From sequence record ON075799: a stretch of 64,000 nucleotides of DNA; one strand, 5' to 3'. How positions within the stretch are numbered: position 1 is the first letter of the stretch; every line of letters begins with the position of its first letter. The DNA is from Escherichia phage vB_EcoM_TH18. The notes under the pieces were generated by a model. It searched no databases. It was not told where the DNA came from and saw nothing but the letters and a program-made list of their open reading frames with translations. Shown here piece by piece: positions 1 through 64,000 of this stretch. A program made the position numbers and the translations under genes.

Positions 1-48
1 TATTTAATAGATCTTATAAGTTAGTTTAATTTGATCAGTTAGTATTGT

Positions 49-92
49 GTCCCCAAAACGGGGACATACCCATGTCCCTGAAATGGGGACAT
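49..92. repeat. Two tandem near-identical GC stem-loops (TGTCCCC-AAAAC-GGGGACA and TGTCCCT-GAAAT-GGGGACA)
   Basis: Read directly; they lie downstream of the minus-strand gene ending at 134; no clear U-tract. Confidence 0.4.
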
Positions 93-133
93 ATGGGAGA
101 CTACGTGAGTTAGCCTCCCTGTGTGGGTAAATT

Positions 134-568
134 TTACTCTTCTGGTGTATCCCAATCGAGATGATTATGGAGAAACTTCCTCACGTACTCCCTTGCATCC
201 GTTTCTTGTGTGTGGTCATCTGCCCACATTTTAGCCACATTCCCAGCCGCTTCGTAGAGTTCCCTCTCAAAAGCGGTTAGTCCTGGGAGAATATTTACCA
301 AGAGTTTTTCACTCTCTGAGATATTTTGTGGGTCAAGTGTCATGCTGGGGTCAATTAAGGTTTTCCAACCAGACCCAGAAAATTTCTGTATTTCAAGAGA
401 TTTCCTTGTGCAACTTACAAAATATTTTGTGGTATCTTGTTTAAGCGACCCAAAAATAAATTTACCACCGTTCCAACTCTTCCATGATATATCTATAGAA
501 CACCCCAGAGACAGGAAGTGAATATCCACTAACATGTCGAAAACTTTTAATTTACTTTGCGTGCTCAT
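134..568 (-). CDS. hypothetical protein
   Basis: 144-aa ORF, overlaps start region of next minus gene in operon-like fashion. Confidence 0.5.
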   Translation of the reverse strand: MSTQSKLKVFDMLVDIHFLSLGCSIDISWKSWNGGKFIFGSLKQDTTKYFVSCTRKSLEIQKFSGSGWKTLIDPSMTLDPQNISESEKLLVNILPGLTAFERELYEAAGNVAKMWADDHTQETDAREYVRKFLHNHLDWDTPEE

Positions 569-1988
569 CTAAATTTACAGCCCTTCCAAAAGGTGGTACA
601 AATTTATTATTTCCGCGACCACAAATAACCCAAAGAATATCCCATTTGCGTCCCCAATCTTTTTTCTTGTGGCTTAAATCCTCTATATATCCGTCTGTAA
701 AAATAATAACGTCTTTTGCATCAAAAATGTTATTTTCAATATACTCAAAAGCTGATGCTGCAAGAGTCCCACCAGTGGAATTTACTTTATAATCAAGCAT
801 TTCCTTAATATTTTCGTGTGTATAAACTTTAACCTCTCCGACTTTTGTTGACCAACAGAACAATGTCACGCGAAAAACTCGGTAAAGCTGGCATAATCCT
901 ACAATTTCTCCGAAGATTTTGTCTAAATTTGCCTTCGAAATTGATCCAGATACATCGAAGCCAATAACTATATCTATAGTATTATCGTACTCTCTTCCTG
1001 GTAAAACGATATGCTGTTTTTTGCCGATAGCTCCGTACTGTCGAAGTGCCTGTGTCATAGATCCAGACCTACGAGATGGCTTCCTGTATGTCAGGTTAGA
1101 CTTAATCCGAGAAAGCATACGCTGTTTGATTATCTGAAGATAATTTATGTGTGGTTTACGCATCCTCGCAATAACGTCACGTACCTCTTTCGGCCCCTCT
1201 CCTCCCGCTGCTTCCATTGCTGCTTCGATAAGACCAGATGACCACGACATATTATCATCTTTTTCTGCCTGGTTTGGCACTGGGTGAGGATCTTCATATC
1301 CCAGGGTATTACTGTCCTGATCATAATCCCCTATGTGTGTACCCATAGGTTTGCCAATAGACGGTTGGCCTTTGTTTATGAGACTGTAAATCTCCTCTGC
1401 TGTCATGCCGTGGAAATTAAAATCACAATAGCAATAAGCCATAAACCCAAACTCTTTATCTTTGTCAAAGGTTGTCTGTTTCCCTGTTGGGAAGAAACAC
1501 ATCTGGGTTGAGCGCGGTCCGAGATCAGACACCACCAAATCTGTATTGATATAGTGATCCGCTGCTGTGTTGTAGGTTTTAGAATCAAATGCCTTTCCAC
1601 GGGATAGATGGTCATTTGTAATATGACGTAGCTCGTGCATAAGAATAACAACAACCTCTTTGGGTGTCTTCTTACGGTAAAATACGTTCACATAGTCTTT
1701 ATAGTCATCTTTGTCTTGTTGAGACATTGTTGGGTGGTTATCCACACGTTCAAATACCTTCTTTTTCCTTTCTTCAGGCATACCCATAATAAACTCAGGG
1801 TTGAAGTAGAGGTTTTTGTGATCAGTGGCTGCTGTTGGCAACCATTTCCAGTTCGCAACTAAAGGAAGAGAACTTAACAAAGTACCGTAGAATGGTCGGT
1901 ACTTTAAAAGAGCTATTCGTGCAGATTGGATAACTTTTACAGCATCCTTCTCTAATCTGGCAATCATTTCATATTCGTCTTTTTGCAT
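552..1988 (-). CDS. vWA-domain protein with N-terminal HExxH metallopeptidase-like domain (CobT-like partner of MoxR/CobS ATPases)
   Basis: 'HELRH' zinc-binding-like motif and 'DVSGSIS' MIDAS (DxSxS) motif; RBS GGAGA upstream of ATG. Confidence 0.65.
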   Translation of the reverse strand: MQKDEYEMIARLEKDAVKVIQSARIALLKYRPFYGTLLSSLPLVANWKWLPTAATDHKNLYFNPEFIMGMPEERKKKVFERVDNHPTMSQQDKDDYKDYVNVFYRKKTPKEVVVILMHELRHITNDHLSRGKAFDSKTYNTAADHYINTDLVVSDLGPRSTQMCFFPTGKQTTFDKDKEFGFMAYCYCDFNFHGMTAEEIYSLINKGQPSIGKPMGTHIGDYDQDSNTLGYEDPHPVPNQAEKDDNMSWSSGLIEAAMEAAGGEGPKEVRDVIARMRKPHINYLQIIKQRMLSRIKSNLTYRKPSRRSGSMTQALRQYGAIGKKQHIVLPGREYDNTIDIVIGFDVSGSISKANLDKIFGEIVGLCQLYRVFRVTLFCWSTKVGEVKVYTHENIKEMLDYKVNSTGGTLAASAFEYIENNIFDAKDVIIFTDGYIEDLSHKKKDWGRKWDILWVICGRGNNKFVPPFGRAVNLDEHAK

Positions 1989-2007
1989 AATTATTCTCCA
2001 TACAAAA

Positions 2008-2031
2008 ATAGGCTATCTTTCGACAGCCTAT
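2008..2031 (-). terminator. possible intrinsic terminator/attenuator between minus-strand genes
   Basis: 7-bp stem ATAGGCT/AGCCTAT with extra inner pairs, followed on minus strand by TTTTTGT. Confidence 0.3.
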
Positions 2032-2039
2032 TATACTTG

Positions 2040-2303
2040 TTATTTTTTACTTGTAAATAATTCTATGGTATCAAGCGGCATAAAATTATTACCGCCAGTT
2101 AATCTAGCACCCCATACAGGAACTTGCTTTCTTGGTGGTTGGCTTGGGAACATAAAAAGTACGATAGCTTCTACAGAAGTTTTAATGTTCTTTGCATTTT
2201 TATAACGAACCCTATCACCAACTTTAAAATTTGGTTTATTTCCAGATTCAATCATCTGGGCTTCTTGAAGGGTAGCTGGTCTCCCAAGAATTTCTTCAAA
2301 CAT
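2040..2303 (-). CDS. hypothetical protein
   Basis: 87-aa ORF. Confidence 0.45.
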   Translation of the reverse strand: MFEEILGRPATLQEAQMIESGNKPNFKVGDRVRYKNAKNIKTSVEAIVLFMFPSQPPRKQVPVWGARLTGGNNFMPLDTIELFTSKK

Positions 2304-2499
2304 ACATTTTTACCTTTAATTTCTTGTTACCGATATTCCACCAACTTATAGCACTAAGCTCACTCAGCGCGTGGGGTCCAGAAGTCCCGCATTTCTGACA
2401 ATAAATGTAGTGGAAAACTGTTTGCCCAGAGCGTTTCTGTTTAAGCAAAAGTGCATCATTTTTACAAAATGGGCACGGTTTTGGTAGAAAATCTTTCAT
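2296..2499 (-). CDS. Lar-like zinc-ribbon protein (putative restriction alleviation)
   Basis: 67 aa, 'PCPFCKN...CQKCG' CxxC...CxxC pattern typical of Lar family. Confidence 0.4.
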   Translation of the reverse strand: MKDFLPKPCPFCKNDALLLKQKRSGQTVFHYIYCQKCGTSGPHALSELSAISWWNIGNKKLKVKMYV

Positions 2500-3296
2500 T
2501 AAACCACCTTATTCAGCATAGCTGTGATTTTTGGTAAACTCATTTTCGTATTGATCATGAGTTGTGTTAATGCTGTTTCCATCTTTTCAGAAACAATAAT
2601 AAAATTATCTTTTGCGAACCCTAGTTCCAAATCCATAATAAGAATAGGTTTTGGTGTTTTTGTTAACTTTTCGCCTGTTAGAGAACAGGTGTTTCTTGAA
2701 TATTTAGCCTTAAATTGTGCATAAGTAACGCTAACATTCATACCTGCTTCTGCAAATGTTTTGCAGTAGTTTGCGTATGCAAGTGCAATCTCAACATCAT
2801 CAGGAAGAGATTTTTCTTTCATCTCTTCAACCTGCTCATCAATAATTACATTCTCTGTCTCTTTCATATCTTTTTCCGTAGGTATATATTTCAGTTTTAA
2901 CTTTTCCAGATGGTCTTTTGACATATTCAACATCATTCCTTGGACGATATCCATGTCAAGCGGATCTGCAATCGTTAGAGCTTTCTTTTTGTCTACAAGA
3001 AAATCTTTTAACTGGTTTGCTCTCTTACCGACTACACAAACGTTTCCACGAACATACCCTTTTTTGTCATCTATTCGTTCCACAGATGGGTAGAGAGGGT
3101 CATTAGGTGTTGCAGAAAAAGGTAGGCCTGTGTAATCACAAACACCTTTCCCAAGTAATCCTTTACCCATCATAAACCAGTCATCTTCTGTCAGATTAAA
3201 CTCTATACCCCTTGCTTTGGTATTTCTCTTTTTGAAAAAGAGTCGTGTTTTGAGATGCCTTATCTCTTTGGTTGTAAACTCTTCATTCCAGTCCAT
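2499..3296 (-). CDS. putative homing-endonuclease-like protein (HNH-type variant), free-standing
   Basis: motif 'GIEFNLTEDDW...CDYTG...PSVERIDDKKGYVRGNVCVV' resembles phage HNH-family nucleases; assignment from memory. Confidence 0.3.
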   Translation of the reverse strand: MDWNEEFTTKEIRHLKTRLFFKKRNTKARGIEFNLTEDDWFMMGKGLLGKGVCDYTGLPFSATPNDPLYPSVERIDDKKGYVRGNVCVVGKRANQLKDFLVDKKKALTIADPLDMDIVQGMMLNMSKDHLEKLKLKYIPTEKDMKETENVIIDEQVEEMKEKSLPDDVEIALAYANYCKTFAEAGMNVSVTYAQFKAKYSRNTCSLTGEKLTKTPKPILIMDLELGFAKDNFIIVSEKMETALTQLMINTKMSLPKITAMLNKVV

Positions 3297-3360
3297 ACAG
3301 AATATCTCTGTCGCTTAACTTGTGTTCGTAGTATCTCACAAATTTTCAGTTTGTCAAGTG

Positions 3361-3389
3361 TTGACTTTGATTTTTTAGTTCTGTACATT
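3361..3389 (+). promoter_or_regulatory. sigma70-like promoter for rightward early block
   Basis: TTGACT-N17-TACATT in divergent intergenic region 3297-3425. Confidence 0.4.
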
Positions 3390-3425
3390 CCCCAGAGTTA
3401 ATGAAAGTTTTCTTAGAGGCCAGCT

Positions 3426-4292
3426 ATGATGAAGAATCTGACGGATTATGAAGGGTGTTTTTATTTTGATGACTATCTGCGCTCCACGAGATCTAATAAA
3501 ATAGATTTTGATTATGGTGGGGTATTCCGTGAAGCCCTTATAAGGGAAGTTGAAAGTCACCAACATGAACCAAACCCTTTAATGGAAATCGTAAAACATG
3601 CTCTACTTATGTGTTTTGATACCCGAGATAGGGAATGTTACTGGAAATATTATGTTGAAGCTGACGAGCGTGCTCACATGGCAAGTGTAAACTTAAAGCA
3701 TGAGTTTCCAAGATATGATGTTACTTGTGGGCAAATAACAATCTCTTTCCGAGGCTTTAATTATGGCATGTGTTTAGCAGGATCATTGTCTGCACGAACA
3801 CAAAAATTCCTGTCTGTTTTGTCCCGATTGGGGCATTGGGATGGTAATATGTTTTCCATAAAGGCTTCCTATGTTAGAACAAGCTCGGATATTCTCCGCA
3901 TCAGGGAGATTAACTCCAGTTGCGGATCCTTTTTTCTGGCAGGTTGTTATGGAATGCTTTACCAAAGCAAGATGTATGATTATGCAGGTCATGCTGCAAT
4001 TAAGATAACCAACACGCCAAGCGTAGAGAATAAGAAATCGCACTACTACTTGGTGTGTAATACCCAAGAAGTAATGTATCATCGTGTTGTAGAAAAAGAA
4101 CTAAAAGAGCTTATCTTGGGAGAGATCCCTACCCAGGAGGAACGCTTAATGATAGAGATGGCTGGGTACAAAGGAGAATTTTTTCTTGATTCTCTTGTAG
4201 ATTTTGATAATATCGGTATAAAACCCTTTAATATGAAAGAGGCATATGAATGGTACAATCGAAGTCTGTCCCCAGTAACATTCAAGATTTAA
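3426..4292 (+). CDS. hypothetical protein
   Basis: 288-aa ORF, RBS AGAGG upstream. Confidence 0.55.
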   Translation: MMKNLTDYEGCFYFDDYLRSTRSNKIDFDYGGVFREALIREVESHQHEPNPLMEIVKHALLMCFDTRDRECYWKYYVEADERAHMASVNLKHEFPRYDVTCGQITISFRGFNYGMCLAGSLSARTQKFLSVLSRLGHWDGNMFSIKASYVRTSSDILRIREINSSCGSFFLAGCYGMLYQSKMYDYAGHAAIKITNTPSVENKKSHYYLVCNTQEVMYHRVVEKELKELILGEIPTQEERLMIEMAGYKGEFFLDSLVDFDNIGIKPFNMKEAYEWYNRSLSPVTFKI

Positions 4293-4561
4293 GACCTCAT
4301 CAGGAGTTGGCTTTAGCTATAAAGTTGGCCTCTGAAAACCATCTTAAGCAGAAAGATCGTGGTGGAATGCCATACATTCTTCACCCATTAAGGGTGATGC
4401 ATGAACTTGGTAATGATGACCTACAGCTAATGGCAATTGGTGTCCTTCACGATATTCTTGAGGATACTAAAATTACAGCTTACGATTTGGTAAGGTTAAG
4501 GAAATACCATGAAATGCATCTTAAACTTGTTGATGCAAGAAAAAGATTTGAGGGGAAATAA
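4250..4561 (+). CDS. SpoT/Mesh1-like HD-domain protein (small alarmone-hydrolase-like), short form
   Basis: 'PYILHPLRVMHELG...LMAIGVLHDILEDT' matches the RelA/SpoT HD hydrolase signature; start uncertain (overlaps previous ORF). Confidence 0.5.
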   Translation: MVQSKSVPSNIQDLRPHQELALAIKLASENHLKQKDRGGMPYILHPLRVMHELGNDDLQLMAIGVLHDILEDTKITAYDLVRLRKYHEMHLKLVDARKRFEGK

Positions 4562-4776
4562 TGAATGTTTATCAACCACATCCATTTGATCCAAAGAACA
4601 AAGCGGTGATCCACAGAGAATGGGTGGAGAGAAGGAAAACAAACTGCCCTGTTAAAGGTACAGAGGATTACAATAGGTTTTACACAGCAAAGTTTGTTGA
4701 GTATACCTTTATTAACAAAAAGGGTAAGAAAGTGCATGTTGCAGAATACCCTTTATGGATAAAATGGGAGGATTAG
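4561..4776 (+). CDS. hypothetical protein
   Basis: 71-aa ORF, start overlaps upstream stop. Confidence 0.45.
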   Translation: MNVYQPHPFDPKNKAVIHREWVERRKTNCPVKGTEDYNRFYTAKFVEYTFINKKGKKVHVAEYPLWIKWED

Positions 4777-4777
4777 G

Positions 4778-4990
4778 ATGTATTGTAAACAGCAATATAC
4801 CCACAAAGGGACAATCCAAAACAAAGATTTCGGTTGGGTGTGGGAAGAAAAGTTAAAAGATGAAGGAAACTATTGGGTATCTCAAGATATGCACTCCGCA
4901 TCGGGTAAGAAGGCAAAATACCGTAAGAGAGACGGTAAACGAGTGGGTGGTGATGATTATCTTGATTTAGAATCTATTAAGGAGTTGTAA
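4778..4990 (+). CDS. hypothetical protein
   Basis: 70-aa ORF. Confidence 0.4.
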   Translation: MYCKQQYTHKGTIQNKDFGWVWEEKLKDEGNYWVSQDMHSASGKKAKYRKRDGKRVGGDDYLDLESIKEL

Positions 4991-4991
4991 A

Positions 4992-5348
4992 ATGGCACAG
5001 TGGAAACATCGACTTGATTTACGTGATATCTGGAAAGGTAATCCAGTAGAAGGTAAGGTAGAGCCTTGGGCAGATGATAATATTCACCTGTTTGTAGATA
5101 TGCTTGTAAAAAGAGTAAAACGACTTTTACCAAAGCAAACTGATGAAGAGAATGCTGACTTCGATGGGTGGTTGTATGATATTCTTGAAGAAATGCAGCA
5201 TATCCTCACATATGAAGAATATTTGGAAATCTGTAGCAAAGAGGATAACCCCAACCTTATCGTGAGTCCTCTACAGCAGTTCAATCTGGCCTTGGATGAG
5301 TTCTACGACTGGTGCGATGAAAACAGAGTTTGGGTGGATAAGTGGTAA
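4992..5348 (+). CDS. hypothetical protein
   Basis: 118-aa ORF. Confidence 0.5.
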   Translation: MAQWKHRLDLRDIWKGNPVEGKVEPWADDNIHLFVDMLVKRVKRLLPKQTDEENADFDGWLYDILEEMQHILTYEEYLEICSKEDNPNLIVSPLQQFNLALDEFYDWCDENRVWVDKW

Positions 5349-5584
5349 AACCTCTTGATTTTTCAGAGAGAGCGGAGTATTTAAAAACCGTTGTTAGAGC
5401 GAGGATGACACGACGACAATGGTTTTTAGTTTTTGGTGCAGAAAGAGTAGATAATTTTTCTGCCAAAGACCTTGCATCAAGCATTATCAATCTGTATGCT
5501 GATATTGAATCAGCAGATATAGACAGTATCATTGAAAGTTATCTTGAGCAGAAGAACGATTTAAGGAACGAGACGAATGTCTAG
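5342..5584 (+). CDS. hypothetical protein
   Basis: 80-aa ORF. Confidence 0.45.
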   Translation: MVKPLDFSERAEYLKTVVRARMTRRQWFLVFGAERVDNFSAKDLASSIINLYADIESADIDSIIESYLEQKNDLRNETNV

Positions 5585-6785
5585 TAGAAATATTTTTGAA
5601 GATCATCGTGTTACACTCCGTGATATTCCAAGCCTTATGAAATTTTGTAAGAAGGCAAACAAAGCACTTATGATGTTTGGTGGTGCTGGGCTTGGTAAGA
5701 GTCAAGTCATGAAGCAAGTTGCCAATGAGATGTTTGGTGAACGAGATGATAATCTCGTTGATTTTCGTCTTGCGGATAAAGATCCGACAGACGTAGTAGG
5801 TGTGCAGATTCCTGTAACAGACGATAATGGGAAAACACGTACAGTCTATGCGCTACCAGATTTCTGGCCAGAAGATCCAGATTGGGAAGGCATCATTTTC
5901 CTTGATGAACTTTTACATGCTGATAACTACTTACAGAAAGTGGCTTTCCAGATTGTTTTGGATCATAAAATTGGTAAGTACACCTTTCCAAAAGGCGCAG
6001 TTTTTGCAGCGGCAGGAAACCGTCCTGGTGATGGTACGGCAGTGACCATGATGGAAGCACCTTTGGCTAACCGTTTTATTGTTGTGGAACTTGATTACGA
6101 TGCCTCTGTGTGGATGCAGGATTATGCGTTGCGTAAAAATGTGCATCCATCAGTAATTGGTTTTATCCAGGCCAATCCCGATAAACTGGAAAACTTTGAG
6201 GCCATGTATGAGATTAACAGCCCTGCATATGCCACACCACGCACTTGGGTTACTGCAAGTGATATTCTGTATGCGTATGAGGATGGTGATCTTACTTCTC
6301 GCCTTGCAATGGCTGCTTTGCAAGGGTGTATTGGTGGGCCATTAATGAAAGAGTTATGGTATTACCATACTCGCGTTGCTGGTATGGTTCCCATTGAGAA
6401 AGTAATGGACGGTTCAATTAAAGAGCATACTGGGTCTGATAGCTCTGATGTGTTGTGGACGTTAGGATCACAGGGTTGCATCTGGCTACGTAAGGCTATG
6501 AAGAATACCAACTACACAGATGATCAGATTATTGACTTCTCAGCCAATTTCTTGCAATATCTGTATGATAACTTTGGTAAAGATGATGCTCATTCCAACC
6601 GTGATTTTGTATCATCTGTCTTCATGACGTTTATTAATGACAGCTCTACAGGGAAGGGTATTTTGTTAGATGGTCTTCGTGACAGACTGCCAGCGAAGTT
6701 ACTTAAGAAGTATCCTGTTGTTATGCAGATTATTACTGAATATCATAAGAACTTTGCAAAAGATGTAGATGCAATTTTAAATTAA
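5577..6785 (+). CDS. CobS/MoxR-like AAA+ ATPase
   Basis: Walker A 'GGAGLGKSQ', Walker B 'IIFLDELLH'; size and layout of phage CobS-like ATPases. Confidence 0.7.
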   Translation: MSSRNIFEDHRVTLRDIPSLMKFCKKANKALMMFGGAGLGKSQVMKQVANEMFGERDDNLVDFRLADKDPTDVVGVQIPVTDDNGKTRTVYALPDFWPEDPDWEGIIFLDELLHADNYLQKVAFQIVLDHKIGKYTFPKGAVFAAAGNRPGDGTAVTMMEAPLANRFIVVELDYDASVWMQDYALRKNVHPSVIGFIQANPDKLENFEAMYEINSPAYATPRTWVTASDILYAYEDGDLTSRLAMAALQGCIGGPLMKELWYYHTRVAGMVPIEKVMDGSIKEHTGSDSSDVLWTLGSQGCIWLRKAMKNTNYTDDQIIDFSANFLQYLYDNFGKDDAHSNRDFVSSVFMTFINDSSTGKGILLDGLRDRLPAKLLKKYPVVMQIITEYHKNFAKDVDAILN

Positions 6786-6826
6786 TAGCAGCAGCCTTAA
6801 TGTCTGCTTTTTATAAGGATACCTAA

Positions 6827-7243
6827 ATGAATGATAGGTGGATAAAAACACCCAATGGTGTTGAAGATCTTGATATTGGTAGATGGCTTGTCGTCTTGGC
6901 AGATGGTGAGATCGGCATTTGTGAATCCTATCAAGGCCATAACAGTATTGTTCATGTCATCAACGGATCTTTCTACTTTGATTGTGAACCTGTTATTGCT
7001 TACATGCCAATTCCAGCTATCAGTGATCTTCTGAAAGATCATCTTAAAACAGAGGCTAATTTTAAGACCGCTGGGGCTAAGGTGATGGATCTTGATGATT
7101 GGAATTTCGGTGTCCAAGCGGCTATTTACAGCCCTGAAGATGGAAATGGATACTGGTGTCCTAACGATAACTATGAATCTGACGTTTCCGTGTGGGATAA
7201 AAAACCAGACTGGGCGACACATGTGGTATGGTATAACCGTTGA
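6827..7243 (+). CDS. hypothetical protein
   Basis: 138-aa ORF. Confidence 0.5.
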   Translation: MNDRWIKTPNGVEDLDIGRWLVVLADGEIGICESYQGHNSIVHVINGSFYFDCEPVIAYMPIPAISDLLKDHLKTEANFKTAGAKVMDLDDWNFGVQAAIYSPEDGNGYWCPNDNYESDVSVWDKKPDWATHVVWYNR

Positions 7244-7419
7244 TGACAAAACATAAGTTTAAGAAAGACCAGCTACATGAGAAATGGTGGTTTGAGAGAT
7301 CCGATATGGTTATGGCTGGGTACACCTATAAAAATAGGCGTGTGTTTGTTGTTTGTGCTAAAAATAAAAGCGAGGCATTGGAAAGTATGAATGCCTTCCT
7401 TGAAAGGAGTTGTGAATGA
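7243..7419 (+). CDS. small ORF (58 aa), not in ORF track
   Basis: ATG overlaps upstream stop (TGATG) and its stop overlaps next ATG (ATGA); fills an otherwise empty 170-bp gap. Confidence 0.3.
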   Translation: MTKHKFKKDQLHEKWWFERSDMVMAGYTYKNRRVFVVCAKNKSEALESMNAFLERSCE

Positions 7420-7598
7420 AGGTTAAAATGATTTCTGATTTTTCCGATGTTGCTGGATATCCAAAAACAGGAGATATTCTTGAAGTAAGAGAAGAAATCT
7501 TTAATGGTAGTTTTCTTGAGTGTTACTCTTGCGAATGGAATGGGAAAAGACTTGATATCTATCCATACGAATGCGAAGAGGTATCAGACAATGCTTAA
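7416..7598 (+). CDS. hypothetical protein
   Basis: 60-aa ORF, translationally coupled. Confidence 0.4.
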   Translation: MKVKMISDFSDVAGYPKTGDILEVREEIFNGSFLECYSCEWNGKRLDIYPYECEEVSDNA

Positions 7599-8112
7599 GT
7601 ATAAAGTTGGTTGCTTAATAGAGGCAGCACTTAAAAGGGATGTTAATGTGATAGCTCATGGTTGTAATACATTTTGCACCATGGGGTCTGGAATTGCTAA
7701 AGAAATAAAGAATGCATTCCCAAAAATGTATGCTGAAGATTTAAAGACAGAGAAAGGTGATCGAACAAAACTGGGCAGTTATACTTGGGCTGTCATGAAC
7801 GAAGGTAAGCTGGCGGGTTTTAATTTGTACACACAATACGGCTATAATGGGCGTAGAATGGGTGTTAGAGATTTAAATTATAACGCCCTTTACGATTCTT
7901 TAGCAGCAATGCGAGATTGTTTGCAAAGGCACACAGATGGCTTTATGTCTGATTATAAGATCGGGCTGCCAAAAATAGGTGCTGGGCTAGCAGGTGGGGA
8001 TTGGAAAATCATAGAAACTATGATAGAATCTGTTCTCCATGATTGTGATGTGACAATTTATGTTTTAAATAAAGAGGAGATCCCAGATGGCAAAAGAGAA
8101 CATGCATCCTGA
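7591..8112 (+). CDS. macro-domain protein (ADP-ribose binding/hydrolase family)
   Basis: 'VNVIAHGCN...MGSGIAKEI' and 'IGLPKIGAGLAGGDW' macro-domain signatures; ATG at 7591 with GAGG RBS. Confidence 0.65.
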   Translation: MLKYKVGCLIEAALKRDVNVIAHGCNTFCTMGSGIAKEIKNAFPKMYAEDLKTEKGDRTKLGSYTWAVMNEGKLAGFNLYTQYGYNGRRMGVRDLNYNALYDSLAAMRDCLQRHTDGFMSDYKIGLPKIGAGLAGGDWKIIETMIESVLHDCDVTIYVLNKEEIPDGKREHAS

Positions 8113-8281
8113 TATTGCTTACGATAAAATTGCGGAAGCAATTAAAAGTATTGACCCAAAAATTGTAGATGTGCTGGATCGTAAAGATGCTATGAGCGCA
8201 ATTTATGACGCTTGCTATGAAGTTCTGTGGCAAGATGGTATGGAAGATATTGACGAGGTAGGGGCCAATGATGGAGAGTAA
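8087..8281 (+). CDS. hypothetical protein
   Basis: 64-aa ORF. Confidence 0.4.
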   Translation: MAKENMHPDIAYDKIAEAIKSIDPKIVDVLDRKDAMSAIYDACYEVLWQDGMEDIDEVGANDGE

Positions 8282-8654
8282 ATCTGTGACAGGCTTATCG
8301 AAAGATACATATATTTGTGGGAAGAGATATGCTGGTATCCTGTTTGGTGCTGAACCCTATTTTGGTTTTGGTTATACAAAAGATGTTCGATGCATTTGTG
8401 GATACTTAGCAGATGATCTCAAAAAGCGTGGATTTAGTGGTTCTAGTATCAGGACTTCTGTTGTCGAAAGTCTGATTATGCACGATGGAGAAATCTATGC
8501 TATTACGATGAACAGCGCCTATCGCTTAGGTAGCCTTCAATTACAACATTTTATCTCCAGTCCTGTGTGGAGTCAGGAAATCACGAAACTTCTTGCCCAG
8601 GCAACTCTTGGTGTGACTTTTATTAATAAGGAAGATAGTAATGCAAGCAACTAA
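8268..8654 (+). CDS. hypothetical protein
   Basis: 128-aa ORF. Confidence 0.45.
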   Translation: MMESKSVTGLSKDTYICGKRYAGILFGAEPYFGFGYTKDVRCICGYLADDLKKRGFSGSSIRTSVVESLIMHDGEIYAITMNSAYRLGSLQLQHFISSPVWSQEITKLLAQATLGVTFINKEDSNASN

Positions 8655-9675
8655 GTACCCAAGCACTAGTCAATTTCGCAATGTTATCCGAGCGGTTAAT
8701 GACCGTCTGACTTATGATGGTCGTGATGAGAATGGCAATATAAAGCGTAAGGTTGCCTCTCCAGATCAATATCTCATTTCTTATGTAGGAACAGTTAAAA
8801 TTCACGGGACTAATTGCCGTGTAGTCTTTAATTCTGAAAATGAGGTTGTATACCAGTCCAAAGAACGCGTTTTGTCTTTGGAGGAAGACAATTATGGGTT
8901 TATGGCCTTTATGGTTGAAAAAGACCATAAACCCCTGCTGGGGCAAGTCAAGCAGATCTGCGAAGATCGGGGTATTGAATTTAAGTTCCCAGTAGAAATC
9001 GCTGGGGAATTTGCAGGGAAAGGTATCCAGAAAGGTGTTGCGGTATCTGAAATCATGCCTTTCTTTACTATTTTCCGTGTTGCAGTGGGGAAAGAAAATG
9101 ACCATCGGAAATGGCTAGCTTTAGACGATATTCTTGGCATTGGATTACCAGAACAACGTATTTATAATATTTTAACTTTTGGTAAGTGGGAACTGGATAT
9201 TCCTTTTAACATGCCAGAGACAGTGCAATCAGAAATTGCACAGATTACCGAAGGTGTGGAAAAAGAGTGCCCAGTAGGTAAATATTTTGGCGTATCTGGT
9301 GTTGGTGAGGGTGTGGTATGGACACCTAAAGATCGTCACTTGGCACATGTTTCTTCACTTTGGTTTAAAGTGAAAGGGCAAAAACATTCTGTCTCTAAAG
9401 TGAAAACCCTAGCTGCTGTTGATCCTGTGAAACTGCAATCTATCAAAGATTTTGTGGAGTATGCAGTTACTGAGAACCGTTTACGACAAGGGTTGCAAGA
9501 AATTGGATTGGACATCGCATCTCTGGGGGCATTTATCGCATGGGTTAACCGCGATATCAACAAAGAAGAAGCAGATGTGCTGGAAGCCAACTCTCTTTCT
9601 ATGAGAGATGTGGCGAAGTTCACAACAAACAAAGCCCGTAGTTGGTATATGGAACAACTTAACGAGGTGTCTTAA
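8641..9675 (+). CDS. RNA ligase, Rnl2-like (nucleotidyltransferase)
   Basis: motif I 'KIHGTN', motif IV 'EGVVW', motif V 'FKVKG'. Confidence 0.7.
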   Translation: MQATKYPSTSQFRNVIRAVNDRLTYDGRDENGNIKRKVASPDQYLISYVGTVKIHGTNCRVVFNSENEVVYQSKERVLSLEEDNYGFMAFMVEKDHKPLLGQVKQICEDRGIEFKFPVEIAGEFAGKGIQKGVAVSEIMPFFTIFRVAVGKENDHRKWLALDDILGIGLPEQRIYNILTFGKWELDIPFNMPETVQSEIAQITEGVEKECPVGKYFGVSGVGEGVVWTPKDRHLAHVSSLWFKVKGQKHSVSKVKTLAAVDPVKLQSIKDFVEYAVTENRLRQGLQEIGLDIASLGAFIAWVNRDINKEEADVLEANSLSMRDVAKFTTNKARSWYMEQLNEVS

Positions 9676-9846
9676 TGGCTTTAATTGTTTCTACAACACA
9701 CACAACTGTAGAACGTGGTATGTTAAAGGCAAAGTGTGACACAATTATTTTTGAAGATGAAGAACAGGGCAGAAAGTTTATTGAAGACAATAAAACATTT
9801 GTGTACTCTGTTCAGAAAGCACCTATTGTTAAAGAGAAACAAAACA

Positions 9847-10188
9847 ATGATTACAATTAATGGTAATACAATTTCTGGAAACTATACCAATGGTAGTATC
9901 TCTATCACTACTAAGGGTGATAATGTATATATCAATGGTGATTTAGTTCACACCACAAGCGATAAAAACATCACAGTTATTATCAAAGGTGATGCTAAAG
10001 AGGTACGTACAACATCAGGTGGTATCAATGTCTATGGAAATGTCTCTAATGGCGTGATCTCAACATCTGGGGATATTAATGTTGAAAAAGATATCTTAGG
10101 CAATGTGTCTTCAGTGTCTGGGGATGTCTGCGCAAATACAATCCATGGAAGTGTGAACACAATATCTGGAGATATTACCCATCGTTAA
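9847..10188 (+). CDS. small repeat protein with beta-solenoid-like periodicity
   Basis: 113 aa of reiterated 'SG(D/G)INV...GNVS' units; start chosen at internal ATG 9847. Confidence 0.45.
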   Translation: MITINGNTISGNYTNGSISITTKGDNVYINGDLVHTTSDKNITVIIKGDAKEVRTTSGGINVYGNVSNGVISTSGDINVEKDILGNVSSVSGDVCANTIHGSVNTISGDITHR

Positions 10189-10202
10189 CAGAAAGCCCCT
10201 TT

Positions 10203-10748
10203 ATGGGGCTTATTTGTCTGGAGTTAGTTTTGAAAATAAGATCTTTATTATTTGCTGTTTGCTGTGCACTTTCTCTGTCTATTACCCCTGTTCTAGCCAA
10301 AGAAAGTGCAAAGAAGCCCAGAGTTCTTCATGTTTGTAAGAAGAACGACACAGAGCTTAATATTCTTGCCTGCAATATGTATAAAGAAGGAAGAGGCGAA
10401 GGCGATTATGGAATGATGGGTGTTGCGTTTGTCACGTTGAACAGAAAGGATGACAAAAATTTCCCTCATACTATCAAGAAAGTAGTTTATCAACTTGGGC
10501 AATTCTCTTGGACATTCGGTGGACAATCCTTTAAAGTCTATGAAAAGGACAGATGGTTGAGAGCTAGATTTTATGCTAAAATCTTGATGAGGTTGCATAA
10601 AGACCACAAAAGTTTATACAAAGCTCTTGACTACACAAAATCAGCAACGTACTATCATGCAACTACTGTTAGGCCATCTTGGGCAAAAGTTATGGTGAAA
10701 ACAGTGAAGGTTGGGAATCATATTTTTTACAAGCATCCTGACGTATAA
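10203..10748 (+). CDS. secreted SleB-like cell-wall hydrolase (Hydrolase_2 family), endolysin candidate
   Basis: N-terminal signal-like hydrophobic segment; 'KEGRGE...GMMGVAFVTLNR...FPHTIKKVVYQLGQFS' SleB signature. Confidence 0.6.
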   Translation: MGLICLELVLKIRSLLFAVCCALSLSITPVLAKESAKKPRVLHVCKKNDTELNILACNMYKEGRGEGDYGMMGVAFVTLNRKDDKNFPHTIKKVVYQLGQFSWTFGGQSFKVYEKDRWLRARFYAKILMRLHKDHKSLYKALDYTKSATYYHATTVRPSWAKVMVKTVKVGNHIFYKHPDV

Positions 10749-10768
10749 CTAGTTCATAGAGGTATTGA

Positions 10769-12769
10769 ATGATTATTCAAAGATCTGACAACAAAGTTCA
10801 GGTAACTGGGAACGTAGAAAGATACCAAGCATCAATTGCAATGAATCCTGAGACGTTCAGTATTCTTATCGACGGAATTTATAAAGATAAACCTTTAGCA
10901 GCAGTACGAGAGCCTCTCTTTAACGCTGTAGATGCCCATACAGAGGCAGGGTGTTCTGATAAACCAATCATCATCCACTCACCAACAGACTTGGAGCCTT
11001 GGTATTCTGTTAAGGATACAGGGTTAGGTATGGATCATGAGATGGTAACACGTACATTCATGATGATTGGTGAGTCCACAAAAAGAAACAGTAATGATCT
11101 GGTTGGTGCGAAAGGTATTGGATCAAAAGCACCTCTTGCAGTCACAGATATGTTCACAGTTGTTTCTGTTAAAGACGGAGTGAAAACAACATATTCTGTT
11201 CACAAAAACAGCGGAATACCAGAGGTTGTACCTTTATTCTCTTGTGAAACAACAGAGGAGAATGGTGTAGAAATTAAATTTAACGTAAACACTTGGGAAA
11301 CAGGAGTTTATCGTCAGGCCATTGTAAAATGCCTTCGCTATGCTAAATTTCCATATATTATTAATGATCCTTTTGTTAAAACGCAGATTGAAGATCGTAC
11401 TTATCCTGTTCAGTATCGTTATGAGGATGAAGAGACTGGCTGGGTTCTTGAGATGTATAGTAGCATGTCGAGCAACGCTGATAGTGTTGTTATCATGGGG
11501 CAACAACCATATCTCTCCGATTATCTCTCAACTCGTAAAGAACTGCCCATGATGACGGTATCTATCCCTATTGGGGATTGTAATGTAGATCCAGGCCGAG
11601 AATGGACAGTGGAAGGAAAGAATGACGGAGGATTCCGTGATAAACTTGAAAATTTTGTGACTAAAGCTATCCGACTCCGCGGAGAAGAAATCACAAAAGA
11701 ATTAAGCGATCTGCCAACTTTAAAAGCAGTTCTTGAACATATGAAGTATGTTGGTGGTTATTTCGCTACAAAGTATGGTGCTGCATTTATTGCAAATAAG
11801 TTCAAGAATTATACTGATGGTTCTTACATAGACCACTGTGAAACATATGGTGGCGAAGGCTCACGCCGTGGTAAGGATGAGAAATATTCATACGCAGAGT
11901 TGATGAATGGTCATCCACTGGTTTACAATGATGATCACAAGTATGTGCGCTCTAAATGTAACTGGCTTGCAGAGAAGTTCGGTAAGAGATCGTTTATAAC
12001 CGATGCTGATTACGCTCTGTCCTTATACAGTGATAAATTCTTTGAAGGGATGATTTTCAAGTTATCTGAGCTTGAAAAACGACCAGTGCAAAAAGCAGAT
12101 AAAAAGTATGGTGGCTATGGTTATTACGAACCTGGTCATAAAGTTTGGATAATTAACCAAGATGGCCTCGTAGATGTAACACGTATTTCCCGTGCTCAAT
12201 TCGAGGATATTGAGACGGCTATGGTCTACTGGGGTGGGCAGGTGAAAGGATTATGCCCGTTAGGATACGTTTCCAATCTTAGAACAGTTTGGAGAAAGCA
12301 ACCACCAACATTTCTTAAGAATCTTGGTGTAGCTGGTAAGTTATATATTGTGCCTTTAAACAGATCAAGTTGGCTGCCAGATGAGGCGCGGGTTATAACT
12401 GAGGAGGATATCCATGCTCTTGCAAAAACTAATCTTCTTGAATATCATTTATACCAAGAAGTTGGGAAAGATCATGAGTATCATAACATTGTTAAAGAGC
12501 TTAGCTATTTTGGTGTGGTGGTAGCTAGTTTCCCAAAATGGGAGATGAAGGTAAACATACCCAGTTATTATTCAGTCCCTGGCTACGAAGATAGCCGTGA
12601 GAAAGCATTAGGGATGATTGAGTCTCGGAAGAGAATTGGTAAAAAGCTGCTACAGATTAAGAAAGATCGCTACCCATTGTTAAAATACATTGATGTTAAG
12701 CATTTCAATACTCCAGAGATGCTAGAGTATCGTAAATTTATTGACAGCAAAGGAGAAAAAGATGAGTAA
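10769..12769 (+). CDS. rIIA: rIIA-like protein with N-terminal GHKL (Hsp90/histidine-kinase-like) ATPase domain
   Basis: Bergerat motifs 'EPLFNAVDA', 'DTGLGMD', 'GAKGIGSKA'; followed by rIIB-like gene. Confidence 0.6.
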   Translation: MIIQRSDNKVQVTGNVERYQASIAMNPETFSILIDGIYKDKPLAAVREPLFNAVDAHTEAGCSDKPIIIHSPTDLEPWYSVKDTGLGMDHEMVTRTFMMIGESTKRNSNDLVGAKGIGSKAPLAVTDMFTVVSVKDGVKTTYSVHKNSGIPEVVPLFSCETTEENGVEIKFNVNTWETGVYRQAIVKCLRYAKFPYIINDPFVKTQIEDRTYPVQYRYEDEETGWVLEMYSSMSSNADSVVIMGQQPYLSDYLSTRKELPMMTVSIPIGDCNVDPGREWTVEGKNDGGFRDKLENFVTKAIRLRGEEITKELSDLPTLKAVLEHMKYVGGYFATKYGAAFIANKFKNYTDGSYIDHCETYGGEGSRRGKDEKYSYAELMNGHPLVYNDDHKYVRSKCNWLAEKFGKRSFITDADYALSLYSDKFFEGMIFKLSELEKRPVQKADKKYGGYGYYEPGHKVWIINQDGLVDVTRISRAQFEDIETAMVYWGGQVKGLCPLGYVSNLRTVWRKQPPTFLKNLGVAGKLYIVPLNRSSWLPDEARVITEEDIHALAKTNLLEYHLYQEVGKDHEYHNIVKELSYFGVVVASFPKWEMKVNIPSYYSVPGYEDSREKALGMIESRKRIGKKLLQIKKDRYPLLKYIDVKHFNTPEMLEYRKFIDSKGEKDE

Positions 12770-13754
12770 TCCTTTATTCATGTCACGTCGTGAAGCTCGT
12801 GAATACGCTAAGAAAAATAATATGGTGGTTGTTGATCGTGGTCTAAATGTTCTAAAACGCTGGACAGTTGCACCCAAAAAAGGAATGCCGACAACCAAAA
12901 AGGCTAAGGAAGATCCTGTAGGTATTATGAAGCCAGTGCATACTCTTGCACAACCAATTGTCCTTGTGACCCAAGACAATATCCATATCACTTTGTTAAA
13001 TGGTGAACAATATACTCTAAATAGTAGCAGCCCCATCTTTAAAGAAGTTGGTGTTATCCTTTGGACAGGAGGGATAGATGCTGCTGTACAACGTATTTTA
13101 AAAGAGAAAGAAGCAGAAAAGAAAAAGACCATTGATTTTGGCGATAATTTAGTGTTGATAGATAGTGTTTTGTATTGGCACGGTCAAAAACAGGAAAGCA
13201 GTATTGCTAAGCGAATCATTAAAGATATTGAGAATGATTGCTTTGACGAACGATATGTCAAATTCATGCAGAAGTTGCTACACAACCCGTCGTATGCTTC
13301 TGTTAAAATGCTTTATGATTTTGTAAAACATAATGATCTGGAGATCCTTGAAAACGGAAATATTAAGGCATACAAGAAAATTAAGGCAACTGTAGATGGA
13401 CCACGAGATTGCTATACAGGTAAAGTTCCTAATTATAAAGGGCAAGTTATTTCCATGCCGCGTAATATGGTTGAGGATAATCCCAATAGAACATGTAGCC
13501 AAGGTTTGCATGTTGCATCTATTGACTATGCGGCTACCTTTGAGAAGACTTCAAAGGAACTTGTAGAAGTATCTGTGGATCCGGCAGATATTGTCAGTGT
13601 CCCTTATGACTATAACCAGAAAAAATGCCGTTGCTGTCGCTATGAAGTTCTGACAGGAACACCAAAACCGGTAGGTGCGCCAGATATTATTGTCATTGGT
13701 GTACAGGGTAAAATTCTTGAAGAGATTTATCTACAAGAATCTAAGGAGGACTGA
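12762..13754 (+). CDS. rIIB: rIIB-like protein
   Basis: C-terminal 'MPRNMVEDNPNRTCSQGLHVAS...DIVSVPYDYN' resembles T4 rIIB (from memory); ATG overlaps rIIA stop, RBS AAGGAG. Confidence 0.6.
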   Translation: MSNPLFMSRREAREYAKKNNMVVVDRGLNVLKRWTVAPKKGMPTTKKAKEDPVGIMKPVHTLAQPIVLVTQDNIHITLLNGEQYTLNSSSPIFKEVGVILWTGGIDAAVQRILKEKEAEKKKTIDFGDNLVLIDSVLYWHGQKQESSIAKRIIKDIENDCFDERYVKFMQKLLHNPSYASVKMLYDFVKHNDLEILENGNIKAYKKIKATVDGPRDCYTGKVPNYKGQVISMPRNMVEDNPNRTCSQGLHVASIDYAATFEKTSKELVEVSVDPADIVSVPYDYNQKKCRCCRYEVLTGTPKPVGAPDIIVIGVQGKILEEIYLQESKED

Positions 13755-15058
13755 TGTCTCAATACGGGGTTGGCGTTGAAGATGCTCTTGGCGCTATAAT
13801 GTCCGGTGAAAATGTGTTTATCAGTGGTTATGCAGGTGCTGGAAAGAGTCATACCATAAAAACTATCCAATCCTTATACGCAGGTTCAGTTTTGACAGTA
13901 GCCCCTACAGGGGCTGCTGCCATTAATGTGGATGGTATGACAGCACACAGAGCTTTTGGACTCTCTTTAGGTGTGTCCACTAAAAAAGATGCAGAAGAGA
14001 TAAAGTCAAAAGCTAAGAAATTGCTTAAAAGTAAAGCATTGAAAATACTTATAATCGAAGAAATAAGCATGTTCAGAGCCGACAAACTTTGGGAGATGGA
14101 TATGAAGTGTCGGCTGGCACGTAAAAAACCTAAAGAACCTTTCGGTGGTTTGCAGGTGTGTATGTTCGGGGATTTCTTACAGAATCCACCTGTTTTAAAA
14201 GGTGAAGAAAAAGAGATATACTATCAGTTCCACGACACAGAACTTTGTTGTTTTTCTAAAACATGGAAAGAATTGAACCCATATCCTGTATTTCTTGATA
14301 AAATCTACAGGCAAAGCAGTGTTCATTTTTCAACGCTTCTTAATTGCCTTCGCAAGGGTGAACGTATTCCAGAGATTGTTGAGTTTATGAATACTTATTG
14401 TTACAACATGGGAAAACCCTTGGATGCTATAACAATAACTTCAACAAACGCAGCAGCAGACAAAATAAACAAAAAACGTTTTGATGCAATACCCGGAATC
14501 CCAACAGTTTATAAGGCAAAAAAGACAGGGCAATTTAACCAAACACCTGTACCGGAAGAGTTGTATCTGAAAGAGGGAGCGCAGGTGATGATTACTGTCA
14601 ATGATCCTAAAGGACTAAATGAACCAAGCTATGTGAATGGTTCCCGTGGAGAGATTGTTGAACTACGTAGGTACAGTGTTAAAGTCCGTCTTGAGAATGG
14701 AGATATTGTTGACGTAGAACCTTATGTGTGGGAAAATGTTGAGTATAACCCCATAAAGGTGAAAAACCCAGATGGTACAATAACTGAAGAAATTGAGAAG
14801 ATTATCATTGGTGAGTACAGGGCTTTACCGATTCGCCTTGGGTGGGCTGTTACAATACACAAAGCACAAGGATTAACATTACCGGAAGTTAATGTTGACT
14901 TTGGCAATGGGACTTTTGCACCAGGCATGGCATACGTGGCTTTTAGCAGAGCAACAAGTGCAAAAGGATTAAGGTTATTACGTAGGATCAGGGATAAAGA
15001 TATTATCGTTGATCAACGTCTTGTTAAGTTTTATGAAGAGACTTTCCCTGGTAAGTAG
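13754..15058 (+). CDS. dda: Dda-like SF1B (Pif1/RecD-family) DNA helicase
   Basis: Walker A 'GYAGAGKSH', 'VAPTGAAA', C-terminal 'TIHKAQGLT...AYVAFSRAT'; 434 aa. Confidence 0.7.
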   Translation: MSQYGVGVEDALGAIMSGENVFISGYAGAGKSHTIKTIQSLYAGSVLTVAPTGAAAINVDGMTAHRAFGLSLGVSTKKDAEEIKSKAKKLLKSKALKILIIEEISMFRADKLWEMDMKCRLARKKPKEPFGGLQVCMFGDFLQNPPVLKGEEKEIYYQFHDTELCCFSKTWKELNPYPVFLDKIYRQSSVHFSTLLNCLRKGERIPEIVEFMNTYCYNMGKPLDAITITSTNAAADKINKKRFDAIPGIPTVYKAKKTGQFNQTPVPEELYLKEGAQVMITVNDPKGLNEPSYVNGSRGEIVELRRYSVKVRLENGDIVDVEPYVWENVEYNPIKVKNPDGTITEEIEKIIIGEYRALPIRLGWAVTIHKAQGLTLPEVNVDFGNGTFAPGMAYVAFSRATSAKGLRLLRRIRDKDIIVDQRLVKFYEETFPGK

Positions 15059-15068
15059 GAGATAGCTG

Positions 15069-15494
15069 ATGACCTCATATTCAAAAAGTGAACTTTTAAA
15101 GAAATTTAAAGCTGAATTAAAGGGTTGGTGGGATAATAAAGAATCTCATCATGGTAAAGACACCACACATATCCAGATGGCATCGGTTGATGAAATGATG
15201 GCTGCATTAGGATATGCACCTCGTTCACTACCTAATTACCCAGATGTTAAGGATGGTCGTTTTGGATATTATCGAGCCTGGGGTTCTGAAAGACACCCTC
15301 TAAACCTGTCTTTTGAAGATGCTGTGTCACTTCATAATAATTGTGTTTGTAAAGCTCGTGTTTTAGCACCGGACGCTATCAGCTTTGCTTTACGGAGTAA
15401 AATCGTACAACAGGTGGCTGTCCAGCGTTTGAAAGGTAAAGGTGAGAAAGGGCAGATCAAATCCCAGAAGCGTTGGATTAAGTTCGAGGACTGA
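15069..15494 (+). CDS. hypothetical protein
   Basis: 141-aa ORF. Confidence 0.5.
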   Translation: MTSYSKSELLKKFKAELKGWWDNKESHHGKDTTHIQMASVDEMMAALGYAPRSLPNYPDVKDGRFGYYRAWGSERHPLNLSFEDAVSLHNNCVCKARVLAPDAISFALRSKIVQQVAVQRLKGKGEKGQIKSQKRWIKFED

Positions 15495-15496
15495 TT

Positions 15497-15868
15497 ATGG
15501 AAATATCTACAAGTAAAAGTAAAGGCACAGTAGCAGAAAAAACTTTCCACCGACTCATGGAGATTTCTGAAGAACTCTCTGCAAAAGGTGAGGATCGTAT
15601 GGCGAGTGATGTTAAGGATGCTGCACATGTAATAAACTCCCTGGATGTTATTATCTATCAGTCTTTACAAGCCTGTAAAAGAATGGGTTTTGAATATGAC
15701 CCGACCCTCAAAGAGGGTGAGTTTGCACAAGCGTTCTTCTGGTTGCAGGAAAAAGGCCAGGACGCATATAATTCTCGTATGGCAGACACAAAGTATCTCT
15801 TCTATAAAGGTGTAGAAGAGAAAATAACTGATCTGTTTAACTACTTTAAGGAAAATAAAGATGTTTAA
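15497..15868 (+). CDS. hypothetical protein
   Basis: 123-aa ORF. Confidence 0.5.
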   Translation: MEISTSKSKGTVAEKTFHRLMEISEELSAKGEDRMASDVKDAAHVINSLDVIIYQSLQACKRMGFEYDPTLKEGEFAQAFFWLQEKGQDAYNSRMADTKYLFYKGVEEKITDLFNYFKENKDV

Positions 15869-16043
15869 AGTCGAAGACTTTACAGATTTGAGTCAAGTTT
15901 CAACTGAAAAATTGTTGAAACTACGAGATGTTGCACGAGACAACTTTCTTGAAGCAAAGTTGTCTGCCGAAGAGTCGTGGCAGAGATACGAAGACATTCT
16001 AAATGAAATTAAGGAGCGAGTGCATGTTGAAGAAGCTCTTTAA
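15861..16043 (+). CDS. hypothetical protein
   Basis: 60-aa ORF. Confidence 0.4.
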   Translation: MFKVEDFTDLSQVSTEKLLKLRDVARDNFLEAKLSAEESWQRYEDILNEIKERVHVEEAL

Positions 16044-16350
16044 GTGGTTTTTCCCACCACAACAAAAAGCCGAAAAAGTTTTTGATTTTACTGAGTATAG
16101 GGGTAATGGTCATGATATTACACTGCGTCTCAACCAGTCTGGTGAGGTTGCAGAAGCTGTTATCATCTTATCCGAGGATGTAGAAAAACCGGAGAATGGT
16201 GATTTTGTTATCGTCAATCTTGATGACATTTTTGGTGGTGGGAAAGAAGTGACGACATATGTGATTAGTCACATAGAGTATGTTTCTTCTGAGATCTCAA
16301 GAGCAAGTTTAGTCTTGAGGAAGGAGGATACTAATGCAGACAAAAGCTGA
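16024..16350 (+). CDS. hypothetical protein
   Basis: ATG at 16024 preceded by AAGGAG; upstream in-frame ATG at 16003 less likely. Confidence 0.45.
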   Translation: MLKKLFKWFFPPQQKAEKVFDFTEYRGNGHDITLRLNQSGEVAEAVIILSEDVEKPENGDFVIVNLDDIFGGGKEVTTYVISHIEYVSSEISRASLVLRKEDTNADKS

Positions 16351-16807
16351 TATCTTAATCGAAGATATTGAAAAACTGGCAAAGAAAGCCACTAGAGGGC
16401 ACTGGTGGATAGATAGACATGGACATTCGATGGTATCCTTTCAGGATGATAAGGAAGTAAAAACTGTTTTCATCACAGATCCTAAAATGGGTCCGGCAAA
16501 GAGACATGAGGGAACAGGGAATTTATCTCATTGGCAAAATGACTACGATGCCAGTTACATTGCCACCGCAAGCCCAGATAATGTTCTGTACATTATTAAT
16601 GAGCTAAGAGGAAAACGAGATGCTTATGATAAAATTAAAGAGCATCTCGACAACTTAGACGGTTATGGCGCAGAATTGAAAAAGCGTGTAGAAGCCGAAC
16701 TATATGCTAATGGTTGTCAGAGTTCTCTTGTTCACATATTAGCTTTTGTGGATGCCTTGTTAAAAGAAAATATTGAGTTAAAACAAGAGTTGGGGGAGTA
16801 TGAATAG
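16334..16807 (+). CDS. hypothetical protein
   Basis: 157-aa ORF. Confidence 0.5.
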   Translation: MQTKADILIEDIEKLAKKATRGHWWIDRHGHSMVSFQDDKEVKTVFITDPKMGPAKRHEGTGNLSHWQNDYDASYIATASPDNVLYIINELRGKRDAYDKIKEHLDNLDGYGAELKKRVEAELYANGCQSSLVHILAFVDALLKENIELKQELGEYE

Positions 16808-17084
16808 CAAATCCCCTATGGTAGACATTGAGTTCGAATACGACCATGAGGATCTAGGATTGGTGGTTGTCGAAGCTCTGTTTTCTGTTCAAAAACCTGA
16901 CTTCTTCAGTAAAGAAAGCGACTGGGATTATAACGGTTTTCAGGAACTAGAATATTGCGTTGTATTCAAAAACGGTAAGCAAATCTATCTTGACATTCCA
17001 GATGATGTGCTATACCATCATTTAAGAGAATACCTAAGAGATCTAGAGATAAACGGGTGTTACAATAGAGAAGAAGGTTTCTAG
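16800..17084 (+). CDS. hypothetical protein
   Basis: 94-aa ORF. Confidence 0.45.
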   Translation: MNSKSPMVDIEFEYDHEDLGLVVVEALFSVQKPDFFSKESDWDYNGFQELEYCVVFKNGKQIYLDIPDDVLYHHLREYLRDLEINGCYNREEGF

Positions 17085-17088
17085 AATT

Positions 17089-17310
17089 ATGGTTAAAAAC
17101 ACTGTTAAACTCATTGAGTTCAAAATTAGCAAAACAAAAAGAGAAGAGGTAGAGAGCAAACTGGCCGAACTTCTTGATGATGGTTATGACATTGCAGGAC
17201 AGCATGAAGCTGAAGGTTGGCTGGTGTATACTTTAGTGAAAAGGGTGGCCCAAGTACAAGACATTCCTTACGGGGCTGATGGAAGCCCAGTCCACTCGGC
17301 GTTGCATTGA
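17089..17310 (+). CDS. hypothetical protein
   Basis: 73-aa ORF. Confidence 0.4.
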   Translation: MVKNTVKLIEFKISKTKREEVESKLAELLDDGYDIAGQHEAEGWLVYTLVKRVAQVQDIPYGADGSPVHSALH

Positions 17311-18079
17311 TTTCTGGTATACTCAAAAGGCCCACGTTACGGGCCTGTTTTCTGGTATGGGAGGTGTATTGAGTGACACAGTTTTATGCATGTTTGACGG
17401 ATCAGGTATCATGGGCCACGAATGGGCAAAAAATGGGCACAAAGTGATATGCCTTAATTATGATGGCGCTGATCACGGCGGTTATGAAAGTATCAGAATA
17501 AAACACAAAAACATAGAATACATTAATGTTTGGATAGATGACCAGTTTAACCCAGTAGAGATAGGGCTTTGTAAGCCAAGTATTATATTCGCATTTCCAC
17601 CATGTACAGACATGGCTGTTAGTGGTGCAGCGCATTTCGCAAGAAAAGCTGCAAAAGACCCTTTATTCCAGATAAAGGCTGTAAATACAGCAAAGGTGGC
17701 AGCAAGGTTGGCAGATGAATACGGCTGCCCTTACATGATAGAAAATCCAGTTAGTGTTCTATCTTCTCTGTGGCGTAAACCAGATCATTCATTTCATCCT
17801 TATGAGTACGGCGGGTATCTATCAGAGAATGATGTTCATCCATTTTTTCCAGAATACATAAAACCAAGAGATGCCTACCCTAAGAAGACTTGTTTGTGGA
17901 CAGGTAATGGTTTTAAGATGCCGGAGAAATTACCTGTCCCCGTGTTAAGCGGGTATTCTGATCAACACCTAAAGCTGGGTGGGAAATCAAAAAAGACAAA
18001 GGTTATAAGGTCGCTAACCCCAAGAGGATTTGCCAAAGCCGTATTCCTATATAATGATTTTAGGAGGGTTGGTGGATAA
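17279..18079 (+). CDS. DNA (cytosine-5)-methyltransferase-like protein (short)
   Basis: motif I-like 'LFSGMGG', motif IV-like 'FPPCTDMAVSG', motif VI-like 'ENPVSVL'. Confidence 0.4.
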   Translation: MEAQSTRRCIDFWYTQKAHVTGLFSGMGGVLSDTVLCMFDGSGIMGHEWAKNGHKVICLNYDGADHGGYESIRIKHKNIEYINVWIDDQFNPVEIGLCKPSIIFAFPPCTDMAVSGAAHFARKAAKDPLFQIKAVNTAKVAARLADEYGCPYMIENPVSVLSSLWRKPDHSFHPYEYGGYLSENDVHPFFPEYIKPRDAYPKKTCLWTGNGFKMPEKLPVPVLSGYSDQHLKLGGKSKKTKVIRSLTPRGFAKAVFLYNDFRRVGG

Positions 18080-18221
18080 AAATGTCAAGATTCTCACAGG
18101 AACTAGTATTTCAGAATTAGAATTAAAACTAAACACTTGGTTTAGAAAAGGTTACTGTATTTCAGGTGGCATATCTGTGTGTAATGGCTGGTATATGGCT
18201 GTAGTCACCAAACCCTTCTAA
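18030..18221 (+). CDS. hypothetical protein
   Basis: 63-aa ORF overlapping end of previous gene; weak. Confidence 0.3.
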   Translation: MPKPYSYIMILGGLVDKNVKILTGTSISELELKLNTWFRKGYCISGGISVCNGWYMAVVTKPF

Positions 18222-18230
18222 GGAGAAGAG

Positions 18231-21158
18231 ATGAAGATTACAAAATGGGGGGCTGGTGCATACTTTGAAGGTGAGAACCCAAAAGCATTCCGTCCTGAAC
18301 GAAAAAGTGGTGGTAAAGTGAATTATCAGAAAAAAGAAGAAGAAACCGTAGAGTCTGTCCTAGATAGCACAAGGATCCTGGCTGTCCCCCAAATGGATAT
18401 TAGTTTAGATGCAGCTAAGTACTTTAAGATCAGATCTGCAACAGATTTGAAAGACGGCACTACAGTAGTGGCAACATATCTTCCATATTATGACAAATAT
18501 GGGAAATTGACAGGGTACAAGAAACGAGACTGGTCTGTCCCAAAAGAAAAAAAAGGTCATTTCTCTGTTGTTGGCACAGTGAAGGCCTCCTCTCAATTTT
18601 TTGGGCAACATGAAGCCGCTATGGGATCTGGTAAAAAACAGATCTTTATTGTTGAGGGGGAGGGTGATGTAACGGCTGGCTGGCAAGCTGGGTTTGAGTA
18701 TATTAAATTTCTTCATAGTAATCCTAATACGTCACGTTCAGTACGTGAGTGGGCAAGTAATGCTTTAAAAGGCATCAAAGCCATTCAGGATGGCGAAGAG
18801 GTTTCTAATTGCCCGACATTACCTTTTATCGGGTTGAACTGTGGAACAGCCAATGCGGTGGATACATTTGCCCACAACGAAAAGTTTATCAGGGAATATG
18901 AAAAGATTGTCCTTGGTTTAGACAATGATGAAGCCACAGCAAGGGAAAAAGAACACAGAATTAAGAAAGGTAAGGAAGCCACAGATGATGTTGCTAGTTT
19001 TTTGTTGTCTGACAACATCTATGTTGCACGATACCCGAATGAACGCAATGACCCAAATGGTGTTAAAGATATCCGGGATATTTACAAAAAAGGTAAGTGG
19101 ATGGATATCTGGAACATGTTTGCTAAAGCGCAGGATAAATATGTTCCTGACAAATTGATTGGGTTGGAGAGAATATCTATTGAAAATCTCCGTAAAAAGA
19201 AAAAAGATGGCGTTCCGTTGCCTTGCTTTCCTCGTTTGTATGAACTAACAAGAGGCCCACGAACAGGAGAATTGTGGACACTGACAGGCCCATCTGGAGC
19301 TGGGAAATCAACTTTCTCAAGAAAGATTGAATACGCAATTATCGAGTACCTCCGTAACATGGATATTCCCCGACTAGACGGATGGAAAGAGAACGAGAAG
19401 ATTGCAATTATCCGTCTAGAGGAGGATGAAGAGGAGTCTGTAAACAGTCTATATGCTGAGGAGTTAAAAATTGACCCGAAAGCATTTGTTGCAGACCCAG
19501 AGCAATTTCTTACCGATGAGCAGCACTTAGCGATACACCAACGGTGGATTGCCGAAGATAAGGTTAAAATTTTTGACCACTTTGGTTCAATACCGACTGA
19601 CCAATTGCTACAAAAATTGAAACAGATGGTTTTCCTTGATGGGTGCAGATGGATTATCTTAGATCACTTGTCGATGGTAATATCAGGATTAAAATCTGAT
19701 AACGAGCGAAGAGATTTAGATAACATCATGACGGAATTGGCTGCCTTCTGCAAAAAATATGACGTGTTTATCCTCAGTATCAGCCATATGAAGCGTAAAG
19801 AGATACAGATTCCAAAAGATAAGGATGGTAATCTCTTACCATTTTGGTATCCTGTGCGGAAAGAGGATCTTCGTGGTTGTCTTAACGGTTATGTAGAGTT
19901 CCTTACACCAGAAGGTTGGGTGCAGTTAAAAGACTACACACCGGGACAAAAAGTGGCACAGTGGGCAGACGGGGAGATATCTTTTACTGACGATGTTGAG
20001 CACATTAGACTTGAATGTCGAGAGGATATGTATGCATTCCGCAATTCAAGTTTTGAGATGACTGTCTCTGGAGAGCATCGTGTTCTACTGGATGTGGGGG
20101 GTGAGAAACAAGTTCTCACTGCGGAAGAGATTGCTAAACTGGCAAAATACGCTAGTTTTAAAGAACGATCTTCTATTGTCAGACATTACAGTGCTGGCAA
20201 TTTCCAGACATCATTAACAGAATGGCAAATCCGCGCCATGGTGATGTTTGCCGCTGATGGATGCTATCACAGCAATGGTTTGTGTAAGATGGAATTAAGA
20301 AAAGAGAGGAAAATAGAAAGAGCAACTAAAATTCTTGACAAACTTGGCGTGCATTATTCTCACGCAGTAAATAAAAGAGGGAACACAACCTTCAGGACTA
20401 AGGCATTGACAGAGAAAAAACCTCTACATCTATGCCATAATTGGTTTATTGAACCAAGCCATACCCTCAAAATTCTACTGGATGAGGTGTTCTTGTGGGA
20501 CGGTAGCGATAAAGGTGATAAGGGAAGAGAGTTTACTTCTAAGTATCGAGAAGAGTGTGATGTTGTTCAACACGCTGCTCATGCGAATGGAATGAGCACA
20601 AAACTCTACTCACGAACAGTAAATGGTGTTACATACTACACATTAAGTGTGTATCGGGAAGGTTCTTGTAAAAATAAGACATCTTTACGATCTCTTAAAC
20701 TGGAGAGAGAGCCTTCATGGGATGGATATAAATACTGCTTCAAAGTACCATCCAGCTATTTTGTTGTTCGACAAAACGGTGTGGTGTTCGTCACAGGAAA
20801 TAGTGCAGCACTCGAGCAGTTATCATGGGTTGTATTAGGTGTTGAACCTGAAGAACTCCCTGATCGCTCTCGTGGGCGTATTCGTAGCGTTGTAATGAAA
20901 AACCGTCCACATAAAAAATTAGGTATAGCGGATACTCTGATTATGGATGATAATGGTCAGTTTTCTGATGCATCTGGTTGGGTGTGGGAAGATGGTATGT
21001 TTAAACTTAATGGGGAGGTAATGCTAAGACCTAAATCAATGATTCAAAGTCTGGAACTTGAAACACCTGTGGGGAAAATTGCTGTTTCTGTTCCTCAACA
21101 AGAACCTGCTGTTGTTATTGAGCAACCTGAAGATTTAGATAGCGATTCTCCATTTTGA
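18231..21158 (+). CDS. primase-helicase (T7 gp4-like; Toprim + DnaB-family helicase) containing an intein
   Basis: 'EGEGD'/'DND' Toprim-like, Walker A 'GPSGAGKST', Walker B 'IILDH', helicase motif H4 'DLRG/SAALEQ' interrupted by a 308-aa insert. Confidence 0.7.
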   Translation: MKITKWGAGAYFEGENPKAFRPERKSGGKVNYQKKEEETVESVLDSTRILAVPQMDISLDAAKYFKIRSATDLKDGTTVVATYLPYYDKYGKLTGYKKRDWSVPKEKKGHFSVVGTVKASSQFFGQHEAAMGSGKKQIFIVEGEGDVTAGWQAGFEYIKFLHSNPNTSRSVREWASNALKGIKAIQDGEEVSNCPTLPFIGLNCGTANAVDTFAHNEKFIREYEKIVLGLDNDEATAREKEHRIKKGKEATDDVASFLLSDNIYVARYPNERNDPNGVKDIRDIYKKGKWMDIWNMFAKAQDKYVPDKLIGLERISIENLRKKKKDGVPLPCFPRLYELTRGPRTGELWTLTGPSGAGKSTFSRKIEYAIIEYLRNMDIPRLDGWKENEKIAIIRLEEDEEESVNSLYAEELKIDPKAFVADPEQFLTDEQHLAIHQRWIAEDKVKIFDHFGSIPTDQLLQKLKQMVFLDGCRWIILDHLSMVISGLKSDNERRDLDNIMTELAAFCKKYDVFILSISHMKRKEIQIPKDKDGNLLPFWYPVRKEDLRGCLNGYVEFLTPEGWVQLKDYTPGQKVAQWADGEISFTDDVEHIRLECREDMYAFRNSSFEMTVSGEHRVLLDVGGEKQVLTAEEIAKLAKYASFKERSSIVRHYSAGNFQTSLTEWQIRAMVMFAADGCYHSNGLCKMELRKERKIERATKILDKLGVHYSHAVNKRGNTTFRTKALTEKKPLHLCHNWFIEPSHTLKILLDEVFLWDGSDKGDKGREFTSKYREECDVVQHAAHANGMSTKLYSRTVNGVTYYTLSVYREGSCKNKTSLRSLKLEREPSWDGYKYCFKVPSSYFVVRQNGVVFVTGNSAALEQLSWVVLGVEPEELPDRSRGRIRSVVMKNRPHKKLGIADTLIMDDNGQFSDASGWVWEDGMFKLNGEVMLRPKSMIQSLELETPVGKIAVSVPQQEPAVVIEQPEDLDSDSPF
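19878..20801 (+). mobile_element. intein (308 aa) in helicase motif H4
   Basis: begins Cys 'CLNGYVEFLTPEGW', ends '...VVFVTGN' followed by Ser; flanks rejoin to 'DLRG-SAALEQ' (cf. DnaB 'DLRESGSIEQ'). Confidence 0.6.
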
Positions 21159-21205
21159 GAGAAAAAAGAGGATACATGTAAAATATGATGAGTTAGCTAT
21201 TCGTG

Positions 21206-21256
21206 TTGCCAAGGGGCTTGAGGGATACATTCCCGCCAAGAGAAGCCCTTTGGCAA
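21206..21256 (+). promoter_or_regulatory. long imperfect RNA hairpin between primase-helicase and DNA polymerase
   Basis: 14-bp stem (one G-U) TTGCCAAGGGGCTT / AAGCCCTTTGGCAA with inner GGGA/TCCC stem; no U-tract. Confidence 0.35.
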
Positions 21257-21353
21257 AGAAACATATGTCAAAAATAGGCAGTTTTCCACATAATCTATAA
21301 CCAACTAAGAGATGGGCGACGATACAGTCAAGCCCATCTTGAATAGGAGGAGT

Positions 21354-23390
21354 ATGAAAGGACTTTTTTTAGCCGATACAGAGGCTGATGGATTATTAGA
21401 AGAGGCAACTAAATATCACTGCACACTTTTTAAAGAATATGCTGTAAATAACTGGGTGTTGTTTCTCGATCCTGCTCACAAGGAATATCAGAGTGCAGTT
21501 AATTTTGCACGCAGCAAGGAAGGTGTTAATTTACGAATCCTTTCTTATGATGATTTTTACTCTTGGTTACAGACCGAACCAAGAGGGATAGCAATACATA
21601 ACCTGTTCGGCTATGACTTACGCCTGTGGAAAAAACTTTCTGGGATTGAATATGATATGTTCAAAGACCCAAAATGCATGGGGACGATAGGTAATAAACA
21701 GGTAAATCTTTACGACACTCTTTCAATGAGTCGTGTTCTTTACCCAGACCGCCCATTGCCTAATGGCTGCCCAGACTCTGTATTGAACCCTGTAACAGGA
21801 AAACGTGACAGGGTTGGGCCACACGGCTTATTGGCATGGGGTTATCGTGTAGCAAACAAGAAAGTGCAGATTGATGATTGGCGTAATCAGCCATTGTGGG
21901 AATATGTAAACCGTGTATGGGAAGACGTTATCATTAACGAACTTGTGTGGAAAGCTCTTATTGATGAGTCAAATGGTACGCGATGGCCTGATGACAAGCA
22001 GTTTATGTATACTGATAAACCTCACGGGATGCACCAGATTAATTGGAAAAATGCATTACGTAGGAGAATGCTCACAGACTATTTGATGATAGAGCAAGAA
22101 ATACAGGGTGTATACTTTAATCGGGAGGAGGCAGAAAAATTAAGAGATCGCATAGATAAGATGATGCGAGAAATTGAAGAAGAGGTAGAACCACTTCTTC
22201 CAAAAAAAGAGATGACGAAATCCCAACAACCAAAATTCCCAGCTAACCCTTTTGACACAGCGGGCAATATATCTCATCATGGGTGGAATTGGTTGGAATA
22301 TAAACTTGGCTATCCTGTTAACAGAGAAGCTCTGGAGTTCAAGGCTCCACCAAAAACAGCCTTTAAGAGTAACGGGGATGTAAGTGCAGCAGGGGAGAGA
22401 TATTGCATCCAGAATGGCATTGAAGATCCGGCTTTATACGGTGATTTCATTCGTTCCCAGCGAACCAAAGAGAACACACTCGAACCTTTACCGCCAGATC
22501 TTCTAGAGAAGGCTAAAGAAGACCTTCGAAATAGAAAAATGCCAGATTTAATGGTTCCAATGAAAATCTCTAATCAAGATGATATTAAAAAATATTTGAT
22601 CAAAGATGCTGGTTGGAAACCTACACTGTGGCGTGTAAAAGATGTTACTAAGGATCAATTTAAAAAGGCCCGTGAAGATTCTGAAATCGATGTACTAGTT
22701 AAGAAGTACATAGAAGAGTTGGCAGAATCTGAATATAAATCTCTTATTCTTGAATACCTTAATGATTCAGATGAGAAATTCAACATTTCAGAACGTAAGT
22801 TTGACCATCGCCATGCATCTGAAAGGGGTTATTCAGAGATATTTAAGAAATTTCGGCGCAAGGCACGCCAGTTACCGACATCTCCTCAACTAAAAGATAA
22901 TTTTGGGCATCTGTGCCCAAATCTGGAGAAAATTGATGTGCATATGGCAAAACAGATTGTTAAGTGGCTATCACTTCGTAACAGGCGATCTGTTTTAGAC
23001 CCAATGGATGAGGATAAGACGGATACAGGGTTATTAAATCACCCTCGTTTAGACATTGACGGAAAACTCCCAGCACGTTTTTCTGGAATCACTAACACGG
23101 GCAGGTGCAAGCATACTGTTTGCGCAAACATGCCCAAGCCTGATCCGAAGGTCTTGTTGGGAAAAGAAATGCGGGGTCTTTGGACAGTCCCTGAAGGCTA
23201 CTACCTGATGGGTTGTGATGGATCTAACTTAGAAGGTATGATTGCCGCAGCAGGAGCTTTTGAGTTTGATGGCGGTGAATATTTACGTATCATGATGGAA
23301 GAGGATGCCCATGAACGAAATGCAAGAGCATACACAATAGCCGCAGGAAAGGAGGTAACACGCTCTGGAGGAAAGGGGATTACGTATGGT
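21354..23390 (+). CDS. DNA polymerase (family A, T7 gp5-like) exon 1: 3'-5' exonuclease + polymerase motifs A and first half of B
   Basis: N-term 'MKGLFLADTEADGLLEEATKYHC' like T7 gp5 'DIEANALLESVTKFHC'; motif A 'CDGSNLE'; ends '...RSGGKGITYG' then stops in all frames; ATG 21354 with AGGAGG (ORF-track start 21312 less likely). Confidence 0.7.
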
Positions 23391-24124
23391 TAATGATAGC
23401 CCCCTTACAAAGTAATTTGTAAGGCGCACCCATTGAATTGCTGGGAAGTCTGACCGAGTTATGTCGAAGATAATCAGCAGGTAAGCGAATGCTTCCCTCT
23501 TACAAAAGGAGGGAGAATATGAGTACATTTTGTTGTATAATCTGCGGTGAGCAATGTGTTAAAACTGGTAAAAATCAAAAAGTATGTCTCTCTGAAGGCT
23601 GTAAAAGAGAATATCCAAAGATAAAAACCAGAGAATATAGACGCAGAAAGGCCGAAAAAGAAAATAGGCTTGATAGAGTTGGCATAGGAAAAGGTGGTGG
23701 GCAACCTTGTGGAAAATTGTCCAAATTTTATAAAAATGGTATATCGATGTTTCGTAAGTTATCCCCTGTCATAAAGGAACAGAGAAGATACTGTAATAGA
23801 TGTAATAAAGATCTTCTTTATGCAGGTAAGGATGAATGGTGCGTTCATCATATTGACCATGACAGGACGAATAACGAAATAAGTAATTTTGAATTACTTT
23901 GTAAAAAATGCCATCAAATAGAACATAAATGTTGGGAAGCATTCGAAACTTCAACGACTAGCCGAAAGGCGTAGGGCCAAGCGGTGAGGGAAACCTCCAG
24001 TCTTTTAGACTGCCGAAGCGGTGGGCATCCTGAAAAGGATGAAGATATAGTCTGATCTGCATAGAAATATGTAGCAGTTCCTAAGAGGACGGGCATGGTG
24101 TAGCGAGCCATGTTGAACAATATG
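23391..24124 (+). mobile_element. group I intron 1 (with HNH ORF)
   Basis: splits motif B ('...ITYG | IMYGAQAPKIA'); upstream exon ends in T, insert ends in G; shares 'AATTGC-GGGAA' and 'GATATAGTCTGA' elements with intron 2. Confidence 0.55.
23519..23974 (+). CDS. HNH homing endonuclease (intron-encoded)
   Basis: 'CVHHIDHDRTNNEISNFELLCKKCHQIEH' HNH motif with zinc-binding Cys pairs; RBS AAGGAGGG. Confidence 0.65.
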   Translation: MSTFCCIICGEQCVKTGKNQKVCLSEGCKREYPKIKTREYRRRKAEKENRLDRVGIGKGGGQPCGKLSKFYKNGISMFRKLSPVIKEQRRYCNRCNKDLLYAGKDEWCVHHIDHDRTNNEISNFELLCKKCHQIEHKCWEAFETSTTSRKA

Positions 24125-24457
24125 ATCATGTATGGAGCACAGGCTCCTAAGATAGCCGCAATGCTGGGTATCCCCCTTAATAGAGCACAGGCTGTAATAG
24201 ATGCATTCTGGGATAGTAACTTCGGGTTGAAAATGCGTAGGGAGCGGTTGGAAAAATTCTGGGAGGCAAATGGGAGACGCTATATTCCAGGCATGGACGG
24301 GCGTAAAATTTGGACTCGTTCTAAACATTCTCTGCTGAATGCTTACCAACAAAACGGTGGCGCTTCATTGTTTGACCTCATGGGAGTCCTGTTCCATTGG
24401 GAATTGGTAAAACGGGGATGGTACGACCAAGGTGTCAGGAGGGTTATCTATTACCAT
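24125..24457 (+). CDS. DNA polymerase exon 2 (rest of motif B to start of motif C)
   Basis: 'IMYGAQAPKIAAMLGI...RVIYYH' ; ends exactly before 'DE' of motif C. Confidence 0.6.
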
Positions 24458-24774
24458 AAACAATATTGTGGCTTCATGCAGTAATGCATGTCGAAAACCT
24501 CTCTAATTGACGGGAAAGCTAAGTTGATTCTTATAATTTATTGTGTTATAAGGACAATATGCCAATCCGCAGCGAAGCATCCCTACGGGATGAACGTTCA
24601 ACGACTATCGAAAGCACACTAGTAATGTGTAAGTGAGTAGAGTAGGCCAGCAAGTGCGGTCCAAACGGGAGGAACCCTTGAAAAAGGGTTATGATATAGT
24701 CTGACCCACAGGAGAAATCTTGTGGCTATGCACGTAACGGTGCGGGGGAGAGTAGCGAACTCCTTGAACTGGTG
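24458..24774 (+). mobile_element. group I intron 2 (ORF-less)
   Basis: splits motif C 'YYH | DEIQV'; ends in G; conserved elements shared with intron 1. Confidence 0.5.
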
Positions 24775-25074
24775 GATGAGATACAAGTACAAGTACCGGA
24801 AAGATTTAAATCAATAACGGAGTATTCCAGTTTAGATGCTGCACAAAGCTATGTAGATATGATGCTTGAAAAAGGTCATCGTTTCGACGGACATTATGTG
24901 AAAGCAGGTAAAGTTATTGTTGAACCTGATGTGTACGGGAAATACAGGATACTGCATTGCCCAGTAGGAGAGCTTGCAACAAAATGTGTAGAAAAAGCAT
25001 CTAAGATAATGGGGCTTCCCGTTTTAATTACAGGAGAATATCTTTGTGGTTATACTTGGGCAGATTCCCACTAA
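24775..25074 (+). CDS. DNA polymerase exon 3 (motif C to C-terminus)
   Basis: 'DEIQVQV...' completes HDE; C-terminus '...GYTWADSH' like Pol I-family terminal His. Confidence 0.6.
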   Translation, partial: DEIQVQVPERFKSITEYSSLDAAQSYVDMMLEKGHRFDGHYVKAGKVIVEPDVYGKYRILHCPVGELATKCVEKASKIMGLPVLITGEYLCGYTWADSH

Positions 25075-25083
25075 AAATGGTAA

Positions 25084-25105
25084 GGTGCTGAAAAGCACCT
25101 TTTTT
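25084..25105 (+). terminator. intrinsic terminator after DNA polymerase
   Basis: GGTGCT-GAAA-AGCACC followed by TTTTTT. Confidence 0.6.
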
Positions 25106-25120
25106 GAAAGAAGAGGTGGT

Positions 25121-25480
25121 ATGAGAGTAAAAGGAACCCAGACAACAACACAACTTATTGATGTTGAAGTAAACGACTCTGAAATCAAAAGAATCATAGA
25201 TAGCCAAGACAAAATGATCTTGGCAGAAGCAATTCAACAAAAACTTTTAAACAAATTCTTCAAAAGATGCCTCCCTTCAATAGACGGGGAGATTATCGTA
25301 AGGAAGGACGCTAAGACTGGCAAGATCTTCGTCCATGTTGATGCAGATTGGGATTACCATAATAATGTTGGCGTGGAGAAAGAAATCAGGCCATTGACAC
25401 ACGATGAGGTTGTATTGTATGAAAACATCCTAGGACTACCTGAGTATATAATGTCTTTAGATGTTGAATGGGCTAACTAA
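25121..25480 (+). CDS. hypothetical protein
   Basis: ATG 25121 after RBS AAGAGGTGG. Confidence 0.5.
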   Translation: MRVKGTQTTTQLIDVEVNDSEIKRIIDSQDKMILAEAIQQKLLNKFFKRCLPSIDGEIIVRKDAKTGKIFVHVDADWDYHNNVGVEKEIRPLTHDEVVLYENILGLPEYIMSLDVEWAN

Positions 25481-25546
25481 GAACACTTGCCATAGGCAAT
25501 CTGTTTGTGTATCATTTCACTACCTAACACTTTGTGGAGAATTTCT

Positions 25547-25966
25547 ATGAGAAATGTAAAGATACATGCAATACCAAGTGACTATTTATCGCCACCTGCA
25601 CAAGGGAGTTCCTTCTGTACAGATATGGTTTCTTATGATGACTACAAGAAACTGGAGGGTATGTTCATTGACGTAGCATCAGAAAATGCACTCCTAAAGA
25701 AGTTCATTCGTGAGAGTTGTTATGTTTTCGATGGCGAACAATCAGATATTTTGGATGCATATACCCCAGCAGATCAGTCACCTTTGATGCCTAGTTTGGA
25801 AGCCACAAATAAGTTCCCCACAGAGATGATGGCTCAAGGTGTTCATATGTACGGTATGCTCACAATCCGTATCGGAGAGCAGGAGCAAGAAGAAAGCATC
25901 ATCTATGCTGGTAAACAAGCCCTTCTCTATGCAGAACAACTTCGTAATGGAGATTTCGAACAATGA
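25547..25966 (+). CDS. hypothetical protein
   Basis: ORF from ATG 25547. Confidence 0.45.
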   Translation: MRNVKIHAIPSDYLSPPAQGSSFCTDMVSYDDYKKLEGMFIDVASENALLKKFIRESCYVFDGEQSDILDAYTPADQSPLMPSLEATNKFPTEMMAQGVHMYGMLTIRIGEQEQEESIIYAGKQALLYAEQLRNGDFEQ

Positions 25967-26454
25967 ATTTTGATATTACAAAGCTACATGTCTTACTACA
26001 AAGTTTTTACCTTTCTTACGATGCTTGGGTAAAAAGAGGAGCACCAGATTCTGATATTTTCTCTCGTGACTGCGGTTTGTGTGCCAATTTATATGATTGG
26101 TGTAATGTGAATCATTTGTCCGGCTACAGAGATGACCTACTGGACATGCTGCATGATGATTTCGAAAAAGCGGGGCTAGACAAAAGATTGCCTTTCAACC
26201 AGACAAGCCTCTATAGTAGAGAAATGTTTAAAAATACTTGCCACGAGAACAAAGAACGCTTGCAATGGGTACAAGACAATATAGATTTGTTCAAGAAGGA
26301 GCAAGGGGCTTTAAGAAATAAGTATGAAACTTTGAGTGCTGCTGCTGAAATGGTTGTGTACACATGGGCAAGTGCGGACAGTGAACAATTTGAAGCAAGT
26401 ATGGATAAAAGCGTTTCTGTATTACGGGATGTATTATTCAAAGTGGAAGAATAA
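25963..26454 (+). CDS. hypothetical protein
   Basis: 163-aa ORF, ATGA overlap with upstream gene. Confidence 0.5.
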   Translation: MNFDITKLHVLLQSFYLSYDAWVKRGAPDSDIFSRDCGLCANLYDWCNVNHLSGYRDDLLDMLHDDFEKAGLDKRLPFNQTSLYSREMFKNTCHENKERLQWVQDNIDLFKKEQGALRNKYETLSAAAEMVVYTWASADSEQFEASMDKSVSVLRDVLFKVEE

Positions 26455-26456
26455 TT

Positions 26457-26720
26457 ATGCCAAAACTAACAAAAGAAGAAAAGAAGTGGTTAAAAGACCT
26501 TCAAAGTATCATTGATCGTTGTCCCTCCCCAAAAAAGATAGGTTTTTATACCATAGGGGATAGGCATATTTATCTGTACGATTTACGCCGTGAAGATGAA
26601 ATTTTTAAGGCACTGGACTCTGGGACGGCATTTGATTTTTGCATGGCTGTTGAAAACCTTGACGCTTTGTTTGAAGAGAGTATTACATTTCCCTCGGTAG
26701 TGGCAAGTACAGCAGGATAA
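26457..26720 (+). CDS. hypothetical protein
   Basis: 87-aa ORF. Confidence 0.45.
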   Translation: MPKLTKEEKKWLKDLQSIIDRCPSPKKIGFYTIGDRHIYLYDLRREDEIFKALDSGTAFDFCMAVENLDALFEESITFPSVVASTAG

Positions 26721-26728
26721 GGTGACTT

Positions 26729-27034
26729 ATGAAAAAATTTACAAAAGAGCAGCTACTTAAGCATGTTCGCTCTAATGTTGACCATCTGGAAGACCTCCAA
26801 CAGCGTGTTGGTGAGGCTGGAGATGAGTATAAGAAGATTTTTGATATGGTATCTCTTGATTTGGAGATTGCTAAGATCGCATTAAATGCATTAGAAGCAA
26901 AACCGATTGGTGCTTTCCATATCACAAAGCAGCAAGTCGATGGTACAAGCGACTATATCAAAGATGGAGAATGGCCCATTGATAACGGAACAATTGAAGT
27001 ATACACTTCACCACTTGCTTTTACAGCGTGTTAA
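26729..27034 (+). CDS. hypothetical protein (paralog family 'IAL.ALEAKP')
   Basis: shares 'LEIAKIALNALEAKPIG' motif with 27405..27938. Confidence 0.5.
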   Translation: MKKFTKEQLLKHVRSNVDHLEDLQQRVGEAGDEYKKIFDMVSLDLEIAKIALNALEAKPIGAFHITKQQVDGTSDYIKDGEWPIDNGTIEVYTSPLAFTAC

Positions 27035-27052
27035 TAACAAAAGGGAGCGAGG

Positions 27053-27178
27053 ATGTTCAATAATTTGCCCAGTACTGGTTTTTTCTTGTTTCTTGGGGTT
27101 GTTTGTGCAGTTATTGGTTGGGCAGCTATTGAGTCAATTCTTTGGCTGCTTTCTTTCATACACATAACTATTTATTAA
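27053..27178 (+). CDS. small hydrophobic ORF (41 aa), not in ORF track
   Basis: strong RBS GGGAGCGAGG before ATG 27053; predicted membrane peptide 'MFNNLPSTGFFLFLGVVCAVIGWAAIESILWLLSF...'. Confidence 0.35.
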   Translation: MFNNLPSTGFFLFLGVVCAVIGWAAIESILWLLSFIHITIY

Positions 27179-27186
27179 GGATTGGT

Positions 27187-27402
27187 ATGTTAATAACAAA
27201 GGATAAATACATGAACGGACAAATCTCAATTACTCGACCTAACACAGGTGATGATGACAAGATAAGAATGGCTATTCGTCTGGAGAGAGGAAAAACAATA
27301 ACTGCTCTTGTTACCCCAGAAAATCTTGCATTGGCACTGACCGGAAAGTCAGAACTCCCCGTAGAGCTAGATGTGAGAAATGTTGAGATTAAGGTGAAAT
27401 AG
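27187..27402 (+). CDS. hypothetical protein
   Basis: ATG 27187 after AAGGA; ORF-track TTG start at 27142 less likely. Confidence 0.45.
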   Translation: MLITKDKYMNGQISITRPNTGDDDKIRMAIRLERGKTITALVTPENLALALTGKSELPVELDVRNVEIKVK

Positions 27403-27404
27403 GT

Positions 27405-27938
27405 ATGAGCATTCTTACTAAAGAGAGATTGTTGACAATCAAGCAGTGGCGCGAAACATACGGACTTGGTAGTAACGTTGTACTGCCAGCAGAAGAGGCG
27501 CAAGAACTGGCACGAATTGCTCTGGCATCGCTGGAAGCGAAACCTGTTGCATGGACTGATGAGGAACTGCGTGATGTTAAGCAGTATGGTTTCGGTGAGA
27601 TATTTCAGTGTCCGCCAGATAAATATGCGGACCCGCGTCGTGTAATCTCGCTGTATCGCGAGCCGCCAACACTTACAGTGCCGAAAGTGGAACCGATAGT
27701 AGTAAACGACGACATGGCATACGCATTCCATCATGCACTGTCAGATTCATCGCTAGGCGCTGATGAGGTAGAGGAAATTAAAACTGGGTTGCGTGCAGCC
27801 TTTGCCAACGTCACCACCCAGCCACCATTGATAGTGCCTGATGAAATCGAGCCAGACGATAGCAATACGTTTGATTATGTTGATGGCTGGAACGCCTGTC
27901 GCGCTGCCATGCTCAAAAAGAAGGGGATGAATCAATGA
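27405..27938 (+). CDS. hypothetical protein, GC-richer host-like codon usage (paralog family 'IAL.ALEAKP')
   Basis: 'ARIALASLEAKPVAW' motif; frequent CTG/GCG/CGC codons unlike flanking genes. Confidence 0.5.
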   Translation: MSILTKERLLTIKQWRETYGLGSNVVLPAEEAQELARIALASLEAKPVAWTDEELRDVKQYGFGEIFQCPPDKYADPRRVISLYREPPTLTVPKVEPIVVNDDMAYAFHHALSDSSLGADEVEEIKTGLRAAFANVTTQPPLIVPDEIEPDDSNTFDYVDGWNACRAAMLKKKGMNQ

Positions 27939-28018
27939 CCTGGCCTGAAGCATTCACAACGGTAGGGGTTGTAATGGCTGTAGCATTCGCAGTGTACTCA
28001 GTTTGCCGATGGGGGTGA
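27935..28018 (+). CDS. tiny hydrophobic ORF (27 aa), not in ORF track
   Basis: ATGA overlap with upstream stop; 'MTWPEAFTTVGVVMAVAFAVYSVCRWG'; stop 2 nt before next ATG. Confidence 0.3.
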   Translation: MTWPEAFTTVGVVMAVAFAVYSVCRWG

Positions 28019-28020
28019 TA

Positions 28021-28218
28021 ATGATAAAAGAACAGCCAGAAAATGATACTCAAAAATCACGTTTTCAGCAGTGGTTGGAACAACAACATGATCAGATTGA
28101 TGTGGATTGTGGTTGTGTTTCTATTGAAACATTCATGTATTGGTTACAAGTGGCGTATGAGGCAGGAGGAGATTTAAATGAACAATGGTTATCAACCTGT
28201 CATCTCGGAAATGGCTAA
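28021..28218 (+). CDS. hypothetical protein
   Basis: ATG 28021 with RBS GGGGGTGA. Confidence 0.45.
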   Translation: MIKEQPENDTQKSRFQQWLEQQHDQIDVDCGCVSIETFMYWLQVAYEAGGDLNEQWLSTCHLGNG

Positions 28219-28584
28219 TGTTTCTCTTCCACCTTCGTCACCAAGCCTTAAAGCAGCAACCCAACAACCAGTTGCTTGGCGGTATCGCTACGTGAAAAAA
28301 AAAGCGTTACGGACTCTCAGGGGGAGCCGTGGGTTGGTGACTGGAAATATGTACCGACAAAAGAAGATTGTAACGACAGACCAAACTACGAAATTCAGGC
28401 GTTATACACCACACCTGTAACCTTAGAAGGACTGGTTAAAGCAGTGCGCTTTTATGAACAGGTAAAGCGCGAGAATCCACCAGTCGAAACAGGAGCATGG
28501 AAAGACGCTGTTGACTGGGTGCTCAAAGAGGCATATAATGCAGTCAATAAAACAACACAGGACTTATCAAATTATGAAAATTGA
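28178..28584 (+). CDS. hypothetical protein requiring a -1 frameshift or slippage at an A9 tract (28295-28303), or frameshifted pseudogene
   Basis: Upstream frame 'MNNGYQ...PVAWRYRYVKKK' (RBS GGAGGA) continues sensibly only in the -1 frame 'SVTDSQGEPWVGDWKY...'; downstream ORF's own start is TTG without RBS. Confidence 0.45.
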
Positions 28585-28801
28585 CTACCAAGAATTACGT
28601 AAGTTAGCAGAGATAGCAAGAGATGGTGGTACTTATCAAGAAATAGCGGACTACCGTAGTATGGTAACACCGGAGGTTGTATTGTCACTTCTTGATGAAC
28701 TTAAGAAGTTAGAAGACACAAATATTGACGCTATGTGTCAAATTGCAGAACTTAAAATTAATATCAAGTTGTTGAAGGGAGAGGTGGTTAGCCATGACTG
28801 A
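28574..28801 (+). CDS. hypothetical protein (paralog of 29842..30075)
   Basis: 'MKIDYQELRKLAE...PEVVLSLLDEL' vs 'MTIDYQALREAAE...PETVLELLDEL'. Confidence 0.45.
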   Translation: MKIDYQELRKLAEIARDGGTYQEIADYRSMVTPEVVLSLLDELKKLEDTNIDAMCQIAELKINIKLLKGEVVSHD

Positions 28802-29213
28802 GAAATCAACGCATATTGATGAAATCAATCGTCTTGGCGCTAAATGTGCAACTCTTTTAGAAGAGAAATACCATGATAAAAAGAAAATCTCCGAACTTGC
28901 GACTCGTTGTGCAGAGCTATTAGCTGAAAATATAGTGCTGCACAGGGCAATTAAAGCTGTCCACAATGTTGCTGATGACTCCAGTGGGGTTGCCGATTGG
29001 CATTTGAATGGCGATATTTCTGCATGGGAAGAGGTTCTTCCTGAAATTTATGATATCAAGACCTGGGCCACCGATGCTTTCCTGGCTGAAGTGAGGGCGC
29101 AGGGTGTGGAGATGTTCTCAGAAAAATTCGGAGGTGGCACTCCGCTATCCAATATGGTCAAAGAGGTTGCGGCTGATTTTGCGGCGAAGCTTCGCAAAGG
29201 AGGCAACCAGTGA
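28794..29213 (+). CDS. hypothetical protein
   Basis: 139-aa ORF. Confidence 0.5.
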   Translation: MTEKSTHIDEINRLGAKCATLLEEKYHDKKKISELATRCAELLAENIVLHRAIKAVHNVADDSSGVADWHLNGDISAWEEVLPEIYDIKTWATDAFLAEVRAQGVEMFSEKFGGGTPLSNMVKEVAADFAAKLRKGGNQ

Positions 29214-29854
29214 ATAACCGCTTTTACATGATGTGCTTGCGTGAAACTGTGGGTAATAACGCCTCATTCCATTGCCATAACGGCAATGGTTACAGTTCTG
29301 ATATCGATCGCGCTCATGTTTACACGCTGGAAGAAGCCCAAAAAGCCTGGAATTGTGGACGAGATATCGATCAGCCTGTTTGCGCTGATAGCGTGGATGC
29401 AATGGCTGTGTGGCACGTTGATTGCCAGTACATCCCCACAGAAAGCCTGATTGAGTCAGATTGCACTGCGTATGTGGCCTACAAAAAAGGTAGCTGGAAC
29501 GGCAACGATGTTTACTGGCTTCAACACGGTGGATTGCCAACAGATGACTTCAGTAAAGCGACCATCTTTAGCGTCGCCAACAAAAACGAACCAGGAATAG
29601 TTTGGTTGCCATTTTCCATTGCTGATGCAGCAAAGCGTCGGACGTTCAATATCAATAACTTTAACCGCAGAACAATGGTTCAGGGCGCAGGTTTGGTCAT
29701 GCCTGACTGGTTGAAAGAGCAGAACAGAAGAAAGAAGTCGCGAAGCGGGAAGGTGCGTTGGAATTGTCCGCATTGCGGAAAAATAACCTGGCAGTACAGC
29801 CCATATGATTTTGAAGGCTGTAGTGATTACAACTGTGAAGGATGGCGAGAATGA
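29210..29854 (+). CDS. hypothetical protein with C-terminal Cys-rich zinc-ribbon-like segment; host-like codon usage
   Basis: 'WNCPHCGKITWQYSPYDFEGCSDYNCEGW'; GC-richer codons. Confidence 0.5.
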   Translation: MNNRFYMMCLRETVGNNASFHCHNGNGYSSDIDRAHVYTLEEAQKAWNCGRDIDQPVCADSVDAMAVWHVDCQYIPTESLIESDCTAYVAYKKGSWNGNDVYWLQHGGLPTDDFSKATIFSVANKNEPGIVWLPFSIADAAKRRTFNINNFNRRTMVQGAGLVMPDWLKEQNRRKKSRSGKVRWNCPHCGKITWQYSPYDFEGCSDYNCEGWRE

Positions 29855-30075
29855 CAATTGACTATCAGGCACTGCGTGAGGCGGCGGAACGTGCAATTCC
29901 AGCAATGGAACGCCTGTTAATGCTGCCAGTTGATGATGATTTGTTAAGTGAACAGGAACTTAAAGATTACGGTGTGGATATTGATGCGCTCAACGCCTTC
30001 AAATTTCTGGCCGGACCAGAAACCGTGCTGGAACTGCTGGATGAACTGGAAATTAAAGATGGAGATTGGACATGA
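29842..30075 (+). CDS. hypothetical protein (paralog of 28574..28801), host-like codon usage
   Basis: shared N- and C-terminal motifs; GC-rich codons. Confidence 0.45.
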   Translation: MARMTIDYQALREAAERAIPAMERLLMLPVDDDLLSEQELKDYGVDIDALNAFKFLAGPETVLELLDELEIKDGDWT

Positions 30076-30347
30076 CAAACAAGAAGTTAACAGGCGAACA
30101 ACTTGTTGAGAATCTTAAAGAGAAACTTTGCAACAACCCCTCTTTGGAAGAGAAGTTGTTACTTAAATATTTCGAAGATAATGTGGATATGCTCCCTGTA
30201 GAGTATGCTTGCCCAGAGGGTTTCCACAAAGCATTTCGACAAGTGGATGTATGTAAGAAAGGCTATCAAGATATGGTTATTTGGAGTATTCTTTCAGGAG
30301 GGGATTCTGGAAGGATTTGGGAAGTTATAGAAGAGTTTTTCTCCTGA
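30072..30347 (+). CDS. hypothetical protein
   Basis: ATG 30072 (ATGA overlap) after GGAG. Confidence 0.45.
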   Translation: MTNKKLTGEQLVENLKEKLCNNPSLEEKLLLKYFEDNVDMLPVEYACPEGFHKAFRQVDVCKKGYQDMVIWSILSGGDSGRIWEVIEEFFS

Positions 30348-30354
30348 AGTTGTC

Positions 30355-30540
30355 ATGAAATTTTTATCTGCATTAAGTATTCTCTTCATAGCATTAAAGT
30401 TGTGTGAGATTATAGACTGGTCTTGGTGGTTAGTTCTTGCCCCTCTATACCTACCATGGGCAATTGTTGTTGTTCCTCCTTTAATTATAGCAGTTACAGC
30501 TTTTGTGCTATCTTTTCTTCCAGAAAAAGATAAAAAATAA
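30355..30540 (+). CDS. small membrane protein (two predicted TM helices)
   Basis: 61 aa, 'LSILFIALKL' and 'LVLAPLYLPWAIVVVPPLIIAVTAFVL' hydrophobic segments. Confidence 0.45.
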   Translation: MKFLSALSILFIALKLCEIIDWSWWLVLAPLYLPWAIVVVPPLIIAVTAFVLSFLPEKDKK

Positions 30541-30542
30541 TC

Positions 30543-30571
30543 TTGACATAAAGAACCTCATGGTGTAATAT
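30543..30571 (+). promoter_or_regulatory. strong sigma70-type promoter
   Basis: TTGACA-N17-TAATAT, 31 bp upstream of ATG 30603. Confidence 0.6.
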
Positions 30572-30602
30572 GTAATACTCAGCAACCTTGTAAGGAATAG
30601 AT

Positions 30603-30944
30603 ATGTCTAAAGAAAAACAAACACCTGAAAACAAAGAAGATATCCGTTTTCTTGATCTTGATGAAGGGCAATTTGGAACAATTGTATACTTGTCCAGCGC
30701 TAGCCACCAGATGGGAACAGTAATAGGGTCGAAAGAAATTCGAGAAGAGATGCTAAAGCTCATCCAAAGTGGTAACTATAAAACTGTAGAGGATGCAATT
30801 TCATGGATCCGAGGACACCGTGACAATTTGTTGAAATTAAACACTGCTTCCGCTTTTGCATTGAACCTGCTAAATCAAGTTGAAGATTTAGTGGTAGATA
30901 AGATGTTGAGCGTCGGAAACGAAACTGCTGAAGGCGTTAAGTAA
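30603..30944 (+). CDS. hypothetical protein
   Basis: 113-aa ORF behind strong promoter, RBS AAGGA. Confidence 0.55.
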   Translation: MSKEKQTPENKEDIRFLDLDEGQFGTIVYLSSASHQMGTVIGSKEIREEMLKLIQSGNYKTVEDAISWIRGHRDNLLKLNTASAFALNLLNQVEDLVVDKMLSVGNETAEGVK

Positions 30945-30958
30945 TAAAAGGAGAGAGA

Positions 30959-32131
30959 ATGAGCGTAATCAATGAATTTAAGAATCCAATCAACGGAAAA
31001 GTTGATTATTTTGCAAAAGGTTTTATCAAGTATGTTAATATTCGTCCAGTGAAAAACGCTGACGCAGACGGTATCCGACGTACCCATATCCCTGCTCGCA
31101 ACGGGCAACCAGCTAAAGTTATTGAGGCTACGCACTCAATCAGTTTCCTGATGCAAGAAGTTGACGACAATAACAACGTTATTGACCAACAAAGTCAAGG
31201 TGAATGGATTTCCATGGGTGAGAAAAAACTTCACCCAAACCATGCAGACAAAATTCAGGTAAAATTTGATTCTGGATACAAAGATATTGTGGCGGGGATG
31301 GTTGTTTCTTTCCCTCTCAAAATTACTAAAAGTGGGGATAAAACGTATACAAACGGCACTTTAAACGGAAAGACTTTCAGCATTCTCGATGAAAGTAAAG
31401 TTGGTCAAAGTGCTCCTCGCCAGCAATCTTCTACTCAATCTCCTGCAAATGCCCAAATTAAAGGCACTAAAATTTATGGTGAGATTGCTGCAATCGTTGG
31501 CAATGTGGTGACAGTTAATGATGAGAAGAATGGTCAAGGAAACCTTGTCCTAACAGATGAGCAATTGGCGCAAGTTACGGTAGGTGGTCGTGTCACTGCG
31601 ATTGTTAACCTAAGTGATGGTACGGTCTTAAGTGGGTTTAAAGCCTACGGTCCTGCTGGGCAGACTAAGAAGTCATCTGGCGGCTATGATGCTTTAGGTG
31701 TTGCTTGTGGGCACGGCATCAACGGTGTGAAGGAACTCATTAAAGCTGGTTTTAAGATTGAGGATCGTCTCTCTGCTGCGAAAATGGTTCACAACGCTAC
31801 AGTAGCTATGAAGGCTTTTGTGGCAGAGAGAACAGGAAAAGATGCGGAATCTAATGCGGTAGGTGCTAGTGCTGGTAATGCTATCTTAGTAGCTTGTGCT
31901 TTGTATCATCAAGCCGATAAACTAACAGAAGATGGTATTCTGAATGCCGCTAAAGATGTTTACTTAACGCTGTCAGAGCCGTTTTACGAGTTCTTATCTA
32001 AAGGCGATGGAAAGACACAACAAGAGAACAAACAGGATGCTAAGGAACCTTTGAACAGTTCTAACAGCGATATTCCGAATATGGAATCGCCAGCACCTGA
32101 GTTTGACTTCGATGACAGCATTCCTTTCTAA
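30959..32131 (+). CDS. single-stranded DNA-binding protein (SSB-like)
   Basis: acidic C-terminal tail '...EFDFDDSIPF' like E. coli SSB 'DFDDDIPF'; Gly/Gln-rich linker. Confidence 0.55.
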   Translation: MSVINEFKNPINGKVDYFAKGFIKYVNIRPVKNADADGIRRTHIPARNGQPAKVIEATHSISFLMQEVDDNNNVIDQQSQGEWISMGEKKLHPNHADKIQVKFDSGYKDIVAGMVVSFPLKITKSGDKTYTNGTLNGKTFSILDESKVGQSAPRQQSSTQSPANAQIKGTKIYGEIAAIVGNVVTVNDEKNGQGNLVLTDEQLAQVTVGGRVTAIVNLSDGTVLSGFKAYGPAGQTKKSSGGYDALGVACGHGINGVKELIKAGFKIEDRLSAAKMVHNATVAMKAFVAERTGKDAESNAVGASAGNAILVACALYHQADKLTEDGILNAAKDVYLTLSEPFYEFLSKGDGKTQQENKQDAKEPLNSSNSDIPNMESPAPEFDFDDSIPF

Positions 32132-32156
32132 AAGTAACATTTGTTAATATAAAAAA

Positions 32157-32182
32157 GGGAGCTTTTAGCTCCCTTTTCTTTT
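32157..32182. terminator. bidirectional intrinsic terminator at convergence of early and late blocks
   Basis: GGGAGCT-TTT-AGCTCCC flanked by A6 and TTTTCTTTT. Confidence 0.6.
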
Positions 32183-32186
32183 GCTA

Positions 32187-34130
32187 TCACGCCACATTAA
32201 TATTAAATTTCGCCAACGGCGATGTAATGTCACCTTTACTGGTTGTTTGAACATATGCAACACCAAATAAAACCGTACCCGCAGCATATCCGTATTGTTT
32301 TACTTGATCTGCGTGGGTAAATGTGTAACTATTAGTGGTCAATGTTTGTTGAGATATAACATCCCCTGTCAGGACATCAAAGTTAACAAGGGAGAACTTG
32401 TTATAATCTCTGGTATCCCATGACAAAAGAATGTCTTGGTTAGCTTGTCTTACTGCCTTTCCTCCACTAGGAACTTTCATATCCACCCAAGCAGGAGGTG
32501 TGCTCGACAAGTCTTCCATGTTAGCCAAGGATATCGCAGCATTCTTATAAATTGTTGGTCGGTACTGTATTCTTAAACCATTACCTGCCCCAGAAACAAC
32601 ATAATTGCCATAGTCTTCAGCACCATCAACCCAAGAGCCAATTATAACGTCGCCATTGGAATCTGCCACCAACTGTTGTTGAATATTTCTATAACGATAC
32701 CACTCAACACCACCTACCTCAACACTACCATCAAAGCATCTACCAAGAGTCTGCAATACAATCTTGGCTTCTGGGTTTGCAATAGCAGAACGGATATTAT
32801 CAAAGATTGCGGTCATAGCAGACTGAAAACGAGCATCATCGCTATGTTTCCCTTCTTCTTTTGCTGCTGCCACCATAGCATCTTGCTCTCCTAACGACCA
32901 GAAAACAGCCTTAATTTTATCCTTATAAGGTTTAACCTTCGCAAGGAATTGTGTTAGACATGGACCTGCTGTGGAGGAACTAACGTCATACCAGTAATTT
33001 GTGGCTGGCCCTGTAGAGGAGTTTGCCTGTGCTTCTGCACAAGATGCAATGAATGTGGCATTTATTGGTAATACCTCTGCTGGGTAAAACCCTTTGTGAA
33101 GAGCATACTCATTACGTGCTACGGTTGCACTTTGGCTTGTTTTGTCCCTACCGGAAAAAGAATTAAAATGCGCTGCTGCGTTATCGCCGCCAGCAAAAAC
33201 AAGCACCTCTTTAACAAAAGAGTCGTCAACAGTAACATTATTATTAAAAGCTATAGGTATTGTTTCTGGATTTGATCCTTTGATGTGCACAATAAGATAT
33301 GTAGGGGCAAATCCAAAGATAGGGACTGACTCTGTAACATCAAAGAATACAAATGTGTCTTTGGTTTTCTTACTCCACACAACCTCCATCCCCTCAGAGT
33401 CATAAACCTCTACGGTATAAATATCATCCGAGGAGGGAAATTGAACATCCCACGCTATCTTAATGTCACCATAGCTGTTGGCTACAGCAGTAGGATTTGT
33501 AAGTGCTGGAGCTATATCTACATATACATCGGTAAGTGTCGTTACTATCACATCTCTATAGGTTCCTTTCATACCACAATGCCCGACACCTCTACCAGCA
33601 CATGTAATGATACCACTAGGAGCCAGACTTAATACATCAGGTGTTTCAGAAACTGCGGTGACATAAAAATCATCATCCTCCATAACTTCTGCTGGAGAGA
33701 TGTTAAAGCCAATCATATTCCTATTCGGATTGCCTGGGTCAAAAGACGGGTCGCCTTTATAGACAAACCAGAATCTATCTCCAACACTTCTACTGCCTAT
33801 AGGATCAACATCAATGCGTAATGTGTCAACATGACCATTGATTTGTGCTGTCAAGGTCTTTTCTTCATCTCCTTTACCCGTCTTTGCAGACATTGTAATG
33901 ATAAAATCACCATCTTCAAGAAAAGATACTAACCCTGTAGGGTCAACAGATACAATCGTCGGTTTGTCTGGTGTAAACGTTATATCATGCAAGTCTGCAC
34001 CTTCCGGCACAACAGACCATATTAATTGTGCTTTGCCTCCTTTAAGACACGTACCGAGGGAGGTTAAGGAAACGGAGTTGGCTAGAGGGTTATTGGAAAT
34101 AATGATATAAAAACAAGGAATTGGATACAT
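32187..34130 (-). CDS. tail fiber/tailspike protein, possibly with carbohydrate esterase-like domain
   Basis: 648 aa from ATG 34130 (RBS AGGAGG); position in fiber cluster; esterase call is weak. Confidence 0.45.
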   Translation of the reverse strand: MYPIPCFYIIISNNPLANSVSLTSLGTCLKGGKAQLIWSVVPEGADLHDITFTPDKPTIVSVDPTGLVSFLEDGDFIITMSAKTGKGDEEKTLTAQINGHVDTLRIDVDPIGSRSVGDRFWFVYKGDPSFDPGNPNRNMIGFNISPAEVMEDDDFYVTAVSETPDVLSLAPSGIITCAGRGVGHCGMKGTYRDVIVTTLTDVYVDIAPALTNPTAVANSYGDIKIAWDVQFPSSDDIYTVEVYDSEGMEVVWSKKTKDTFVFFDVTESVPIFGFAPTYLIVHIKGSNPETIPIAFNNNVTVDDSFVKEVLVFAGGDNAAAHFNSFSGRDKTSQSATVARNEYALHKGFYPAEVLPINATFIASCAEAQANSSTGPATNYWYDVSSSTAGPCLTQFLAKVKPYKDKIKAVFWSLGEQDAMVAAAKEEGKHSDDARFQSAMTAIFDNIRSAIANPEAKIVLQTLGRCFDGSVEVGGVEWYRYRNIQQQLVADSNGDVIIGSWVDGAEDYGNYVVSGAGNGLRIQYRPTIYKNAAISLANMEDLSSTPPAWVDMKVPSGGKAVRQANQDILLSWDTRDYNKFSLVNFDVLTGDVISQQTLTTNSYTFTHADQVKQYGYAAGTVLFGVAYVQTTSKGDITSPLAKFNINVA

Positions 34131-34146
34131 TACTCCTCCTAAAACA

Positions 34147-34166
34147 AAGGCCACAACTGTGGCCTT
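34147..34166 (-). terminator. intrinsic terminator/attenuator between fiber genes
   Basis: AAGGCCAC-AACT-GTGGCCTT then TTTGTTTT on minus strand. Confidence 0.45.
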
Positions 34167-34171
34167 TTATA

Positions 34172-35926
34172 TTATGGTTGTGGTCTGCGGACAATAACAG
34201 TGTCAACAACCCCATCTTCAACACCATTAAATGTCAATTGAAGGATGGTAACTGAATTTGCTGCTGTATTAACAGTTTCACTGTTAAGGACAACATAATT
34301 AGGATCCAGAGTTATACTGTGTCCACCTGTGGCATCCTGCGTCAGATAAATCATAGCGGAGAAAGGTTGTTGTGGGTCAGGCCATGCTCCGATTGTCAGA
34401 TTCTTATTCACTGTGACATTATAAATGTTGGATGTGCCACTTGGTGTCCATGTTGCCGTTGGGTCGCCAACTTCTTCCGATTGTAAAGTTAGGAAACCCA
34501 CATTGGTGGAAGAAAGTTGTGTCTGACCGTTAACAAATAACTGATTTGTCGTTACACTATTTTGGGAAGAGAGAGATGCTACGTTAACATTCTGACCTGT
34601 TAAATCAATCGTAATACCGGATACAGTTCCCTTGACAATCAAATTGTTTACTGTCGTTGTGCCAGAAGATCTATTTAAGACTACATCACCATCAGAGACA
34701 ATTTTACCAAGGTTAGAAGTTCCGTTAACCGTCAGATCACCGTCTACAGATCCGTCGCCAGTCGCAGTGAATCCCTCCCCCAAAGTTAATAGCCCTGTGA
34801 CATTACCAGTTGTAGAGGAGAAATCTTTGAGGCTGGCTTGCCCATTAACAACAAGGTTGTTAGTAACTTCTAAGCTCTCACATGTTGTACTGTTGAGATT
34901 GGTATTACCATTGACTTGTAAATCACCACCTACAGTAACCCCTTGTGCCGTTGTTACAGAATTAGGCGAGATATCTTCCCCATTGACAGAAAAAGAAAGT
35001 CCTGTTACAGTACCTGTAATCTTTAAGTTTTCAAGCTCTGTCATCCCAGAAACTTTAAGACGAGCTTCAGAGGGGTCTTTTTTAGAGTTGCCTGTAATAT
35101 AAACATAGTCGAAGGTATTATTACCAAGACCTGTGAAAGACATTGTTGTATTGTCTGCTACTGGCACACCGTTTATAATGATGTCTGTATGTAGCTGATG
35201 TGTCTGCGCTGAGTATGCTTCAAGCCTTGTTTTTATAAACGTCGGGTTAGAATCATCACTGTAGGCAAAAGATAAACTTGAATTATCTTTTGTTAAGATA
35301 AGATTCTGGAATTTTCCTGTTTGATTGTCAGCGTTAACAGGCCCATTAAATGTTGATACACCGCCAACAGAAAGCGTATTAAGACTCGCTAAACCTGTTA
35401 CAGTAAGATCCGCGAATGTACCATTTCCACCCGCAATCCCAGCTAAAGCAGTAGCAATAGCTCTAGTAACGAATTGTGTTGTTGCTAGTGTTGTGCTGTT
35501 ACTATCTGCTGATGGTGTTGGTGCTTGAGGGTTCCCTGTAAAGATAGGACTGTCAATAGGCGCAAATAGTTGCGACATAGATTCTGAATCGTTGTATAAT
35601 CTCCAGTTAACATTGTTGATCGGGTTAGAAGGCAACACCACCGGAGAGCTTTCAGTTGCACCGGGGGCATACCACCATTGGACACCTCTTTCCCCTGTAT
35701 AAGCATACAACTGATTAAATACTGTTGCCTGTTGCCCAGCAACCCACGGCAGTGGAGGTGTTTTAAAGAATAAATTGTCAAAAAATGCTTTTCTGACTGT
35801 AGGTATCAGACTACCATCCTCTGTAACTACAGTTTCAGTTGCTGTTCCATTGACAATTTTATGAAGGCGTTCAGAATCTTCTACAACCTGATCTACCGCC
35901 TGTTCAAATTTAGTCATGTCCGCCAC
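34172..35926 (-). CDS. tail fiber protein
   Basis: 'SPIFTGNPQAPTPSADSNSTTLATTQFV' conserved fiber N-region motif; Gly/Thr/Asn/Ser-rich repeats. Confidence 0.65.
   Translation of the reverse strand: MADMTKFEQAVDQVVEDSERLHKIVNGTATETVVTEDGSLIPTVRKAFFDNLFFKTPPLPWVAGQQATVFNQLYAYTGERGVQWWYAPGATESSPVVLPSNPINNVNWRLYNDSESMSQLFAPIDSPIFTGNPQAPTPSADSNSTTLATTQFVTRAIATALAGIAGGNGTFADLTVTGLASLNTLSVGGVSTFNGPVNADNQTGKFQNLILTKDNSSLSFAYSDDSNPTFIKTRLEAYSAQTHQLHTDIIINGVPVADNTTMSFTGLGNNTFDYVYITGNSKKDPSEARLKVSGMTELENLKITGTVTGLSFSVNGEDISPNSVTTAQGVTVGGDLQVNGNTNLNSTTCESLEVTNNLVVNGQASLKDFSSTTGNVTGLLTLGEGFTATGDGSVDGDLTVNGTSNLGKIVSDGDVVLNRSSGTTTVNNLIVKGTVSGITIDLTGQNVNVASLSSQNSVTTNQLFVNGQTQLSSTNVGFLTLQSEEVGDPTATWTPSGTSNIYNVTVNKNLTIGAWPDPQQPFSAMIYLTQDATGGHSITLDPNYVVLNSETVNTAANSVTILQLTFNGVEDGVVDTVIVRRPQP
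35514..35554. repeat. 41-bp exact DNA repeat (copy 1) shared with 58173..58213
   Basis: GGTGTTGGTGCTTGAGGGTTCCCTGTAAAGATAGGACTGTC, encodes 'DSPIFTGNPQAPTP' on minus strand. Confidence 0.8.
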
Positions 35927-35936
35927 AAGAATCTCC

Positions 35937-36200
35937 TTATTGGTCTGACTCTTCTCTACGTTGTGATTCTACACCCCAGCGTAGGGATATTAACTTACTT
36001 ATTAACTGTGGAGCAGCCACTGTGGGGGCATACACCCACATATACCACTCCGTTAATGTGCCTTTGAAACCCCAATCTAAAAAAACTGCTGTCATTGCAG
36101 CTAATCCGATATTACTCCAAAATTTAGTGTGGGAGGCCTTTTCTGGATTTACTGGGGATCTGACAAGATCTTTTAAAAATTTCAATATTGATTTTAGCAT
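35937..36200 (-). CDS. small membrane protein (holin-like topology)
   Basis: 87 aa, hydrophobic segments then charged C-terminus 'ESQRREESDQ'. Confidence 0.4.
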   Translation of the reverse strand: MLKSILKFLKDLVRSPVNPEKASHTKFWSNIGLAAMTAVFLDWGFKGTLTEWYMWVYAPTVAAPQLISKLISLRWGVESQRREESDQ

Positions 36201-36215
36201 AATACATTAGAATCC

Positions 36216-36689
36216 TCAATAATTTACTCCAGGAACAATTCTGGCTATAATTATGAAACCAACAACAACAGAAGTCTCAAGCAATTCTTTTATTGTACCG
36301 CTTTTGTATGCGGCGCATAATAAAAGAACTTCCATAAATGTTGGATATGATGAATTTATCGTGAAGCCTAATGCGTTTGGTAAAATAAATGGGAACTGCA
36401 TAACTAAAATTTGGCAAAACAGAACAGGAAGAGATAGTACAAGCATTAGCTTTTTTCTCCATCCTGTCAAAACACATGCAGTAAAGAAAATCAGAGATAT
36501 ATCAAGGAACCAACAGAAAGTTAGGTAGAGTGACAAGTCAAATGCGTAGATATGGTAACAGAACCACCAGTATAATATATTCTCTGACACGATATGAACC
36601 ATGCCAAATACTGACATGGCTCGGATCCCCTTATCATTATCAAGAAGTAGCACTGCAAAGCATATAAAGTACAGTGCAGAACTTATCAT
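36216..36689 (-). CDS. polytopic membrane protein
   Basis: 157 aa with about four hydrophobic helices. Confidence 0.5.
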   Translation of the reverse strand: MISSALYFICFAVLLLDNDKGIRAMSVFGMVHIVSENILYWWFCYHIYAFDLSLYLTFCWFLDISLIFFTACVLTGWRKKLMLVLSLPVLFCQILVMQFPFILPNALGFTINSSYPTFMEVLLLCAAYKSGTIKELLETSVVVGFIIIARIVPGVNY

Positions 36690-37000
36690 TTCATTTGGCT
36701 CTCTATAAGAATTTTAAGTTGATCTATAAGATCAACTCTCAAACTGCTCACATCCTCTTTTAAATCTTTTCTAAAATCTGAAACATCGTCGCGGACAGCT
36801 TTCAGCTTTTTATCAAGAATCTCATCAAGTTTCTCTTTAGTGACCATCTCTGCCTTAATTCTTATGATGTCCCTATCAAGTTCATCAAGACGTTGTTGTG
36901 TCTTTTTATAGTCTGAGTATGTTAACTTCAGAACACCAACTAAGAAAAACGTCAATACGCCCCATACGGCTTTTAAGATAGCAAATAGGTCAATAGACAT
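36686..37000 (-). CDS. membrane-anchored coiled-coil protein (i-spanin-like topology)
   Basis: N-terminal TM 'LFAILKAVWGVLTFFLVGVL' then charged coiled coil. Confidence 0.45.
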   Translation of the reverse strand: MSIDLFAILKAVWGVLTFFLVGVLKLTYSDYKKTQQRLDELDRDIIRIKAEMVTKEKLDEILDKKLKAVRDDVSDFRKDLKEDVSSLRVDLIDQLKILIESQMK

Positions 37001-37011
37001 TCTTTAGCTCC

Positions 37012-37596
37012 TTAATCAACAGATGGTCTTAGAGGCCACTCTATGTTTGGGGCATCCTCTGTTTTAATGCTTAGTATTTCACAACGATACATCTTCAGTT
37101 TCTTAAGCGTGTCCTCCATGTGTTTCGGTAGTTTTTTACCTGTTACCTGTTCATAGTCCCCATATGTTTGGATATATTGACTTGCCCAAGCAATTTCCTT
37201 ATCCTTGCGGAGTTTTGCTTCCTGTATAGATCGAAAATAGGTATAAGCAAATTCTCCATCTTTAAATGCCACGTCACCGAGGTCATACTCAATGCCTTTA
37301 GGCAAATTTTCTACCGAAACAACGGCTATTTTCCATCCGCTGAAAGGAGTACACCCATCAAAACCTTCATAGCAAACGCAGCAAACCCTATCGTCGAGGT
37401 CCAGCGAAAGAAAGGCATATTTTCCCGGATCTATTTGGGAGTTCAATTCTTCTGCTATTTCATAATAGTCTTTCCCCGTGGATTCTTCGTAGAAAAAAGG
37501 GGCGAAAGGGTTAACTTCCAACAATCTTTTCGTGGCTCCTGTTGCATTATCAGGGAGGGGAGAATAAGGGAAAAATGGTCCAAATATTTTGTTCAT
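37012..37596 (-). CDS. hypothetical protein (possible tail fiber assembly factor)
   Basis: directly downstream of fiber gene; no motif. Confidence 0.35.
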   Translation of the reverse strand: MNKIFGPFFPYSPLPDNATGATKRLLEVNPFAPFFYEESTGKDYYEIAEELNSQIDPGKYAFLSLDLDDRVCCVCYEGFDGCTPFSGWKIAVVSVENLPKGIEYDLGDVAFKDGEFAYTYFRSIQEAKLRKDKEIAWASQYIQTYGDYEQVTGKKLPKHMEDTLKKLKMYRCEILSIKTEDAPNIEWPLRPSVD

Positions 37597-37613
37597 GCAA
37601 CTCTCCTGAATGA

Positions 37614-38708
37614 TTACACTCTACTTACGTTGTGCCAGACACCATTAACTTGTTTCTGGATGTATGCATAGTAAACCCCACCAATGTTGTCTGCTGAGTT
37701 TTTACCAACATCTTGAGGATAGATACCTGTCATAACTGCACCCGCTGGCGCTTGCCAGTTCCAAGATATTTCGTTACCACCGGGCCAGTACCATGTGTTA
37801 CCTGTTAATCTAACATCTTGAACACCACCTGTTTGGATATTGACATTGCCGTTACCATCTGCACCAACACCATTAACAGATCTTACGATATTTCTCCCAG
37901 CAACTGTAGCAGAGTTATTATTTACAATTAGTGCATTTACGTTTGCTGTCCCATTAACTCTTGCAGATGGTGTTGTTAATGAGCTTGTTGCTACAACAGT
38001 CTGACCTTGAATTTGTCCTGTAGCCGTCAAAGAGGATGTTCTTGTTGTGGTGAATGTTGCATTTGTGCCATTAACATTTGTTCCTTGTACAGTGCCTGTG
38101 GCAACAACATTTCCTGTTACTTTACACAAAGCCGCTGAGGAGCTAATAGCATTAAGCTCCATCATAGTAAACATCCCAGAGTTACCTGAAGGAGAGAATC
38201 GGAAACGTATAGAATCTACACCGTTTGTCCCTGCTGTTCCTGGATTATCTCCAAGAACAAAATCCCAGTACGTCCAGTCAGAAGCTGGATTCGTAGTTGT
38301 GATATACGCAGTATCTGTTTCAGAAGGTTGAAAATTCAATCTCGGCAATGACAAAGCTCCTGTCATTGTATCTCCCGTTACATTCACGTAACGGTTGTCG
38401 GCTTCTGATCTACTCCACACATCAAGGTTGATTCTGGATGTTTCCTTGTCAGCTAAATCAGACAGATTTTCACTTCTTCTTAAAAATCTTGTATCTAATT
38501 CAGGTATCTGATCTCCTGTAACATATTTTATCCAACTTGTCATCATATAAAGAACATAGTTAAATTCTTCACAAGCTGGTTTTTCTCCCATATCCCAACC
38601 TTTTAACCAAAGATCGTCAATAGGTCTTATTTTATTCTCCCCATGAGTATTAGGGAGAATCACATCTCCCGCTGCCCAAATCTCGATTGGTATACTTGGT
38701 ATAGCCAT
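37614..38708 (-). CDS. tail fiber protein
   Basis: 'VTGDTMTGAL' fiber motif, Thr/Gly/Asn-rich C-terminal region. Confidence 0.6.
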   Translation of the reverse strand: MAIPSIPIEIWAAGDVILPNTHGENKIRPIDDLWLKGWDMGEKPACEEFNYVLYMMTSWIKYVTGDQIPELDTRFLRRSENLSDLADKETSRINLDVWSRSEADNRYVNVTGDTMTGALSLPRLNFQPSETDTAYITTTNPASDWTYWDFVLGDNPGTAGTNGVDSIRFRFSPSGNSGMFTMMELNAISSSAALCKVTGNVVATGTVQGTNVNGTNATFTTTRTSSLTATGQIQGQTVVATSSLTTPSARVNGTANVNALIVNNNSATVAGRNIVRSVNGVGADGNGNVNIQTGGVQDVRLTGNTWYWPGGNEISWNWQAPAGAVMTGIYPQDVGKNSADNIGGVYYAYIQKQVNGVWHNVSRV

Positions 38709-38723
38709 AAAAGTATCTCCTTC

Positions 38724-40787
38724 TTAAACTTCTGGTGGGGTATCTTTTAAATACCCTTTCAATGCTGTATGCCCCATATGAAAGACTGCGGATTGAGAGT
38801 TGTGCACTGTTATAGAATCATGCATTACTTGTGGATACGCCCATATGTATTGATAAATATCTGGAAACTTAAACTCATTAAGAACAATGTTCCCTATAAT
38901 CATTTTCCAAAGATATTCTCTATAATTAGAATTAGGGTCAAATCCGTATAATGGTGCTAGCCCTTCGTCTGGAACAAATCCTGCCAGATAATGTATCTTA
39001 TCTTCTTTAAATTTTAAGACATCTCGCGGAATGGTGATGGCCTGGAATGATTTTTCCATTTTTCCTTGAAGTAACCAGTCATAGCACTCGGAGCAATAGA
39101 AATCAAAATTCTCAGGTGTATAACTACCACTAGGGAAATTTATCTTTTCCATAATACCATTACCAATAATGGATGGTAAGAACGGTAAAAGTGTTATTTT
39201 TGCATTAGGATAAGATTTTTTAAGATCAGCACCGAATTTTACCACTCGCTCTCCTAGACACTGTCTTAGAAAATCTACATACTCATCATAGGGCGTTCCG
39301 GTCTTAAAGTCATAAATTGTTCCCATGTCTTGAGCATACAATCCAGTCTCTTCATTAAAACGCGCTTTTGTAGTATAATCATACACACAAGGTAAATTTG
39401 TAGCAGTATTATACCACCACCAAGGTTCCCCTATCTGAATGATAACAACCTGGTTAACTTGTTCGCATGTGGCTGCTATTTTATTTATTACACTTTGGAT
39501 ATATTGCATACCCTCGTTAATATTAGGTGATAATACCCAACTTGGTGGTGTGTATCCTGTTTCAGCTAATGCATCATTCCAGTCGTGCTGAACCCACTCT
39601 GGAGGACAAACTGTACTCATCAACTCAAAACTAATAGAATTGATAACCTTATAACCATTTGCTCGTGTCAGTGCGAAATAGTTATTCATCCATTGTAGGG
39701 TTGCATTATTGACAGGGACATCTTTGTTCAGTTTCCATGCGGAGCTTTCCCAAGAGAACTCGTAATAATGCGACATACCATTATAGTGATTTATCATATC
39801 TCTATAACCGAGTTTTAAGCAGTTATCCACCACTCTCTCCGGTGTAAGATTATACATATCATCATAAGATGTACACATGCGTATATCATGAGCAGGAATT
39901 GTCAAATTATTAACTCTCATCATTGTATAGCCTGTATCAGGCTCTTTAAGAGTTATTTTCAACATAAGATTCTGATTTTCTTTAGGGACAATATCTTCTC
40001 CTTCTGCATACTTCTCAGATATCATAGAAAAGAAAAACTGATCCACTTGAGAGGTATCCACTGCCACGTCCACATCAGGACCAGATTTTAAATTTGAAAA
40101 ATCAAGTTTGATTGTGGCCCTTTTATAATCCTCGCTGATATCTTCAGCATAAGCGTACAGAGGGATATAATGGGTTGCCCCATCTAAAAGTTTAAGAGTT
40201 AATGTTGGGGTCAATTTCTCATTATTGAAATCAGGCATTCCGTCGCCCAACTCTATATCGAACCACAGTTTAGCGTTTCGAAGGTCTGTGTGATCTTGAA
40301 AAGAGATCCCTTTATGATCATACTTATCTTTTGTGCTCCAAATAACCCCTGCCAGACCACTGACAGTTCTATTAGTCATATAAGCTGTAAGTATATTACC
40401 ATTAGATATTATAGAGCAACTTTCTGTGGGTTGAGAATCAATTGTCCAATATTTAGGTAGAAACATTTTCTCTTCTTTTGTTCCCCATCCCAACTCAGAC
40501 ATGTCCTCCTTGGTGCTAATAACACATCTGGAAGCCAGCCTGTCTAGCCTTGCACCAAAAGACGGGTTACTCATTTTTAAAGTAAATTCCCTTGGTAATG
40601 AGTTTTTAGGATGTTGTTTTATCTCCACAGGTATTTGTACAGACTTTTCCCCTTTAGGAATTGTTGCCGTACCTACCTTGGGTGTGTAATCTCTTCCAGC
40701 AATAGCTGTGTTTGATATTGTTTCATAGTCAAAGCTAACAGCTACAGAGTCATCTTCTCTTCTGGCTGTGAAAATAGCCTCTGCCAT
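38724..40787 (-). CDS. tailspike/tail-associated protein with N-terminal Calx-beta-like domain
   Basis: 'DYETISNTAIAGRDYT...GEKSVQIPVEI' Calx-beta-like; 687 aa in fiber cluster. Confidence 0.5.
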   Translation of the reverse strand: MAEAIFTARREDDSVAVSFDYETISNTAIAGRDYTPKVGTATIPKGEKSVQIPVEIKQHPKNSLPREFTLKMSNPSFGARLDRLASRCVISTKEDMSELGWGTKEEKMFLPKYWTIDSQPTESCSIISNGNILTAYMTNRTVSGLAGVIWSTKDKYDHKGISFQDHTDLRNAKLWFDIELGDGMPDFNNEKLTPTLTLKLLDGATHYIPLYAYAEDISEDYKRATIKLDFSNLKSGPDVDVAVDTSQVDQFFFSMISEKYAEGEDIVPKENQNLMLKITLKEPDTGYTMMRVNNLTIPAHDIRMCTSYDDMYNLTPERVVDNCLKLGYRDMINHYNGMSHYYEFSWESSAWKLNKDVPVNNATLQWMNNYFALTRANGYKVINSISFELMSTVCPPEWVQHDWNDALAETGYTPPSWVLSPNINEGMQYIQSVINKIAATCEQVNQVVIIQIGEPWWWYNTATNLPCVYDYTTKARFNEETGLYAQDMGTIYDFKTGTPYDEYVDFLRQCLGERVVKFGADLKKSYPNAKITLLPFLPSIIGNGIMEKINFPSGSYTPENFDFYCSECYDWLLQGKMEKSFQAITIPRDVLKFKEDKIHYLAGFVPDEGLAPLYGFDPNSNYREYLWKMIIGNIVLNEFKFPDIYQYIWAYPQVMHDSITVHNSQSAVFHMGHTALKGYLKDTPPEV

Positions 40788-40799
40788 ATGTGGTCTCCT

Positions 40800-41477
40800 C
40801 TACTCTGTTGCATCTACAGAAATATTGTCAACATAAATAAGGATGTCATCCGATGTTCTTGGTGGATCCGGTACGTAAACTAGATGGGCTAAACCACCAT
40901 CACCAGTTCTTGATTTCTCTGTCACAGATCCGAATCCAAGTGCATGTTTGTCATTCTTAAAACCAAACGCTAAACCCACAGACTCTGTTAGTCTAAGATG
41001 CGTTGGTAACGGTAATAGGTCAAGTATCTCATCTATCGCTGCTGCTAAGTCGAAACAGCTTTTTGATACGTTTACGTCAAAGCGATAATTATCCCCTTTG
41101 TATGTTGTAAAATTTCCAGTACCAAACAGTTGATTTAATGTCTCAATAAATTCTGGTCTTGTACCGTGTCTTGCAGATCCAGCAGCCAAGATCATTATTA
41201 TTGCCCGATAAGTGGCATCATCAAGTCCATTTCTCTCAATACCAACTTGATTGCCTATCTCATCAAGATTCAGCCCTGCGGCATTCCTTAATAATCTTCC
41301 TTCTGATAGCTTTACAAGCATCTCATCAATAGCTTTCAATCTTTCAAGGTATATTGTCAGAAATTTTACAAGATTCTTTTTCTCTTTCAGAAAATCACCA
41401 GGGAGATAATCAATACCTCCCTCAACGAAATCTGGCAGTGTGTGTATATGATTTACATCTTTCAAATAGTCTGCCAT
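40800..41477 (-). CDS. baseplate protein (gpI/gp48-like position)
   Basis: gene order after J-like protein. Confidence 0.4.
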   Translation of the reverse strand: MADYLKDVNHIHTLPDFVEGGIDYLPGDFLKEKKNLVKFLTIYLERLKAIDEMLVKLSEGRLLRNAAGLNLDEIGNQVGIERNGLDDATYRAIIMILAAGSARHGTRPEFIETLNQLFGTGNFTTYKGDNYRFDVNVSKSCFDLAAAIDEILDLLPLPTHLRLTESVGLAFGFKNDKHALGFGSVTEKSRTGDGGLAHLVYVPDPPRTSDDILIYVDNISVDATE

Positions 41478-41487
41478 AATAATATCC

Positions 41488-42981
41488 TTAAAGAACTTGC
41501 TGGAAAGTTATGTCATTTAACTCCACAGCGAAAACTTCTGTCATAGTAGCAACAATATCGTTATTAGTATACGTACTGTCTGGCTCACCTTTGTTTTTGA
41601 CATCTACAAAAAGTTGAGTAAATCTACCTGATGAGATGGAAGACCCTACAGCAGAAACAAGTTGGATATTGTATAATGTATCTGCAATACTAAGTGGATC
41701 AACAACAGCTTTAAGGGAATCCCTGATCGTGTTCTGTTCTGTAAGGGATAGTAATTTACCTTTATACCTGACACGAATTTCAAGTTGCCTTACTTTTGCC
41801 TTGCTATGATAAATTCTTTCTACTTGGTCATCCTCTGTAGTCACATCATAGAATACATCCCCATAAGTGGCATTAGAGAGTGCTATAGTATTATAAAGCG
41901 CCTTACTAATATCTTCTGTAGCTCCACCATAAACTACTGTCTCAAACTTATACGCTGGGACACCGTACTCGTTTGTCACACCAGTATTGTTGGAGAAAAT
42001 TTTAACCTTACTTACACCCGGCACATTTAAAACAGCAGAAACAATCGCAGGTCGTGTTGCGGCAGCGCCTGCTGATGTAGTGTTTGAAGCCCTCAACTTA
42101 TATTCGGTATCCGTCTCAACATCTGTACCATCACTAAATGCTTCCCTGTTCGTCAAGCTAACAAAACCACTTGGTGTTGGGCTTATGTTGGTAACTGTCT
42201 CTGCTTCTCTAGATATCTCCCCAGCTTCAACAGCGATAACATCCATGGTTATTGTTCTTTGACCAAGTAGAGGTGATGTTCTAAAGTCCACAGGGGCATT
42301 AAGACCAATCATTTTCTTATTTTGATCATAACCTATAAACATACTTCCTGAAGAAGATTCGATGAAGATCTTATCTTCGTTCAGATAAGTTGTATTATCG
42401 ACTATAAACTCTTTCATAGCCATCATAAAAGAGTTTAATTCGGTGCTGTTTGGGGTTTTGTTTTTCAGAGATAGGTTCAGTGTCTTTGTTGTCCCATCAT
42501 TCTGGTTAACTATCTGAATGATGTAGTTACCAAGAACCCAATCTTGATTAGTTATCTGCTGCGCTATGATATTACCAGCAACGGCGGTATCTTCTGTTAA
42601 CACAAAATTTCCACCGTCAATACTGTATGTTGCGGCATCATAAATCATATTATACGGCACTGTGTTATTAATTACCATTTGAACAGTACCGGACCCTTTG
42701 GTTTTTCCTCTACGGAATATCCCACGACGACCAAGAATCTCGTCAAGATATATACCTTCTGCCCCTGCTAGTGTTTGTGCTGCATAAATAGATGCAGCCA
42801 AAAGAATTAATTGATATTCCCTTTCGTTGAAAATAGTAGTGATCTTATCAACAACGGAGTTAGTTTGGGTGTTAAAGTTTTCACCAAAAGCTCTAATAAG
42901 GGATTGCTTAGTATCTGTTATCAAGTCATCAAGGGACGGAATTGAAAAACCGTAGTCATTTAATCCAAATTGAGCAGCCAC
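41488..42981 (-). CDS. baseplate J-like protein
   Basis: 497 aa; GTG start with RBS GAGGAGG; position and size typical of gpJ/gp6-like wedge. Confidence 0.5.
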   Translation of the reverse strand: MAAQFGLNDYGFSIPSLDDLITDTKQSLIRAFGENFNTQTNSVVDKITTIFNEREYQLILLAASIYAAQTLAGAEGIYLDEILGRRGIFRRGKTKGSGTVQMVINNTVPYNMIYDAATYSIDGGNFVLTEDTAVAGNIIAQQITNQDWVLGNYIIQIVNQNDGTTKTLNLSLKNKTPNSTELNSFMMAMKEFIVDNTTYLNEDKIFIESSSGSMFIGYDQNKKMIGLNAPVDFRTSPLLGQRTITMDVIAVEAGEISREAETVTNISPTPSGFVSLTNREAFSDGTDVETDTEYKLRASNTTSAGAAATRPAIVSAVLNVPGVSKVKIFSNNTGVTNEYGVPAYKFETVVYGGATEDISKALYNTIALSNATYGDVFYDVTTEDDQVERIYHSKAKVRQLEIRVRYKGKLLSLTEQNTIRDSLKAVVDPLSIADTLYNIQLVSAVGSSISSGRFTQLFVDVKNKGEPDSTYTNNDIVATMTEVFAVELNDITFQQVL

Positions 42982-43063
42982 GATTATGCCTCCTCTTGTA
43001 AATTATTATAAGATGTGGTTATTTTACCACAATATGTCTTAATTATAAATAGTAAACACAAAT

Positions 43064-43083
43064 AAAGGGGCATAAGCCCCTTT
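43064..43083 (-). terminator. intrinsic terminator/attenuator
   Basis: AAAGGGGC-ATAA-GCCCCTTT then T-rich on minus strand. Confidence 0.45.
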
Positions 43084-43086
43084 CCA

Positions 43087-43614
43087 TTATTCATTAGTTG
43101 CCCACTTATTCCACCAAGTTGCGTCGCCTGTACGAGGCAAACGGAAATTGATGAGATAATAGAGTTTGTTAGCCCAAAGTATCCAGCCATCATCATCGCA
43201 AAGGATTGTTGTCCCTGCATCAGCTTCTGGATAATAATACTCATCCTGCCCTATAAAGGCAATCCTAACAACCTCTTGTTCTTTGGTTGTCACTTCAAAA
43301 TATGCTTGATAGCTTCTTGTCCCTGAGTCCATTGTGGAATGAAAATAAGTTATTTCCAAAACGTCCGGTTCCTGCCTCGTCACCTCTTTTATCTTATTAT
43401 CAAGTACAGTCTTCATAACCTTCTTGCTAATATATGTTCGATATGGAAATCCGAATGTCTCATCGAAATACCAGTCTCCTTGCCAGACATTAAACCTTAG
43501 CCACAAACGTTGACGAAGACTAACTTGGTTTGATTCTATCAGTTTAAGACCTTCTGAGACATCGAGATCCCCAGTAACAGGATCCATTAATAAATCAGAA
43601 TAGAGAGTTGCCAT
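43087..43614 (-). CDS. baseplate wedge protein (gpW/gp25-like position)
   Basis: gene order; 175 aa. Confidence 0.4.
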   Translation of the reverse strand: MATLYSDLLMDPVTGDLDVSEGLKLIESNQVSLRQRLWLRFNVWQGDWYFDETFGFPYRTYISKKVMKTVLDNKIKEVTRQEPDVLEITYFHSTMDSGTRSYQAYFEVTTKEQEVVRIAFIGQDEYYYPEADAGTTILCDDDGWILWANKLYYLINFRLPRTGDATWWNKWATNE

Positions 43615-43623
43615 TTACACTCC

Positions 43624-44325
43624 TTATTTGTTAGGGACATTTGTGTCACTTTCACCAGATGGGTCTGTCCAAACATAGTGATGTGTGTGTCTTGTAAACC
43701 AGTCGTAGAAATCATTTAGATTCACACCTCTAGCTGTCACAATATTCCCATCTGGTGTCACCTTCGCCCCATTCATCTCTATATTCCCATCGGGCTTCGC
43801 TGTCAATGTCGCAGACCCGTTGGTAAAAGACATTTTGCCATCTTTATCAACAGTAAATGTTCCCACTGGGCCTTTTAATACAAAATCCCCTTCAGGGGCA
43901 AGAGAGAAATGAACTTGATCGTTCCATAATTCCACATTGTTTGGGTCGATAACCATTGCATTCCCATCACTGTGAACACCAATGATTGACCACCCAGGAA
44001 ATAAACCGTGTGTCGTTAAGTCATTAGCATCTGACTCATTTCTCTCTGAAAAAGATAACCCGACAATATCACCTGGTTTAACAGGCAATGTAAGTCTTGC
44101 CTTACCGCCGTTTGCGCTTGGCATCGAAAGCGGCACATCGAAAACAGCAGGATATGCATCTACTGTTCCGTCATCGAAATTAGTGGATGCTAAAGGTTGT
44201 ACAGTTGCTGAGGGTATGCTATAATCAACCTCAACAACCTTCGCCCTTAATCCTGTATGGATGTCTCTAGCTTGTCTCGCAAACCACTGATTCAATGCTG
44301 CGTCCATTCTTTGAATTGCTGCCAT
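43624..44325 (-). CDS. baseplate central spike-like protein
   Basis: gene order; 233 aa with Gly/Asp-rich beta-like repeats. Confidence 0.4.
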   Translation of the reverse strand: MAAIQRMDAALNQWFARQARDIHTGLRAKVVEVDYSIPSATVQPLASTNFDDGTVDAYPAVFDVPLSMPSANGGKARLTLPVKPGDIVGLSFSERNESDANDLTTHGLFPGWSIIGVHSDGNAMVIDPNNVELWNDQVHFSLAPEGDFVLKGPVGTFTVDKDGKMSFTNGSATLTAKPDGNIEMNGAKVTPDGNIVTARGVNLNDFYDWFTRHTHHYVWTDPSGESDTNVPNK

Positions 44326-45323
44326 TATTCCTCCACAACACCACCACGGGCTTCAGCAAGGCCAATTTCGGAAATCCAATCTCCACCTTCAAGTTGCCCT
44401 TTGTGTGTCAAATATACTACTTTATAAAAACCTGTATATTTATGACTCTTCAAATAAATTGTGCTCTCAGGAATAATTGCCCCATTAAGCTCTGTGGTCA
44501 CAACCAGCCCAGCGTCCTCTTTTATTCTTGCTCTACTTGGTCTTGTATCCGTGCCAGGTTTAGGTTTCCTTTTTTTCTTTTTGCTTTCTTTCTCAAGTCT
44601 TCTTTTAGCAGGTTCTGGATTCTGTGGGGTTGGAGAATCATGCATCCCAGATTCTGCGCTTATTTCAAAAACAGCGTTCTTAAATCTTTTACCTTGGGTT
44701 GTCCAGTACACAGCGCCGTCTTGGACACTAAATGTGGAACCTGTATTTCTAGCTAATCTCTCAAGATTATTAGCAGCATTCCCTGTGAATGCCATTGATT
44801 GTTGTAGAGTCTTATTCCCGAATTTAACAACTTTTCCGATAGGTAATTTTAAATCGGAAATTAAATCATTAAGGACAGTGTCTAAAGGTGTTCCTTTTTT
44901 ATATGATCTTGCTGTTTTAGCAGTCATAATATTTGTGGTTGCATCACCAAGGATCATTTTTGTTTGGCGAGTATTTCCATCCCATTTATCCTGAACAAAC
45001 TCTACTGTCCCAGAGAATAACATTTGGTTTTCACCATCAAACCCAGCCTCCAACACTATGGCTATAGATTCTCTCTGGTTGGCATCTAAATAGCTAACTG
45101 TTTCATCACTCAAATTGTAAATTGTTACGTAACCTTTGTTAGGGTCTTTTGAGTTGTCTTTTTTAACTTCAAATTCTATATTTGCAGAACCGTACTCATT
45201 ACTTACAACATAAGCATCCTTATTATTCCGATTTGTATAATCTGAAATATTTGTCGGCTTCTCTCCAATATATACTGGTTTACCTATTGTTAGTTTGTAT
45301 GTTCTTGTTCTATAAGATGGCAT
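44325..45323 (-). CDS. baseplate hub-like protein
   Basis: gene order after tape measure; Lys-rich segment 'KESKKKKRKPKPG'. Confidence 0.4.
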   Translation of the reverse strand: MPSYRTRTYKLTIGKPVYIGEKPTNISDYTNRNNKDAYVVSNEYGSANIEFEVKKDNSKDPNKGYVTIYNLSDETVSYLDANQRESIAIVLEAGFDGENQMLFSGTVEFVQDKWDGNTRQTKMILGDATTNIMTAKTARSYKKGTPLDTVLNDLISDLKLPIGKVVKFGNKTLQQSMAFTGNAANNLERLARNTGSTFSVQDGAVYWTTQGKRFKNAVFEISAESGMHDSPTPQNPEPAKRRLEKESKKKKRKPKPGTDTRPSRARIKEDAGLVVTTELNGAIIPESTIYLKSHKYTGFYKVVYLTHKGQLEGGDWISEIGLAEARGGVVEE

Positions 45324-45328
45324 AATTA

Positions 45329-45679
45329 TTACTCCTCACCTGTTAACTCCTCATCAGGAGATGAATAAAGAAGTTGGAGATCTGCAAGAAATCCGATATT
45401 GTACCTTCCGACACGTTTTGTAGACTGTTTAAAAGAAAAGACCCTTAATTGCCCAGACGGAATATTTTCAAGATACTTGAAAGGCTCGAAGATATCAAAT
45501 ATAGTTGTCAACTTAAAAGAAATTGTTGGTGTTGCTCCAACATCACCAAAATATACCAACCAAGATTCATCTCTCTCATTCCATTGAAATCTAATCTCGT
45601 ATGTTTGGCTGTCCAAGACAACTCTCATTGTTTGATCAGCAAAACCATCTATATCCCACACAAAAGTTATTTTGGACAT
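45329..45679 (-). CDS. hypothetical tail protein
   Basis: 116-aa ORF in baseplate module. Confidence 0.4.
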   Translation of the reverse strand: MSKITFVWDIDGFADQTMRVVLDSQTYEIRFQWNERDESWLVYFGDVGATPTISFKLTTIFDIFEPFKYLENIPSGQLRVFSFKQSTKRVGRYNIGFLADLQLLYSSPDEELTGEE

Positions 45680-45701
45680 ATGTATTCTCCTGTTTGCAAA
45701 A

Positions 45702-46553
45702 TTATTTCATAGGATTACCATCCAAATCCTTCCATTGGCCTGTTGTAGGATTGTATGTACCTGCTTTGCGTAACACTGTCGCACCATCCCAATGCATATC
45801 TTTAGCCATTTGTGCATACGCATCTTTTGTCCAAGGACCATTAAAAATACTTTTATGCACCATGATATCAACTTCTTGTTGTGTAGCAGATGACTGGACA
45901 GCGCCTTTTTGTTTTGTTTTACCTGATTTTTTAGGATCTGTGTAGATAGTAGCTAAAACAGTCTTTCCTAATGTGAATGTACGGAACTCTGTGAACTCTA
46001 ATTGAAAAACTAATGCCGCACCATCTGAATTGCTACGAGATGCCTCCATTGAAGTAAGGATGTAATTATCTAAGATTCTATCCTCTGTCACAAGGGTTAC
46101 AATTTGTCGTTGATCTATGAGACGCTCAAGCACTTCCAGAGCTTTTTCTGGTCTTTTTGAGGCAGCGGGGTTCTGATTATCGGTGTCTTTATCTATATAA
46201 TTAAACTGAATAATTGAAAGTGGTGATGAGCTAACCCTCGCACTAAAAGAGAATTTCCCATCTTCTATTACACCGTGGTCACTGAACTTAACCCTATCTT
46301 CAACTGCATACGAAGTTTTATCCACAGTTCTTGTATAGGAGTGTTCTTCAACAACATCAAAAATTATAGCTAAATCATCTGTATAATTTTTATCTTTCAG
46401 TTCAATATTACGCCCACCATAATTCAAGCCACTTGCGAAAAGTGTATACTTAATGCCGGAACTTGTTTCCTGTGCACTACTCACCTTTCTTTCGACATTT
46501 GCTGTGGCTTTCCCTTGCTGTGGTTTTGACTGGTTATTGGAAACTGAAGCCAT
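45702..46553 (-). CDS. tail protein (post-tape-measure)
   Basis: 283-aa ORF directly downstream of tape measure. Confidence 0.4.
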   Translation of the reverse strand: MASVSNNQSKPQQGKATANVERKVSSAQETSSGIKYTLFASGLNYGGRNIELKDKNYTDDLAIIFDVVEEHSYTRTVDKTSYAVEDRVKFSDHGVIEDGKFSFSARVSSSPLSIIQFNYIDKDTDNQNPAASKRPEKALEVLERLIDQRQIVTLVTEDRILDNYILTSMEASRSNSDGAALVFQLEFTEFRTFTLGKTVLATIYTDPKKSGKTKQKGAVQSSATQQEVDIMVHKSIFNGPWTKDAYAQMAKDMHWDGATVLRKAGTYNPTTGQWKDLDGNPMK

Positions 46554-46610
46554 AGAAACCTCACTTGTTATTGTATGATTTTATCATAAATATTTTATTA
46601 AAACAACAAA

Positions 46611-46628
46611 AAGGGGCAAAAGCCCCTT
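46611..46628 (-). terminator. intrinsic terminator after tape measure gene
   Basis: AAGGGGC-AAAA-GCCCCTT then TTTTTGTTGTTTT on minus strand. Confidence 0.5.
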
Positions 46629-46632
46629 CAAA

Positions 46633-49017
46633 TTATTGAGGGACAGCGAGAATAAGATTAATGTTATCCATGTTAGCTGTCTCTATTTGCTGATCAATCA
46701 TATTACGCAATTCTCCAGCATCTATTTTAATTGTTATTTCACCACTGACAGGCTCGGTAGGAATAACCATAGGAGCTACAGTTTGACCTGTAGCAGATCC
46801 GCCAGGCATTAGATTATGGGATTGAAGATAGTTGGCTTTATCCTGCATATGCCCAGCCCATAAACTATCCCACCATTGAGAAAGGCCGCCTGAAATACTC
46901 CTGTTCTTAACAAAATCTTCCTGCATTGATTTTGTAGGTATTTGGTCAGAACTTGGTTCTTCGGAGTCATCAACATCCAAACCTGTTGCTGCTATAGCGG
47001 CTGTTGCTAACAAACCGATCCAACCTTTCCCGCGTCTCAGGAATTTTGGTATTCTTGGTTTTCTTGGATTTTTAGGTTTATCACCTCCAGAGCCGTCACC
47101 ATCACCAAAGATATCCTTCAATACTTTCAATGTTCCAGTTATTCCAGCAATTTTAGCCAAGATTCTGAATACTCTAACCAAGGAAGCCGCGAAGAATAGA
47201 GCACCGAGACCCCAACCTATCCAGTTAGTCGCTTTTTGGAATGTCTCACTCTCTTTTACCCACTGTGGTATAGAATTTTTTATTGCCAGGTTGATAAACA
47301 GAAGTGTATCTACCACCGTTAGGGATATATCCTTAAACCCCTGTATAAATCTTGCAACAAATTCCCCTAAATTAGTGGCTAACTCTCCATTGGTATCCAA
47401 TACGTCAGCTAGGGTATTAAACGTTTTAGTTAATTCATCCCCAAATCCACTTTCAAATATCTTATTTTGAAAGTTCATCCACGTTTGTTGTAAACGCTGC
47501 ATAGCAACACGGTTGCTTTCTTGTGCCTTGGTAAGTGCACCACCTTTTCTTGCGGCCTCGGCATAATACTTAGCGACCAAAGGAAGAATTTCTGAAGCCT
47601 TTAGCTCTCCCTTCTTCATCATATCCATTAATTTTGCAATGTCTATAGATGAATCATTGAATGCTTCTTGTGTGGCTTTAAGGAATACATTAAGAGAACC
47701 TGGAATACCTTCGGAAAGTTGTGATTTTAACTCCTCAGCCATGATCTGACCTTTACCCATCATTTGTTGGATAGCGGTAATACCACGCTGGTATTTTACA
47801 GGATCAACCTGAAGTGCAGTAGCATATTCTGAGAAACCTTTGAATAGTTCGTCATTTTGCGCCTTGCTCAAAACACCATTAGCAGATATAGCCATTTGGG
47901 TATAACCTTGGGCGGCTGTTTTTAAATCCAAACCCAATCTGTAAGATTGCTCCCGAACAAACTGCATTCTTTTCGCAGCTTCTTCTGAATCATCAGAAAC
48001 CATTAACATGGTAGCTTCCATGCCTTGAAAGAATTGCCCTGTTTTCACAACACTCGCGGCAGCATTAAAAGCGCCATAAGCAGCAGAGACACTAATTAAT
48101 GTGCTACGAAGGTTTTTCAACCCTTGGTCAAGAGATAGTGTATTTGCCTTAGCTTTGCGGAGTCCTGTTTCCATTGCTGCCAATTCAGCACGGAAATTAG
48201 AAGCTCTCATAGTCTGGCTTTGCATAAATCTCTTTTCCAGATCATCATAACCTTTAATTTTAGATCTGAAATCGTCACCATACTTAGCACGAAGTCTTAC
48301 AGCAGCGTTAGCAATTGTTGATTGTTTTGCAGCCTTTATCCTTTCTGCTCTTAACGCTTCTCTTTCTTTCTTTTTATTGGCATCTTTTTCTGCCTTAATC
48401 TCATCCGCTGTTTTTTCTTTCGGGATAGATTTATGATAGCGTTCCATAGCAGAGTTCTGAGCAGCCACAAGACTTGGATCGTGACGACTATTAGGATCCC
48501 CAACAATACCAGAGGCCGATCCTGAAGACCTTCTTGCTGCAAGTTCTTGCTGTAATCTTGCTTGACGGGCAGCAGATATTTCTGGATTTGTCCCATATCC
48601 AGAACCTGTTTTTTCCATCTGCTTCAACTTTGATTTTAATGCATTATATTCTTTTTGTTCTTCAGGTGTTCTTCTGTTTGTTAGTCTGGCTACTGCTTGC
48701 TTTCTTCTCGCACTCTCAACTTTAGCTATTTGTTCACGAGCACGAGCTTCCTTTTTTGCCATTGCAATAGCATGTGCTGTAGATTTTGCTTGCTCTGCAC
48801 GTTCAGTTTGGTGTAATCTTTTAGCTACAAGACGAGCCTCTTGCGCGGAACGTTTATAAATTGCTGCCGGATTACTTTTATTAGAAGTGAAAGCTCTGTT
48901 AGTCTTTTCCCATTCACTTTTCAGGGATTTTATAGCTTTCATTGCACGACCGTAACTGGTGCGGTCTACAGACCACTCGACAGTATTTACGGTTTTAGTT
49001 ACTATGATATTCGCCAT
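46633..49017 (-). CDS. tail tape measure protein
   Basis: 794 aa, long coiled-coil/Ala-Lys-Glu-rich N-part, hydrophobic segment, Gly-rich C-part. Confidence 0.65.
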   Translation of the reverse strand: MANIIVTKTVNTVEWSVDRTSYGRAMKAIKSLKSEWEKTNRAFTSNKSNPAAIYKRSAQEARLVAKRLHQTERAEQAKSTAHAIAMAKKEARAREQIAKVESARRKQAVARLTNRRTPEEQKEYNALKSKLKQMEKTGSGYGTNPEISAARQARLQQELAARRSSGSASGIVGDPNSRHDPSLVAAQNSAMERYHKSIPKEKTADEIKAEKDANKKKEREALRAERIKAAKQSTIANAAVRLRAKYGDDFRSKIKGYDDLEKRFMQSQTMRASNFRAELAAMETGLRKAKANTLSLDQGLKNLRSTLISVSAAYGAFNAAASVVKTGQFFQGMEATMLMVSDDSEEAAKRMQFVREQSYRLGLDLKTAAQGYTQMAISANGVLSKAQNDELFKGFSEYATALQVDPVKYQRGITAIQQMMGKGQIMAEELKSQLSEGIPGSLNVFLKATQEAFNDSSIDIAKLMDMMKKGELKASEILPLVAKYYAEAARKGGALTKAQESNRVAMQRLQQTWMNFQNKIFESGFGDELTKTFNTLADVLDTNGELATNLGEFVARFIQGFKDISLTVVDTLLFINLAIKNSIPQWVKESETFQKATNWIGWGLGALFFAASLVRVFRILAKIAGITGTLKVLKDIFGDGDGSGGDKPKNPRKPRIPKFLRRGKGWIGLLATAAIAATGLDVDDSEEPSSDQIPTKSMQEDFVKNRSISGGLSQWWDSLWAGHMQDKANYLQSHNLMPGGSATGQTVAPMVIPTEPVSGEITIKIDAGELRNMIDQQIETANMDNINLILAVPQ

Positions 49018-49036
49018 AGATTTTCCTCAATAAAAA

Positions 49037-49063
49037 AGCCAGGTTCCGAGAAGGAACCTGGCT
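49037..49063 (-). terminator. stem-loop (attenuator) upstream of tape measure gene
   Basis: 11-bp stem AGCCAGGTTCC/GGAACCTGGCT followed by T6 on minus strand. Confidence 0.4.
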
Positions 49064-49068
49064 TGAGA

Positions 49069-49311
49069 TTAACCTCTTCTACCTCGGCGCGACCTATTTG
49101 CAGCGGCGGCAGCATTGGCTGCACTTTGTTCCTCTCTCTCCTGTACGTCTTGGATAAACTCTTCAATATCAAGATATTCGTTCAGTTTAAGCAGGTAGGC
49201 CATGTCAGCAGACTCAAGTGAGGAATAAGACTCACCTTTAAAACTCTTCAGAGCACGACACCACAAATAATCGAACCAAGTCAATGAGCTATTTTTTCTT
49301 GCATAATTCAT
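49069..49311 (-). CDS. hypothetical protein (possible tail assembly chaperone component)
   Basis: 80 aa between chaperone-like gene and tape measure. Confidence 0.4.
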   Translation of the reverse strand: MNYARKNSSLTWFDYLWCRALKSFKGESYSSLESADMAYLLKLNEYLDIEEFIQDVQEREEQSAANAAAAANRSRRGRRG

Positions 49312-49346
49312 AGCTCTCAGGACAACTTTCGAAATATTAGACGGTG

Positions 49347-49814
49347 TTACTCCGCTTCCTCTGCCTGATCCATCGTGTTCAGTTGATGGGTCTGACCCAG
49401 GCGTCCCAGAAGATCCTGAAGGTTTGCGAAACCGTCTTTCGTGAAAAAACAGCCGTAGTTAACCTCCAGCACTTTTGCCACGAGTTTGATAAGGTCCATC
49501 ATCTTCCCTTGGAAAATATCATCAATGTCTACCTTACCTGCCATACCATCAACAGACACATCGTCCAGAATTAGCGCAAAAAGTTCTTCAATATTATCTT
49601 GCTCCATCTGGTCAAACAGGTATAATACTGCTGTTGGGATAGCATCAGAAAGATTCTGCCCACCAGACATAAGTGCTCCAGAAATGGATGCCATTGGAAC
49701 AGCAATATAACGTCCTATCTTAGGAATATTTTTAAATGCTTTTGTTGGGGACCAATGTGTAATAACAAAGTTGTGACCCGCCAAGTCAATTTCAGTTGTT
49801 TGTCTGATTTTCAT
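49347..49814 (-). CDS. putative tail assembly chaperone
   Basis: position between tube and tape measure; ATG 49814 with RBS GCAGGAG preferred over GTG 49880. Confidence 0.4.
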   Translation of the reverse strand: MKIRQTTEIDLAGHNFVITHWSPTKAFKNIPKIGRYIAVPMASISGALMSGGQNLSDAIPTAVLYLFDQMEQDNIEELFALILDDVSVDGMAGKVDIDDIFQGKMMDLIKLVAKVLEVNYGCFFTKDGFANLQDLLGRLGQTHQLNTMDQAEEAE

Positions 49815-49889
49815 GCACGCTCCTGCGTCTTTAGAAGTTGAACTATCCTTACGTGTATAAAGGCCACATCCATGTGGCACACGAAATTA

Positions 49890-50363
49890 TTAAACGATAC
49901 CGGAAAGTCCAGCGAGGCCAAAGCCAACAGAGGACAGAGTATCAGGACTCAACCAAGCATCCAGAATACCAATTTCCCAGTCCATCTGACCAACTTCCGT
50001 TCCATAAGTCAGATCAGGCTGTTTCTGAATCCATCCAATTGTACTCAAACCCATACCTTGAGAACCTTCCAGAAGAACAGGGAAGAAAATAAGGCCAGTT
50101 ACGGATGCTTGTTTTTGCCAGTTTGCTAAATTACCATTCCATGATGCTGTATTCTGAAGAGAAACCGTCATAACACCAGATTGGTTACGGGACAGTGCAG
50201 CAGATAGCTCACCATCAACCCCCATGTGGGGGTTGATATTGTCTTCGTTACGTGACACAACAATTTTCGTGTCCGCTGCGAATCCTGTTACTCTTTGAGT
50301 CATCAGGTACAGTTTTACTTTTTTAGGGTCATATGCATACGGCGTTAGAATAGCTGTATTCAT
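49890..50363 (-). CDS. tail tube protein
   Basis: 157 aa immediately downstream of sheath-size gene. Confidence 0.5.
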   Translation of the reverse strand: MNTAILTPYAYDPKKVKLYLMTQRVTGFAADTKIVVSRNEDNINPHMGVDGELSAALSRNQSGVMTVSLQNTASWNGNLANWQKQASVTGLIFFPVLLEGSQGMGLSTIGWIQKQPDLTYGTEVGQMDWEIGILDAWLSPDTLSSVGFGLAGLSGIV

Positions 50364-50366
50364 TTA

Positions 50367-51779
50367 TTACACTCCTGCTGTTACTGTCTGTGCGTTACCA
50401 GAATTTGAACCTGTTTTGTCCAGCATGACAGTCATACGGATCTTGACAAAATGTAGCGGTGTGTTGTATACCAGTTCCACTTTCACGTTGTTAAGTGTAC
50501 GTGCTGCCAGATCGTTAGTAGGTATGCTTCCACGCAGAGGGATTGTGATTACAGGGTCGAAGAAGACCTTGTTAACCTCATCATAACCTGTTAAAATAGC
50601 CCCGTTAGAAATACCTACGTTGATAGGGTTATTCATGATGACAGACTTCAGATTAGGAAGGTCATCATCGCTCATTTTAACAGACAGCCCCATGTTGGAT
50701 CTGCGAGACATATATCCGAAAACACTTTCTTCGGTGCGGAACTTAAGCCAGTGACCAAATCTCACAACATCTACATAATTACCAGAAGCGCACTTACCTT
50801 CATAGAAGGAGCCTACACCATTAATCATGCGGTAGAAGTTAAGATTCTTACCCCAGATTGTCATGCGGTCAGTGGCACTCAAGGTAGGTGCAATAACTCC
50901 GTCCATAGTCTTCAGGTGAATAGAATCCCCGTAAGAAGGATCGTTAGATGCCATTGCCCCGATAATTCCTCCTTCTGGGTAGGCGCTGTCTGCCAGCGGA
51001 TCGTACATACCAATAGATGTGTCGTATTGCAGAGCTTTCAGTTCATCTGCAATAGAGTCACTATCGGCAGTTTTAGATTTTTCATCAGCAGTTGAGTAAA
51101 CATGCATCTTGTAATTTGCAGCGGCGAATGCGGCGGCACTTAAGATAGATGTTTTTGTATGTGACTCAGTACTGACAAAATACCAGTTCTCATTTGCGGT
51201 CATAACCTGCGGAAGAACAGAAGAAACTGTCTCATCGGAGGTATTGGTGATGACCATATTTCCGCTATCTTTACCAACACTAAACTTGCCACTGTCTTTT
51301 GGGGCAATTGTTACTTTAGCTTCGCTTGCTGTTGCCGTAAGTACAGTCTTCAGCGTTGTATCCGCATTAATAGCGTCAGCCAGAGATGTGGCGATTGCAG
51401 AAGGCTCTGAAGATACATTTACATTGACAAGTATGCTCTTTTGATAAGCCCCTGTCACAAAGTTTAGAGCTACAGGTGTTTCTGGGTCTGTATTTGTCTG
51501 GTCTGTAAAATCCACAACCGTATTGGTGAAGCCTTGGCGACCAATCATCAAATATTGTGGACGGAATGTTCCAGAAAATGCCTTAGATGCATAATTATAT
51601 GCAGGTGTTCCAACAGCAAATCCATCATCAACTAATTGACTAAGTTCGGTATAAGCACGAACTCTTTCTGGGAAGACATTATGGATCGCAAGGAACAGTG
51701 GGGTTTCAAACCCTTTTGTGTCGATTGGTTGAGTACCAAGTGTGACTGTTACATCAACCACCTTGTCATTATAAGCCAT
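50367..51779 (-). CDS. tail sheath protein
   Basis: 470 aa preceding tube gene; structured 5' leader upstream. Confidence 0.5.
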   Translation of the reverse strand: MAYNDKVVDVTVTLGTQPIDTKGFETPLFLAIHNVFPERVRAYTELSQLVDDGFAVGTPAYNYASKAFSGTFRPQYLMIGRQGFTNTVVDFTDQTNTDPETPVALNFVTGAYQKSILVNVNVSSEPSAIATSLADAINADTTLKTVLTATASEAKVTIAPKDSGKFSVGKDSGNMVITNTSDETVSSVLPQVMTANENWYFVSTESHTKTSILSAAAFAAANYKMHVYSTADEKSKTADSDSIADELKALQYDTSIGMYDPLADSAYPEGGIIGAMASNDPSYGDSIHLKTMDGVIAPTLSATDRMTIWGKNLNFYRMINGVGSFYEGKCASGNYVDVVRFGHWLKFRTEESVFGYMSRRSNMGLSVKMSDDDLPNLKSVIMNNPINVGISNGAILTGYDEVNKVFFDPVITIPLRGSIPTNDLAARTLNNVKVELVYNTPLHFVKIRMTVMLDKTGSNSGNAQTVTAGV

Positions 51780-51905
51780 CGATTTCCTCTTTTATTTCTG
51801 TACGTACAGTTATTGACCAGCACTTATTTGTGCTGTGTTATGGGTTATTTCCCCACATCGTGATCACCAATAAGCCAGTGCTTATCAATAACCAAAATAT
51901 TTCTT

Positions 51906-52436
51906 TTAATCCTCTCTCGGAAAATGATATGAAAGTTGCGCATTGAGGGTTTCCAAATCTTCGAAAACTCCAGTGTCTGTTTCTGCAAAGCAAACATTAA
52001 AAGTTATCAGCACTACAGCCCGAGTTTCATATTTTTGGACATTCAAAGGAACTCTCAACCGAGATATTGTTGAAGAGGAGGAATATGCAAAAGGTGAATT
52101 AGTTGGGAAATACTTATCGTATATAAAAGGTAAGTTCATAGCCTGTAGAATACGACTTAGGGCATTTGGTGCTTTACCACGATAAGCAGTCAATGTATAT
52201 ACAACTTCATAGTTATGGACTGTCATCGCTCGACCATCATCAGTAAATCCATCGTCTGATTGCCAGTCAAGCTGATCTACAGCAGTGAGGTCCACTAGAA
52301 TAAACTCACCATCAACTTTAGGTATTTCATCTTCCCCTGCCAGCACGACTTTCCTACCAGTAACTTCTTTACAAAAAGAACCTATTGTTTTCGTCAAGGC
52401 ATCGAAGATTTCATCTGTACTGATAAAATCAGTCAT
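51906..52436 (-). CDS. neck/tail completion protein (hypothetical)
   Basis: position between head and tail modules. Confidence 0.35.
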   Translation of the reverse strand: MTDFISTDEIFDALTKTIGSFCKEVTGRKVVLAGEDEIPKVDGEFILVDLTAVDQLDWQSDDGFTDDGRAMTVHNYEVVYTLTAYRGKAPNALSRILQAMNLPFIYDKYFPTNSPFAYSSSSTISRLRVPLNVQKYETRAVVLITFNVCFAETDTGVFEDLETLNAQLSYHFPRED

Positions 52437-52870
52437 TAAATACCTCCGTTTGTTCCTTCTGGTATTGCCACCACATAGGCTCTGAACCTAGAGACACCTG
52501 TGGTCTGATACAAATCAGATTTAATAACTGTGAACCACTCCATCTCACCACGAGAGTTCATTAATAGGATCTGATCAGCCATGTTATCAGATCCTTCTAC
52601 TGGGCCTTTTAACATCACAGATGAATACACTGTAAAGGAATCATACTGTCTGCCACCTTCAGGAACTAATTGGGACGTGTAATCCCTAGCTGCTTTACCA
52701 CTAATAGGTTGAACAACACATTCAGGTACATCAAATTCAACATACTCAATATCCAACCCACCATTTTCAAATGGGTTATCTAAGTCTGTCTTTTTGAACT
52801 GTCTGTGTCTACCTTTCATGGTGACTCTGGGTATCAATTTGTTCTTTCCTATAAGTTTGTATCCCGCCAT
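52436..52870 (-). CDS. neck/tail completion protein (hypothetical)
   Basis: position. Confidence 0.35.
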   Translation of the reverse strand: MAGYKLIGKNKLIPRVTMKGRHRQFKKTDLDNPFENGGLDIEYVEFDVPECVVQPISGKAARDYTSQLVPEGGRQYDSFTVYSSVMLKGPVEGSDNMADQILLMNSRGEMEWFTVIKSDLYQTTGVSRFRAYVVAIPEGTNGGI

Positions 52871-52873
52871 AAT

Positions 52874-53350
52874 TTACGCCCCTGAACCTCTTCTGTTCGA
52901 AATTTTATAAGTCGTGGAATCTCTTAAATCCCCATAGTGATACATAGCTGCACTAAAACCTTTGACATCTGCCCATGCATCTGATACAGTATTATGAGGG
53001 AAAAGCCCAGAGTCTATTACAAACTTAATTTTTTCAGCACCTGCTTTACCAATTTTTTTCAGCATTGGGGTTGGATTATTACTTCCAGATACTAACGTGC
53101 CGAATAACTCCTTCTGTAATTTCTCCAAATCCTTTTGAAAGGACACAGCCGCGCTAGTTATGAATGTACGGGCTGGAAGATTATTCCAGCCTTGTTCATG
53201 GATAGCTGCCAGAGTTGCAGTATTCAGTCCTGAATAGTGTGGGTCATCATAATAACCATAAGAGACTTGTTTTTTATCAAGTTGCTGTACAGAATTATAA
53301 AAATTCTCCACAGCACTTAAATCTTGATGAGATTTAAATTTTGTTCTCAT
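52874..53350 (-). CDS. neck/head-tail joining protein (hypothetical)
   Basis: position. Confidence 0.35.
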   Translation of the reverse strand: MRTKFKSHQDLSAVENFYNSVQQLDKKQVSYGYYDDPHYSGLNTATLAAIHEQGWNNLPARTFITSAAVSFQKDLEKLQKELFGTLVSGSNNPTPMLKKIGKAGAEKIKFVIDSGLFPHNTVSDAWADVKGFSAAMYHYGDLRDSTTYKISNRRGSGA

Positions 53351-53415
53351 GAGAACTCCCGTTAAGGTATTTTACCACATTATTCAAGCAAAATCAATAA
53401 TTAGGAATACGATTG

Positions 53416-53934
53416 TCAATAATACCTGTGTTTTGGGTATCTCCGAGGAATACCGGGGACTCCTGTTTGAGGAACTATACCAGAAACATCAAACGGGCTT
53501 CTGGAGTTTGGATTGTTCTTGACACGCCAAAACTCATCCTGCCGCACACCACCCACAATAATCAAACCAGAGACACCATTCAGACAACTATTGACGTAAT
53601 CAGGGTTTTGCAGTAGCCAGTCCAGAAAATCTTTCCAGTTCTGGTATGACGAGCCACCTTTCACCTGTATTGTCTCATCACCTATCTTTTCCAATCTTTC
53701 TGTGATGGATGCCTCACCAGAATTTATCTCTTGAAGAATTAACCATCTTAACACAGCTACCATTGTGTTATAGACCACTTTCCACATATCGCAGGGCGTA
53801 GATGATGGATTAGGCCAGTTTGCTCTTTTTTTCTCCATCTCAAGGAATGCCATAATAACTTCATCAGGTAATGTCTCTGGGGATATTGACCCGAGCAGGA
53901 GCCTGATGTAATCAACAATTTCTTGGTCTGTCAT
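53416..53934 (-). CDS. head-tail connector-like protein (hypothetical)
   Basis: position. Confidence 0.35.
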   Translation of the reverse strand: MTDQEIVDYIRLLLGSISPETLPDEVIMAFLEMEKKRANWPNPSSTPCDMWKVVYNTMVAVLRWLILQEINSGEASITERLEKIGDETIQVKGGSSYQNWKDFLDWLLQNPDYVNSCLNGVSGLIIVGGVRQDEFWRVKNNPNSRSPFDVSGIVPQTGVPGIPRRYPKHRYY

Positions 53935-54006
53935 CTAACTCTCCATTCTATGTTACTTGTTAGTAACTATATTATCACAAAATACAATTTTTGTCATTAA
54001 AAACGC

Positions 54007-54034
54007 TTGACACGAAAAATTCCACAGGTAAGAT
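54007..54034 (+). promoter_or_regulatory. sigma70-like promoter for plus-strand moron
   Basis: TTGACA-N16-TAAGAT upstream of RBS GGAGG and ATG 54062. Confidence 0.5.
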
Positions 54035-54061
54035 AAGTACAACAATTGCTATGGAGGATTT

Positions 54062-54466
54062 ATGAAAAATATTTTAAAAATTACAATTGGCCTGTGCGTC
54101 TGTGCTGTTATTGCAGCGGGAACTCTCCAATATGTGAAAAAGAACCCAGACATTAATGATTATAAATCTGTCGAGGCAAGTTGGTTGTCGCCAGAAGAAA
54201 AAGATGAGGCAATCAGCCGTATTGTGCAATTATCTTGCGATAAAAGATTCAGAGAAGCATTTAAGCCAGACGTTATTGTTGTGTCATCAGGCTTTGAAGG
54301 CAGGATCGCAGAGCAAGCGGAAGCATATCAATATTTTGATGATGTCGCAATTATCTCAGGAAAACAATCTTACACTGGAAAATACATCTGTACTTTTTAC
54401 AAAGATGGGCGTGAACCGTATATTAATGCAAACTTGAATAAGGGAGTACAAGAACTCCTAAAATAA
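54062..54466 (+). CDS. small secreted or membrane-anchored protein encoded by an opposite-strand moron in the late region
   Basis: 134 aa, N-terminal signal-like 'MKNILKITIGLCVCAVIAAG'; own promoter and terminator. Confidence 0.55.
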   Translation: MKNILKITIGLCVCAVIAAGTLQYVKKNPDINDYKSVEASWLSPEEKDEAISRIVQLSCDKRFREAFKPDVIVVSSGFEGRIAEQAEAYQYFDDVAIISGKQSYTGKYICTFYKDGREPYINANLNKGVQELLK

Positions 54467-54467
54467 A

Positions 54468-54488
54468 AGACCCCGAAGGGTCTTTTTA
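54468..54488. terminator. bidirectional intrinsic terminator
   Basis: AGACCC-CGAA-GGGTCT followed by TTTTT; A-rich on the other side. Confidence 0.6.
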
Positions 54489-54746
54489 TTACGACATAAT
54501 ACCAGCGGCTTTCAACTTGGCAAGCAAAGCATTAAAATCACTTACCAACGTAGAGACATCTGAAGCCATAGAATCTGCTTGTGTTTGTGCTTTCTTAACA
54601 CCTCCTAATGCCGATTCCGTAGCCGCTGGAAGAACATAGCTATCTGAGCCTCCAGCAACAATATCTTCGATTTTCACAGATTTTCCAGTTTTTATATCAA
54701 TAAGGCTTGATGCATATACTTTACCAGCCACACCTGTAGTTGCCAT
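54489..54746 (-). CDS. small fiber-related protein (N-terminal module paralog)
   Basis: 'MATTGVAGKVYASSLIDIKTGK' parallels N-terminus of 57110..58360. Confidence 0.45.
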   Translation of the reverse strand: MATTGVAGKVYASSLIDIKTGKSVKIEDIVAGGSDSYVLPAATESALGGVKKAQTQADSMASDVSTLVSDFNALLAKLKAAGIMS

Positions 54747-54756
54747 AATTATCCCC

Positions 54757-56547
54757 TTAGTTGTTTAGATAAGAATATTGCAAGAAATATTTAAATTCGT
54801 GGACTTGTTCGTCCGCTCCTGCAATAGGAATGATTCCATTAAGTCCTGATAAACCGTCTCCACGAAGAAGTTTAGTTATTACCTTCGTCTTAGGATCAAT
54901 GGTATGCGTAGGGACTGTTGGTAAAATAAGCCATACAGCCACTGTAGGTTGCCCTGATCCGACAACACTTGGATATTCTGCATAGATATCATAATCAAGA
55001 TACGTACCGTCTTCCGTACAAGGTATCTCTGTCAAACGAACATCCACCATAACATCTGTGCTGCCAGCAGGTGATCTGTTCAAATAAACTGTTGTTTTCA
55101 AATATATAGAAGACCCTGATCTTCCTGCTGCGTTTTTCGCTGAAGGTATGTCACTATAATTGAAAGAGAAATTCCCAGATGTTGCTGACAACCTCATAGT
55201 CGGCTGAGGAGAAAATGGGATATTAAAGCTCGCTTGTTGACTTGAATCATCTGTCATTGTAAAAGTTAGTGTAACCTGTTGTGCACTATCTATTTCTTTA
55301 ACAACAGCATTAACAGATTTTATTGTTTGTCCATCAGCACCTTTAGGAATACCTAAGTTAAGAACTTGTGAAGGGGAATCACCAGTTATTGATGCGGTCG
55401 CCTGTTGCCCACTTTGCAAAGAGGAAACTGTGCCGATAGATAGTGAATAGGTGGCAGAACTTCCTCCAAGGTCTACCCAAGAAACAGGGGTACTAGGGTC
55501 TGAGCCTCTAATTGTATACTTAACACTACCATCCGCGCCATAAAACAAGATCAACTTACTTGCCGTTGCTGAAGTTTTATCGTTTTGCCAATTATCTAGC
55601 CATATTATTTCAAATACGCCAGAGTTTGCTGGGGATTGTATATGGGCATAATACCTCCCCGGCATGGTCTGATTGGCAAGAGAAGCGATCTCATCAATGT
55701 TTAGCAACGATAAGGTGACACCATCACTCGCTGCCATACCGTACCCAAAACTTCCCGGTATGGCAGCAACACCAGCCGTGCGATCATGAATATTCGCTTG
55801 TTTGGCAGTTAACAAATCATACCACACTGCTGGGTCACTTAGATTGTTACCACGGATCGTATATTTCATATGACCGTCTTTACCAAAAAAGAGAACCAGC
55901 TTTGTTGCTGTCTGGCTTGTTTTGTCACCCCAGCCATTATCCAGCCAGATAATTTCTGTTATTCCTGTCATTTCCTCCGATTTTGTGGTGAAAGTATAAT
56001 ACCTTCCCGGATGTAAGTTATGGGCAGAACGCGCAACATCACCAAGACTGTTAGCAATAAGTGAAGTTCCTCCAGGATTTGTCATTCCGTAGCCGAAAGC
56101 GCCAGGCAAAGCTGCAACACCAGGTGCAGAATCATAAAGCCATTCTTGCACTTTGGTAGGAGCAACATACAACCCCTCTTCTCCTTCAGAGGTTATATTT
56201 GTTAAAGCGTTTCCTTCTTTAGGAGAAATCGGAATATTTATTTCAGGTGCTGTTACATATAATGCTCCTTGCTTCAACTCCAGCAGGTTATTTGCAGCAG
56301 GACTCACCTTAACAGCTAACCCATTATCTCCAGCTTGGAGAGCATTATTTTCATCTTCTGCCACCACAACAACACCTTTAAGAGGTGTAGCTTCTCCCCC
56401 ATCACCTAATAATTTAAGCGTGAGGGTATCTTCCGTATGCAACTTAAATTTATCTCCGAGTGTACCGCCAGAAGTATCTATACTATAACCGTTAGGTAAG
56501 ATAACTTCAGCATTTACAACTTTATCTTTATAATCCATAACTACCAC
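54757..56547 (-). CDS. fiber / receptor-binding-like protein with internal tandem domain duplication
   Basis: two ~110-aa repeats '...PG(A/S)FGYGM...PGRYY...EIIWLDN...KYTIRG...'. Confidence 0.5.
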   Translation of the reverse strand: MVVMDYKDKVVNAEVILPNGYSIDTSGGTLGDKFKLHTEDTLTLKLLGDGGEATPLKGVVVVAEDENNALQAGDNGLAVKVSPAANNLLELKQGALYVTAPEINIPISPKEGNALTNITSEGEEGLYVAPTKVQEWLYDSAPGVAALPGAFGYGMTNPGGTSLIANSLGDVARSAHNLHPGRYYTFTTKSEEMTGITEIIWLDNGWGDKTSQTATKLVLFFGKDGHMKYTIRGNNLSDPAVWYDLLTAKQANIHDRTAGVAAIPGSFGYGMAASDGVTLSLLNIDEIASLANQTMPGRYYAHIQSPANSGVFEIIWLDNWQNDKTSATASKLILFYGADGSVKYTIRGSDPSTPVSWVDLGGSSATYSLSIGTVSSLQSGQQATASITGDSPSQVLNLGIPKGADGQTIKSVNAVVKEIDSAQQVTLTFTMTDDSSQQASFNIPFSPQPTMRLSATSGNFSFNYSDIPSAKNAAGRSGSSIYLKTTVYLNRSPAGSTDVMVDVRLTEIPCTEDGTYLDYDIYAEYPSVVGSGQPTVAVWLILPTVPTHTIDPKTKVITKLLRGDGLSGLNGIIPIAGADEQVHEFKYFLQYSYLNN

Positions 56548-57113
56548 CCAACTTTTATCCTTTGTAATTCCTCAACTGTAGAGGCTGAAAGCACTTGGTC
56601 TTTCATTTCTCGTTGCTTAGTGTATATTGAATCATTCTTAGTTGCCAACTCGGAAGACATAGCTACAACAAAATTTTCAAATTCAGAACTACTCATCTCA
56701 ACAGGTTTGTTATCAGCATCTCTCCAAATCACAGCTTGTTTAGCCGGAGATGCTTTTTGTGCTAATAATACTGGATAAATACGACATAAGGTTGCATTAT
56801 CAACATCATACCTTGCACCATTATAAGAAACAATAGTCGTAGAGCTTTCTTCCAGTTTTCTCCACTCTTTTATTTCTGATAACATCTGTTGCTTTAATGC
56901 CTCGATAAATTGAGGGTTTGCTGTATACGGGGCAATCTCTCCAAAACTACCAGATTGTAAGGAATCCCAAACTGCTTTCCCAGTTTCACTATAGTCGTTG
57001 CTAGAAGCGGTGTATGGGAGATAATCAGAAAAACCATTAAAAAGTACCAGACAATCAACGTCACCATTAAGAAGATATTGTGGAGACTTAATATCTTTAA
57101 TATCCAGCATCAT
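56541..57113 (-). CDS. hypothetical protein (fiber-associated)
   Basis: 190 aa between two fiber genes. Confidence 0.4.
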   Translation of the reverse strand: MMLDIKDIKSPQYLLNGDVDCLVLFNGFSDYLPYTASSNDYSETGKAVWDSLQSGSFGEIAPYTANPQFIEALKQQMLSEIKEWRKLEESSTTIVSYNGARYDVDNATLCRIYPVLLAQKASPAKQAVIWRDADNKPVEMSSSEFENFVVAMSSELATKNDSIYTKQREMKDQVLSASTVEELQRIKVGW

Positions 57114-58360
57114 GCGATCCTCATAAAAAGACCAATATAACCTGTATCAGTACCATTTTTATTGCTTGGTGAACCGGATAAGGCTATAAACGTACCTCGC
57201 TGTGTTTCAGTACTGTGTGTAACAGAAACTGGCGTACTTTGAAATGCACCTGTTGTGGAAACCTTACTATAAAGAGTTATACAGCCTATGCGGGAACCTG
57301 GGATGGTCTGACCACGAACAAGTTTTCTGTTTGAATCAGTGTTCGAAGCGCCAAGATACACTCCCAACATCACCCCTCCAACATCAGGACTTCCCCATGT
57401 GTTTCCTACGGTTGATTGTAAATAGGAGAATTGTCCTTTTATATTTACCCAATCACCATCAGCAAAACTGGTTAGTAAGCGATAATAATACAATTCACCA
57501 TTTATGCCATAAAAATAGGCATGTTTACTATTTTTTGCTGCTTGCTCTGCATTCTCTGCTGGATATGGTGACAATACCTCAACCATACCTTTAAAAGTAA
57601 TCCCTTCAATAATACGTGTGTCACCTGAAGATAAATCTTGGTGAACAAGGTAACGACCAGGTTGTGCACTTCTCAACCAAGAAACCCATTCCTCTGGCCC
57701 ATTCTTCTCTTGAAAAACAACTTCTTTCTCGGCAGGGATAAACGCCCCAAAACCAAATGCCCCTGGTAAAGATACTACCCCATCTGTGGCATCATAGATA
57801 TCGTTTTGTACACCTTTTGTGGCAGCGGTTTTTATACCCAAGTAATCAAGAACCCCAGTTTTTGAATCTTGCCCTATGATAACTCGACCAACAGCAGAGA
57901 GATTTGCCAAAGCCATTACGTTTTTATCACTGAAATAAGCTAATTTATTTCCAGCAGTAATCAATCCTGACAAAGATGTCAGTATTTCACTCAACGGTTG
58001 TTTACCAGCAAGAGCGTTAGTGATTGTTGTTGCAAAGTTCGGGTCATCGCCTAATGCCTTCGCTAATTCATTGAGAGTATCTAATGTTTCAGGCGCTGAG
58101 TCAGCCAATTTTGCAATTAAACCCTTCACATATTCTACATTAGCTATTTCCTTTCCAATAGCATCATCCAACGGTGTTGGTGCTTGAGGGTTCCCTGTAA
58201 AGATAGGACTGTCTAAAGGAGCTTTGGATGCAATAAGATCCGTTATATCTTCTGGAATATTCCCACCACCCAACTCATCAAAATTTATTTTCTTTCCTGT
58301 TTTCTGGTCAACCAATGCACGACCATAAATTAAACCACCAACACCTGTTGTTGCTGTCAT
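57110..58360 (-). CDS. fiber protein
   Basis: 'DSPIFTGNPQAPTP' motif and a copy of the PGAFG...PGRY domain. Confidence 0.55.
   Translation of the reverse strand: MTATTGVGGLIYGRALVDQKTGKKINFDELGGGNIPEDITDLIASKAPLDSPIFTGNPQAPTPLDDAIGKEIANVEYVKGLIAKLADSAPETLDTLNELAKALGDDPNFATTITNALAGKQPLSEILTSLSGLITAGNKLAYFSDKNVMALANLSAVGRVIIGQDSKTGVLDYLGIKTAATKGVQNDIYDATDGVVSLPGAFGFGAFIPAEKEVVFQEKNGPEEWVSWLRSAQPGRYLVHQDLSSGDTRIIEGITFKGMVEVLSPYPAENAEQAAKNSKHAYFYGINGELYYYRLLTSFADGDWVNIKGQFSYLQSTVGNTWGSPDVGGVMLGVYLGASNTDSNRKLVRGQTIPGSRIGCITLYSKVSTTGAFQSTPVSVTHSTETQRGTFIALSGSPSNKNGTDTGYIGLFMRIA
58173..58213. repeat. 41-bp exact DNA repeat (copy 2) shared with 35514..35554
   Basis: identical 41-mer inside second fiber gene. 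Confidence 0.8.
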
Positions 58361-58389
58361 TGCTTAACTCCTTGAAAAAAAAAAACATT

Positions 58390-58899
58390 TTATGATGCTT
58401 CTAATTCAGATTTAAGATCAGCAATCATCTTTTCAAAGGATTTGTTTTTAGTTAGTGTAACACCTTTAGAAAGTGCAAACTCAACTAATCTATCTTTACT
58501 ACCTTTTTTATCAGCTTCATCATTCAGAGACATTGCTTCCTCTAAAATCAGATCAATAGATAGATTTTCTTTATCAGCCTTTTTATCTTGCACTTCTACA
58601 ATCTTGGCATCAACTACCTTACCCAAGTTTTTCGGACTAGGGATATCTTTGTTGAAGAACACGATATAAGATCCCATACGAATAGTAGAGTGCTGTGCAT
58701 CAACATCTAAACCAGACAGCTCTGCAAGAGCAGTGAAAAACTCAACAGTGTTTCTGAATGCTTTGTGTTGTGTTCCCACACATAAACCGTTCAAAGGTAG
58801 TCTTGCTGAGACCGCTGCATTTAATTGCGGGGCGTATGCACCAAAAAACTTAAATAATTCCACCTTATTAGGGAAAATACGATAATTTTGATTCGCCAT
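58390..58899 (-). CDS. hypothetical protein
   Basis: 169-aa ORF downstream of capsid gene. Confidence 0.45.
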   Translation of the reverse strand: MANQNYRIFPNKVELFKFFGAYAPQLNAAVSARLPLNGLCVGTQHKAFRNTVEFFTALAELSGLDVDAQHSTIRMGSYIVFFNKDIPSPKNLGKVVDAKIVEVQDKKADKENLSIDLILEEAMSLNDEADKKGSKDRLVEFALSKGVTLTKNKSFEKMIADLKSELEAS

Positions 58900-58980
58900 A
58901 AAATCTCCTTTTATTCCTTAGTAAAAACCACTTCACACCACAGGATAAGCGGCTATTATTAAGGCCGGAATGTGAAAAAA

Positions 58981-59004
58981 GGGGAGGTGATAATTCACCT
59001 CCCC
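58981..59004 (-). terminator. strong intrinsic terminator after major capsid gene
   Basis: 10-bp stem GGGGAGGTGA-TAAT-TCACCTCCCC followed by T6 on minus strand. Confidence 0.65.
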
Positions 59005-59030
59005 TCATTAGAGGTAGCATTTAAGCTATC

Positions 59031-60044
59031 TTATTCGAAAGTACCAGTAGAACGTACAACCAGTTCAGGACGGGTGTTAACCGTCAAGAAGGAAGTTTCA
59101 GATTCAACTTTCTCTTCACGCAGATATGCAGAAGATTTGTACCACAGATACAGTTCTTCAGCTACAGTGTTTGCTTCACGAGCATCATCTGCCGGAGCAT
59201 AATGGATCTGGAACATATCATCAATACCTTGCGGCAGGATGTATGCTTCACCATCTGGGATATATCCAGAGATGTCTTCAATGTAGGTTACGTTCTTGTG
59301 AACAAACATACGGTTGTTGGCATTCTCAGAACCCATACCCAGACGACGACGCAGCGGCTCTTGGGTAGAAGAATAATACTGGTATGCATTCATGATCAGC
59401 GGATGGGCGATCAGAGCAGAGAACCATTTACGAGAAGCCAGAACAATGATATTGTAGTTATTACCGTTATCACCTGCATTGTCGATGATGTATGCGCGAG
59501 CGTCTTTCTCAATCAGGTCAGACGGGTCAACCGCAACATCTGTGAAGTTGATATTGGCAGTGTGCTGGGTAACTCCCCACTCAGTAAAGTAGTTGTACTG
59601 TGCGGTAGGATCTTGTGGAGACCATGATTTACCCATGATTGCCTGAACCATTGCTTTTTCTTTCAGTTGTTCATGAGAAACGCGAATACGCTTAACTACG
59701 CGAGCAACTACGTCTTCAACAGTTCTAGGAGCGTCCGTAGTGAAGTATTTACGGAAGTTCTGAACATCTGCCGCAGTGATCTGACGATCCAGAGGGAAGA
59801 ACGGAATGTTGAAGTTCTTGATTTGGGCTTTTTCACTACCAACATAGTTACGTTCTCCACCACGACGACGTGCAGGAATATCCGCAACAATTTCGTCAAC
59901 ACGCTCAACACGAGCAATTGTGGTTTCACCATGATAAGCGGTGAACAGATCCATGTTGGTAATCAGGCGATACTGACGTGGAACAAGTTCCAGTGCTGCG
60001 CCAAGGTTTACGATTTGAAAGTCGTTAGTCTGTACTGCTGCCAT
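59031..60044 (-). CDS. major capsid protein (lambda gpE-like head module)
   Basis: 337 aa, preceded by decoration/scaffold-like genes, followed by strong terminator. Confidence 0.5.
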   Translation of the reverse strand: MAAVQTNDFQIVNLGAALELVPRQYRLITNMDLFTAYHGETTIARVERVDEIVADIPARRRGGERNYVGSEKAQIKNFNIPFFPLDRQITAADVQNFRKYFTTDAPRTVEDVVARVVKRIRVSHEQLKEKAMVQAIMGKSWSPQDPTAQYNYFTEWGVTQHTANINFTDVAVDPSDLIEKDARAYIIDNAGDNGNNYNIIVLASRKWFSALIAHPLIMNAYQYYSSTQEPLRRRLGMGSENANNRMFVHKNVTYIEDISGYIPDGEAYILPQGIDDMFQIHYAPADDAREANTVAEELYLWYKSSAYLREEKVESETSFLTVNTRPELVVRSTGTFE

Positions 60045-60067
60045 TTATAAATTCTCCTTGATGCAAA

Positions 60068-60490
60068 TTAGCTGATAGCCGTTACTTTAATATCTTCAGA
60101 ACCATCGTAATATTTATCGGTGATTTTCAGACCTCTTGCCTCAAGAGCTTTAATAGCAGTCTCGTCAATTCCAGTAGAACCATCAGAGAACACAATCTTG
60201 GACTTATTCAGAGTAAGGCCACGAACAGCAACAACAAAATTATATTTAGTTCCTACTTGGAACGGGGTAACAGGTTCGTATGCAGGTACAAGGTCATGGT
60301 CAACCAGAACACCATAAGCCTGAGCAGCATCACCAGATGCAGCCAGAGTACCGTCTTCTTTAACGATCATACCAGCTTTCATACCTGCTGCGTACTGAAT
60401 CTCCATTTCCTTGAAGCTATAGCCTTGGTCAGAAGAATCAACTTTACCCAGTACAATGTCAGAGTAGAAACCTTGAATTGGATTAGCCAT
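60068..60490 (-). CDS. head decoration-like protein
   Basis: 140 aa immediately upstream of capsid gene. Confidence 0.4.
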   Translation of the reverse strand: MANPIQGFYSDIVLGKVDSSDQGYSFKEMEIQYAAGMKAGMIVKEDGTLAASGDAAQAYGVLVDHDLVPAYEPVTPFQVGTKYNFVVAVRGLTLNKSKIVFSDGSTGIDETAIKALEARGLKITDKYYDGSEDIKVTAIS

Positions 60491-60508
60491 TTATTTAATC
60501 TCCTCGAA

Positions 60509-61510
60509 TTACGCGTTCATTGCAGCCGCTTCGCGTGCACGGGCGCGAGCTTTTTCTACGTTGGCTTTCAGAATATCTTCAGCAGACTTATTAATATCGT
60601 CTGTAGTAGCTTCAGCACCGGAACCATGTTCAGCAGTAGCAAATTCTTTTTTCACAGTTTCAACTTCTTCTTCAAGCTCTTTAATACGAGCTTGTGCTTT
60701 TTCCAGAATAGCCACCATGGGTGCATTAGCTTTCTCGATAATGAAATTAGCCAGTGCTTCATGATCAGAGTCAGCAGCGAAAGTGAAAGTTTTTGCTTTA
60801 TTCAGAGCTTCTTTCTTTTCCACTTCAACAGCAGCTTTGATAATTTCATCAGCTTTAGCAGCTTTGGCTTCAGCTTCTTCTAATTTTTTAACCAGATCCA
60901 GATATTCCTGAGATTTGGTCACATCAACATTATTAGACACTGAGGTCTCCTCTTTTTTCTTGGATTTATCAACTACAGGATTTGAACCTGCTTCTTTGAC
61001 GACCCCAGTCACCTGGAGATCTTTATCATCACCCTCTACGAAAGTGATTCCTAATTCTGCAACACCTTTTTCAAACAATTGTTGTAATTTTAACAACTCA
61101 TATTGCTTAGCGAGATCTAATTCTTTACCTTCGTGAGCAGCTTTAGCAATTGTTATTGCTTGCACGCGTTCTTCAAGAAATTCTTGATGTTGTGCATTCC
61201 ACGCCACAATAAATTCATCATCAGGGTTTTGCGCCGCATCGTATTCAAGTTCAGTTTCAAAACCAAGAAGTTTTGCCAGCAGTTCTGCATCATCATGCCA
61301 CATGTAGAAGAATCTACGCAGAAATTCTTCAAAGCTCATGGTAACAGTTACTTGCTGTAGGGCTTTGATAACGTCTTTAGTAAGCTGCTCTGGTTTAAGA
61401 TCAGACTTCATAAGAAGTGACACTGGTCTTAAATTAGCAGAATACCCTTGAAGCTCATGACACAGTGCAATACCCTTCTCCTTAATGGCTTTGGCCTTTA
61501 CAATTGTCAT
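60509..61510 (-). CDS. scaffolding protein
   Basis: 333 aa, Ala/Glu/Lys-rich coiled coil ('EEAEAKAAKADEIIKAAVEVEKKEA'). Confidence 0.5.
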   Translation of the reverse strand: MTIVKAKAIKEKGIALCHELQGYSANLRPVSLLMKSDLKPEQLTKDVIKALQQVTVTMSFEEFLRRFFYMWHDDAELLAKLLGFETELEYDAAQNPDDEFIVAWNAQHQEFLEERVQAITIAKAAHEGKELDLAKQYELLKLQQLFEKGVAELGITFVEGDDKDLQVTGVVKEAGSNPVVDKSKKKEETSVSNNVDVTKSQEYLDLVKKLEEAEAKAAKADEIIKAAVEVEKKEALNKAKTFTFAADSDHEALANFIIEKANAPMVAILEKAQARIKELEEEVETVKKEFATAEHGSGAEATTDDINKSAEDILKANVEKARARAREAAAMNA

Positions 61511-62196
61511 TCGTCCTCTTCCTCTGTTTCATCTAGATAACCCAGACATTCGATACCGAAATCAACATCTGTTATTTCTCCTGTTGCTGTGTCCACACGC
61601 CCAGAGCACTGGATGCTTAAACCACCAACAACATTTGCTTTTTTCAAATTCCACAAATCAGGATCATTATACTTAACCTTGGCTACCCATGTTCCTGCTT
61701 TAATTATCTGTTCCGTCCCAATGACCACAACATCCAGTTCTTCTTGAATCCAAGTTTTTTCAATAGTGAATGCATCAGTCTCGCTAAGATGGAATAAATT
61801 TTCTTTCACCAAACCAGCAGCGAGTGCCTTATCGTAGGATTCTTTTGCCTTTACTATCGTTTCAGGAGACATCCACTCTCCATGGGCATCCTTAGTATTT
61901 GGCTCATAAATAACCTCATAAGAGATCATTTGTTCCGCATCTTTTTGGATATTAACTACAGATGTTTCTTTATTAAGACTCTTTTTAATATTTAGAGATA
62001 AAACTCTCTCAGAAGCCTTTTCTACAGAGATTCCTGGAGAATGGCCTGAAGCAATCAGGCCATTAGCGATATTCAGTATCTTGCTCTTTTGAACAAGAGA
62101 CAGATCAGATACTGATGAAGGAAGGTCTTTAATGCTTTTAAATTTCATTATTTCCCCATTAACAGTTATTTTAACATCGTTCTTTTTCTTTTGCAA
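61507..62196 (-). CDS. putative prohead protease/head morphogenesis protein
   Basis: 229 aa between portal and scaffold; no catalytic motif confirmed. Confidence 0.35.
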   Translation of the reverse strand: MQKKKNDVKITVNGEIMKFKSIKDLPSSVSDLSLVQKSKILNIANGLIASGHSPGISVEKASERVLSLNIKKSLNKETSVVNIQKDAEQMISYEVIYEPNTKDAHGEWMSPETIVKAKESYDKALAAGLVKENLFHLSETDAFTIEKTWIQEELDVVVIGTEQIIKAGTWVAKVKYNDPDLWNLKKANVVGGLSIQCSGRVDTATGEITDVDFGIECLGYLDETEEEDE

Positions 62197-62217
62197 GTTA
62201 TTTCAGAAGGTTGGGTG

Positions 62218-63759
62218 TTAATTCTCTAAATTAGAAACAGAATTATCCCTCACTGTTGATATTTTTGATGTTCCGTTACCTGTTGACCCCGGAGTCATCC
62301 CATCCCCAGAACGACTTACATCCTGACCAAGAATTTGCAACAACTCCTCAAGATCCATATCTTCTGGGATTTCTTCGTCAAAACCACCAACCTCAAGAAT
62401 TTTATTAATAACTGTAGGTGTTTTAGGCAAATATCCAACAGCACCGATACGCTGAACAAATTTAGAGAATCCTTCCATATCAACTTCTTGAATAAGCCCA
62501 GGTTTTAATCTTGGCATATCTTCGTCAGATAATCTTATATCATTCAAAGCAAGAAGTTGGGGTATTAAGTTCTTATTGAACGCCTCGGTAATAATATCAA
62601 TATCTCTCTGGACAAAATGACCATGGATAGTTTGTTTTGATTCTGAAAGATTATAAGATCCCTGCCCGTCGTTACCTAAGTTAATAAACCCAGCACCAAA
62701 GCGATCAAGAATAGCCTTCTTACGAGAATTAACAAGCTCTTGAGTGCTGTATTGTTTACCTGCCCCATCTATCCCTTTGAGAGACATTTCATATTGTTTA
62801 CCACCTTGGTTATTGAGATCAGATGGTAAAATAAAGTAGGCTTGTTCTCCAGCATGTGCGTTAGCAGCATCTGCCATTAGTCCTTGCACCATAGCAGCTT
62901 CTGGTGATGTTGGGTCTATTGCTGCTTTATTAAGGATCTGGGAAGGTATTTTAAGTTCTATGATGCCACCAAGATCTTTAGATGCCCCAATAGTCTCCAA
63001 ATTTTCTATAAGGATCTTCTCTCGGAATGCCCTATAACAACCTACTAACGGTGATACCCCAGCCGGGTTGGATTCCGTACCTCCCAAACTCATTATCATC
63101 AACTTATTAACTGGAATAAAAACATCATCACCATTAGTTAATTTACGGATAATGCTTAAAGTGTCACCTAGCATTCCGTTTTGTAAATTAGAGAAAGCCA
63201 AACTGCTTTGGTTAATGCCCTTCAGCGTCTTGCCATCGGCATCAAATACCCAAGGCTTTGATCTGGAAAGACTGCACTGCGGCCTGAATGCAATTTTATC
63301 AATCGTAATATACCCAGCATACCTTGAAGTATCTGGCTCAGTACGATAAACTTTTTCAAATATCGAAAACCCATACTCATTGAACGTTGCTGCGCTTCTG
63401 GCTATATCACGCAGAGTTTGTTGATTAGCAAGATTCTTCAGTGCATACTCCACAAACTCAGCAGCTTTCTTAGATTTTCTGCTATCTCTGTTATACAAGA
63501 TTTTAAAATCATTGAATGCTTTGGTTACAAAGACATATTTTGTATCAAGGGCTGTGGAAACTGTGTGGTCTTGCTTCATGGCTTCAACAGTGGCGATGAA
63601 ATTAGGCCATCTCAACTCCTTAACTTTCATAATCTCTGATTCAGCCCTAAGTTGAGAAAGAGCACCAGAGCCTAACTCCCCAGTGCGAAGACGACTAACA
63701 GCAAGTCTCTCATTACCTGCTTTAGAAATCTCTTCTTGTTGTGCAAATCTTGTTGACAC
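62218..63759 (-). CDS. portal protein
   Basis: 513 aa, first gene of head module downstream of terminase fragment. Confidence 0.5.
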   Translation of the reverse strand: MSTRFAQQEEISKAGNERLAVSRLRTGELGSGALSQLRAESEIMKVKELRWPNFIATVEAMKQDHTVSTALDTKYVFVTKAFNDFKILYNRDSRKSKKAAEFVEYALKNLANQQTLRDIARSAATFNEYGFSIFEKVYRTEPDTSRYAGYITIDKIAFRPQCSLSRSKPWVFDADGKTLKGINQSSLAFSNLQNGMLGDTLSIIRKLTNGDDVFIPVNKLMIMSLGGTESNPAGVSPLVGCYRAFREKILIENLETIGASKDLGGIIELKIPSQILNKAAIDPTSPEAAMVQGLMADAANAHAGEQAYFILPSDLNNQGGKQYEMSLKGIDGAGKQYSTQELVNSRKKAILDRFGAGFINLGNDGQGSYNLSESKQTIHGHFVQRDIDIITEAFNKNLIPQLLALNDIRLSDEDMPRLKPGLIQEVDMEGFSKFVQRIGAVGYLPKTPTVINKILEVGGFDEEIPEDMDLEELLQILGQDVSRSGDGMTPGSTGNGTSKISTVRDNSVSNLEN

Positions 63760-63774
63760 GAATTATCCCCTCTG

Positions 63775-64000
63775 TTATATTCTTTTATACAAGGTAGGAG
63801 CTACAATTTTTGGAATAACAACAGGTTTGACTATTTCTTCTTTTTCAAGATAATTTATCCCAGAAGAAATGGCGTCGACCCAATCGTCTTTTCTTGTCGT
63901 TGTACTCCTTTCCCCATTGAACTTTTCAAGCTCTGTCATAAGGGCTTCATAAGTTTTAGGATCAAAACTATCACGAACTATTCTCACCATACCTGCTTGA
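63775..64000 (-). CDS. 3' end of a larger gene truncated by window edge (likely terminase large subunit C-terminus)
   Basis: reading frame open to position 64000; '...RKDDWVDAISSGINYL' ; position upstream of portal. Confidence 0.4.
   Translation of the reverse strand, partial: QAGMVRIVRDSFDPKTYEALMTELEKFNGERSTTTRKDDWVDAISSGINYLEKEEIVKPVVIPKIVAPTLYKRI

Follow-up and report, generated by a model that had tools for sequence, protein, structure and literature searches.

A predicted exported SleB-like peptidoglycan hydrolase upstream of rIIA and rIIB in an Avunavirus that also carries a PVP-SE1gp146-type endolysin

Introduction

Lys44 of the Oenococcus phage fOg44 is an example of a secreted endolysin with a signal peptide, and P1 Lyz and R21 of phage 21 are examples of SAR endolysins. 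In the Vequintavirinae, SleB-like homologues have been described in all genera (PMC7344957). For one of them, CB7_83, a signal peptide and toxicity on expression in Escherichia coli (data not shown) were reported, and phage CB7 also encodes an M15 peptidase (PMC7344957). An "obvious lysin," gp89, was described for rV5 (PMC3606486), and both BME3 and PVP-SE1 have been described as having "two endolysins." PVP-SE1gp146 is a modular endolysin whose muralytic activity was demonstrated by biochemical experiment (PMC3352856). [quoted passage not shown] Our literature searches on the function of phage SleB-like proteins yielded only annotations, the single toxicity remark on CB7_83, and such domain surveys. 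A putative endolysin (gp28/gp29) is mentioned in a transcriptome paper on PAK_P3/PAK_P4 and was left out of the evidence considered here.

The presence of a SleB-like hydrolase with a predicted export signal is correct and already known in this phage group. In this study, a corrected start of the gene, a conserved layout of hairpin, Shine-Dalgarno sequence, and TTG, and the presence of a PVP-SE1gp146-type endolysin in the same phage are added.

Results

The window, which is the whole stretch of 64,000 nucleotides analyzed here, corresponds to bases 1-64000 of OK136180.1 (Escherichia phage 18-1-2 clone Scaffold1, partial genome), a record assigned to the genus Avunavirus of the Vequintavirinae. 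Comparison of positions 9000-13800 revealed 100% identity to the same coordinates of OK136180.1 and 95.5% identity to Escherichia phage Av-05. The open reading frame listing of the window contains an ORF of 181 aa, counted from an ATG, at 10203..10748 on the plus strand. The corresponding gene is annotated as "hypothetical protein" in the 18-1-2 record. Its orthologues in Av-05 and PVP-SE1 are labeled "cell wall hydrolase SleB" or "endolysin," and the family is named "endolysin" in PHROG and RefSeq. The coordinates of the gene, of its neighbors, and of the features discussed below are given in Table 1. The gene located directly upstream has a counterpart in the same position in PVP-SE1 and Iguana_ER37. 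On the downstream side, the rV5-like phage naam shows the same synteny of SleB-like gene, rIIA, and rIIB, and the position of the SleB-like gene upstream of rIIA/rIIB is kept in Avunavirus and Vequintavirus.

Table 1. Features of the SleB-like locus and of the second lysin gene (window coordinates unless another record is named)
Feature	Coordinates	Strand	Details and basis
RNA ligase gene	8641-9675		Upstream of SleB-like gene
Upstream gene, Gly/Asp-rich repeat protein of unknown function	9847..10188	+	phrog_3163
Terminator-like GC-rich hairpin	10193..10211	+	AAGCCCC-tttat-GGGGCTT, then ATTTGTCT; terminator scan, RNA fold
Shine-Dalgarno GGAG	10220..10223	+	6 nt upstream of TTG; read from sequence
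Predicted CDS of exported SleB-like peptidoglycan hydrolase	10230..10748	+	TTG start, TAA stop, 172-aa precursor; homologue alignment
Predicted Sec signal peptide	10230..10298	+	M(TTG)KIRSLLFAVCCALSLSITPVLA; n/h/c layout by inspection, conserved small-x-Ala
Segment between invariant Cys codons	10335..10373	+	C36 (10335-10337) and C48 (10371-10373), precursor numbering; alignments A1, A2
Active-site motif E-G-R-G-E	10386..10400	+	Alignment with SleB 4f55/4fet
Presumed catalytic Glu	10386-10388	+	E53 of 172-aa precursor = E62 of 181-aa ORF
Hydrolase_2 (PF07486) domain match	10395..10730	+	Pfam; AF2/Foldseek support for fold
rIIA	10769-12769	+	phrog_612, 5e-124; directly downstream of SleB-like gene
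rIIB	12762-13754	+	phrog_609, 3e-67; then helicase gene
GH19 endolysin, 234 aa, annotated "endolysin"	OK136181.1 29281-29985	-	Pfam, PDB, and PVP-SE1 matches

Analysis of the deduced protein against Pfam revealed a single match, to the Hydrolase_2 family (PF07486), at residues 65-176 with an E value of 4.9e-20 and 72.5 bits against a gathering cutoff of 27. The match spans model positions 1-100 of 100. The ORF also matched PHROG 938 ("endolysin") at 1.1e-25 and, at the sequence level, the crystal structures of the SleB catalytic domain from Bacillus (4f55, 1.1e-7; 4fet, 8.9e-7). An AF2 model built on 13 homologues reached a mean pLDDT of 83.8. When this model was used for a Foldseek search of the PDB, the only significant matches were again 4fet and 4f55 (probability 1.00), with TM scores of 0.74-0.79 on the target and an rmsd of 2.6-2.9 Å. 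Alignment with SleB placed YKEGRGE of the phage protein on YGESRGE of 4f55/4fet. In alignment A1, residues E62, R64, G65, and E66 (numbering of the 181-aa ORF) were invariant among 18 homologues. We take the catalytic Glu of SleB to be the first Glu of this motif, following the structure papers of 2012. [quoted passage not shown] The score against NCBIfam TIGR02869, the equivalog model of true SleB, was 49.8 bits and lies below the cutoff of 236.5. A Pfam scan found no PG_binding_1 domain ahead of the catalytic domain; the N-terminal part consists of the predicted signal peptide and a short basic linker. Score, motif, and fold place the protein in Pfam Hydrolase_2; it is not a true SleB.

The ATG of the ORF is almost certainly not the start of the gene, which comparison of homologous sequences places at an in-frame TTG at position 10230, codon 10 of the ATG ORF. 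This start is favored by the aligned N termini of the homologues, by the GGAG located 6 nt upstream, by the position of the ATG in a hairpin loop, and by the recurrence of the layout in other phages. All homologues of the clade start with MK(I/L/V)K, and this start aligns exactly at the TTG. The spacing of GGAG to the start is identical in PVP-SE1, Iguana_ER37, and naam. The hairpin lies directly after the stop codon of the upstream gene, was the top match of the terminator scan, and folds with -16.3 kcal/mol (z = -2.1); the ATG at 10203 is located inside its loop. The order of stop codon, hairpin, T-run, GGAG, and non-ATG start recurs across phages. In PVP-SE1, it reads AGCCCC-tttctt-GGGGCT-TTTTTAATTT, followed by GGAG and TTG, and the loop contains no ATG. 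In the Klebsiella phage Iguana_ER37, hairpin, GGAG, and TTG follow one another, and the ATG of the hairpin is out of frame. The rV5-like phage naam has the hairpin and GGAG followed by a GTG start. The phi92-like phage Eryne uses a TTG start too, located behind a sigma-70-like promoter (TTGCAA-17-TACAAT). The hairpin does not represent a regulator specific to the SleB-like gene, since rIIA, rIIB, and the helicase gene lie downstream of it too.

The start of the gene exists in at least four versions in the databases, one of them with the signal peptide cut off and the gene split. In GenBank, the 18-1-2 record uses the TTG (10230-10748), the Av-05 record the ATG, and the PVP-SE1 record an upstream TTG that overlaps the Shine-Dalgarno sequence. 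In the Iguana_ER37 record, the gene is misannotated as two CDS with a truncated ATG start, and the signal peptide is lost. An earlier note, made from the letters of the window alone, had reported a SleB/Hydrolase_2 signature in a gene located among non-late genes beside rIIA/rIIB. Both observations were borne out, the first by the Pfam score, the fold match to SleB, and the intact E-x-R-G-E motif and the second by phrog_612 and phrog_609 downstream and the RNA ligase gene upstream. The note had also preferred a TTG at about 10231 to the ATG at 10203. The preference for TTG stands on the homologues, the GGAG, and the hairpin loop, and its position is corrected to 10230.

The second scaffold of 18-1-2 (OK136181.1, 54,435 bp) was found in a search for which the query was the portion of Av-05 missing from scaffold 1. 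The endolysin encoded on this scaffold contains a Glyco_hydro_19 domain (9e-10) and a weak match to PG_binding_1, has no signal sequence, and has matches among phage endolysins of known structure (9ms7, 2.6e-31, and also 4ok7). Comparison with gene 146 of Salmonella phage PVP-SE1 revealed 80.9% identity over 100% of the length. Because a GH19 endolysin is present in the same phage, the SleB-like protein is predicted to be a second, exported muralytic enzyme. As judged from the sequences, it is most likely an auxiliary muralytic enzyme, and the terminal endolysin is more likely the GH19 enzyme of the PVP-SE1gp146 type. Given that the phage has the latter enzyme as well, the label "endolysin" does not single out the SleB-like protein as "the endolysin."

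A different reading is that the SleB-like protein is the functional endolysin of the phage, or a co-equal one, which would be secreted early through Sec and restrained in the periplasm until the membrane potential is lost through the action of a holin or pinholin, as with Lys44. We consider this unlikely, although several observations are in its favor. The family carries the label "endolysin" in PHROG and RefSeq, a signal peptide would permit export independently of a holin, and CB7_83 was toxic in E. coli. PHROG places the neighboring rIIA and rIIB in its lysis category, as lysis inhibitors. Three unannotated ORFs behind the Hydrolase_2 gene of PS24 are possible partners in a lysis cassette. 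Furthermore, Pfam scans of 10 and 41 further proteins of the 64-kb window detected no other peptidoglycan hydrolase, and a scan of 51 proteins encoded in the remainder of scaffold 1 and in the Av-05 backbone detected none either. Against this reading, the same phage has an 81%-identical orthologue of the validated PVP-SE1gp146, and a canonical lysin was also kept in every related lineage examined. The phage naam has the lambda-type lysin naam_206 as well as the SleB-like protein, and Phapecoctavirus combines Phage_lysozyme with Hydrolase_2. No homologue of naam_206, the rV5-type lambda-like lysin, was found in the window or the Avunavirus backbone. The SleB-like gene also lies outside any holin-endolysin-spanin cassette: no holin or spanin adjoins it, and the homologues of Rz/Rz1-type spanins adjoin the terminase gene at 67.6-68.3 kb of scaffold 1, beyond the window. 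Its location in the replication block and the lack of a late-promoter motif upstream, described below, likewise argue against a principal role in lysis.

Another candidate for the endolysin was rejected. Av-05 carries a T4 e-type lysozyme (Av05_00178) together with a T4 rI antiholin in an 11-kb T4-like block. This block is most likely an assembly chimera, as indicated by its 100% identity to the T4-like phage phiC120, the same O157:H7 host, the identically worded feature names, and its absence from 18-1-2. Av-05 was assembled from 36-nt reads.

From the methyltransferase gene (8268) to the helicase gene, all genes are co-directional and separated by gaps of 0-41 nt or overlapping. The only structured gap in this stretch is the hairpin in front of the SleB-like gene. 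For rV5, the late-promoter motif TGGTAAAATA has been described (PMC3606486). Exact copies of this motif were found in intergenic positions on the minus strand, upstream of structural genes (43020-43029 and 53368-53377), and no copy was found upstream of the SleB-like gene. A scan for sigma-70 promoters gave 42 matches compared to 37 +/- 6 in shuffled sequence; because the matches do not exceed those in the shuffles, the scan is silent on timing. Early or middle expression at a low level may reasonably be expected for the SleB-like gene, with the timing read from its position only. A low protein level is probable because of the terminator-like hairpin that has to be read through and the weak start codon. 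Hydrolase_2 genes also occur among ligase and RecB genes in the Nankokuvirus PS24, near an exonuclease gene in the T5-like phage HildyBeyeler, and near exonuclease and RNase H genes in Sugarlandvirus.

Such a context would also suit a non-lytic role, in which the exported enzyme remodels peptidoglycan for superinfection exclusion, for enlargement of the cell, or for assembly of an envelope-spanning complex, or acts on the envelope or against host defense in connection with rIIA/rIIB. The placement upstream of rIIA/rIIB in two genera, the early-type position of the gene in several unrelated families of virulent phages, and the coexistence of a complete canonical lysis set are compatible with this reading. 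However, the synteny with the rII genes is absent in phi92-like, T5-like, and other phages, and CB7 was reported to be without rIIA/rIIB homologues (PMC7344957). We regard a non-lytic role as improbable.

Translated from the TTG, the N terminus reads MKIRSLLFAVCCALSLSITPVLA-KE, where the last hyphen marks the predicted cleavage site; it can be divided into MKIR, SLLFAVCCALSLSI, and TPVLA-KESAKK. On rule-based inspection, the n-region is basic, the h-region spans 14 residues, and the c-region has a conserved Pro at position -4 followed by Val at -3 and, at -1, Ala. The predicted signal peptidase I site follows VLA, between codons 23 and 24. A small-x-Ala site is present in all 13 members of the clade (VLA, ATA, VSA, ALA, TLA, or AVA); Ala at -1 together with V, A, or T at -3 is kept in every one of them. 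Equivalents of the site were recognized in distant homologues, namely, PVVA-AP in naam, PVVA-QA in Eryne, NSHA-TY in the T5-like phage, and AQA-KI in Sugarlandvirus. The AF2 model shows a helix for residues 4-15 and a linker of low confidence for residues 16-26. Searching 1.84 billion representative proteins with a profile returned 20,096 relatives. An N-terminal hydrophobic segment was present in 131 of the 150 nearest full-length ones and a later membrane segment in 13. The proportion of 131 of 150 indicates that the family is exported. The predicted mature enzyme has 149 aa, a mass of 17.5 kDa, and a pI of 9.9. Residues C36 and C48 are invariant columns in both alignments A1 and A2 and probably form a disulfide in the periplasm, which would fit an oxidizing compartment.

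The conserved small-x-Ala site favors a cleaved signal peptide over a SAR anchor, and this preference rests on that site. The summed Hessa-type hydrophobicity of the core, +1.05, is marginal and near that of SAR domains; it does not separate the two. A bacterial lipoprotein was also rejected, as no lipobox ([LVI][ASTVI][GAS]C) is present; FAVC and AVCC carry V or C at -1 and are not conserved among homologues. No pinholin or holin gene adjoins the SleB-like gene, whose neighbors encode a soluble repeat protein and rIIA, with no small transmembrane ORF adjoining. The weakest of the alternatives, which we regard as very improbable, is a SAR endolysin with a Hydrolase_2 fold that keeps an uncleaved tether. 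The Cys of the hydrophobic segment and the Cys pair around the catalytic Glu would then provide disulfide caging of the P1 Lyz/ERA103 kind, with activation on release. In its favor are the marginal score, the 19-residue length of the segment with its many Ala, Ser, Thr, and Cys residues, one segment Cys kept by 13 of 13 members of the Avunavirus/Seunavirus-like clade, and the position of C36 and C48 on either side of the active-site helix. Against it are a small-x-Ala site conserved throughout with Pro at -4, a segment without Gly, the lack of an adjacent pinholin gene, and the absence of the segment Cys from rV5-, phi92-, and T5-like homologues, in which the two mature Cys are nevertheless present or a pair is placed differently.

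These results bear on two further claims of the earlier note. The signal-like N-terminal segment that it had noticed is a real hydrophobic segment, with an n/h/c layout and a conserved small-x-Ala site. It had then suggested a signal-peptide or SAR-type endolysin and named the demonstration of another endolysin gene as an outcome that would speak against this. The cleavage site favors the signal peptide; the identity as endolysin is weakened by the GH19 lysin in the same phage, as another gene is indicated to be the endolysin by strong homology (80.9% to PVP-SE1gp146).

Discussion

The SleB-like protein is very probably an exported and active peptidoglycan hydrolase. The proposal as a whole, in which a SleB-type wall hydrolase is exported by Sec, cleaved, and employed in an auxiliary role, is held with moderate confidence. 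The domain, the fold, the conservation of motif and start site, the synteny, and the presence of a second lysin are established by the analysis, and export, cleavage, the disulfide, the timing and level of expression, and the auxiliary role are points that we infer.

According to this proposal, the gene would be transcribed with the replication/rII block and not with the late structural genes, by reading through the terminator-like hairpin. Translation from the TTG at 10230 would yield the 172-aa precursor, whose residues 1-23, a Sec-type signal peptide, would carry it across the inner membrane. Cleavage by signal peptidase I after VLA23 would release the 149-aa mature enzyme, soluble and basic, into the periplasm, where it would fold and probably form one disulfide between the two invariant Cys. 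By analogy with SleB, the enzyme may cut the glycan strands of peptidoglycan by means of the conserved Glu, as a lytic transglycosylase or muramidase. It would thereby contribute an auxiliary, holin-independent weakening of the wall. Final lysis would be performed by the cytoplasmic GH19 endolysin as the principal enzyme, together with the Rz/Rz1-like spanins.

A bolder form of the idea may be mentioned as a long shot. Many large virulent phages (Vequintavirinae, phi92-like, and T5-like) might keep a delayed-early, Sec-secreted muramidase beside their canonical endolysin, coupled to rIIA/rIIB in the Vequintavirinae, for a dedicated function other than final lysis; conditioning of the envelope, control over when lysis occurs, superinfection exclusion, and anti-defense are examples. 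Alternatively, Avunavirus and Seunavirus might use the Cys of the signal segment for a disulfide switch, which would be SAR-like in a new fold. A second SleB-type hydrolase, predicted to be exported, is encoded in the early-gene regions of many large virulent phages of Gram-negative hosts. As a predicted exported, basic muramidase of 17.5 kDa, the enzyme might also interest enzybiotic work.

The closest relatives of the SleB-like protein are its orthologues in the Vequintavirinae. Av05_00150 of Av-05 is 95.6% identical, and the "cell wall hydrolase SleB" of PVP-SE1 is 59% identical; CB7_83 of Pectobacterium phage CB7 and CR3_087 of Cronobacter phage CR3 are further orthologues. The Hydrolase_2 domain and the signal peptide are common to these proteins, with no substantive difference. 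PVP-SE1 and Iguana_ER37 share with the gene studied here the start of hairpin, GGAG, and TTG as well as the upstream neighbors.

The catalytic domain of Bacillus SleB (4F55 and 4FET) has the same fold and the E-x-R-G-E motif but is only 26% identical. Unlike true SleB, the phage protein is without an N-terminal PG_binding_1 domain. The specificity of SleB is for muramic-delta-lactam cortex, which cannot be the substrate here because the phage infects a Gram-negative host. Within the same phage, the GH19 endolysin differs from the SleB-like protein in that it has no signal peptide and carries an N-terminal peptidoglycan-binding domain.

With Lys44, P1 Lyz, and R21, the SleB-like protein would share holin-independent export of a muralytic enzyme through the Sec system of the host, as predicted from its N terminus. 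It differs from them in fold, which is Hydrolase_2 here and lysozyme or amidase in those enzymes. It also differs in genomic setting, since the gene is located outside a lysis cassette, has no adjacent holin or pinholin gene, and coexists with a separate canonical endolysin in the genome.

The T5-like phage HildyBeyeler (bas33_0077), Sugarlandvirus, and PS24 ("sleB") encode proteins with the same domain and an N-terminal export signal, and the genes are likewise located among DNA-metabolism genes. These proteins are about 30-40% identical, their genes start with ATG, and they have no rII neighbors. The PS24 protein has a longer N terminus that resembles a membrane anchor, and the three unannotated ORFs behind its gene are small to medium in size. 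The Hydrolase_2 gene of PS24 might be the endolysin gene of that phage, and the family may thus well be able to fill that role.

Organization of the region upstream of the SleB-like gene

The SleB-like gene is preceded by a hairpin resembling a terminator, with GGAG immediately behind it and then a TTG or GTG start codon. This layout is conserved in Avunavirus, Seunavirus (PVP-SE1), Iguana_ER37, and Vequintavirus (naam). Since rIIA, rIIB, and the helicase gene follow the hairpin with no further obvious promoter, the entire downstream block may depend on read-through of this structure. In Iguana_ER37, the annotation of the orthologue as two CDS is wrong. The first CDS is a spurious 49-aa ORF that begins at an out-of-frame ATG within the hairpin; the second, labelled "endolysin," begins at an internal ATG, so that the product lacks its signal peptide as well as the first helix.

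Analysis of the upstream genes revealed a Gly/Asp/Asn-rich protein with the repeats …GDNVYINGD…SGDINVEKD…SGDVCAN…SGDITHR, which resembles a beta-helix and gave no Pfam or NCBIfam match. PVP-SE1 and Iguana_ER37 likewise carry this gene in front of the SleB-like gene. The genes for a macro-domain protein, a PHROG "methyltransferase," and RNA ligase 2 are tightly grouped just 5' of this region and may constitute an RNA-repair or ADP-ribose-related module.

Table. Location of features in the window and in related phage sequences
Feature	Sequence	Position	Strand	Remark
Macro-domain protein	Window	7591-8112	+	Pfam Macro, 7e-5
Small protein and RNA ligase 2	Window	8268-9675	+	Small protein: methyltransferase per PHROG
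Repeat protein, 113 aa	Window	9847-10188	+	phrog_3163 (function unknown)
Hairpin, GGAG, non-ATG start	Window	10193-10223
	PVP-SE1 (L016)	~4975-5015
	Iguana_ER37 (L018)	~1489-1530
	naam (L006)	~5985-6024
SleB-like orthologue	Iguana_ER37 (OR472445.1)	1497-2055		Annotated as two CDS
DNA polymerase gene, split	Window	21354-24484	+	21354-23393 and 24113-24484
HNH-type ORF	Window	23519-23974
rV5 late-promoter-like motif, exact	Window	43020-43029, 53368-53377	-	TGGTAAAATA
GH19 endolysin, 234 aa	18-1-2 scaffold 2 (OK136181.1)	29281-29985	-	PG_binding_1 + GH19
Large terminase gene, three pieces	Further 18-1-2 sequence (L004)	13775-17488	-

GH19 endolysin and the Av-05 reference genome

The GH19 endolysin of the same phage shares 80.9% identity with PVP-SE1gp146. 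Its gene lies between a PhoH-like gene and anaerobic ribonucleotide reductase genes and is therefore also outside any lysis cassette.

Comparison of Av-05 (NC_025830.1), the type of the genus Avunavirus, with the window, scaffold 2, and the terminase-carrying 18-1-2 sequence suggests that this reference genome, assembled from 36-nt reads, is chimeric and incomplete. Av-05 contains an 11-kb T4-like block (103.1-114.1 kb), 100% identical to phage phiC120, with genes including e lysozyme, denV, tk, and the rI antiholin. Approximately 25 kb of 18-1-2 scaffold 2, carrying ribonucleotide reductases, thymidylate synthase, the GH19 endolysin, and DNA ligase, is missing from Av-05, and the head/terminase block occupies a different position than in 18-1-2.

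Late-promoter-like motifs and split genes

The rV5 late-promoter-like motif occurs twice without mismatch, each time in an intergenic gap just 5' of structural genes. Allowing at most one mismatch, 19 matches were detected (8 ± 3.4 expected). The two parts of the DNA polymerase gene are separated by an HNH-type ORF, and an HNH homing endonuclease lies between the large terminase pieces. A split large terminase gene with an HNH homing endonuclease has also been reported in rV5.

Follow-up and report, generated by a model that had tools for sequence, protein, structure and literature searches.

The rIIA/rIIB gene pair of Escherichia phage vB_EcoM_TH18 and the Hsp90-like GHKL domain of its rIIA protein

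Results

Organization and identity of the locus

The DNA analysed herein (the window) is a stretch of 64,000 nucleotides from Escherichia phage vB_EcoM_TH18 (sequence record ON075799), and all positions refer to it. A preliminary description, made from the sequence alone, had placed an rIIA/rIIB pair at this site, where the following features are found on the plus strand.

10769..12769, plus strand: rIIA gene, read as an open reading frame (ORF); 666 amino acids (aa), stop codon included in the coordinates
12752..12769, plus strand: rIIA/rIIB junction, read from the sequence
12762..13754, plus strand: rIIB gene, encoding 330 aa; the coordinates include the stop codon
13754..15058, plus strand: Pif1/Dda-like helicase gene, given for context only; its ATG overlaps the rIIB stop (TGATG)

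The ORF at 10769-12769 confirms the 666-aa protein of that description. At the junction, a GGAG ribosome-binding site occupies positions 12752-12755, the ATG of rIIB begins at 12762, and the TAA stop codon of rIIA lies at 12767-12769, such that the end of rIIA and the beginning of rIIB share 8 nucleotides, ATGAGTAA. While the ORF called by program for rIIB opens at a TTG at 12741, the true start is almost certainly the ATG at 12762, because it lies 6 nucleotides after GGAG, overlaps the rIIA stop, and agrees with the annotation of OK136180 and NC_025830. The 8-nucleotide overlap in itself implies that translation of the two genes would be coupled.

Profile searches assigned rIIA to PHROG 612 "RIIA" (E 5.2e-124, residues 1-660) and rIIB to PHROG 609 "RIIB" (E 2.9e-67); the latter family was covered twice, at its positions 31-180 by rIIA and at 809-1047 by rIIB. 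When compared with the T4 prototypes by BLASTP, 292 aa of rIIA aligned at 28% identity (E 1e-20) and 205 aa of rIIB at 35% (E 5e-39). The downstream gene had been said to match C-terminal motifs of rIIB, and both of its scores bear this out. The profile searches thus returned the rIIA and rIIB families, as well as the GHKL family described below, just as had been claimed, and the T4 prototypes and the structure model agree with them. The pair represents true rIIA/rIIB orthologues of an Avunavirus (Vequintavirinae) coliphage, very probably forming a translationally coupled accessory module of two genes.

A gene for a Hydrolase_2 (SleB-type), endolysin-like protein ends 20 nucleotides upstream of rIIA. 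This endolysin-rIIA-rIIB order is kept in Vequintavirus NHEP1, the rIIA of which is 39% identical to that described here, and is found neither in SUSP1 nor in T4. On the other side, the helicase gene was recognised by Pfam PIF1 (E 9.4e-26) and, as a "Dda-like helicase", by PHROG 325 (E 4.8e-103), and its position after rIIB is likewise retained in NHEP1 and absent in SUSP1. A scan for promoters and terminators over positions 7500-18500 gave counts at the level expected from shuffled sequence (34 vs. 31.3 and 8 vs. 7.0). One strong hairpin was seen at 10193-10211.

The GHKL ATPase domain of rIIA

The N-terminal part of rIIA contains the following elements of a Bergerat-fold ATP-binding site.

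10847..11362, plus strand: Hsp90-type GHKL (Bergerat-fold) domain, residues ~27-198, from Pfam, hhalign and Foldseek
10910..10933, plus strand: motif I (N box), E48-PLF-N52-AV-D55, aligned to "RELISNASDA" of HtpG
11015..11029, plus strand: motif II (G1 box), D83-T-G85-L-G87, aligned to "DNGVGM" of HtpG
11075..11128, plus strand: ATP lid S103-T104-K105 and motif III (G2 box), G113-AK-G116-I-G118-S-K120, aligned to "IGQFGVGFYS" of HtpG
11261..11275, plus strand: motif IV, N165-G166-V-E-I, aligned to "RGTEI" of HtpG

In a motif scan of rIIA, E48-x3-N52-x2-D55, D83-x-G85-x-G87 and G113-x2-G116-x-G118 each occurred once and in the canonical order; the three motifs previously noticed at the N-terminus are therefore in place, and a fourth accompanies them. 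Pfam HATPase_c_3 matched the N-terminus with 35.2 bits (E 1.5e-8), against a curated cut-off of 25. Moreover, E48, N52, D55, D83, G85, G113, G116, G118 and G166 were invariant in 53 of 53 diverse rIIA homologues, a set that reaches down to about 20% identity, as were the lid residues S103-T104-K105 and those of motif III, and E168 was almost invariant. Because of the HATPase_c_3 match, the hhalign match to HtpG (see below) and this invariance, the assignment amounts to more than a chance occurrence of motifs. In the AF2 model of rIIA (mean pLDDT 88), confidence exceeded 90 across most of residues 40-200 and fell below 50 at residues 106-115, as expected for a mobile lid.

By analogy, E48 would serve as the catalytic base, N52 as a Mg2+ ligand, and D83 as the contact to adenine. 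As the literature searched yielded no account of an rIIA protein hydrolysing ATP, we infer catalysis from residue conservation.

The likeness of rIIA to Hsp90

All 60 PDB matches to a 53-sequence rIIA profile were proteins of the Hsp90 family, namely Hsp90, TRAP1, GRP94 or HtpG, and the best 50 Foldseek matches to the rIIA model were all Hsp90 or TRAP1 (E down to 7e-16). A reading of rIIA as a GHKL protein of the MutL, GyrB or MORC type was rejected, with none of these among either set of matches. Residues 27-198 of rIIA aligned with residues 14-197 of Escherichia coli HtpG with an hhalign probability of 96.7% (E 3.8e-10). Single-sequence phmmer searches of rIIA and rIIB against PDB sequences yielded nothing meaningful, and Hsp90 was reached only with the 53-sequence profile. 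Besides the glycine boxes, rIIA and Hsp90 have in common the Hsp90-specific helix "YS-x-K-x(2-3)-RE-x(2)-SNA-x-DA".

Beyond the N-domain, alignment pointed to a candidate equivalent of the catalytic-loop arginine of Hsp90.

11597..11602, plus strand: R277-E278 of rIIA, candidate equivalent of HtpG S335-R336-E337

R277-E278 is invariant in 53 of 53 homologues, with the family consensus "IGDxxIxASRExLQ", and pairs with R336-E337 in the "SREILQ" of HtpG when residues 195-345 of rIIA are aligned with the HtpG middle domain, at an hhalign probability of only 12.8%. The score of this alignment was 25.3, while shuffled sequences scored 12.0 +/- 2.0 (maximum, 19.8) and 0 of 200 reached it. Foldseek alignments extended over ~500 columns to TRAP1 fragments that contain both the N-domain and the middle domain, with TM-scores of only 0.43-0.47. 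Support for the middle-domain match comes from a single short motif, the shuffle control and the lengths of the Foldseek alignments. The tblastn alignments of rIIA to T4-like rIIA proteins stop at residue 278, and the sequence match to Hsp90 likewise ends at the catalytic loop.

Several features set rIIA apart from Hsp90. Its ATP lid is ~12 residues shorter than that of HtpG, its motif IV has a Val where Hsp90 has a Thr, it contains no recognisable Hsp90 C-terminal dimerisation domain, and it has a dedicated partner, rIIB. In addition, Pfam HSP90 (PF00183) matched neither rIIA nor any of the 53 homologues at E <= 0.1, and conservation of residues ~350-666, the C-terminal half of the protein, does not extend beyond Vequintavirinae. 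The protein is described as Hsp90-like and, by analogy, may work as an Hsp90-type split ATPase, yet for these last two reasons it is not classed as a member of the Hsp90 family.

Features of rIIB and the membrane question

Two elements of rIIB stand out.

12954..13655, plus strand: conserved rIIB core, residues ~65-298, common to the whole family
13494..13511, plus strand: motif C245-S-Q-G-L-H250, with invariant Cys and His

The core region was matched in 7497 representative clusters. Fourteen residues, shared by T4 rIIB and 43 diverse clusters, were invariant in 45 diverse members: N175, G199, K205, R234, V237, C245 and G248, followed by H250, Y256, P274, P281, K288, R290 and Y294. Among them is an invariant polar cluster, made up of K205, R234, C245, H250, Y256, K288, R290 and Y294. 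The "CSxGLH" motif loosely resembles the "DCSG" motif of NlpC/P60 proteins; an NlpC/P60 reading was dropped for want of a supporting fold match. The rIIB model (pLDDT mostly >85) had 31 structural matches in BFVD, of which the named ones were nearly all rIIB proteins, and it matched the RB43 protein Q56C47 at E 4.7e-21; Foldseek gave no fold match in the PDB (best E 0.31). Near homologues bear the precomputed Pfam label PF26926, and a local Pfam search, in a copy from which the rIIB model is absent, returned weak matches below the cut-off. At its N-terminus, rIIB has a small module, "FxSRxEARxYA...VVDRG...RWxV", and the protein is about 90-100 aa shorter than the rIIB of other Vequintavirinae.

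No transmembrane segment was predicted in rIIA or rIIB, the maximum 19-residue Kyte-Doolittle mean being 1.1. On hydropathy, an integral-membrane reading of either protein was rejected, and any membrane association would therefore be peripheral, whereas the T4 rII annotations say "membrane-associated".

Discussion

Probable counter-defence and a possible clamp mechanism

A previous study showed a conditional role for rII proteins: knock-down of rIIA or rIIB in T4, MM02, EdH4, SUSP1 and N4 lowered plating only on E. coli expressing RexAB (PMC11879866). The plating check proposed in the preliminary description, on Rex-carrying hosts, thus exists already for five divergent modules. Similarly, transposon insertions in T4 rIIA and rIIB were depleted only with RexAB present (bioRxiv 10.1101/2025.11.20.689424), and RIIB alone (that of T6) was reported to set off a Lysobacter gasdermin/CARD system (bioRxiv 10.1101/2023.05.28.542683). 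By extension from these other modules, the function of the pair is likely counter-defence against RexAB-type abortive infection. The module would be dispensable on naive hosts and would be required to block RexAB-type abortive infection, a membrane depolarisation set off by prophage-encoded defence. A cost may be that rIIB is itself open to sensing by other defence systems, as it is in other phages.

How the module might act is suggested by the analogy with Hsp90. The nucleotide would sit in the N-domain of rIIA, where R277 of the domain that follows would close onto its gamma-phosphate, so that rIIA would bind and hydrolyse ATP as a split-site ATPase. From such a closure of the site, a clamp-like conformational cycle driven by ATP would follow, probably in a dimer. 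The overlap of the two genes here, together with natural rIIA-rIIB fusions elsewhere, suggests that rIIA and rIIB may form one joint machine. It is conceivable, albeit doubtful, that rIIA is a phage-borne paralogue of the Hsp90 lineage which keeps the two-domain split site, and that rII is an ATP-driven clamp with rIIB as client or co-factor and a target such as RexA or RexB. If so, six decades of rII genetics would be opened to the tools of Hsp90 research, from N-domain inhibitors to mutants of the E-to-A and R-to-A kind.

The location of the genes raises the question of whether the pair instead acts on DNA or gene expression, with rIIB as a transcription factor or nucleoid-associated regulator and rIIA as a MutL- or topoisomerase-like GHKL motor working with the adjoining replication genes. 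The pair does lie in a co-directional block with the overlapping Pif1/Dda-like helicase gene and with genes encoding primase/helicase and DNA polymerase, and the T4 rIIB orthologue was listed among phage-specific transcription factors (Iyer et al. 2021, PMC7824862). However, MutL, GyrB, Topo VI-B and MORC account for 0 of the 60 PDB profile matches and 0 of the best 50 fold matches, Pfam and PHROG searches revealed no DNA-binding, Toprim or nuclease domain in rIIA or rIIB, the helicase neighbour is absent in SUSP1, and the rII knock-downs in five phages plate normally without Rex (PMC11879866). Such a role appears very unlikely. Alternatively, the GHKL site could be a non-hydrolysing nucleotide switch or a vestige, in which case rIIA would be a pseudo-enzyme scaffold for rIIB. 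This would agree with the lack of any rIIA ATPase activity in the literature searched, the Val in motif IV and the shortened lid, but E48, N52, D83, the two glycine boxes and R277, the candidate sensor of the gamma-phosphate, are invariant in 53 of 53 homologues down to ~20% identity, which is the pattern expected under selection for catalysis. A pseudo-enzyme is thus very unlikely.

A literal regulator of lysis timing, paired with the cell-wall hydrolase gene directly upstream, is likewise very unlikely. The 20-nucleotide spacing to the endolysin-like gene, conservation of this order in NHEP1 in spite of only 39% rIIA identity, and the database name "lysis inhibitor", which derives from the historical rapid-lysis plaque phenotype, would all be in keeping with it. 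Nonetheless, SUSP1 and T4 lack this adjacency, the rII phenotype depends on prophage-encoded systems, and lysis inhibition proper in T4 depends on rI and holin T and is not known to depend on rII.

The rIIA/rIIB identity and the GHKL site are correct but ordinary, and neither is particular to this phage. The preserved ATPase site had been proposed as a handle on function; it adds nothing new in that respect, as the site is invariant throughout the family, T4 included, and a GHKL ATPase domain in rIIA is already in print (PMC7824862). That the domain is specifically Hsp90-like is a modest refinement, and applies to the family at large. No phage paper linking rIIA to Hsp90 or HtpG was found in the literature searched, where papers on Fc-gamma-RIIA dominated. 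An Hsp90-like ATPase, seemingly with a catalytic-loop arginine, suggests a clamp-type mechanism and the mutants E48A, D83N and R277A, along with their T4 equivalents.

Comparison with known rII modules

A close counterpart is in Escherichia phage Av-05 (NC_025830), which is 95.6% identical in nucleotide sequence across all 2986 bp, with only point differences. Its genes, Av05_00149 and Av05_00148, begin at the same starts, code for 666 and 330 aa as here, have the same neighbours, and are labelled "RIIA lysis inhibitor" and "RIIB lysis inhibitor" in RefSeq. In OK136180 (Escherichia phage 18-1-2, Avunavirus), the rIIB start is the same and both genes are labelled "hypothetical protein"; these two GenBank labels can be corrected to rIIA and rIIB.

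Farther away, tblastn found rIIA to be 39% identical to that of Vequintavirus NHEP1 over 99% of its length and 33% identical to that of SUSP1 over 46%, and adjacency of rIIA and rIIB is maintained in both Vequintavirus and Suspvirus. The modules of SUSP1, EdH4 (a member of the genus Vequintavirus), MM02 and N4, which in experiments counter RexAB of lambda (PMC11879866), consist of the same two families in adjacent genes with divergent sequences. Identity of rIIA to the experimentally tested rIIA proteins is 28-39%.

T4 rIIA (NP_049616) and rIIB (NP_049889) share with the pair the rIIA-then-rIIB order and the ATPase motifs. The BLASTP homology covers the N-terminal 292 aa of rIIA and the C-terminal 205 aa of rIIB; the C-terminal half of T4 rIIA has no sequence kinship with that described here, and T4 rIIB begins with a different leader region in place of the "FxSRxEARxYA" module. 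Moreover, the T4 genes do not overlap as these do, and their neighbours differ. In RB43, by contrast, the "RIIA-RIIB" fusion (UniProt Q56C47, 1049 aa), the two-part layout of which resembles that of PHROG 609, contains both domains in one chain, whereas in vB_EcoM_TH18 they are separate proteins whose genes appear to be coupled by overlap.

The rIIA-rIIB locus

Two open reading frames on the forward strand make up the pair:

10769-12769, + strand, rIIA, 666 aa (ORF list)
12741-13754, + strand, rIIB, counted from the mechanical start TTG 12741 (ORF list)

Over 10769-13754 Escherichia phage 18-1-2 (OK136180; Avunavirus, Vequintavirinae) is 100% identical to the window at the same coordinates, and the RefSeq relative Av-05 (NC_025830) is 95.6% identical. 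ATG 12762 is favoured as the rIIB start on inspection of the sequence: the junction reads AAGGAGAAAAAGATGAGTAA, a GGAG lies 6 nt 5' of this ATG, and the ATG overlaps the rIIA stop codon. Both public records (OK136180 and Av-05) annotate the same start. Given this ATG, its ribosome-binding-site-like GGAG and the overlap with the stop, rIIB is 330 aa long and, judging from the gene overlap, is translationally coupled to rIIA. The rIIB stop in turn shares the sequence TGATG with the start codon of the next gene, which encodes a Pif1/Dda-like helicase. The coordinates and lengths in the preliminary description agree with the ORF list, the sequence and the public records. The OK136180 record, a 'partial genome' of 79 kb, comes from the respiratory tract of a marmot; Av-05 measures 121 kb.

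The two genes had been described as rIIA and rIIB, the latter from C-terminal motifs, and a profile search recovered these very families: rIIA matches PHROG 612 ('RIIA') end to end (E 5.2e-124), and rIIB matches PHROG 609 ('RIIB'; E 2.9e-67). Against the T4 prototypes (from NC_000866), the first 292 residues of rIIA align with 28% identity (E 1e-20) and the last 205 residues of rIIB with 35% identity (E 5e-39), which bears out the C-terminal match. The Av-05 orthologues, already labelled 'RIIA lysis inhibitor' and 'RIIB lysis inhibitor' in RefSeq, give the same identity; in 18-1-2's own GenBank record both genes are 'hypothetical'. By tblastn, rIIA-like sequence occurs in 2829 of 50,697 phage records, and rIIB has counterparts in 7497 clusters (50% identity) of a metagenome-scale library; by these counts both families are large. 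This is a known gene pair with a known domain, annotated already in a near-identical RefSeq genome, and the finding is an ordinary one.

Upstream neighbours

20 nt 5' of rIIA, within an early/replication gene block, ends the gene for a SleB-type cell-wall hydrolase, and the order endolysin-rIIA-rIIB-helicase is retained in Vequintavirus NHEP1. The upstream features are as follows:

7591-8112, + strand, macro-domain protein (Pfam Macro, E 4.6e-5)
8641-9675, + strand, RNA ligase (Pfam RNA_ligase, E 4.4e-10; PHROG 548, E 9.8e-73)
9847-10188, + strand, 113-aa repeat protein
10193-10211, + strand, strong terminator-like hairpin (AAGCCCC-TTTAT-GGGGCTT, then ATTTGT), just 5' of the hydrolase gene
10203-10748, + strand, SleB-type hydrolase with a hydrophobic N-terminal leader (Pfam Hydrolase_2, E 4.9e-20)

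The records disagree on the hydrolase start: OK136180 has it at 10230, Av-05 at the position corresponding to 10203. Another terminator-like hairpin occupies 17328-17346; the total number of predicted terminators is what chance would give. The short Gly/Asn/Asp-Ile/Val repeats of the 113-aa protein ('GDNVYINGD', 'SGGINVYGN', 'SGDINVEKD' and others), for which Pfam gave no match, suggest a beta-solenoid. Host-conflict or repair functions are plausible for the macro-domain protein and the RNA ligase.

The rIIB protein

The structure model of rIIB is fairly confident (mean pLDDT 82.8). No solved structure matches it significantly (best E 0.31). Among predicted viral structures it has 31 matches at E <= 1e-3, of which those with names are nearly all rIIB-type, from T4-like, N4-like, Caulobacter, Delftia and cyanobacterial phages. 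They include a 1049-aa 'RIIA-RIIB' fusion of phage RB43, and PHROG 609 has the same layout, with rIIA at profile positions 31-180 and rIIB at 809-1047. This fusion layout and the stop-start overlap seen here support the view that rIIA and rIIB act as one unit. No transmembrane segments were predicted in either protein.

Across 45 diverse members, T4 included, N175, G199, K205, R234, V237, C245, G248, H250, Y256, P274, P281, K288, R290 and Y294 are invariant. A polar cluster among them spans residues 205-294 (window 13374-13645; K205, R234, C245, H250, Y256, K288, R290, Y294), in what looks like a putative binding or catalytic site. The window's rIIB (N-terminus 12762-13000) is about 75-120 aa shorter than other Vequintavirinae rIIB proteins (405-450 aa). 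Those relatives carry two copies of a small N-terminal module, 'FxSRxxARxFA...(V/I)(V/I)D(R/H)...RWxV', without a Pfam match; the window and Av-05 proteins carry one.

An interrupted DNA polymerase gene and other features

A family-A DNA polymerase gene lies in three pieces that match consecutive parts of PHROG 8888:

21312/21354-23393, + strand, piece 1
23489-23974, + strand, 161-aa ORF in the gap between pieces 1 and 2
24110-24484, + strand, piece 2
24448-24722, complete group I intron between pieces 2 and 3 (Rfam, 91 bits, E 4.7e-22)
24772-25074, + strand, piece 3

The GenBank record gives pieces 1 and 2 as separate CDSs and leaves piece 3 without annotation. The 161-aa ORF has weak HNH endonuclease matches that fall short of the cut-off. 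It may encode a homing endonuclease in a second intron that Rfam does not detect, or be a free-standing HNH gene splitting the polymerase gene. From 4 kb onwards the GC skew is positive; near 32 kb it changes sign and is mostly negative from there on, which fits a change of coding strand. A search for tRNA genes across the 64-kb window found none.

The ATP-binding site of rIIA and its Hsp90-type character

All three Bergerat-fold motifs noted earlier are present in the rIIA N-terminus, once each and in canonical order: E48-x3-N52-x2-D55, D83-x-G85-x-G87 and G113-x2-G116-x-G118. Pfam HATPase_c_3 scores 35.2 bits on residues 45-147 (curated cut-off 25), and a fourth ATP-binding motif occurs around G166. 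Among 53 aligned homologues, with identity down to about 20%, E48, N52, D55, D83, G85, S103, T104, K105, G113, G116, G118, K120 and G166 are invariant. The site is therefore well preserved, as had been proposed, but as a property of the whole family rather than of this rIIA, and the GHKL ATPase domain is already in print (Iyer et al., PMC7824862).

The AlphaFold2 model, built from the same 53 sequences, is confident (mean pLDDT 88.2); inside the chain its confidence is low only at 442-452 and at 106-115, where a mobile ATP lid is expected. The top 50 Foldseek matches in the PDB are all Hsp90-family chains (TRAP1, Hsp90, Hsc82, HtpG; E 7e-16 to 8e-13, about 480-720 aligned columns), including TRAP1 fragments that comprise the N-terminal and middle domains (target-normalised TM 0.43-0.47). 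When the alignment profile was compared with all PDB sequences, 60 distinct sequences were matched; all 60 belong to the Hsp90 family, and none is a MutL, GyrB, MORC or histidine kinase. Residues 27-198 align to HtpG (E. coli Hsp90) 14-197 with an hhalign probability of 96.7% (E 3.8e-10), and the aligned region takes in the segment YS-x-K-...-RE-...-N-A-x-DA characteristic of Hsp90. We consider Hsp90-type a refinement of the ATPase domain assignment, supported by profile and model alike.

Past the N-domain, five further residues are invariant in the 53 homologues (G244, Y248, G269, R277, E278). Aligning 195-345 with HtpG 216-500 places R277-E278 exactly on R336-E337; the hhalign probability is low (12.8%), but the score, 25.3, was reached by none of 200 shuffled HtpG segments (mean 12.0, sd 2.0, maximum 19.8). 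Retention of an Hsp90-type split active site is, from these alignments and the model, probable but not proven. When T4-like rIIA proteins are aligned by tblastn, the match typically ends at residue 278, so that the family's conserved core extends from the GHKL domain through the R277-E278 loop.

Function of the rII pair

Knock-down of rIIA or rIIB in T4, MM02, EdH4, SUSP1 and N4 left plating on plain E. coli unaffected and reduced plating on cells expressing RexAB, the lambda abortive-infection system (PMC11879866). Transposon insertions in T4 rIIA and rIIB were depleted only with RexAB present (bioRxiv 10.1101/2025.11.20.689424). RIIB of T6 is by itself enough to activate a gasdermin/CARD defence system of bacteria, and escapers null for RIIB turn RexAB-sensitive (bioRxiv 10.1101/2023.05.28.542683). 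By analogy, the best-supported reading is that the pair would be a conditionally required counter-defence module, in which rIIA may supply an ATP-driven, Hsp90-like conformational cycle with rIIB as its partner.

Three other readings are less likely, on the fold matches, the neighbours and the invariant residues. A role in DNA metabolism or transcription would suit the position of the genes among replication genes and the listing of rIIB as a putative transcription factor (Iyer et al., PMC7824862), but the fold matches of rIIA are chaperones, not DNA enzymes. Neighbours of the pair are not conserved beyond Vequintavirinae, which counts against that role and against a literal lysis-timing role shared with the adjoining endolysin. 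That the ATP site is non-catalytic is hard to reconcile with catalytic residues invariant in 53 homologues.

In the strict sense rIIA does not belong to the Hsp90 family: Pfam HSP90 matches no member of the alignment, and conservation of the C-terminal half of rIIA does not extend beyond Vequintavirinae (tblastn). The sole addition made here concerns the family as a whole: an ATPase domain of specifically Hsp90 type and, in R277, a candidate for the catalytic-loop arginine. Around R277-E278 the rIIA consensus, IGDxxIxASRExLQ, resembles the catalytic loop of Hsp90 (PLNVSREILQ in HtpG, with R336).

Follow-up and report, generated by a model that had tools for sequence, protein, structure and literature searches.

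The window, by which we mean the whole 64,000-nucleotide stretch of Escherichia phage vB_EcoM_TH18 (ON075799) that was analysed, contains an ATG-to-stop open reading frame of 266 aa at 17279-18079 on the plus strand, as confirmed by the ORF listing of the window. The GenBank CDS of Escherichia phage 18-1-2 (Avunavirus) corresponds to 17369-18079 and encodes 236 aa; three identical GenBank records label its product 'hypothetical protein'. The gene neighbours are rIIA/rIIB, a Dda-like helicase, small proteins of unknown function and a primase-helicase. The features of the locus are given below, with residues numbered as in the 236-aa protein.

17279..17368, plus strand: in-frame upstream extension of the mechanical ORF, running over the last part of the preceding gene, whose stop is at 17310, and over the intergenic spacer behind it
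17328..17354, plus strand: terminator-like GC-rich hairpin (AGGCCC-loop-GGGCCT, stem 17328-17346) with T-run, from a pattern scan
17360..17365, plus strand: Shine-Dalgarno sequence GGAGGT, 3 nt before the TTG at 17369 and identical in phage Av-05
17369..18079, plus strand: predicted true CDS of a small Dcm-like C5-cytosine DNA methyltransferase (TTG start, 236 aa, GenBank UDW09777.1)
17393..17407, plus strand: true motif I, F9-D-G-S-G13, the predicted SAM-binding loop after strand beta1 (family alignment)
17594..17626, plus strand: motif IV, FPPCTDMAVSG, with the catalytic Cys79 (nt 17603-17605) assigned by homology (family alignment)
17741..17761, plus strand: motif VI, E125-N126-P127-VSVL, with E125, N126 and P127 invariant
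17882..17914, plus strand: motif VIII-like stretch K172-K173-TCLWTGNGF, in strand beta7, with K172, T174 and W177 invariant
17924..17971, plus strand: short hypervariable loop, residues ~186-201, of the 'GYSDQH' flavour, holding all indels of the family alignment and a pLDDT dip to ~79
17975..18046, plus strand: conserved C-terminal block LGGKS...IRSLTPRGFAKAVF, the putative counterpart of motifs IX/X, which would close the cofactor pocket (alignment and model)

The true gene most probably spans 17369-18079, and not 17279-18079. Alignments with homologues begin only at ORF residue ~31-35, and the homologues have their N-termini 2-6 residues ahead of the FDGSG strand, so that the extension at 17279..17368 is not conserved among them and is missing from essentially all. 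In phage Av-05, which is 94% identical, a 1-nt indel and stop codons interrupt the reading frame ahead of ORF codon 21. Furthermore, we found no Shine-Dalgarno sequence preceding either ATG 17279 or ATG 17357, and initiation at the former would entail a 32-nt overlap with the upstream gene. The extension is probably untranslated.

The extension nevertheless holds the string that the original prediction had offered as motif I, namely FSGMGG. This string is present (ORF residues 24-29, nt 17348) but lies upstream of the conserved protein, inside the 58 nt that separate the stop of the upstream gene from the TTG, where it overlaps the T-run of the hairpin and the Shine-Dalgarno sequence. Read in the frame of the ORF, the hairpin with its T-run gives '...GLFS' and GGAGGT gives the 'GG' of FSGMGG. 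FSGMGG is thus not motif I but the in-frame translation of a T-run followed by GGAGGT, and the motif I of the family is FDGSG. That the full 266-aa ORF is translated from ATG 17279, with FSGMGG as a functional (second) SAM-binding motif, appears very unlikely. ATG 17279 does open the longest ORF, and 'LFSG(M/I)GG' is strikingly like a canonical motif I and is retained in Av-05 as FSGIGG; however, the nucleotide conservation of this stretch is explained by the hairpin, the T-run and the Shine-Dalgarno sequence located there. Indeed, the hairpin is kept in the RNA folds of both 18-1-2 and Av-05 despite a frame-changing indel in its loop, and FDGSG follows as the true motif I 9 residues further on. 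We therefore rejected the 266-aa ORF as a real protein, given the homologue starts, the broken frame in Av-05 and the hairpin and Shine-Dalgarno sequence; the ORF of ~266 aa proposed originally exists, but its length and start do not hold, 236 aa from TTG 17369 being most likely.

A profile search, which the original prediction had suggested as a check, placed the protein in phrog_757 'DNA methyltransferase' with E=6.1e-88 (ORF residues 32-259 against profile positions 14-218 of 247), the family that also takes in the Dcm of phages TLS, K42 and KarlJaspers and gp52 of phage AAS23. The protein search returned 4,489 homologues, and tblastn gave matches in 1,509 phage records, many of them annotated as DNA or cytosine methyltransferase; the Av-05 protein, 97% identical, is named DNA methyltransferase in RefSeq. 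The genome paper of phage rV5 does not mention methyltransferases. The gene is a commonplace one of a kind recognised before, a predicted small phage C5 methyltransferase that upwards of 1,500 sequenced phages carry. With the single protein as query, Pfam gave no match even at E<=10, and so none above the PF00145 gathering score, and neither NCBIfam nor a PDB sequence search gave any match. PF00145 matched 14 of 73 family members weakly (best E 1.2e-5), and the family profile had only sub-threshold matches, to M.HaeIII and DNMT2, among PDB sequences. When the family profile was compared by hhalign with single sequences, which gives weak matches, we obtained E 2e-4 for DNMT3A, 0.057 for M.HhaI and 0.061 for E. 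coli Dcm, and motifs I, IV and VI were in register with all three in the profile alignments. The AF2 model has a pLDDT of 90.4. Two fold searches found the catalytic-domain fold of C5 methyltransferases, and in both of them DNA methyltransferases ranked above Dnmt2.

The motifs of the 236-aa protein are well conserved. The family consensus of motif I is (S/C)(L/M)FDGSG, with F9, G11, S12 and G13 nearly invariant in the family alignment; FDGSG lies after beta1 (residues 4-8) and before a helix at 14-21 in the AF2 model, and it aligns with 'SLFDG' of DNMT3A and 'SLFSGAGG' of M.HaeIII. The two other motifs proposed at the outset proved genuine. In motif IV (FPPCTDMAVSG, nt 17594), P77, P78, C79, T80, S85 and G86 are invariant and F76 nearly so in the family alignment, and the counterparts of the region in the alignments are GFPCQ in M.HhaI and SPCND in DNMT3A; C79 corresponds to C82 of the K42/KarlJaspers Dcm. 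The earlier remark that Thr takes the place of Gln after the Cys was correct, T80 being invariant in the closer homologues. In motif VI (ENPVSVL, nt 17741) the family-invariant ENP lines up with ENV in M.HhaI, and E125 corresponds to E128 of the K42 Dcm. The QxRxR of motif VIII is apparently replaced by K172-K173, an equivalence that comes from the DNMT3A superposition of the K42 authors; these residues correspond to K175/K176 of the K42 Dcm, K173 is conserved in at least 90% of 54 closer homologues, and the stretch resembles, by eye, 'RARYFWGN' of DNMT3A. In the C-terminal block, with helices at 208-214 and 219-229 in the AF2 model, L203, G204, G205, K206, T210, K211, I213, R214, S215, P218, R219 and G220 are invariant, and K206, R214 and S215 are candidates for the equivalent of Asn304 of M.HhaI. 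The catalytic residues are all invariant across a family reaching down to ~32% identity.

At 236 aa, the protein is considerably shorter than the canonical type II C5 methyltransferases M.EcoRII, M.HhaI, M.HaeIII and E. coli Dcm (327-472 aa), and it differs from them in having PCT, ENP and KK in place of PCQ, ENV and the RxR of motif VIII; a pairwise comparison with E. coli Dcm gave no significant similarity. The canonical target-recognition domain of ~80-120 residues is missing. Between beta7 (174-179) and the LGGKS block at 203 there are no more than ~25-30 residues, including one short helix, and thus no separate target-recognition domain was found between motifs VIII and IX; the loop at ~186-201 is the sole candidate remnant of one. 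It is a modest curiosity that the family is absent from Pfam and NCBIfam and nearly devoid of a recognition domain. Judged by motif spellings and by the modelled fold, the closest resemblance is to the catalytic domain of DNMT3, although DNMT3A/DNMT3B show only ~13-18% identity to the protein with a TM of about 0.43, and DNMT3 is an oligomer that acts on CpG and carries regulatory domains. The resemblance may stem from specific shared ancestry or from convergence among enzymes with small target-recognition domains.

Two homologues have been studied biochemically. One is the K42/KarlJaspers Dcm, compared here through bas06_0055 of phage KarlJaspers (Bas06), a protein of the same phrog family that is likewise 236 aa long and shares 55% identity with ours from end to end (E 8e-90). 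Its gene, too, is an orphan and lies among early/replication genes; KarlJaspers is a Drexlerviridae siphovirus and the phage studied here an Avunavirus myovirus. In bas06_0055, C82, E128, K175 and K176 are exactly as in the K42 Dcm, and all four are kept here as C79, E125, K172 and K173. The K42 'Dcm' methylates the msDNA of retron Ec86 (Eco1) and triggers the retron; it raises 5mC in msDNA by LC-MS, an assay that examined 5mC only, while a quadruple mutant with C82, E128, K175 and K176 mutated together does not (bioRxiv 10.1101/2023.08.16.553469). Formation of 5mC and retron triggering were demonstrated for the K42 enzyme only, a result that later papers restate. The other studied homologue is gp52 of Pantoea phage AAS23, also 55% identical to our protein (E 3e-91). 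It had no conserved domain by BLASTP but an HHpred match of 99.7% to the Shigella C5 methyltransferase 3ME5, and AAS23 DNA was reported to be Dcm-methylated by restriction analysis (PMC8004638). This analysis was done on virion DNA, to which the host Dcm may have contributed.

Taken together, these data make it quite likely that 17369-18079 encodes an active SAM-dependent orphan DNA C5 methyltransferase of the Dcm-like phrog_757 family, located in the replication block of an Avunavirus. It is from the gene, family, fold and conserved catalytic residues seen here, together with the 5mC that the literature reports for homologues, that we infer activity, site and role. The original description of a short C5-cytosine methyltransferase-like protein is borne out by the fold, the genuine PPC and ENP motifs and the 55% identity to phage enzymes with 5mC evidence, and the 'minimal methyltransferase' reading fits as well. 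By analogy with canonical C5 methyltransferases, S-adenosylmethionine would be bound by the FDGSG loop together with the conserved C-terminal block, and the target cytosine would be flipped into the pocket, where Cys79 of PPCTD would attack C6 and Glu125 of ENP would protonate N3. Lys172/Lys173 would act in place of the motif VIII arginines, and the methyl group would be moved to C5. The enzyme has almost no target-recognition domain, motif VIII being separated from the C-terminal block by just a variable loop of ~16-30 residues.

Extrapolating from the ~55%-identical homologues, we take CCWGG as the likely target; methylation there would probably serve to shield replicating phage DNA against EcoRII-type restriction. 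The different flavour of the loop means that CCWGG is not secure: it is 'GYSDQH' in our protein but 'DNPGW' in KarlJaspers/K42 and in AAS23. Because of this difference, the same chemistry might serve another target, either C5 methylation at a non-CCWGG site or a preference for hairpin or single-stranded DNA, an alternative that we regard as unlikely but worth serious consideration. In the K42 study, CCWGG was assumed from E. coli Dcm, and the retron was activated by the phage enzyme and not by the CCWGG-methylating host Dcm (bioRxiv 10.1101/2023.08.16.553469), which suggests a different site or substrate for the phage enzyme. In addition, CCWGG is under-represented ~2-fold in the window (O/E 0.45), compared with an O/E of 1.03 in KarlJaspers; such depletion would be odd for a site that is fully protected. 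On the other hand, GGWCC is depleted equally (O/E 0.43), so the CCWGG deficit may reflect a general avoidance of palindromes, and with this unrelated word similarly depleted the word statistics leave specificity unsettled. The remainder of the protein, including the long conserved loop at 143-173, is moreover very similar across both flavours. A bolder and rather improbable proposal is that the family represents a minimal C5 methyltransferase able to recognise DNA although it lacks a target-recognition domain, maybe as a DNMT3-like dimer using the 143-173 and 186-201 loops. Among viruses and prokaryotes, such a family would possibly stand nearest to the catalytic domain of the DNMT3 type, with the 'GYSDQH' variant differing in specificity from CCWGG (another site, or hairpin or single-stranded DNA).

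Returning to the chemistry of a C5 methyltransferase, two further explanations would depart from it or from its substrate, and both strike us as extremely unlikely. One, already raised by the original prediction as an enzyme repurposed for base modification, is that the protein starts a cytosine hypermodification, either by CmoX-like carboxymethyl transfer from Cx-SAM or by providing 5mC for a TET-like dioxygenase. Cx-SAM is native to E. coli, and a basic residue at the position of the motif X Asn enables its use in CmoX and in engineered M.MpeI (PMC12783734). The motif X region of the phrog_757 family indeed holds the invariant K206 and R214, either of which may occupy the place of Asn304 of M.HhaI, where an Arg in CmoX binds the Cx-SAM carboxylate, and 5mC alone was sought in the K42 assay. 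DNMT3A, which uses SAM, likewise has an Arg in this region, in 'GRSWSVP'. CmoX (PDB 8yf3), a phage DNA cytosine C5-carboxymethyltransferase, is defined by SPPC and Arg350 and is usually found beside cmoA and cmoY (PMC12783734), whereas our protein has FPPC. Among 31 scanned ORFs of the window (6 searched against both PHROGs and Pfam, 9 against PHROGs alone and 16 against Pfam alone), we found no TET/5mYOX, CmoA/CmoY, glycosyltransferase or hydroxymethylase, nor an adjacent match to a 5-methylpyrimidine dioxygenase. The Av-05 annotation contains no hypermodification partner gene either, and no partner gene is conserved across KarlJaspers, AAS23, Jersey and Av-05. With a homologue that produces 5mC and with the exceptional restriction susceptibility of the Vequintavirinae (see below), these observations speak against repurposing.

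The other, no less remote, explanation is that the protein is not a DNA methyltransferase at all but an RNA m5C methyltransferase (Dnmt2-like, acting on tRNA) or a catalytically dead DNA-binding relic. It would be in line with the missing recognition domain and the missing Pfam match. Against it stand the invariance of the catalytic residues noted above and the methylation of msDNA by the K42 homologue, which is abolished in the quadruple mutant of predicted catalytic and substrate-binding residues. The reported Dcm methylation of AAS23 virion DNA (PMC8004638) and the lower rank of Dnmt2 in both fold searches likewise argue for a DNA methyltransferase.

As discovery, the assignment carries little weight: the family is very common, is already called Dcm or DNA methyltransferase, and has biochemical evidence for two homologues. 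For annotation, the 'hypothetical protein' can become a C5 DNA methyltransferase starting at 17369, and the false motif I holds a lesson of method, namely that an apparent FxGxGG motif can arise when a terminator T-run and a Shine-Dalgarno sequence are translated in frame. With respect to the biology of the phage, a role of the enzyme in self-protection is plausible. However, in the BASEL study the methyltransferase genes of phages had no simple link to restriction resistance, and the related Vequintavirinae were exceptionally susceptible to restriction-modification systems, so a protective role is unproven. Triggering of retron Eco1/Ec86 would be a predictable side effect of methylation: since homologues trigger this retron, the phage may be sensitive to retron defence, while its DNA may resist EcoRII-type enzymes.

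By its fold and core motifs, the predicted 236-aa protein encoded at 17369–18079 (+) is a member of the C5-cytosine methyltransferase (C5-MTase) superfamily, as the original prediction had proposed. The AlphaFold2 model (54 sequences; pLDDT 90.4, pTM 0.89) has an alternating beta/alpha Rossmann-type core, and a Foldseek search of the PDB found only DNMT3A/3B/3C catalytic domains among the best 50 matches (E ~1e-6, TM ~0.43). In profile alignments, motifs I, IV and VI fall in register with DNMT3A (E 2e-4) and M.HhaI (E 0.057), the comparison sequences of which are 100% identical to PDB chains, and also with M.HaeIII and E. coli Dcm. The DNMT3 catalytic domain, structurally the closest, shares the spellings SLFDG, PC(N/T)DL and RS in the motif X region.

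Motif IV (FPPCTDMAVSG) and motif VI (ENPVSVL), at residues 106–116 and 155–161 of the mechanical open reading frame (ORF), are present as originally read. Among 54 closer homologues the invariant residues, numbered here from the TTG start, include P77, P78, C79, T80, S85, G86, E125, N126, P127, K172, T174 and W177, together with a C-terminal block, L203-G-G-K206...I213-R-S215...P218-R-G220. T80 is the Thr that follows the Cys in place of Gln, as remarked on earlier. In 73 sequences, down to ~32% identity, G86, E125, P127 and K172 are invariant and C79 is kept in at least 90%. There is no separate target-recognition domain, with only ~25–30 residues between strand beta7 and the C-terminal block, a stretch that holds the only hypervariable loop of the family, rich in indels (aa ~186–201); the recognition domain of DNMT3 is likewise small.

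The original prediction gave a length of about 266 aa. An ORF of 266 aa does open at ATG 17279 and close with a stop at 18079 (+), but the true gene is most likely shorter, with its start at TTG 17369. The GenBank CDS is 17369–18079 (711 bp, 236 aa); coordinates in record OK136180.1 (Escherichia phage 18-1-2; Avunavirus, Vequintavirinae) equal those of the window, two further records are identical over the 7-kb region searched, and phage Av-05 is ~94–95% identical. All homologue alignments start only at ORF residue ~31–35 or later, and nearly all homologues begin 2–6 residues ahead of a conserved (V/I)xxS(L/M)FDGSG strand. A perfect GGAGGT (17360–17365) precedes the TTG, and no Shine-Dalgarno site was found upstream of ATG 17279 or ATG 17357. 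Starting at ATG 17279 would also give a 32-nt overlap with the upstream gene, which stops at 17310. In Av-05 a 1-nt indel and stop codons interrupt the reading frame ahead of ORF codon 21; both phages have the same GGAGGTGTATTG stretch. The fourth line of evidence is a hairpin in the spacer, and on these combined grounds the 266-aa ORF was rejected as a real protein:

17328–17346, + strand: terminator-like hairpin AGGCCC-loop-GGGCCT, then GTTTTCTGG, in the spacer before the methyltransferase

The hairpin is kept in Av-05 although the 1-nt indel falls in its loop, and, placed between the upstream small gene and the methyltransferase, it may work as a terminator or attenuator. Translated in the ORF frame, the T-run reads L-F-S and the Shine-Dalgarno region G-M-G-G, so the FSGMGG string (ORF aa 24–29) that had been taken for motif I is a look-alike that stems from regulatory RNA signals. 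Motif I proper is F9-D-G-S-G13 (nt 17393–17407), straight after strand beta1. Within 17328–17368 (+), hairpin and T-run lie directly before the Shine-Dalgarno site, and the in-frame mimic of the canonical C5-MTase motif I reads LFSGMGG in the window and LFSGIGG in Av-05.

The gene was correctly spotted but is ordinary, of a kind already recognised. The protein matches PHROG 757 'DNA methyltransferase' (E=6.1e-88) and fails the Pfam PF00145 model; in single-protein searches it had no Pfam, NCBIfam or PDB sequence match. A large protein collection holds 4,489 homologues, typically of 225–250 aa, a few with weak PF00145 matches; representatives of clusters at 50% identity number 1,074. Matches by tblastn fall in 1,509 phage records, with Escherichia, Klebsiella, Salmonella, Shigella, Campylobacter, Vibrio and other hosts, many labelled DNA methyltransferase, cytosine methylase or 'Dcm-like'. 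In Salmonella phage Jersey the annotation of the copy notes similarity to the 'Dcm' of phage TLS, and the Av-05 protein (97% identical) is a DNA methyltransferase in RefSeq. A pairwise comparison with E. coli Dcm gives no significant similarity; 'Dcm-like' is thus a functional label, not orthology.

The closest known proteins, of the same family, are the Dcm of phages K42 and KarlJaspers and gp52 of Pantoea phage AAS23. Escapers of K42 (KarlJaspers-like) from retron Ec86 all had a disrupted 711-bp dcm gene, and K42 Dcm was toxic only in retron-carrying cells; LC-MS found high 5mC in the retron's DNA (msDNA) with the wild-type enzyme and not with the quadruple mutant C82A/E128A/K175A/K176A, and mutating the msDNA CCTGG abolished defence (10.1101/2023.08.16.553469). 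A 2026 paper treats this result as established. KarlJaspers (MZ501090) bas06_0055, a 'Dcm-like C5 cytosine methyltransferase' of 236 aa, has C82, E128, K175 and K176 as described for K42; over their full length it and the window protein share 55% identity (E 8e-90), and in the latter all four residues are conserved as C79, E125, K172 and K173. For AAS23 gp52 the identity to the window protein is 55% too (E 3e-91). It had no conserved domain by BLASTP, HHpred matched it to a Shigella C5-MTase with 99.7% probability, and restriction analysis pointed to Dcm-type methylation of the virion DNA (PMC8004638).

Repurposing for hypermodification, which the original prediction had allowed for, is unlikely. 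Invariant basic residues in the motif X region would suit it, and the K42 assay covered 5mC only; against this, the studied homologue does make 5mC, and the motif here is FPPC rather than the SPPC of CmoX, the phage cytosine C5-carboxymethyl-transferring class, which is defined by SPPC and Arg350 and usually lies beside cmoA and cmoY (PMC12783734). A scan of 31 window ORFs, against PHROGs only (9), Pfam only (16) or both (6), and the Av-05 annotation showed no cmoA, cmoY, TET-like dioxygenase, glycosyltransferase or hydroxymethylase, and KarlJaspers, AAS23, Jersey and Av-05 have no conserved neighbour gene in common. An RNA methyltransferase or a dead enzyme is contradicted by the invariant catalytic residues and by the K42 Dcm and AAS23 data.

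Most probably, the window protein is an orphan C5 DNA methyltransferase that is active and SAM-dependent. The cofactor would be bound by FDGSG and the C-terminal block, Cys79 would attack C6 of a flipped-out cytosine, Glu125 would act on N3, and Lys172/Lys173 would replace the motif VIII arginines. Methylation of replicating phage DNA fits the setting of the gene, a block of co-oriented early/replication genes (rIIA/rIIB, a Dda-like helicase, small proteins of unknown function, then primase-helicase and DNA polymerase). Two other elements of this block are:

about 19878–20801, + strand: intein in the primase/helicase, an insert relative to the Av-05 orthologue
23519–23974: HNH homing-endonuclease gene between the two DNA polymerase fragments

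The primase/helicase (18231–21158, +; 975 aa) has an intein of ~308 aa that runs from Cys550 to ...TGN857, with Ser858 next; the 666-aa orthologue in Av-05 lacks it and is 98–99% identical on each side. The insert's PHROG matches to 'PhoH-like' and 'ribonucleotide reductase' are probably due to inteins that those families contain. The polymerase gene (21354–24484, +) is split into 21354–23393 and 24113–24484, and in Av-05 into at least three pieces with several HNH genes, which suggests introns or free-standing homing endonucleases. A small conserved ORF (18030–18221, +; listed as 63 aa; phrog_17689, E 1.5e-29, aa 16–63) overlaps the methyltransferase 3' end in another frame, and Av-05 has a 49-aa version annotated. 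Upstream, proteins of 108 and 73 aa (16024–16350 and 17089–17310, +) match PHROGs labelled 'DNA ligase', also their name in Av-05 RefSeq. Such lengths fall far short of a ligase, and the name is probably a propagated misannotation. A 128-aa protein (8268–8654, +) matches phrog_16099 'methyltransferase' (E 1e-59) and no Pfam model; its gene lies just upstream of, and overlaps, that of RNA ligase 2 (8641–9675), and a macro-domain protein gene (7504–8112) adjoins the pair. Cumulative GC skew has its peak near 32 kb, where + strand early/replication genes give way to − strand genes.

A CCWGG target and an anti-restriction role, akin to the self-protection proposed earlier, are extrapolations from the homologues. 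The variable loop reads 'GYSDQH' here versus a 'DNPGW' flavour in KarlJaspers/K42 and AAS23, and the window has about half the CCWGG sites expected (O/E 0.45, close to the 0.43 of GGWCC), against 1.03 in KarlJaspers. The K42 authors assumed the site on the model of E. coli Dcm, yet host Dcm did not trigger the retron (10.1101/2023.08.16.553469). In the BASEL study, restriction resistance was not simply linked to these methyltransferase genes, and Vequintavirinae were exceptionally susceptible to restriction-modification systems. CCGG (0.63), GGCC (0.64) and GATC (0.74) are also below maximal-order Markov expectation in the window, and all five sites are under-represented in Av-05; in KarlJaspers, which encodes Dam and Dcm-like enzymes, CCWGG and GATC are at expectation. 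What interest remains is low and lies in specificity, in DNA recognition by an enzyme that has no recognition domain, and in the retron link: by analogy with K42 Dcm, the window methyltransferase is a possible trigger of retron Eco1 (Ec86).

Follow-up and report, generated by a model that had tools for sequence, protein, structure and literature searches.

The DNA polymerase gene of this rV5-like phage is preceded by a hairpin (H2) that, as judged by comparison with its homologues, is conserved, operator-like and previously undescribed. We propose that H2 may be an operator for translation of the polymerase, and that a larger hairpin further upstream (H1), on which an earlier note on this DNA had centred, belongs to a young insertion and is a processing or stability element if it is anything; to this reading as a whole we assign a probability of about 0.45, a little short of even odds. 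The 195-nt spacer that holds both hairpins is best explained as leader sequence that precedes the polymerase cistron in the sense-strand message and is not translated, and it consists of two layers of different age. The window (the whole stretch of DNA analysed, 64 kb) matches the annotation record OK136180.1 (Escherichia phage 18-1-2) with the same coordinates. The features of the spacer and of the adjoining genes are listed below.

21155-21184, plus strand: P1, a weak sigma-70-like match (TTGAGA-18-TAAAAT, 10/12) that overlaps the primase-helicase stop codon
21159-21299, plus strand: lineage-specific non-coding insertion of ~140 nt, 5' of the ACCAACU/H2 leader
21171, 21224 (H1 apex), 21321 (H2 loop) and 21375, plus strand: four GATACA hexamers, spanning 21171-21380
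21206-21256, plus strand: H1, a hairpin with a 14-bp stem, a 2/8-nt internal loop, a 4-bp apical stem, a UACAU loop and no U-tract
21258-21285, plus strand: weak third hairpin of the insertion, from minimum-free-energy and alignment folds, low confidence
21300-21306, plus strand: ACCAACU motif 5' of H2, conserved in 4MG, PVP-SE1, L009 and L043
21309-21340, plus strand: H2, a bulged hairpin ending 4 nt 5' of the Shine-Dalgarno sequence
21345-21350, plus strand: Shine-Dalgarno sequence AGGAGG, from the sequence
21354-21356, plus strand: polymerase start codon ATG, from sequence and annotation
~23394-24112: group I intron with an HNH ORF (23519-23974), partial RF00028 match of 47.5 bits at 23871-24074
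24448-24722: group I intron, Rfam RF00028, 91 bits

The phage is an rV5-like myovirus (Vequintavirinae, Avunavirus) and is not T7-like. The gene upstream of the spacer (18231-21158) encodes a DnaB-type primase-helicase, and the gene that starts at 21354 encodes a DNA polymerase according to the annotation and to PHROG (phrog_17, phrog_8888 and phrog_15971, all named DNA polymerase or DNA polymerase I); Pfam gave no match for it. Polymerases of the rV5-like group have been described as family A (PMC3606486). The two replication proteins are thus of T7 type but the phage itself is not T7-like, which speaks against one premise of the earlier note. The same note had correctly placed a 195-bp spacer between the two genes: it runs from 21159 to 21353, starting directly after the TGA (21156-21158) that ends the primase-helicase gene and reaching up to the ATG (21354) of the polymerase. 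The genome is compact and has few long non-coding tracts. The whole spacer folds with a z-score of -5.6 to -6.1 and was the most structured among 14 intergenic regions tested in the plus-strand gene block.

H2, at 21309-21340, had been overlooked in the earlier note although it lies within the same spacer coordinates. Its outer stem pairs 21309-21317 with 21332-21340, and an AA bulge on the 3' side (21330-21331) separates this from an inner stem of 21318-21320 with 21327-21329, which is closed by the hexaloop GAUACA (21321-21326). The RNA of 21300-21353 has a folding energy of -22.1 kcal/mol (z = -6.15), compared with -18.6 for the antisense. H2 is followed by UGAAUAGG, without a U-tract, and is not a terminator; nor does the rV5 paper list the site as one (PMC3606486). 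Hairpins of the same general form (an outer stem, a 1-2 nt 3' bulge, an inner stem of 3-4 bp and an RRUAYA hexaloop) occur in Seunavirus, Mydovirus, rV5 and unclassified relatives, with many compensatory changes; the carriers are 4MG, PVP-SE1, Klebsiella and Mydovirus phages, loci L012, L014-L017, L030 and L043, and V5. The sampling comprised about 12 distinct sequences out of roughly 220 Vequintavirinae genomes. When 11 distinct homologues were folded independently, the H2 architecture was obtained for 10, the exception being the aberrant L017, and the loop conformed to RRUAYA in 10 of the 11 (as GAUACA, GGUACA, AGUACA or AGUAUA). An alignment of nine sequences had 94.9% of its cells paired, and 5 of the 11 pairs were changed on both sides. 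The covariation score was 0.49, compared with 0.26 for shuffled alignments (0/500 as high), and the signal collapsed once the partners were slid by 1-3 columns. H2 is also biased to the sense strand, with sense-strand G.U pairs in 9/11 homologues and a sense fold more stable than the reverse complement in 10/11.

Two observations on related phages bear on whether this region is translated. The PVP-SE1 version of H2 replaces GAC/GUC with GUC/GAC, which keeps the pairing and would swap Asp and Val if translated, and L009 has in-frame stop codons across the H2 region. H2 is therefore read as RNA rather than as coding sequence. The same stop codons in L009 contradict a start that an ORF finder placed at 21312, inside H2. 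In the rV5 annotation, the place between primase-helicase and polymerase is given to a 26-codon ORF, "gp229" (129397-129477; PMC3606486, Table S3), which is probably an artefact because the position of the ORF is that of H2.

In all homologues, 2-6 nt separate the end of the hairpin from the Shine-Dalgarno sequence. GGAGG itself is kept in most of them (V5 has AAGGAG and L030 has GGGAG). The ACCAACU motif on the other side of H2 reads AACCAAG in V5. Minimum-free-energy folds suggested that ACCAACU might sequester the Shine-Dalgarno sequence, but across 11 homologues the probability that GGAG is unpaired was the same with shuffled 5' flanks; since the pairing of ACCAACU is no better than that of shuffled flanks, sequestration is not supported. 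The polymerase start codon differs among relatives (L009-L012 and L044, ~2498-2503; L014, L016 and L017), being ATG, TTG or apparently ATT. The apparent ATT start is seen in Klebsiella-type phages, in the context GGAGGAATCATTAAAGG, where ATG, GTG and TTG are all absent nearby. This variation, read from the sequences, suggests weak or tightly controlled initiation.

The association of H2 with the ribosome-binding site is kept even where the leader has been invaded. A second insertion point lies exactly at the polymerase ATG, occupied in L004, L006, L039, L046 and Mydo, and an HNH gene is found between the unit of H2 and Shine-Dalgarno sequence and the polymerase in L004 (1969-2478), L006, L039, L046 and L058 (34-543). 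The inserted HNH gene uses the ribosome-binding site of the polymerase, and its stop codon overlaps the polymerase start (ATGA); H2 stays joined to the Shine-Dalgarno sequence despite the insertion. H2 was kept, with compensatory base changes, wherever the primase-helicase precedes the polymerase in the rV5-like phages examined. It is absent from ICP1 and L032-L035, in which the two genes abut directly, and from Certrevirus-type phages, in which the polymerase has other neighbours. In these phages (L067, ~1430-1500; L059, ~730-800) the upstream genes differ and an unrelated hairpin, GGCAU...AUGCC, stands before the polymerase Shine-Dalgarno sequence.

Within the window H2 is a single copy, matched at 74 bits by the covariance model built from it (R1). 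Descriptor and covariance-model searches of the window gave no second hairpin of this type, and a regulon of H2 sites was rejected on this ground, the best other match scoring 14 bits. That match, at 7361-7412 (E about 0.1), is a GGC...GCC hairpin followed by UUGAAAGGAG, before a gene starting at 7416, and is probably due to chance. A search of 20900-21600 against Rfam 15 at an E-value limit of 10 returned two chance-level matches only (E = 5.5 and 7.7), and there were no matches at the gathering score within the spacer.

The geometry of H2, with a conserved loop and bulge fixed to a ribosome-binding site, is typical of protein-bound translational operators, and by this analogy we infer that H2 is such an operator for the polymerase. 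The simplest candidate ligands are the polymerase and its primase-helicase partner; the bound protein would contact the H2 loop and bulge within the region that the 30S subunit needs, and would set the frequency at which the polymerase cistron is translated. A homing-endonuclease gene that captured the ribosome-binding site of H2 would fall under the same control. H2 is likelier than H1 to be a regulator of polymerase expression. H1, if functional, would most likely be an intercistronic element for mRNA processing or stability, acting as a double-stranded target for host RNase III, as a barrier to 3' exonucleases, or as both. Any such nuclease action would let the primase-helicase and polymerase segments of the message decay independently.

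H1 itself was found much as the earlier note had described it. The pairs can be read directly from the sequence and give a 14-bp imperfect stem with an inner 4-bp stem at 21206-21256. The outer stem joins 21206-21219 (TTGCCAAGGGGCTT) with 21243-21256 (AAGCCCTTTGGCAA) in 14 contiguous pairs, of which 13 are Watson-Crick and one is G.U (G21213.U21249), and the inner stem joins 21222-21225 (GGGA) with 21231-21234 (TCCC) around the UACAU loop. The internal loop is asymmetric: its 5' strand consists of GA (2 nt) and its 3' strand of GCCAAGAG (8 nt). The helix totals 18-21 bp, including a possible 3-bp basal extension, and amounts to about two turns only if the helices stack across the 2/8 loop. The RNA folding check that the earlier note had proposed was run on the 63-nt sense RNA and gave -29.3 kcal/mol, compared with -15.1 +/- 2.8 for 200 dinucleotide shuffles (z = -5.05; 0/200 as good). 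The antisense RNA was weaker (-24.3 kcal/mol, z = -3.3), and H1 also folded as single-stranded DNA (-15.9 kcal/mol, z = -4.6). A scan of the whole 64-kb window for stems of at least 14 pairs, with at least 13 Watson-Crick and at least 7 G-C pairs, found only one other comparable to H1, and H1 is itself a single copy in the window. The note was also right that a U-tract is absent: the bases 3' of H1 are AAAGAAAC, which rules against H1 as a Rho-independent terminator, and a scan of the plus strand from 20500 to 22000 returned no terminator-like sites. Canonical terminators of this phage, at 10189-10229, 17311-17368 and 32132-32186, carry U-tracts.

H1 lies in an insertion that was found only in four distinct Av-05-type sequences, namely 18-1-2, Av-05 and the metagenome contigs L037 and L038 (phages 19-1-2 and 24-2-1 are identical to 18-1-2). 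Relatives such as 4MG, PVP-SE1 and V5 have only 53-73 nt from the upstream stop codon to the polymerase start. Contrary to a premise of the earlier note, H1 is not general to replication modules of this kind: it is absent from every relative outside the Av-05 lineage. Searches with the insertion gave no match in E. coli genomes, in phage records beyond the Av-05 group, or in the remainder of the window and the other fetched loci; the H1 pattern had no match in GTDB genomes and nothing beyond Av-05 in IMG/VR. A host or foreign origin of the insertion was rejected because the E. coli, GTDB, IMG/VR and phage-record searches were empty outside the Av-05 group. At the same site, L009, L012, L016 and L043 have HNH or other ORFs. 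On these comparisons, H1 is the core of what appears to be a young structured insertion at a homing-endonuclease hot spot.

Within the insertion, the four variants differ by seven substitutions and one indel, none of them in the 36 stem positions of H1. H1 differs only in L037, where G21235, in the 3' part of the internal loop, is replaced by T. By our own calculation the probability of no change in these 36 positions by chance is ~0.09, which is suggestive only. Identity among the four variants is 96.5-97.9% in the insertion, compared with 92-95% at polymerase third codon positions. In the third hairpin, one pair changes from G-C to A-U between the window and the other three variants (alignment A5, columns 122/134). 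The +1 frame relative to the primase-helicase is open for 47 codons over 21157-21300, after UUU-UGA-G, and its TAA at 21298 adjoins ACCAACU. It was rejected as coding sequence, having no start codon and no Shine-Dalgarno sequence, and it is probably not a frameshift extension because a 1-nt deletion in L038 breaks the frame. An 11-codon ORF at 21265 was also rejected, its ATG being lost in the other three variants. H1 was considered as a diverged tandem duplicate of H2 and this was not supported: local alignment of the insertion with H2 and the polymerase start scored below the shuffle mean. The covariance model R1 does not match H1, and it also misses the true rV5, L030 and L017 orthologues.

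One alternative is that H1 and the insertion around it are a functionless relic of mobile DNA, for instance the remains of a homing endonuclease, kept at a site that tolerates insertions. The occupation of this very site by HNH or other ORFs in L009, L012, L016 and L043 favours it, as does the crowding of the replication module with selfish elements (an intein, two group I introns and an HNH gene). The primase-helicase gene probably contains an intein at 19878-20801, as read from its sequence: the stretch adds exactly 308 residues to a protein that is elsewhere 98-99% identical to its Av-05 counterpart, and it starts with Cys (CLNGYVEF) and ends ...VTGN, followed by Ser. It has no Pfam match and matches PhoH-like and ribonucleotide reductase PHROG profiles. 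Two group I introns (23394-24722) interrupt the polymerase gene, whose exons appear in the record as separate polymerase CDSs; in 4MG the polymerase is encoded by one ORF of 904 residues. The four H1-bearing variants are moreover too alike, at the level of sequence, to show constraint or selection on H1. Against a relic stands the finding that the insertion is unlike those homing-endonuclease genes at both DNA and peptide level. It has no blastn or tblastn similarity to any fetched locus, on which ground a homing-endonuclease remnant was rejected, and its open-frame peptide matched ten upstream ORFs of related loci, six of which encode HNH or other homing endonucleases, and the HNH protein of the window no better than shuffles. 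A hairpin with z = -5 and 13 Watson-Crick pairs is also unexpected from decaying coding sequence, the stems are unchanged across the four variants, and long non-coding tracts are rare in this genome. We regard a functionless relic as rather unlikely, though about as likely as RNase III processing at H1.

In that second alternative, which had been the proposal of the earlier note and which we also rate as rather unlikely, host RNase III would cleave H1, dividing the message of the primase-helicase from that of the polymerase and fixing the relative amounts of the two. The form of H1 speaks for this: it has 14 + 4 (+3) bp and an asymmetric internal loop, lies on the sense strand between two cistrons and is without a U-tract. 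The substrates accepted by E. coli RNase III include helices of about two turns, helices that stack coaxially, and hairpins down to a minimum of 34 nt (PMC1540722); if its helices stack, H1 would loosely satisfy this structural minimum. Where an internal loop is present, the enzyme cuts only one strand, and a 3' hairpin that protects the RNA is left (PMC1540722); the internal loop of H1 (GA / GCCAAGAG) is of a kind that could restrict cleavage in this way. Recurrence or conservation in the phage group is not seen, with H1 a single copy confined to the four Av-05-type sequences and missing from all relatives outside that lineage. No other such hairpin was seen in the intergenic regions of the window, the upper stem, at only 4 bp, is well short of the T7 type, and the phage is not T7-like. 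A further requirement of the enzyme, permissive base pairs in its proximal and distal boxes, is defined relative to the scissile bond. Cleavage of H1 by RNase III would be geometrically possible, conservation lending it no support.

A bolder version of the operator reading, which we hold to be doubtful, would make H2 the first known operator for autogenous translational control of a phage polymerase of family A (T7-type), extended to a multi-site leader in the Av-05 lineage (one site, GGAUACAU, at 21170, one at the H1 apex and one at H2) and repeatedly hijacked by homing endonucleases. Binding of the polymerase or the primase-helicase to H2 would in that case balance both replisome proteins.

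It is improbable that the insertion is a promoter cassette, in which P1 would drive a polymerase-specific transcript from about 21190, with H1 as a protective stem-loop close to the 5' end of that transcript. P1 matches the consensus at 10 of 12 positions in the right orientation and is present in all four variants with a 17- or 18-bp spacer (17 in L038), and rV5-like phages have been described as relying on host sigma-70 promoters (PMC3606486). However, 10/12 matches are not enriched in the window (32 observed compared with about 31 expected), so that one has about a 5% chance of falling in any 195-nt stretch, and the evidence from P1 is weak because such matches occur at a random rate. In addition, the -35 hexamer overlaps the stop codon, H1 would start about 15 nt from the 5' end, and the small hairpin that precedes it would be truncated. 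The window also has a CDS annotated as "anti-termination protein" (2499-3296, minus strand), which matches HNH endonuclease and Srd/sigma-70-decoy PHROGs and has no Pfam match. A nut-type antitermination site in the spacer was rejected as baseless because the annotated antiterminator is HNH/Srd-like.

The GATACA hexamers raise a further reading, in which H1 and the site at 21170 are extra sites for the factor that recognises the H2 loop, making a multi-site operator in the Av-05 lineage. GATACA is the sequence of the H2 hexaloop and occurs four times within 210 nt, an arrangement never obtained in 300 dinucleotide shuffles of the window. The contexts are paired, with GGATACAT at 21170 and in the H1 apex, 53 nt apart, and CGATACAG in the H2 loop and at 21374, 54 nt apart. 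The cluster hints at a ligand shared by H1 and H2, but neither alignment nor the covariance model links the two. GATACA is half buried in the apical stem of H1 rather than displayed as a loop, the H2 model has no match to H1 (with the reservation that it misses the three orthologues named above), and the insertion has no overall similarity to the H2 region. The first site reads GATACG in L038, and the fourth lies in coding sequence and is not conserved in 4MG. On balance we think such extra sites quite improbable.

That the structures act as DNA, as a cruciform, replication origin or primosome loading site, is very improbable: the region does lie between the two main replication genes, H1 does fold as single-stranded DNA with the energy given above, and the repeated hexamers are about five helical turns apart, but the only sign changes of the GC skew, near 3.4 kb and 32 kb, follow the orientation of the genes, no inflection at 21.2 kb marks an origin, both hairpins have G.U pairs and greater sense-strand stability, and H2 travels with the Shine-Dalgarno sequence.

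The favoured reading remains that of H2 as a putative operator and of H1 as part of a young insertion. The literature searched contained no description of post-transcriptional control in rV5-like phages, and no transcript maps or accounts of either hairpin for them. These phages are widely isolated as therapeutic and biocontrol candidates, and H2 offers a small, easily mutated candidate motif that is not in Rfam and in rV5 is annotated only as a dubious 26-codon ORF. For genome scans, the spacer illustrates that the most striking hairpin, here H1, need not be the element under selection. H1 also marks an insertion hot spot used by homing endonucleases.

Among known systems, H1 resembles in form the RNase III sites of T7, one of which, R4.7, lies between genes 4 and 5 (primase-helicase and polymerase). 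Like these sites (e.g. R1.1), H1 is an intercistronic sense hairpin with an asymmetric internal loop and no U-tract, would have a helix of nearly two turns if its parts stack, and stands beside genes for a T7-type primase-helicase and a family A polymerase. The T7 sites have an apical stem of about 10 bp and form a family, whereas the apical stem of H1 is 4 bp and H1 is a single copy; H1 further differs in belonging to an rV5-like phage, a group described as using host RNA polymerase promoters, and in not being conserved in relatives. H1 also resembles the REP-type stabiliser hairpins of E. coli operons, in that it is stable, G+C-rich, free of a U-tract and placed between two co-transcribed genes, where it could block 3' exonucleases and favour the upstream message; it differs from them in having no sequence relation to host DNA and in being a single copy. 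H2 recalls the MS2/R17 coat protein operator, a short stem with an unpaired purine on one side and a small conserved loop that overlaps the translation start. The two are alike in bulged stem, small conserved loop and position at the start region, and they differ in loop, bulge position, size and genomic context, with no homology. The closest parallel to H2 is the gene 43 operator of T4 and RB69, where a small hairpin, its loop conserved, directly adjoins the site at which ribosomes bind the polymerase message; T4 gp43 represses its own translation by binding this hairpin and the ribosome-binding site (PMC3014915). H2 likewise has a conserved loop and adjoins the polymerase ribosome-binding site; it differs from the T4 hairpin in its RRUAYA loop and its bulged, two-tiered stem, and its polymerase is of family A. 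Because this polymerase is unrelated to gp43, the likeness is a functional analogy and not family membership. If H2 is an operator, self-limitation of a polymerase by binding its own mRNA would extend from the T4-type family B enzymes to the T7-type family A.
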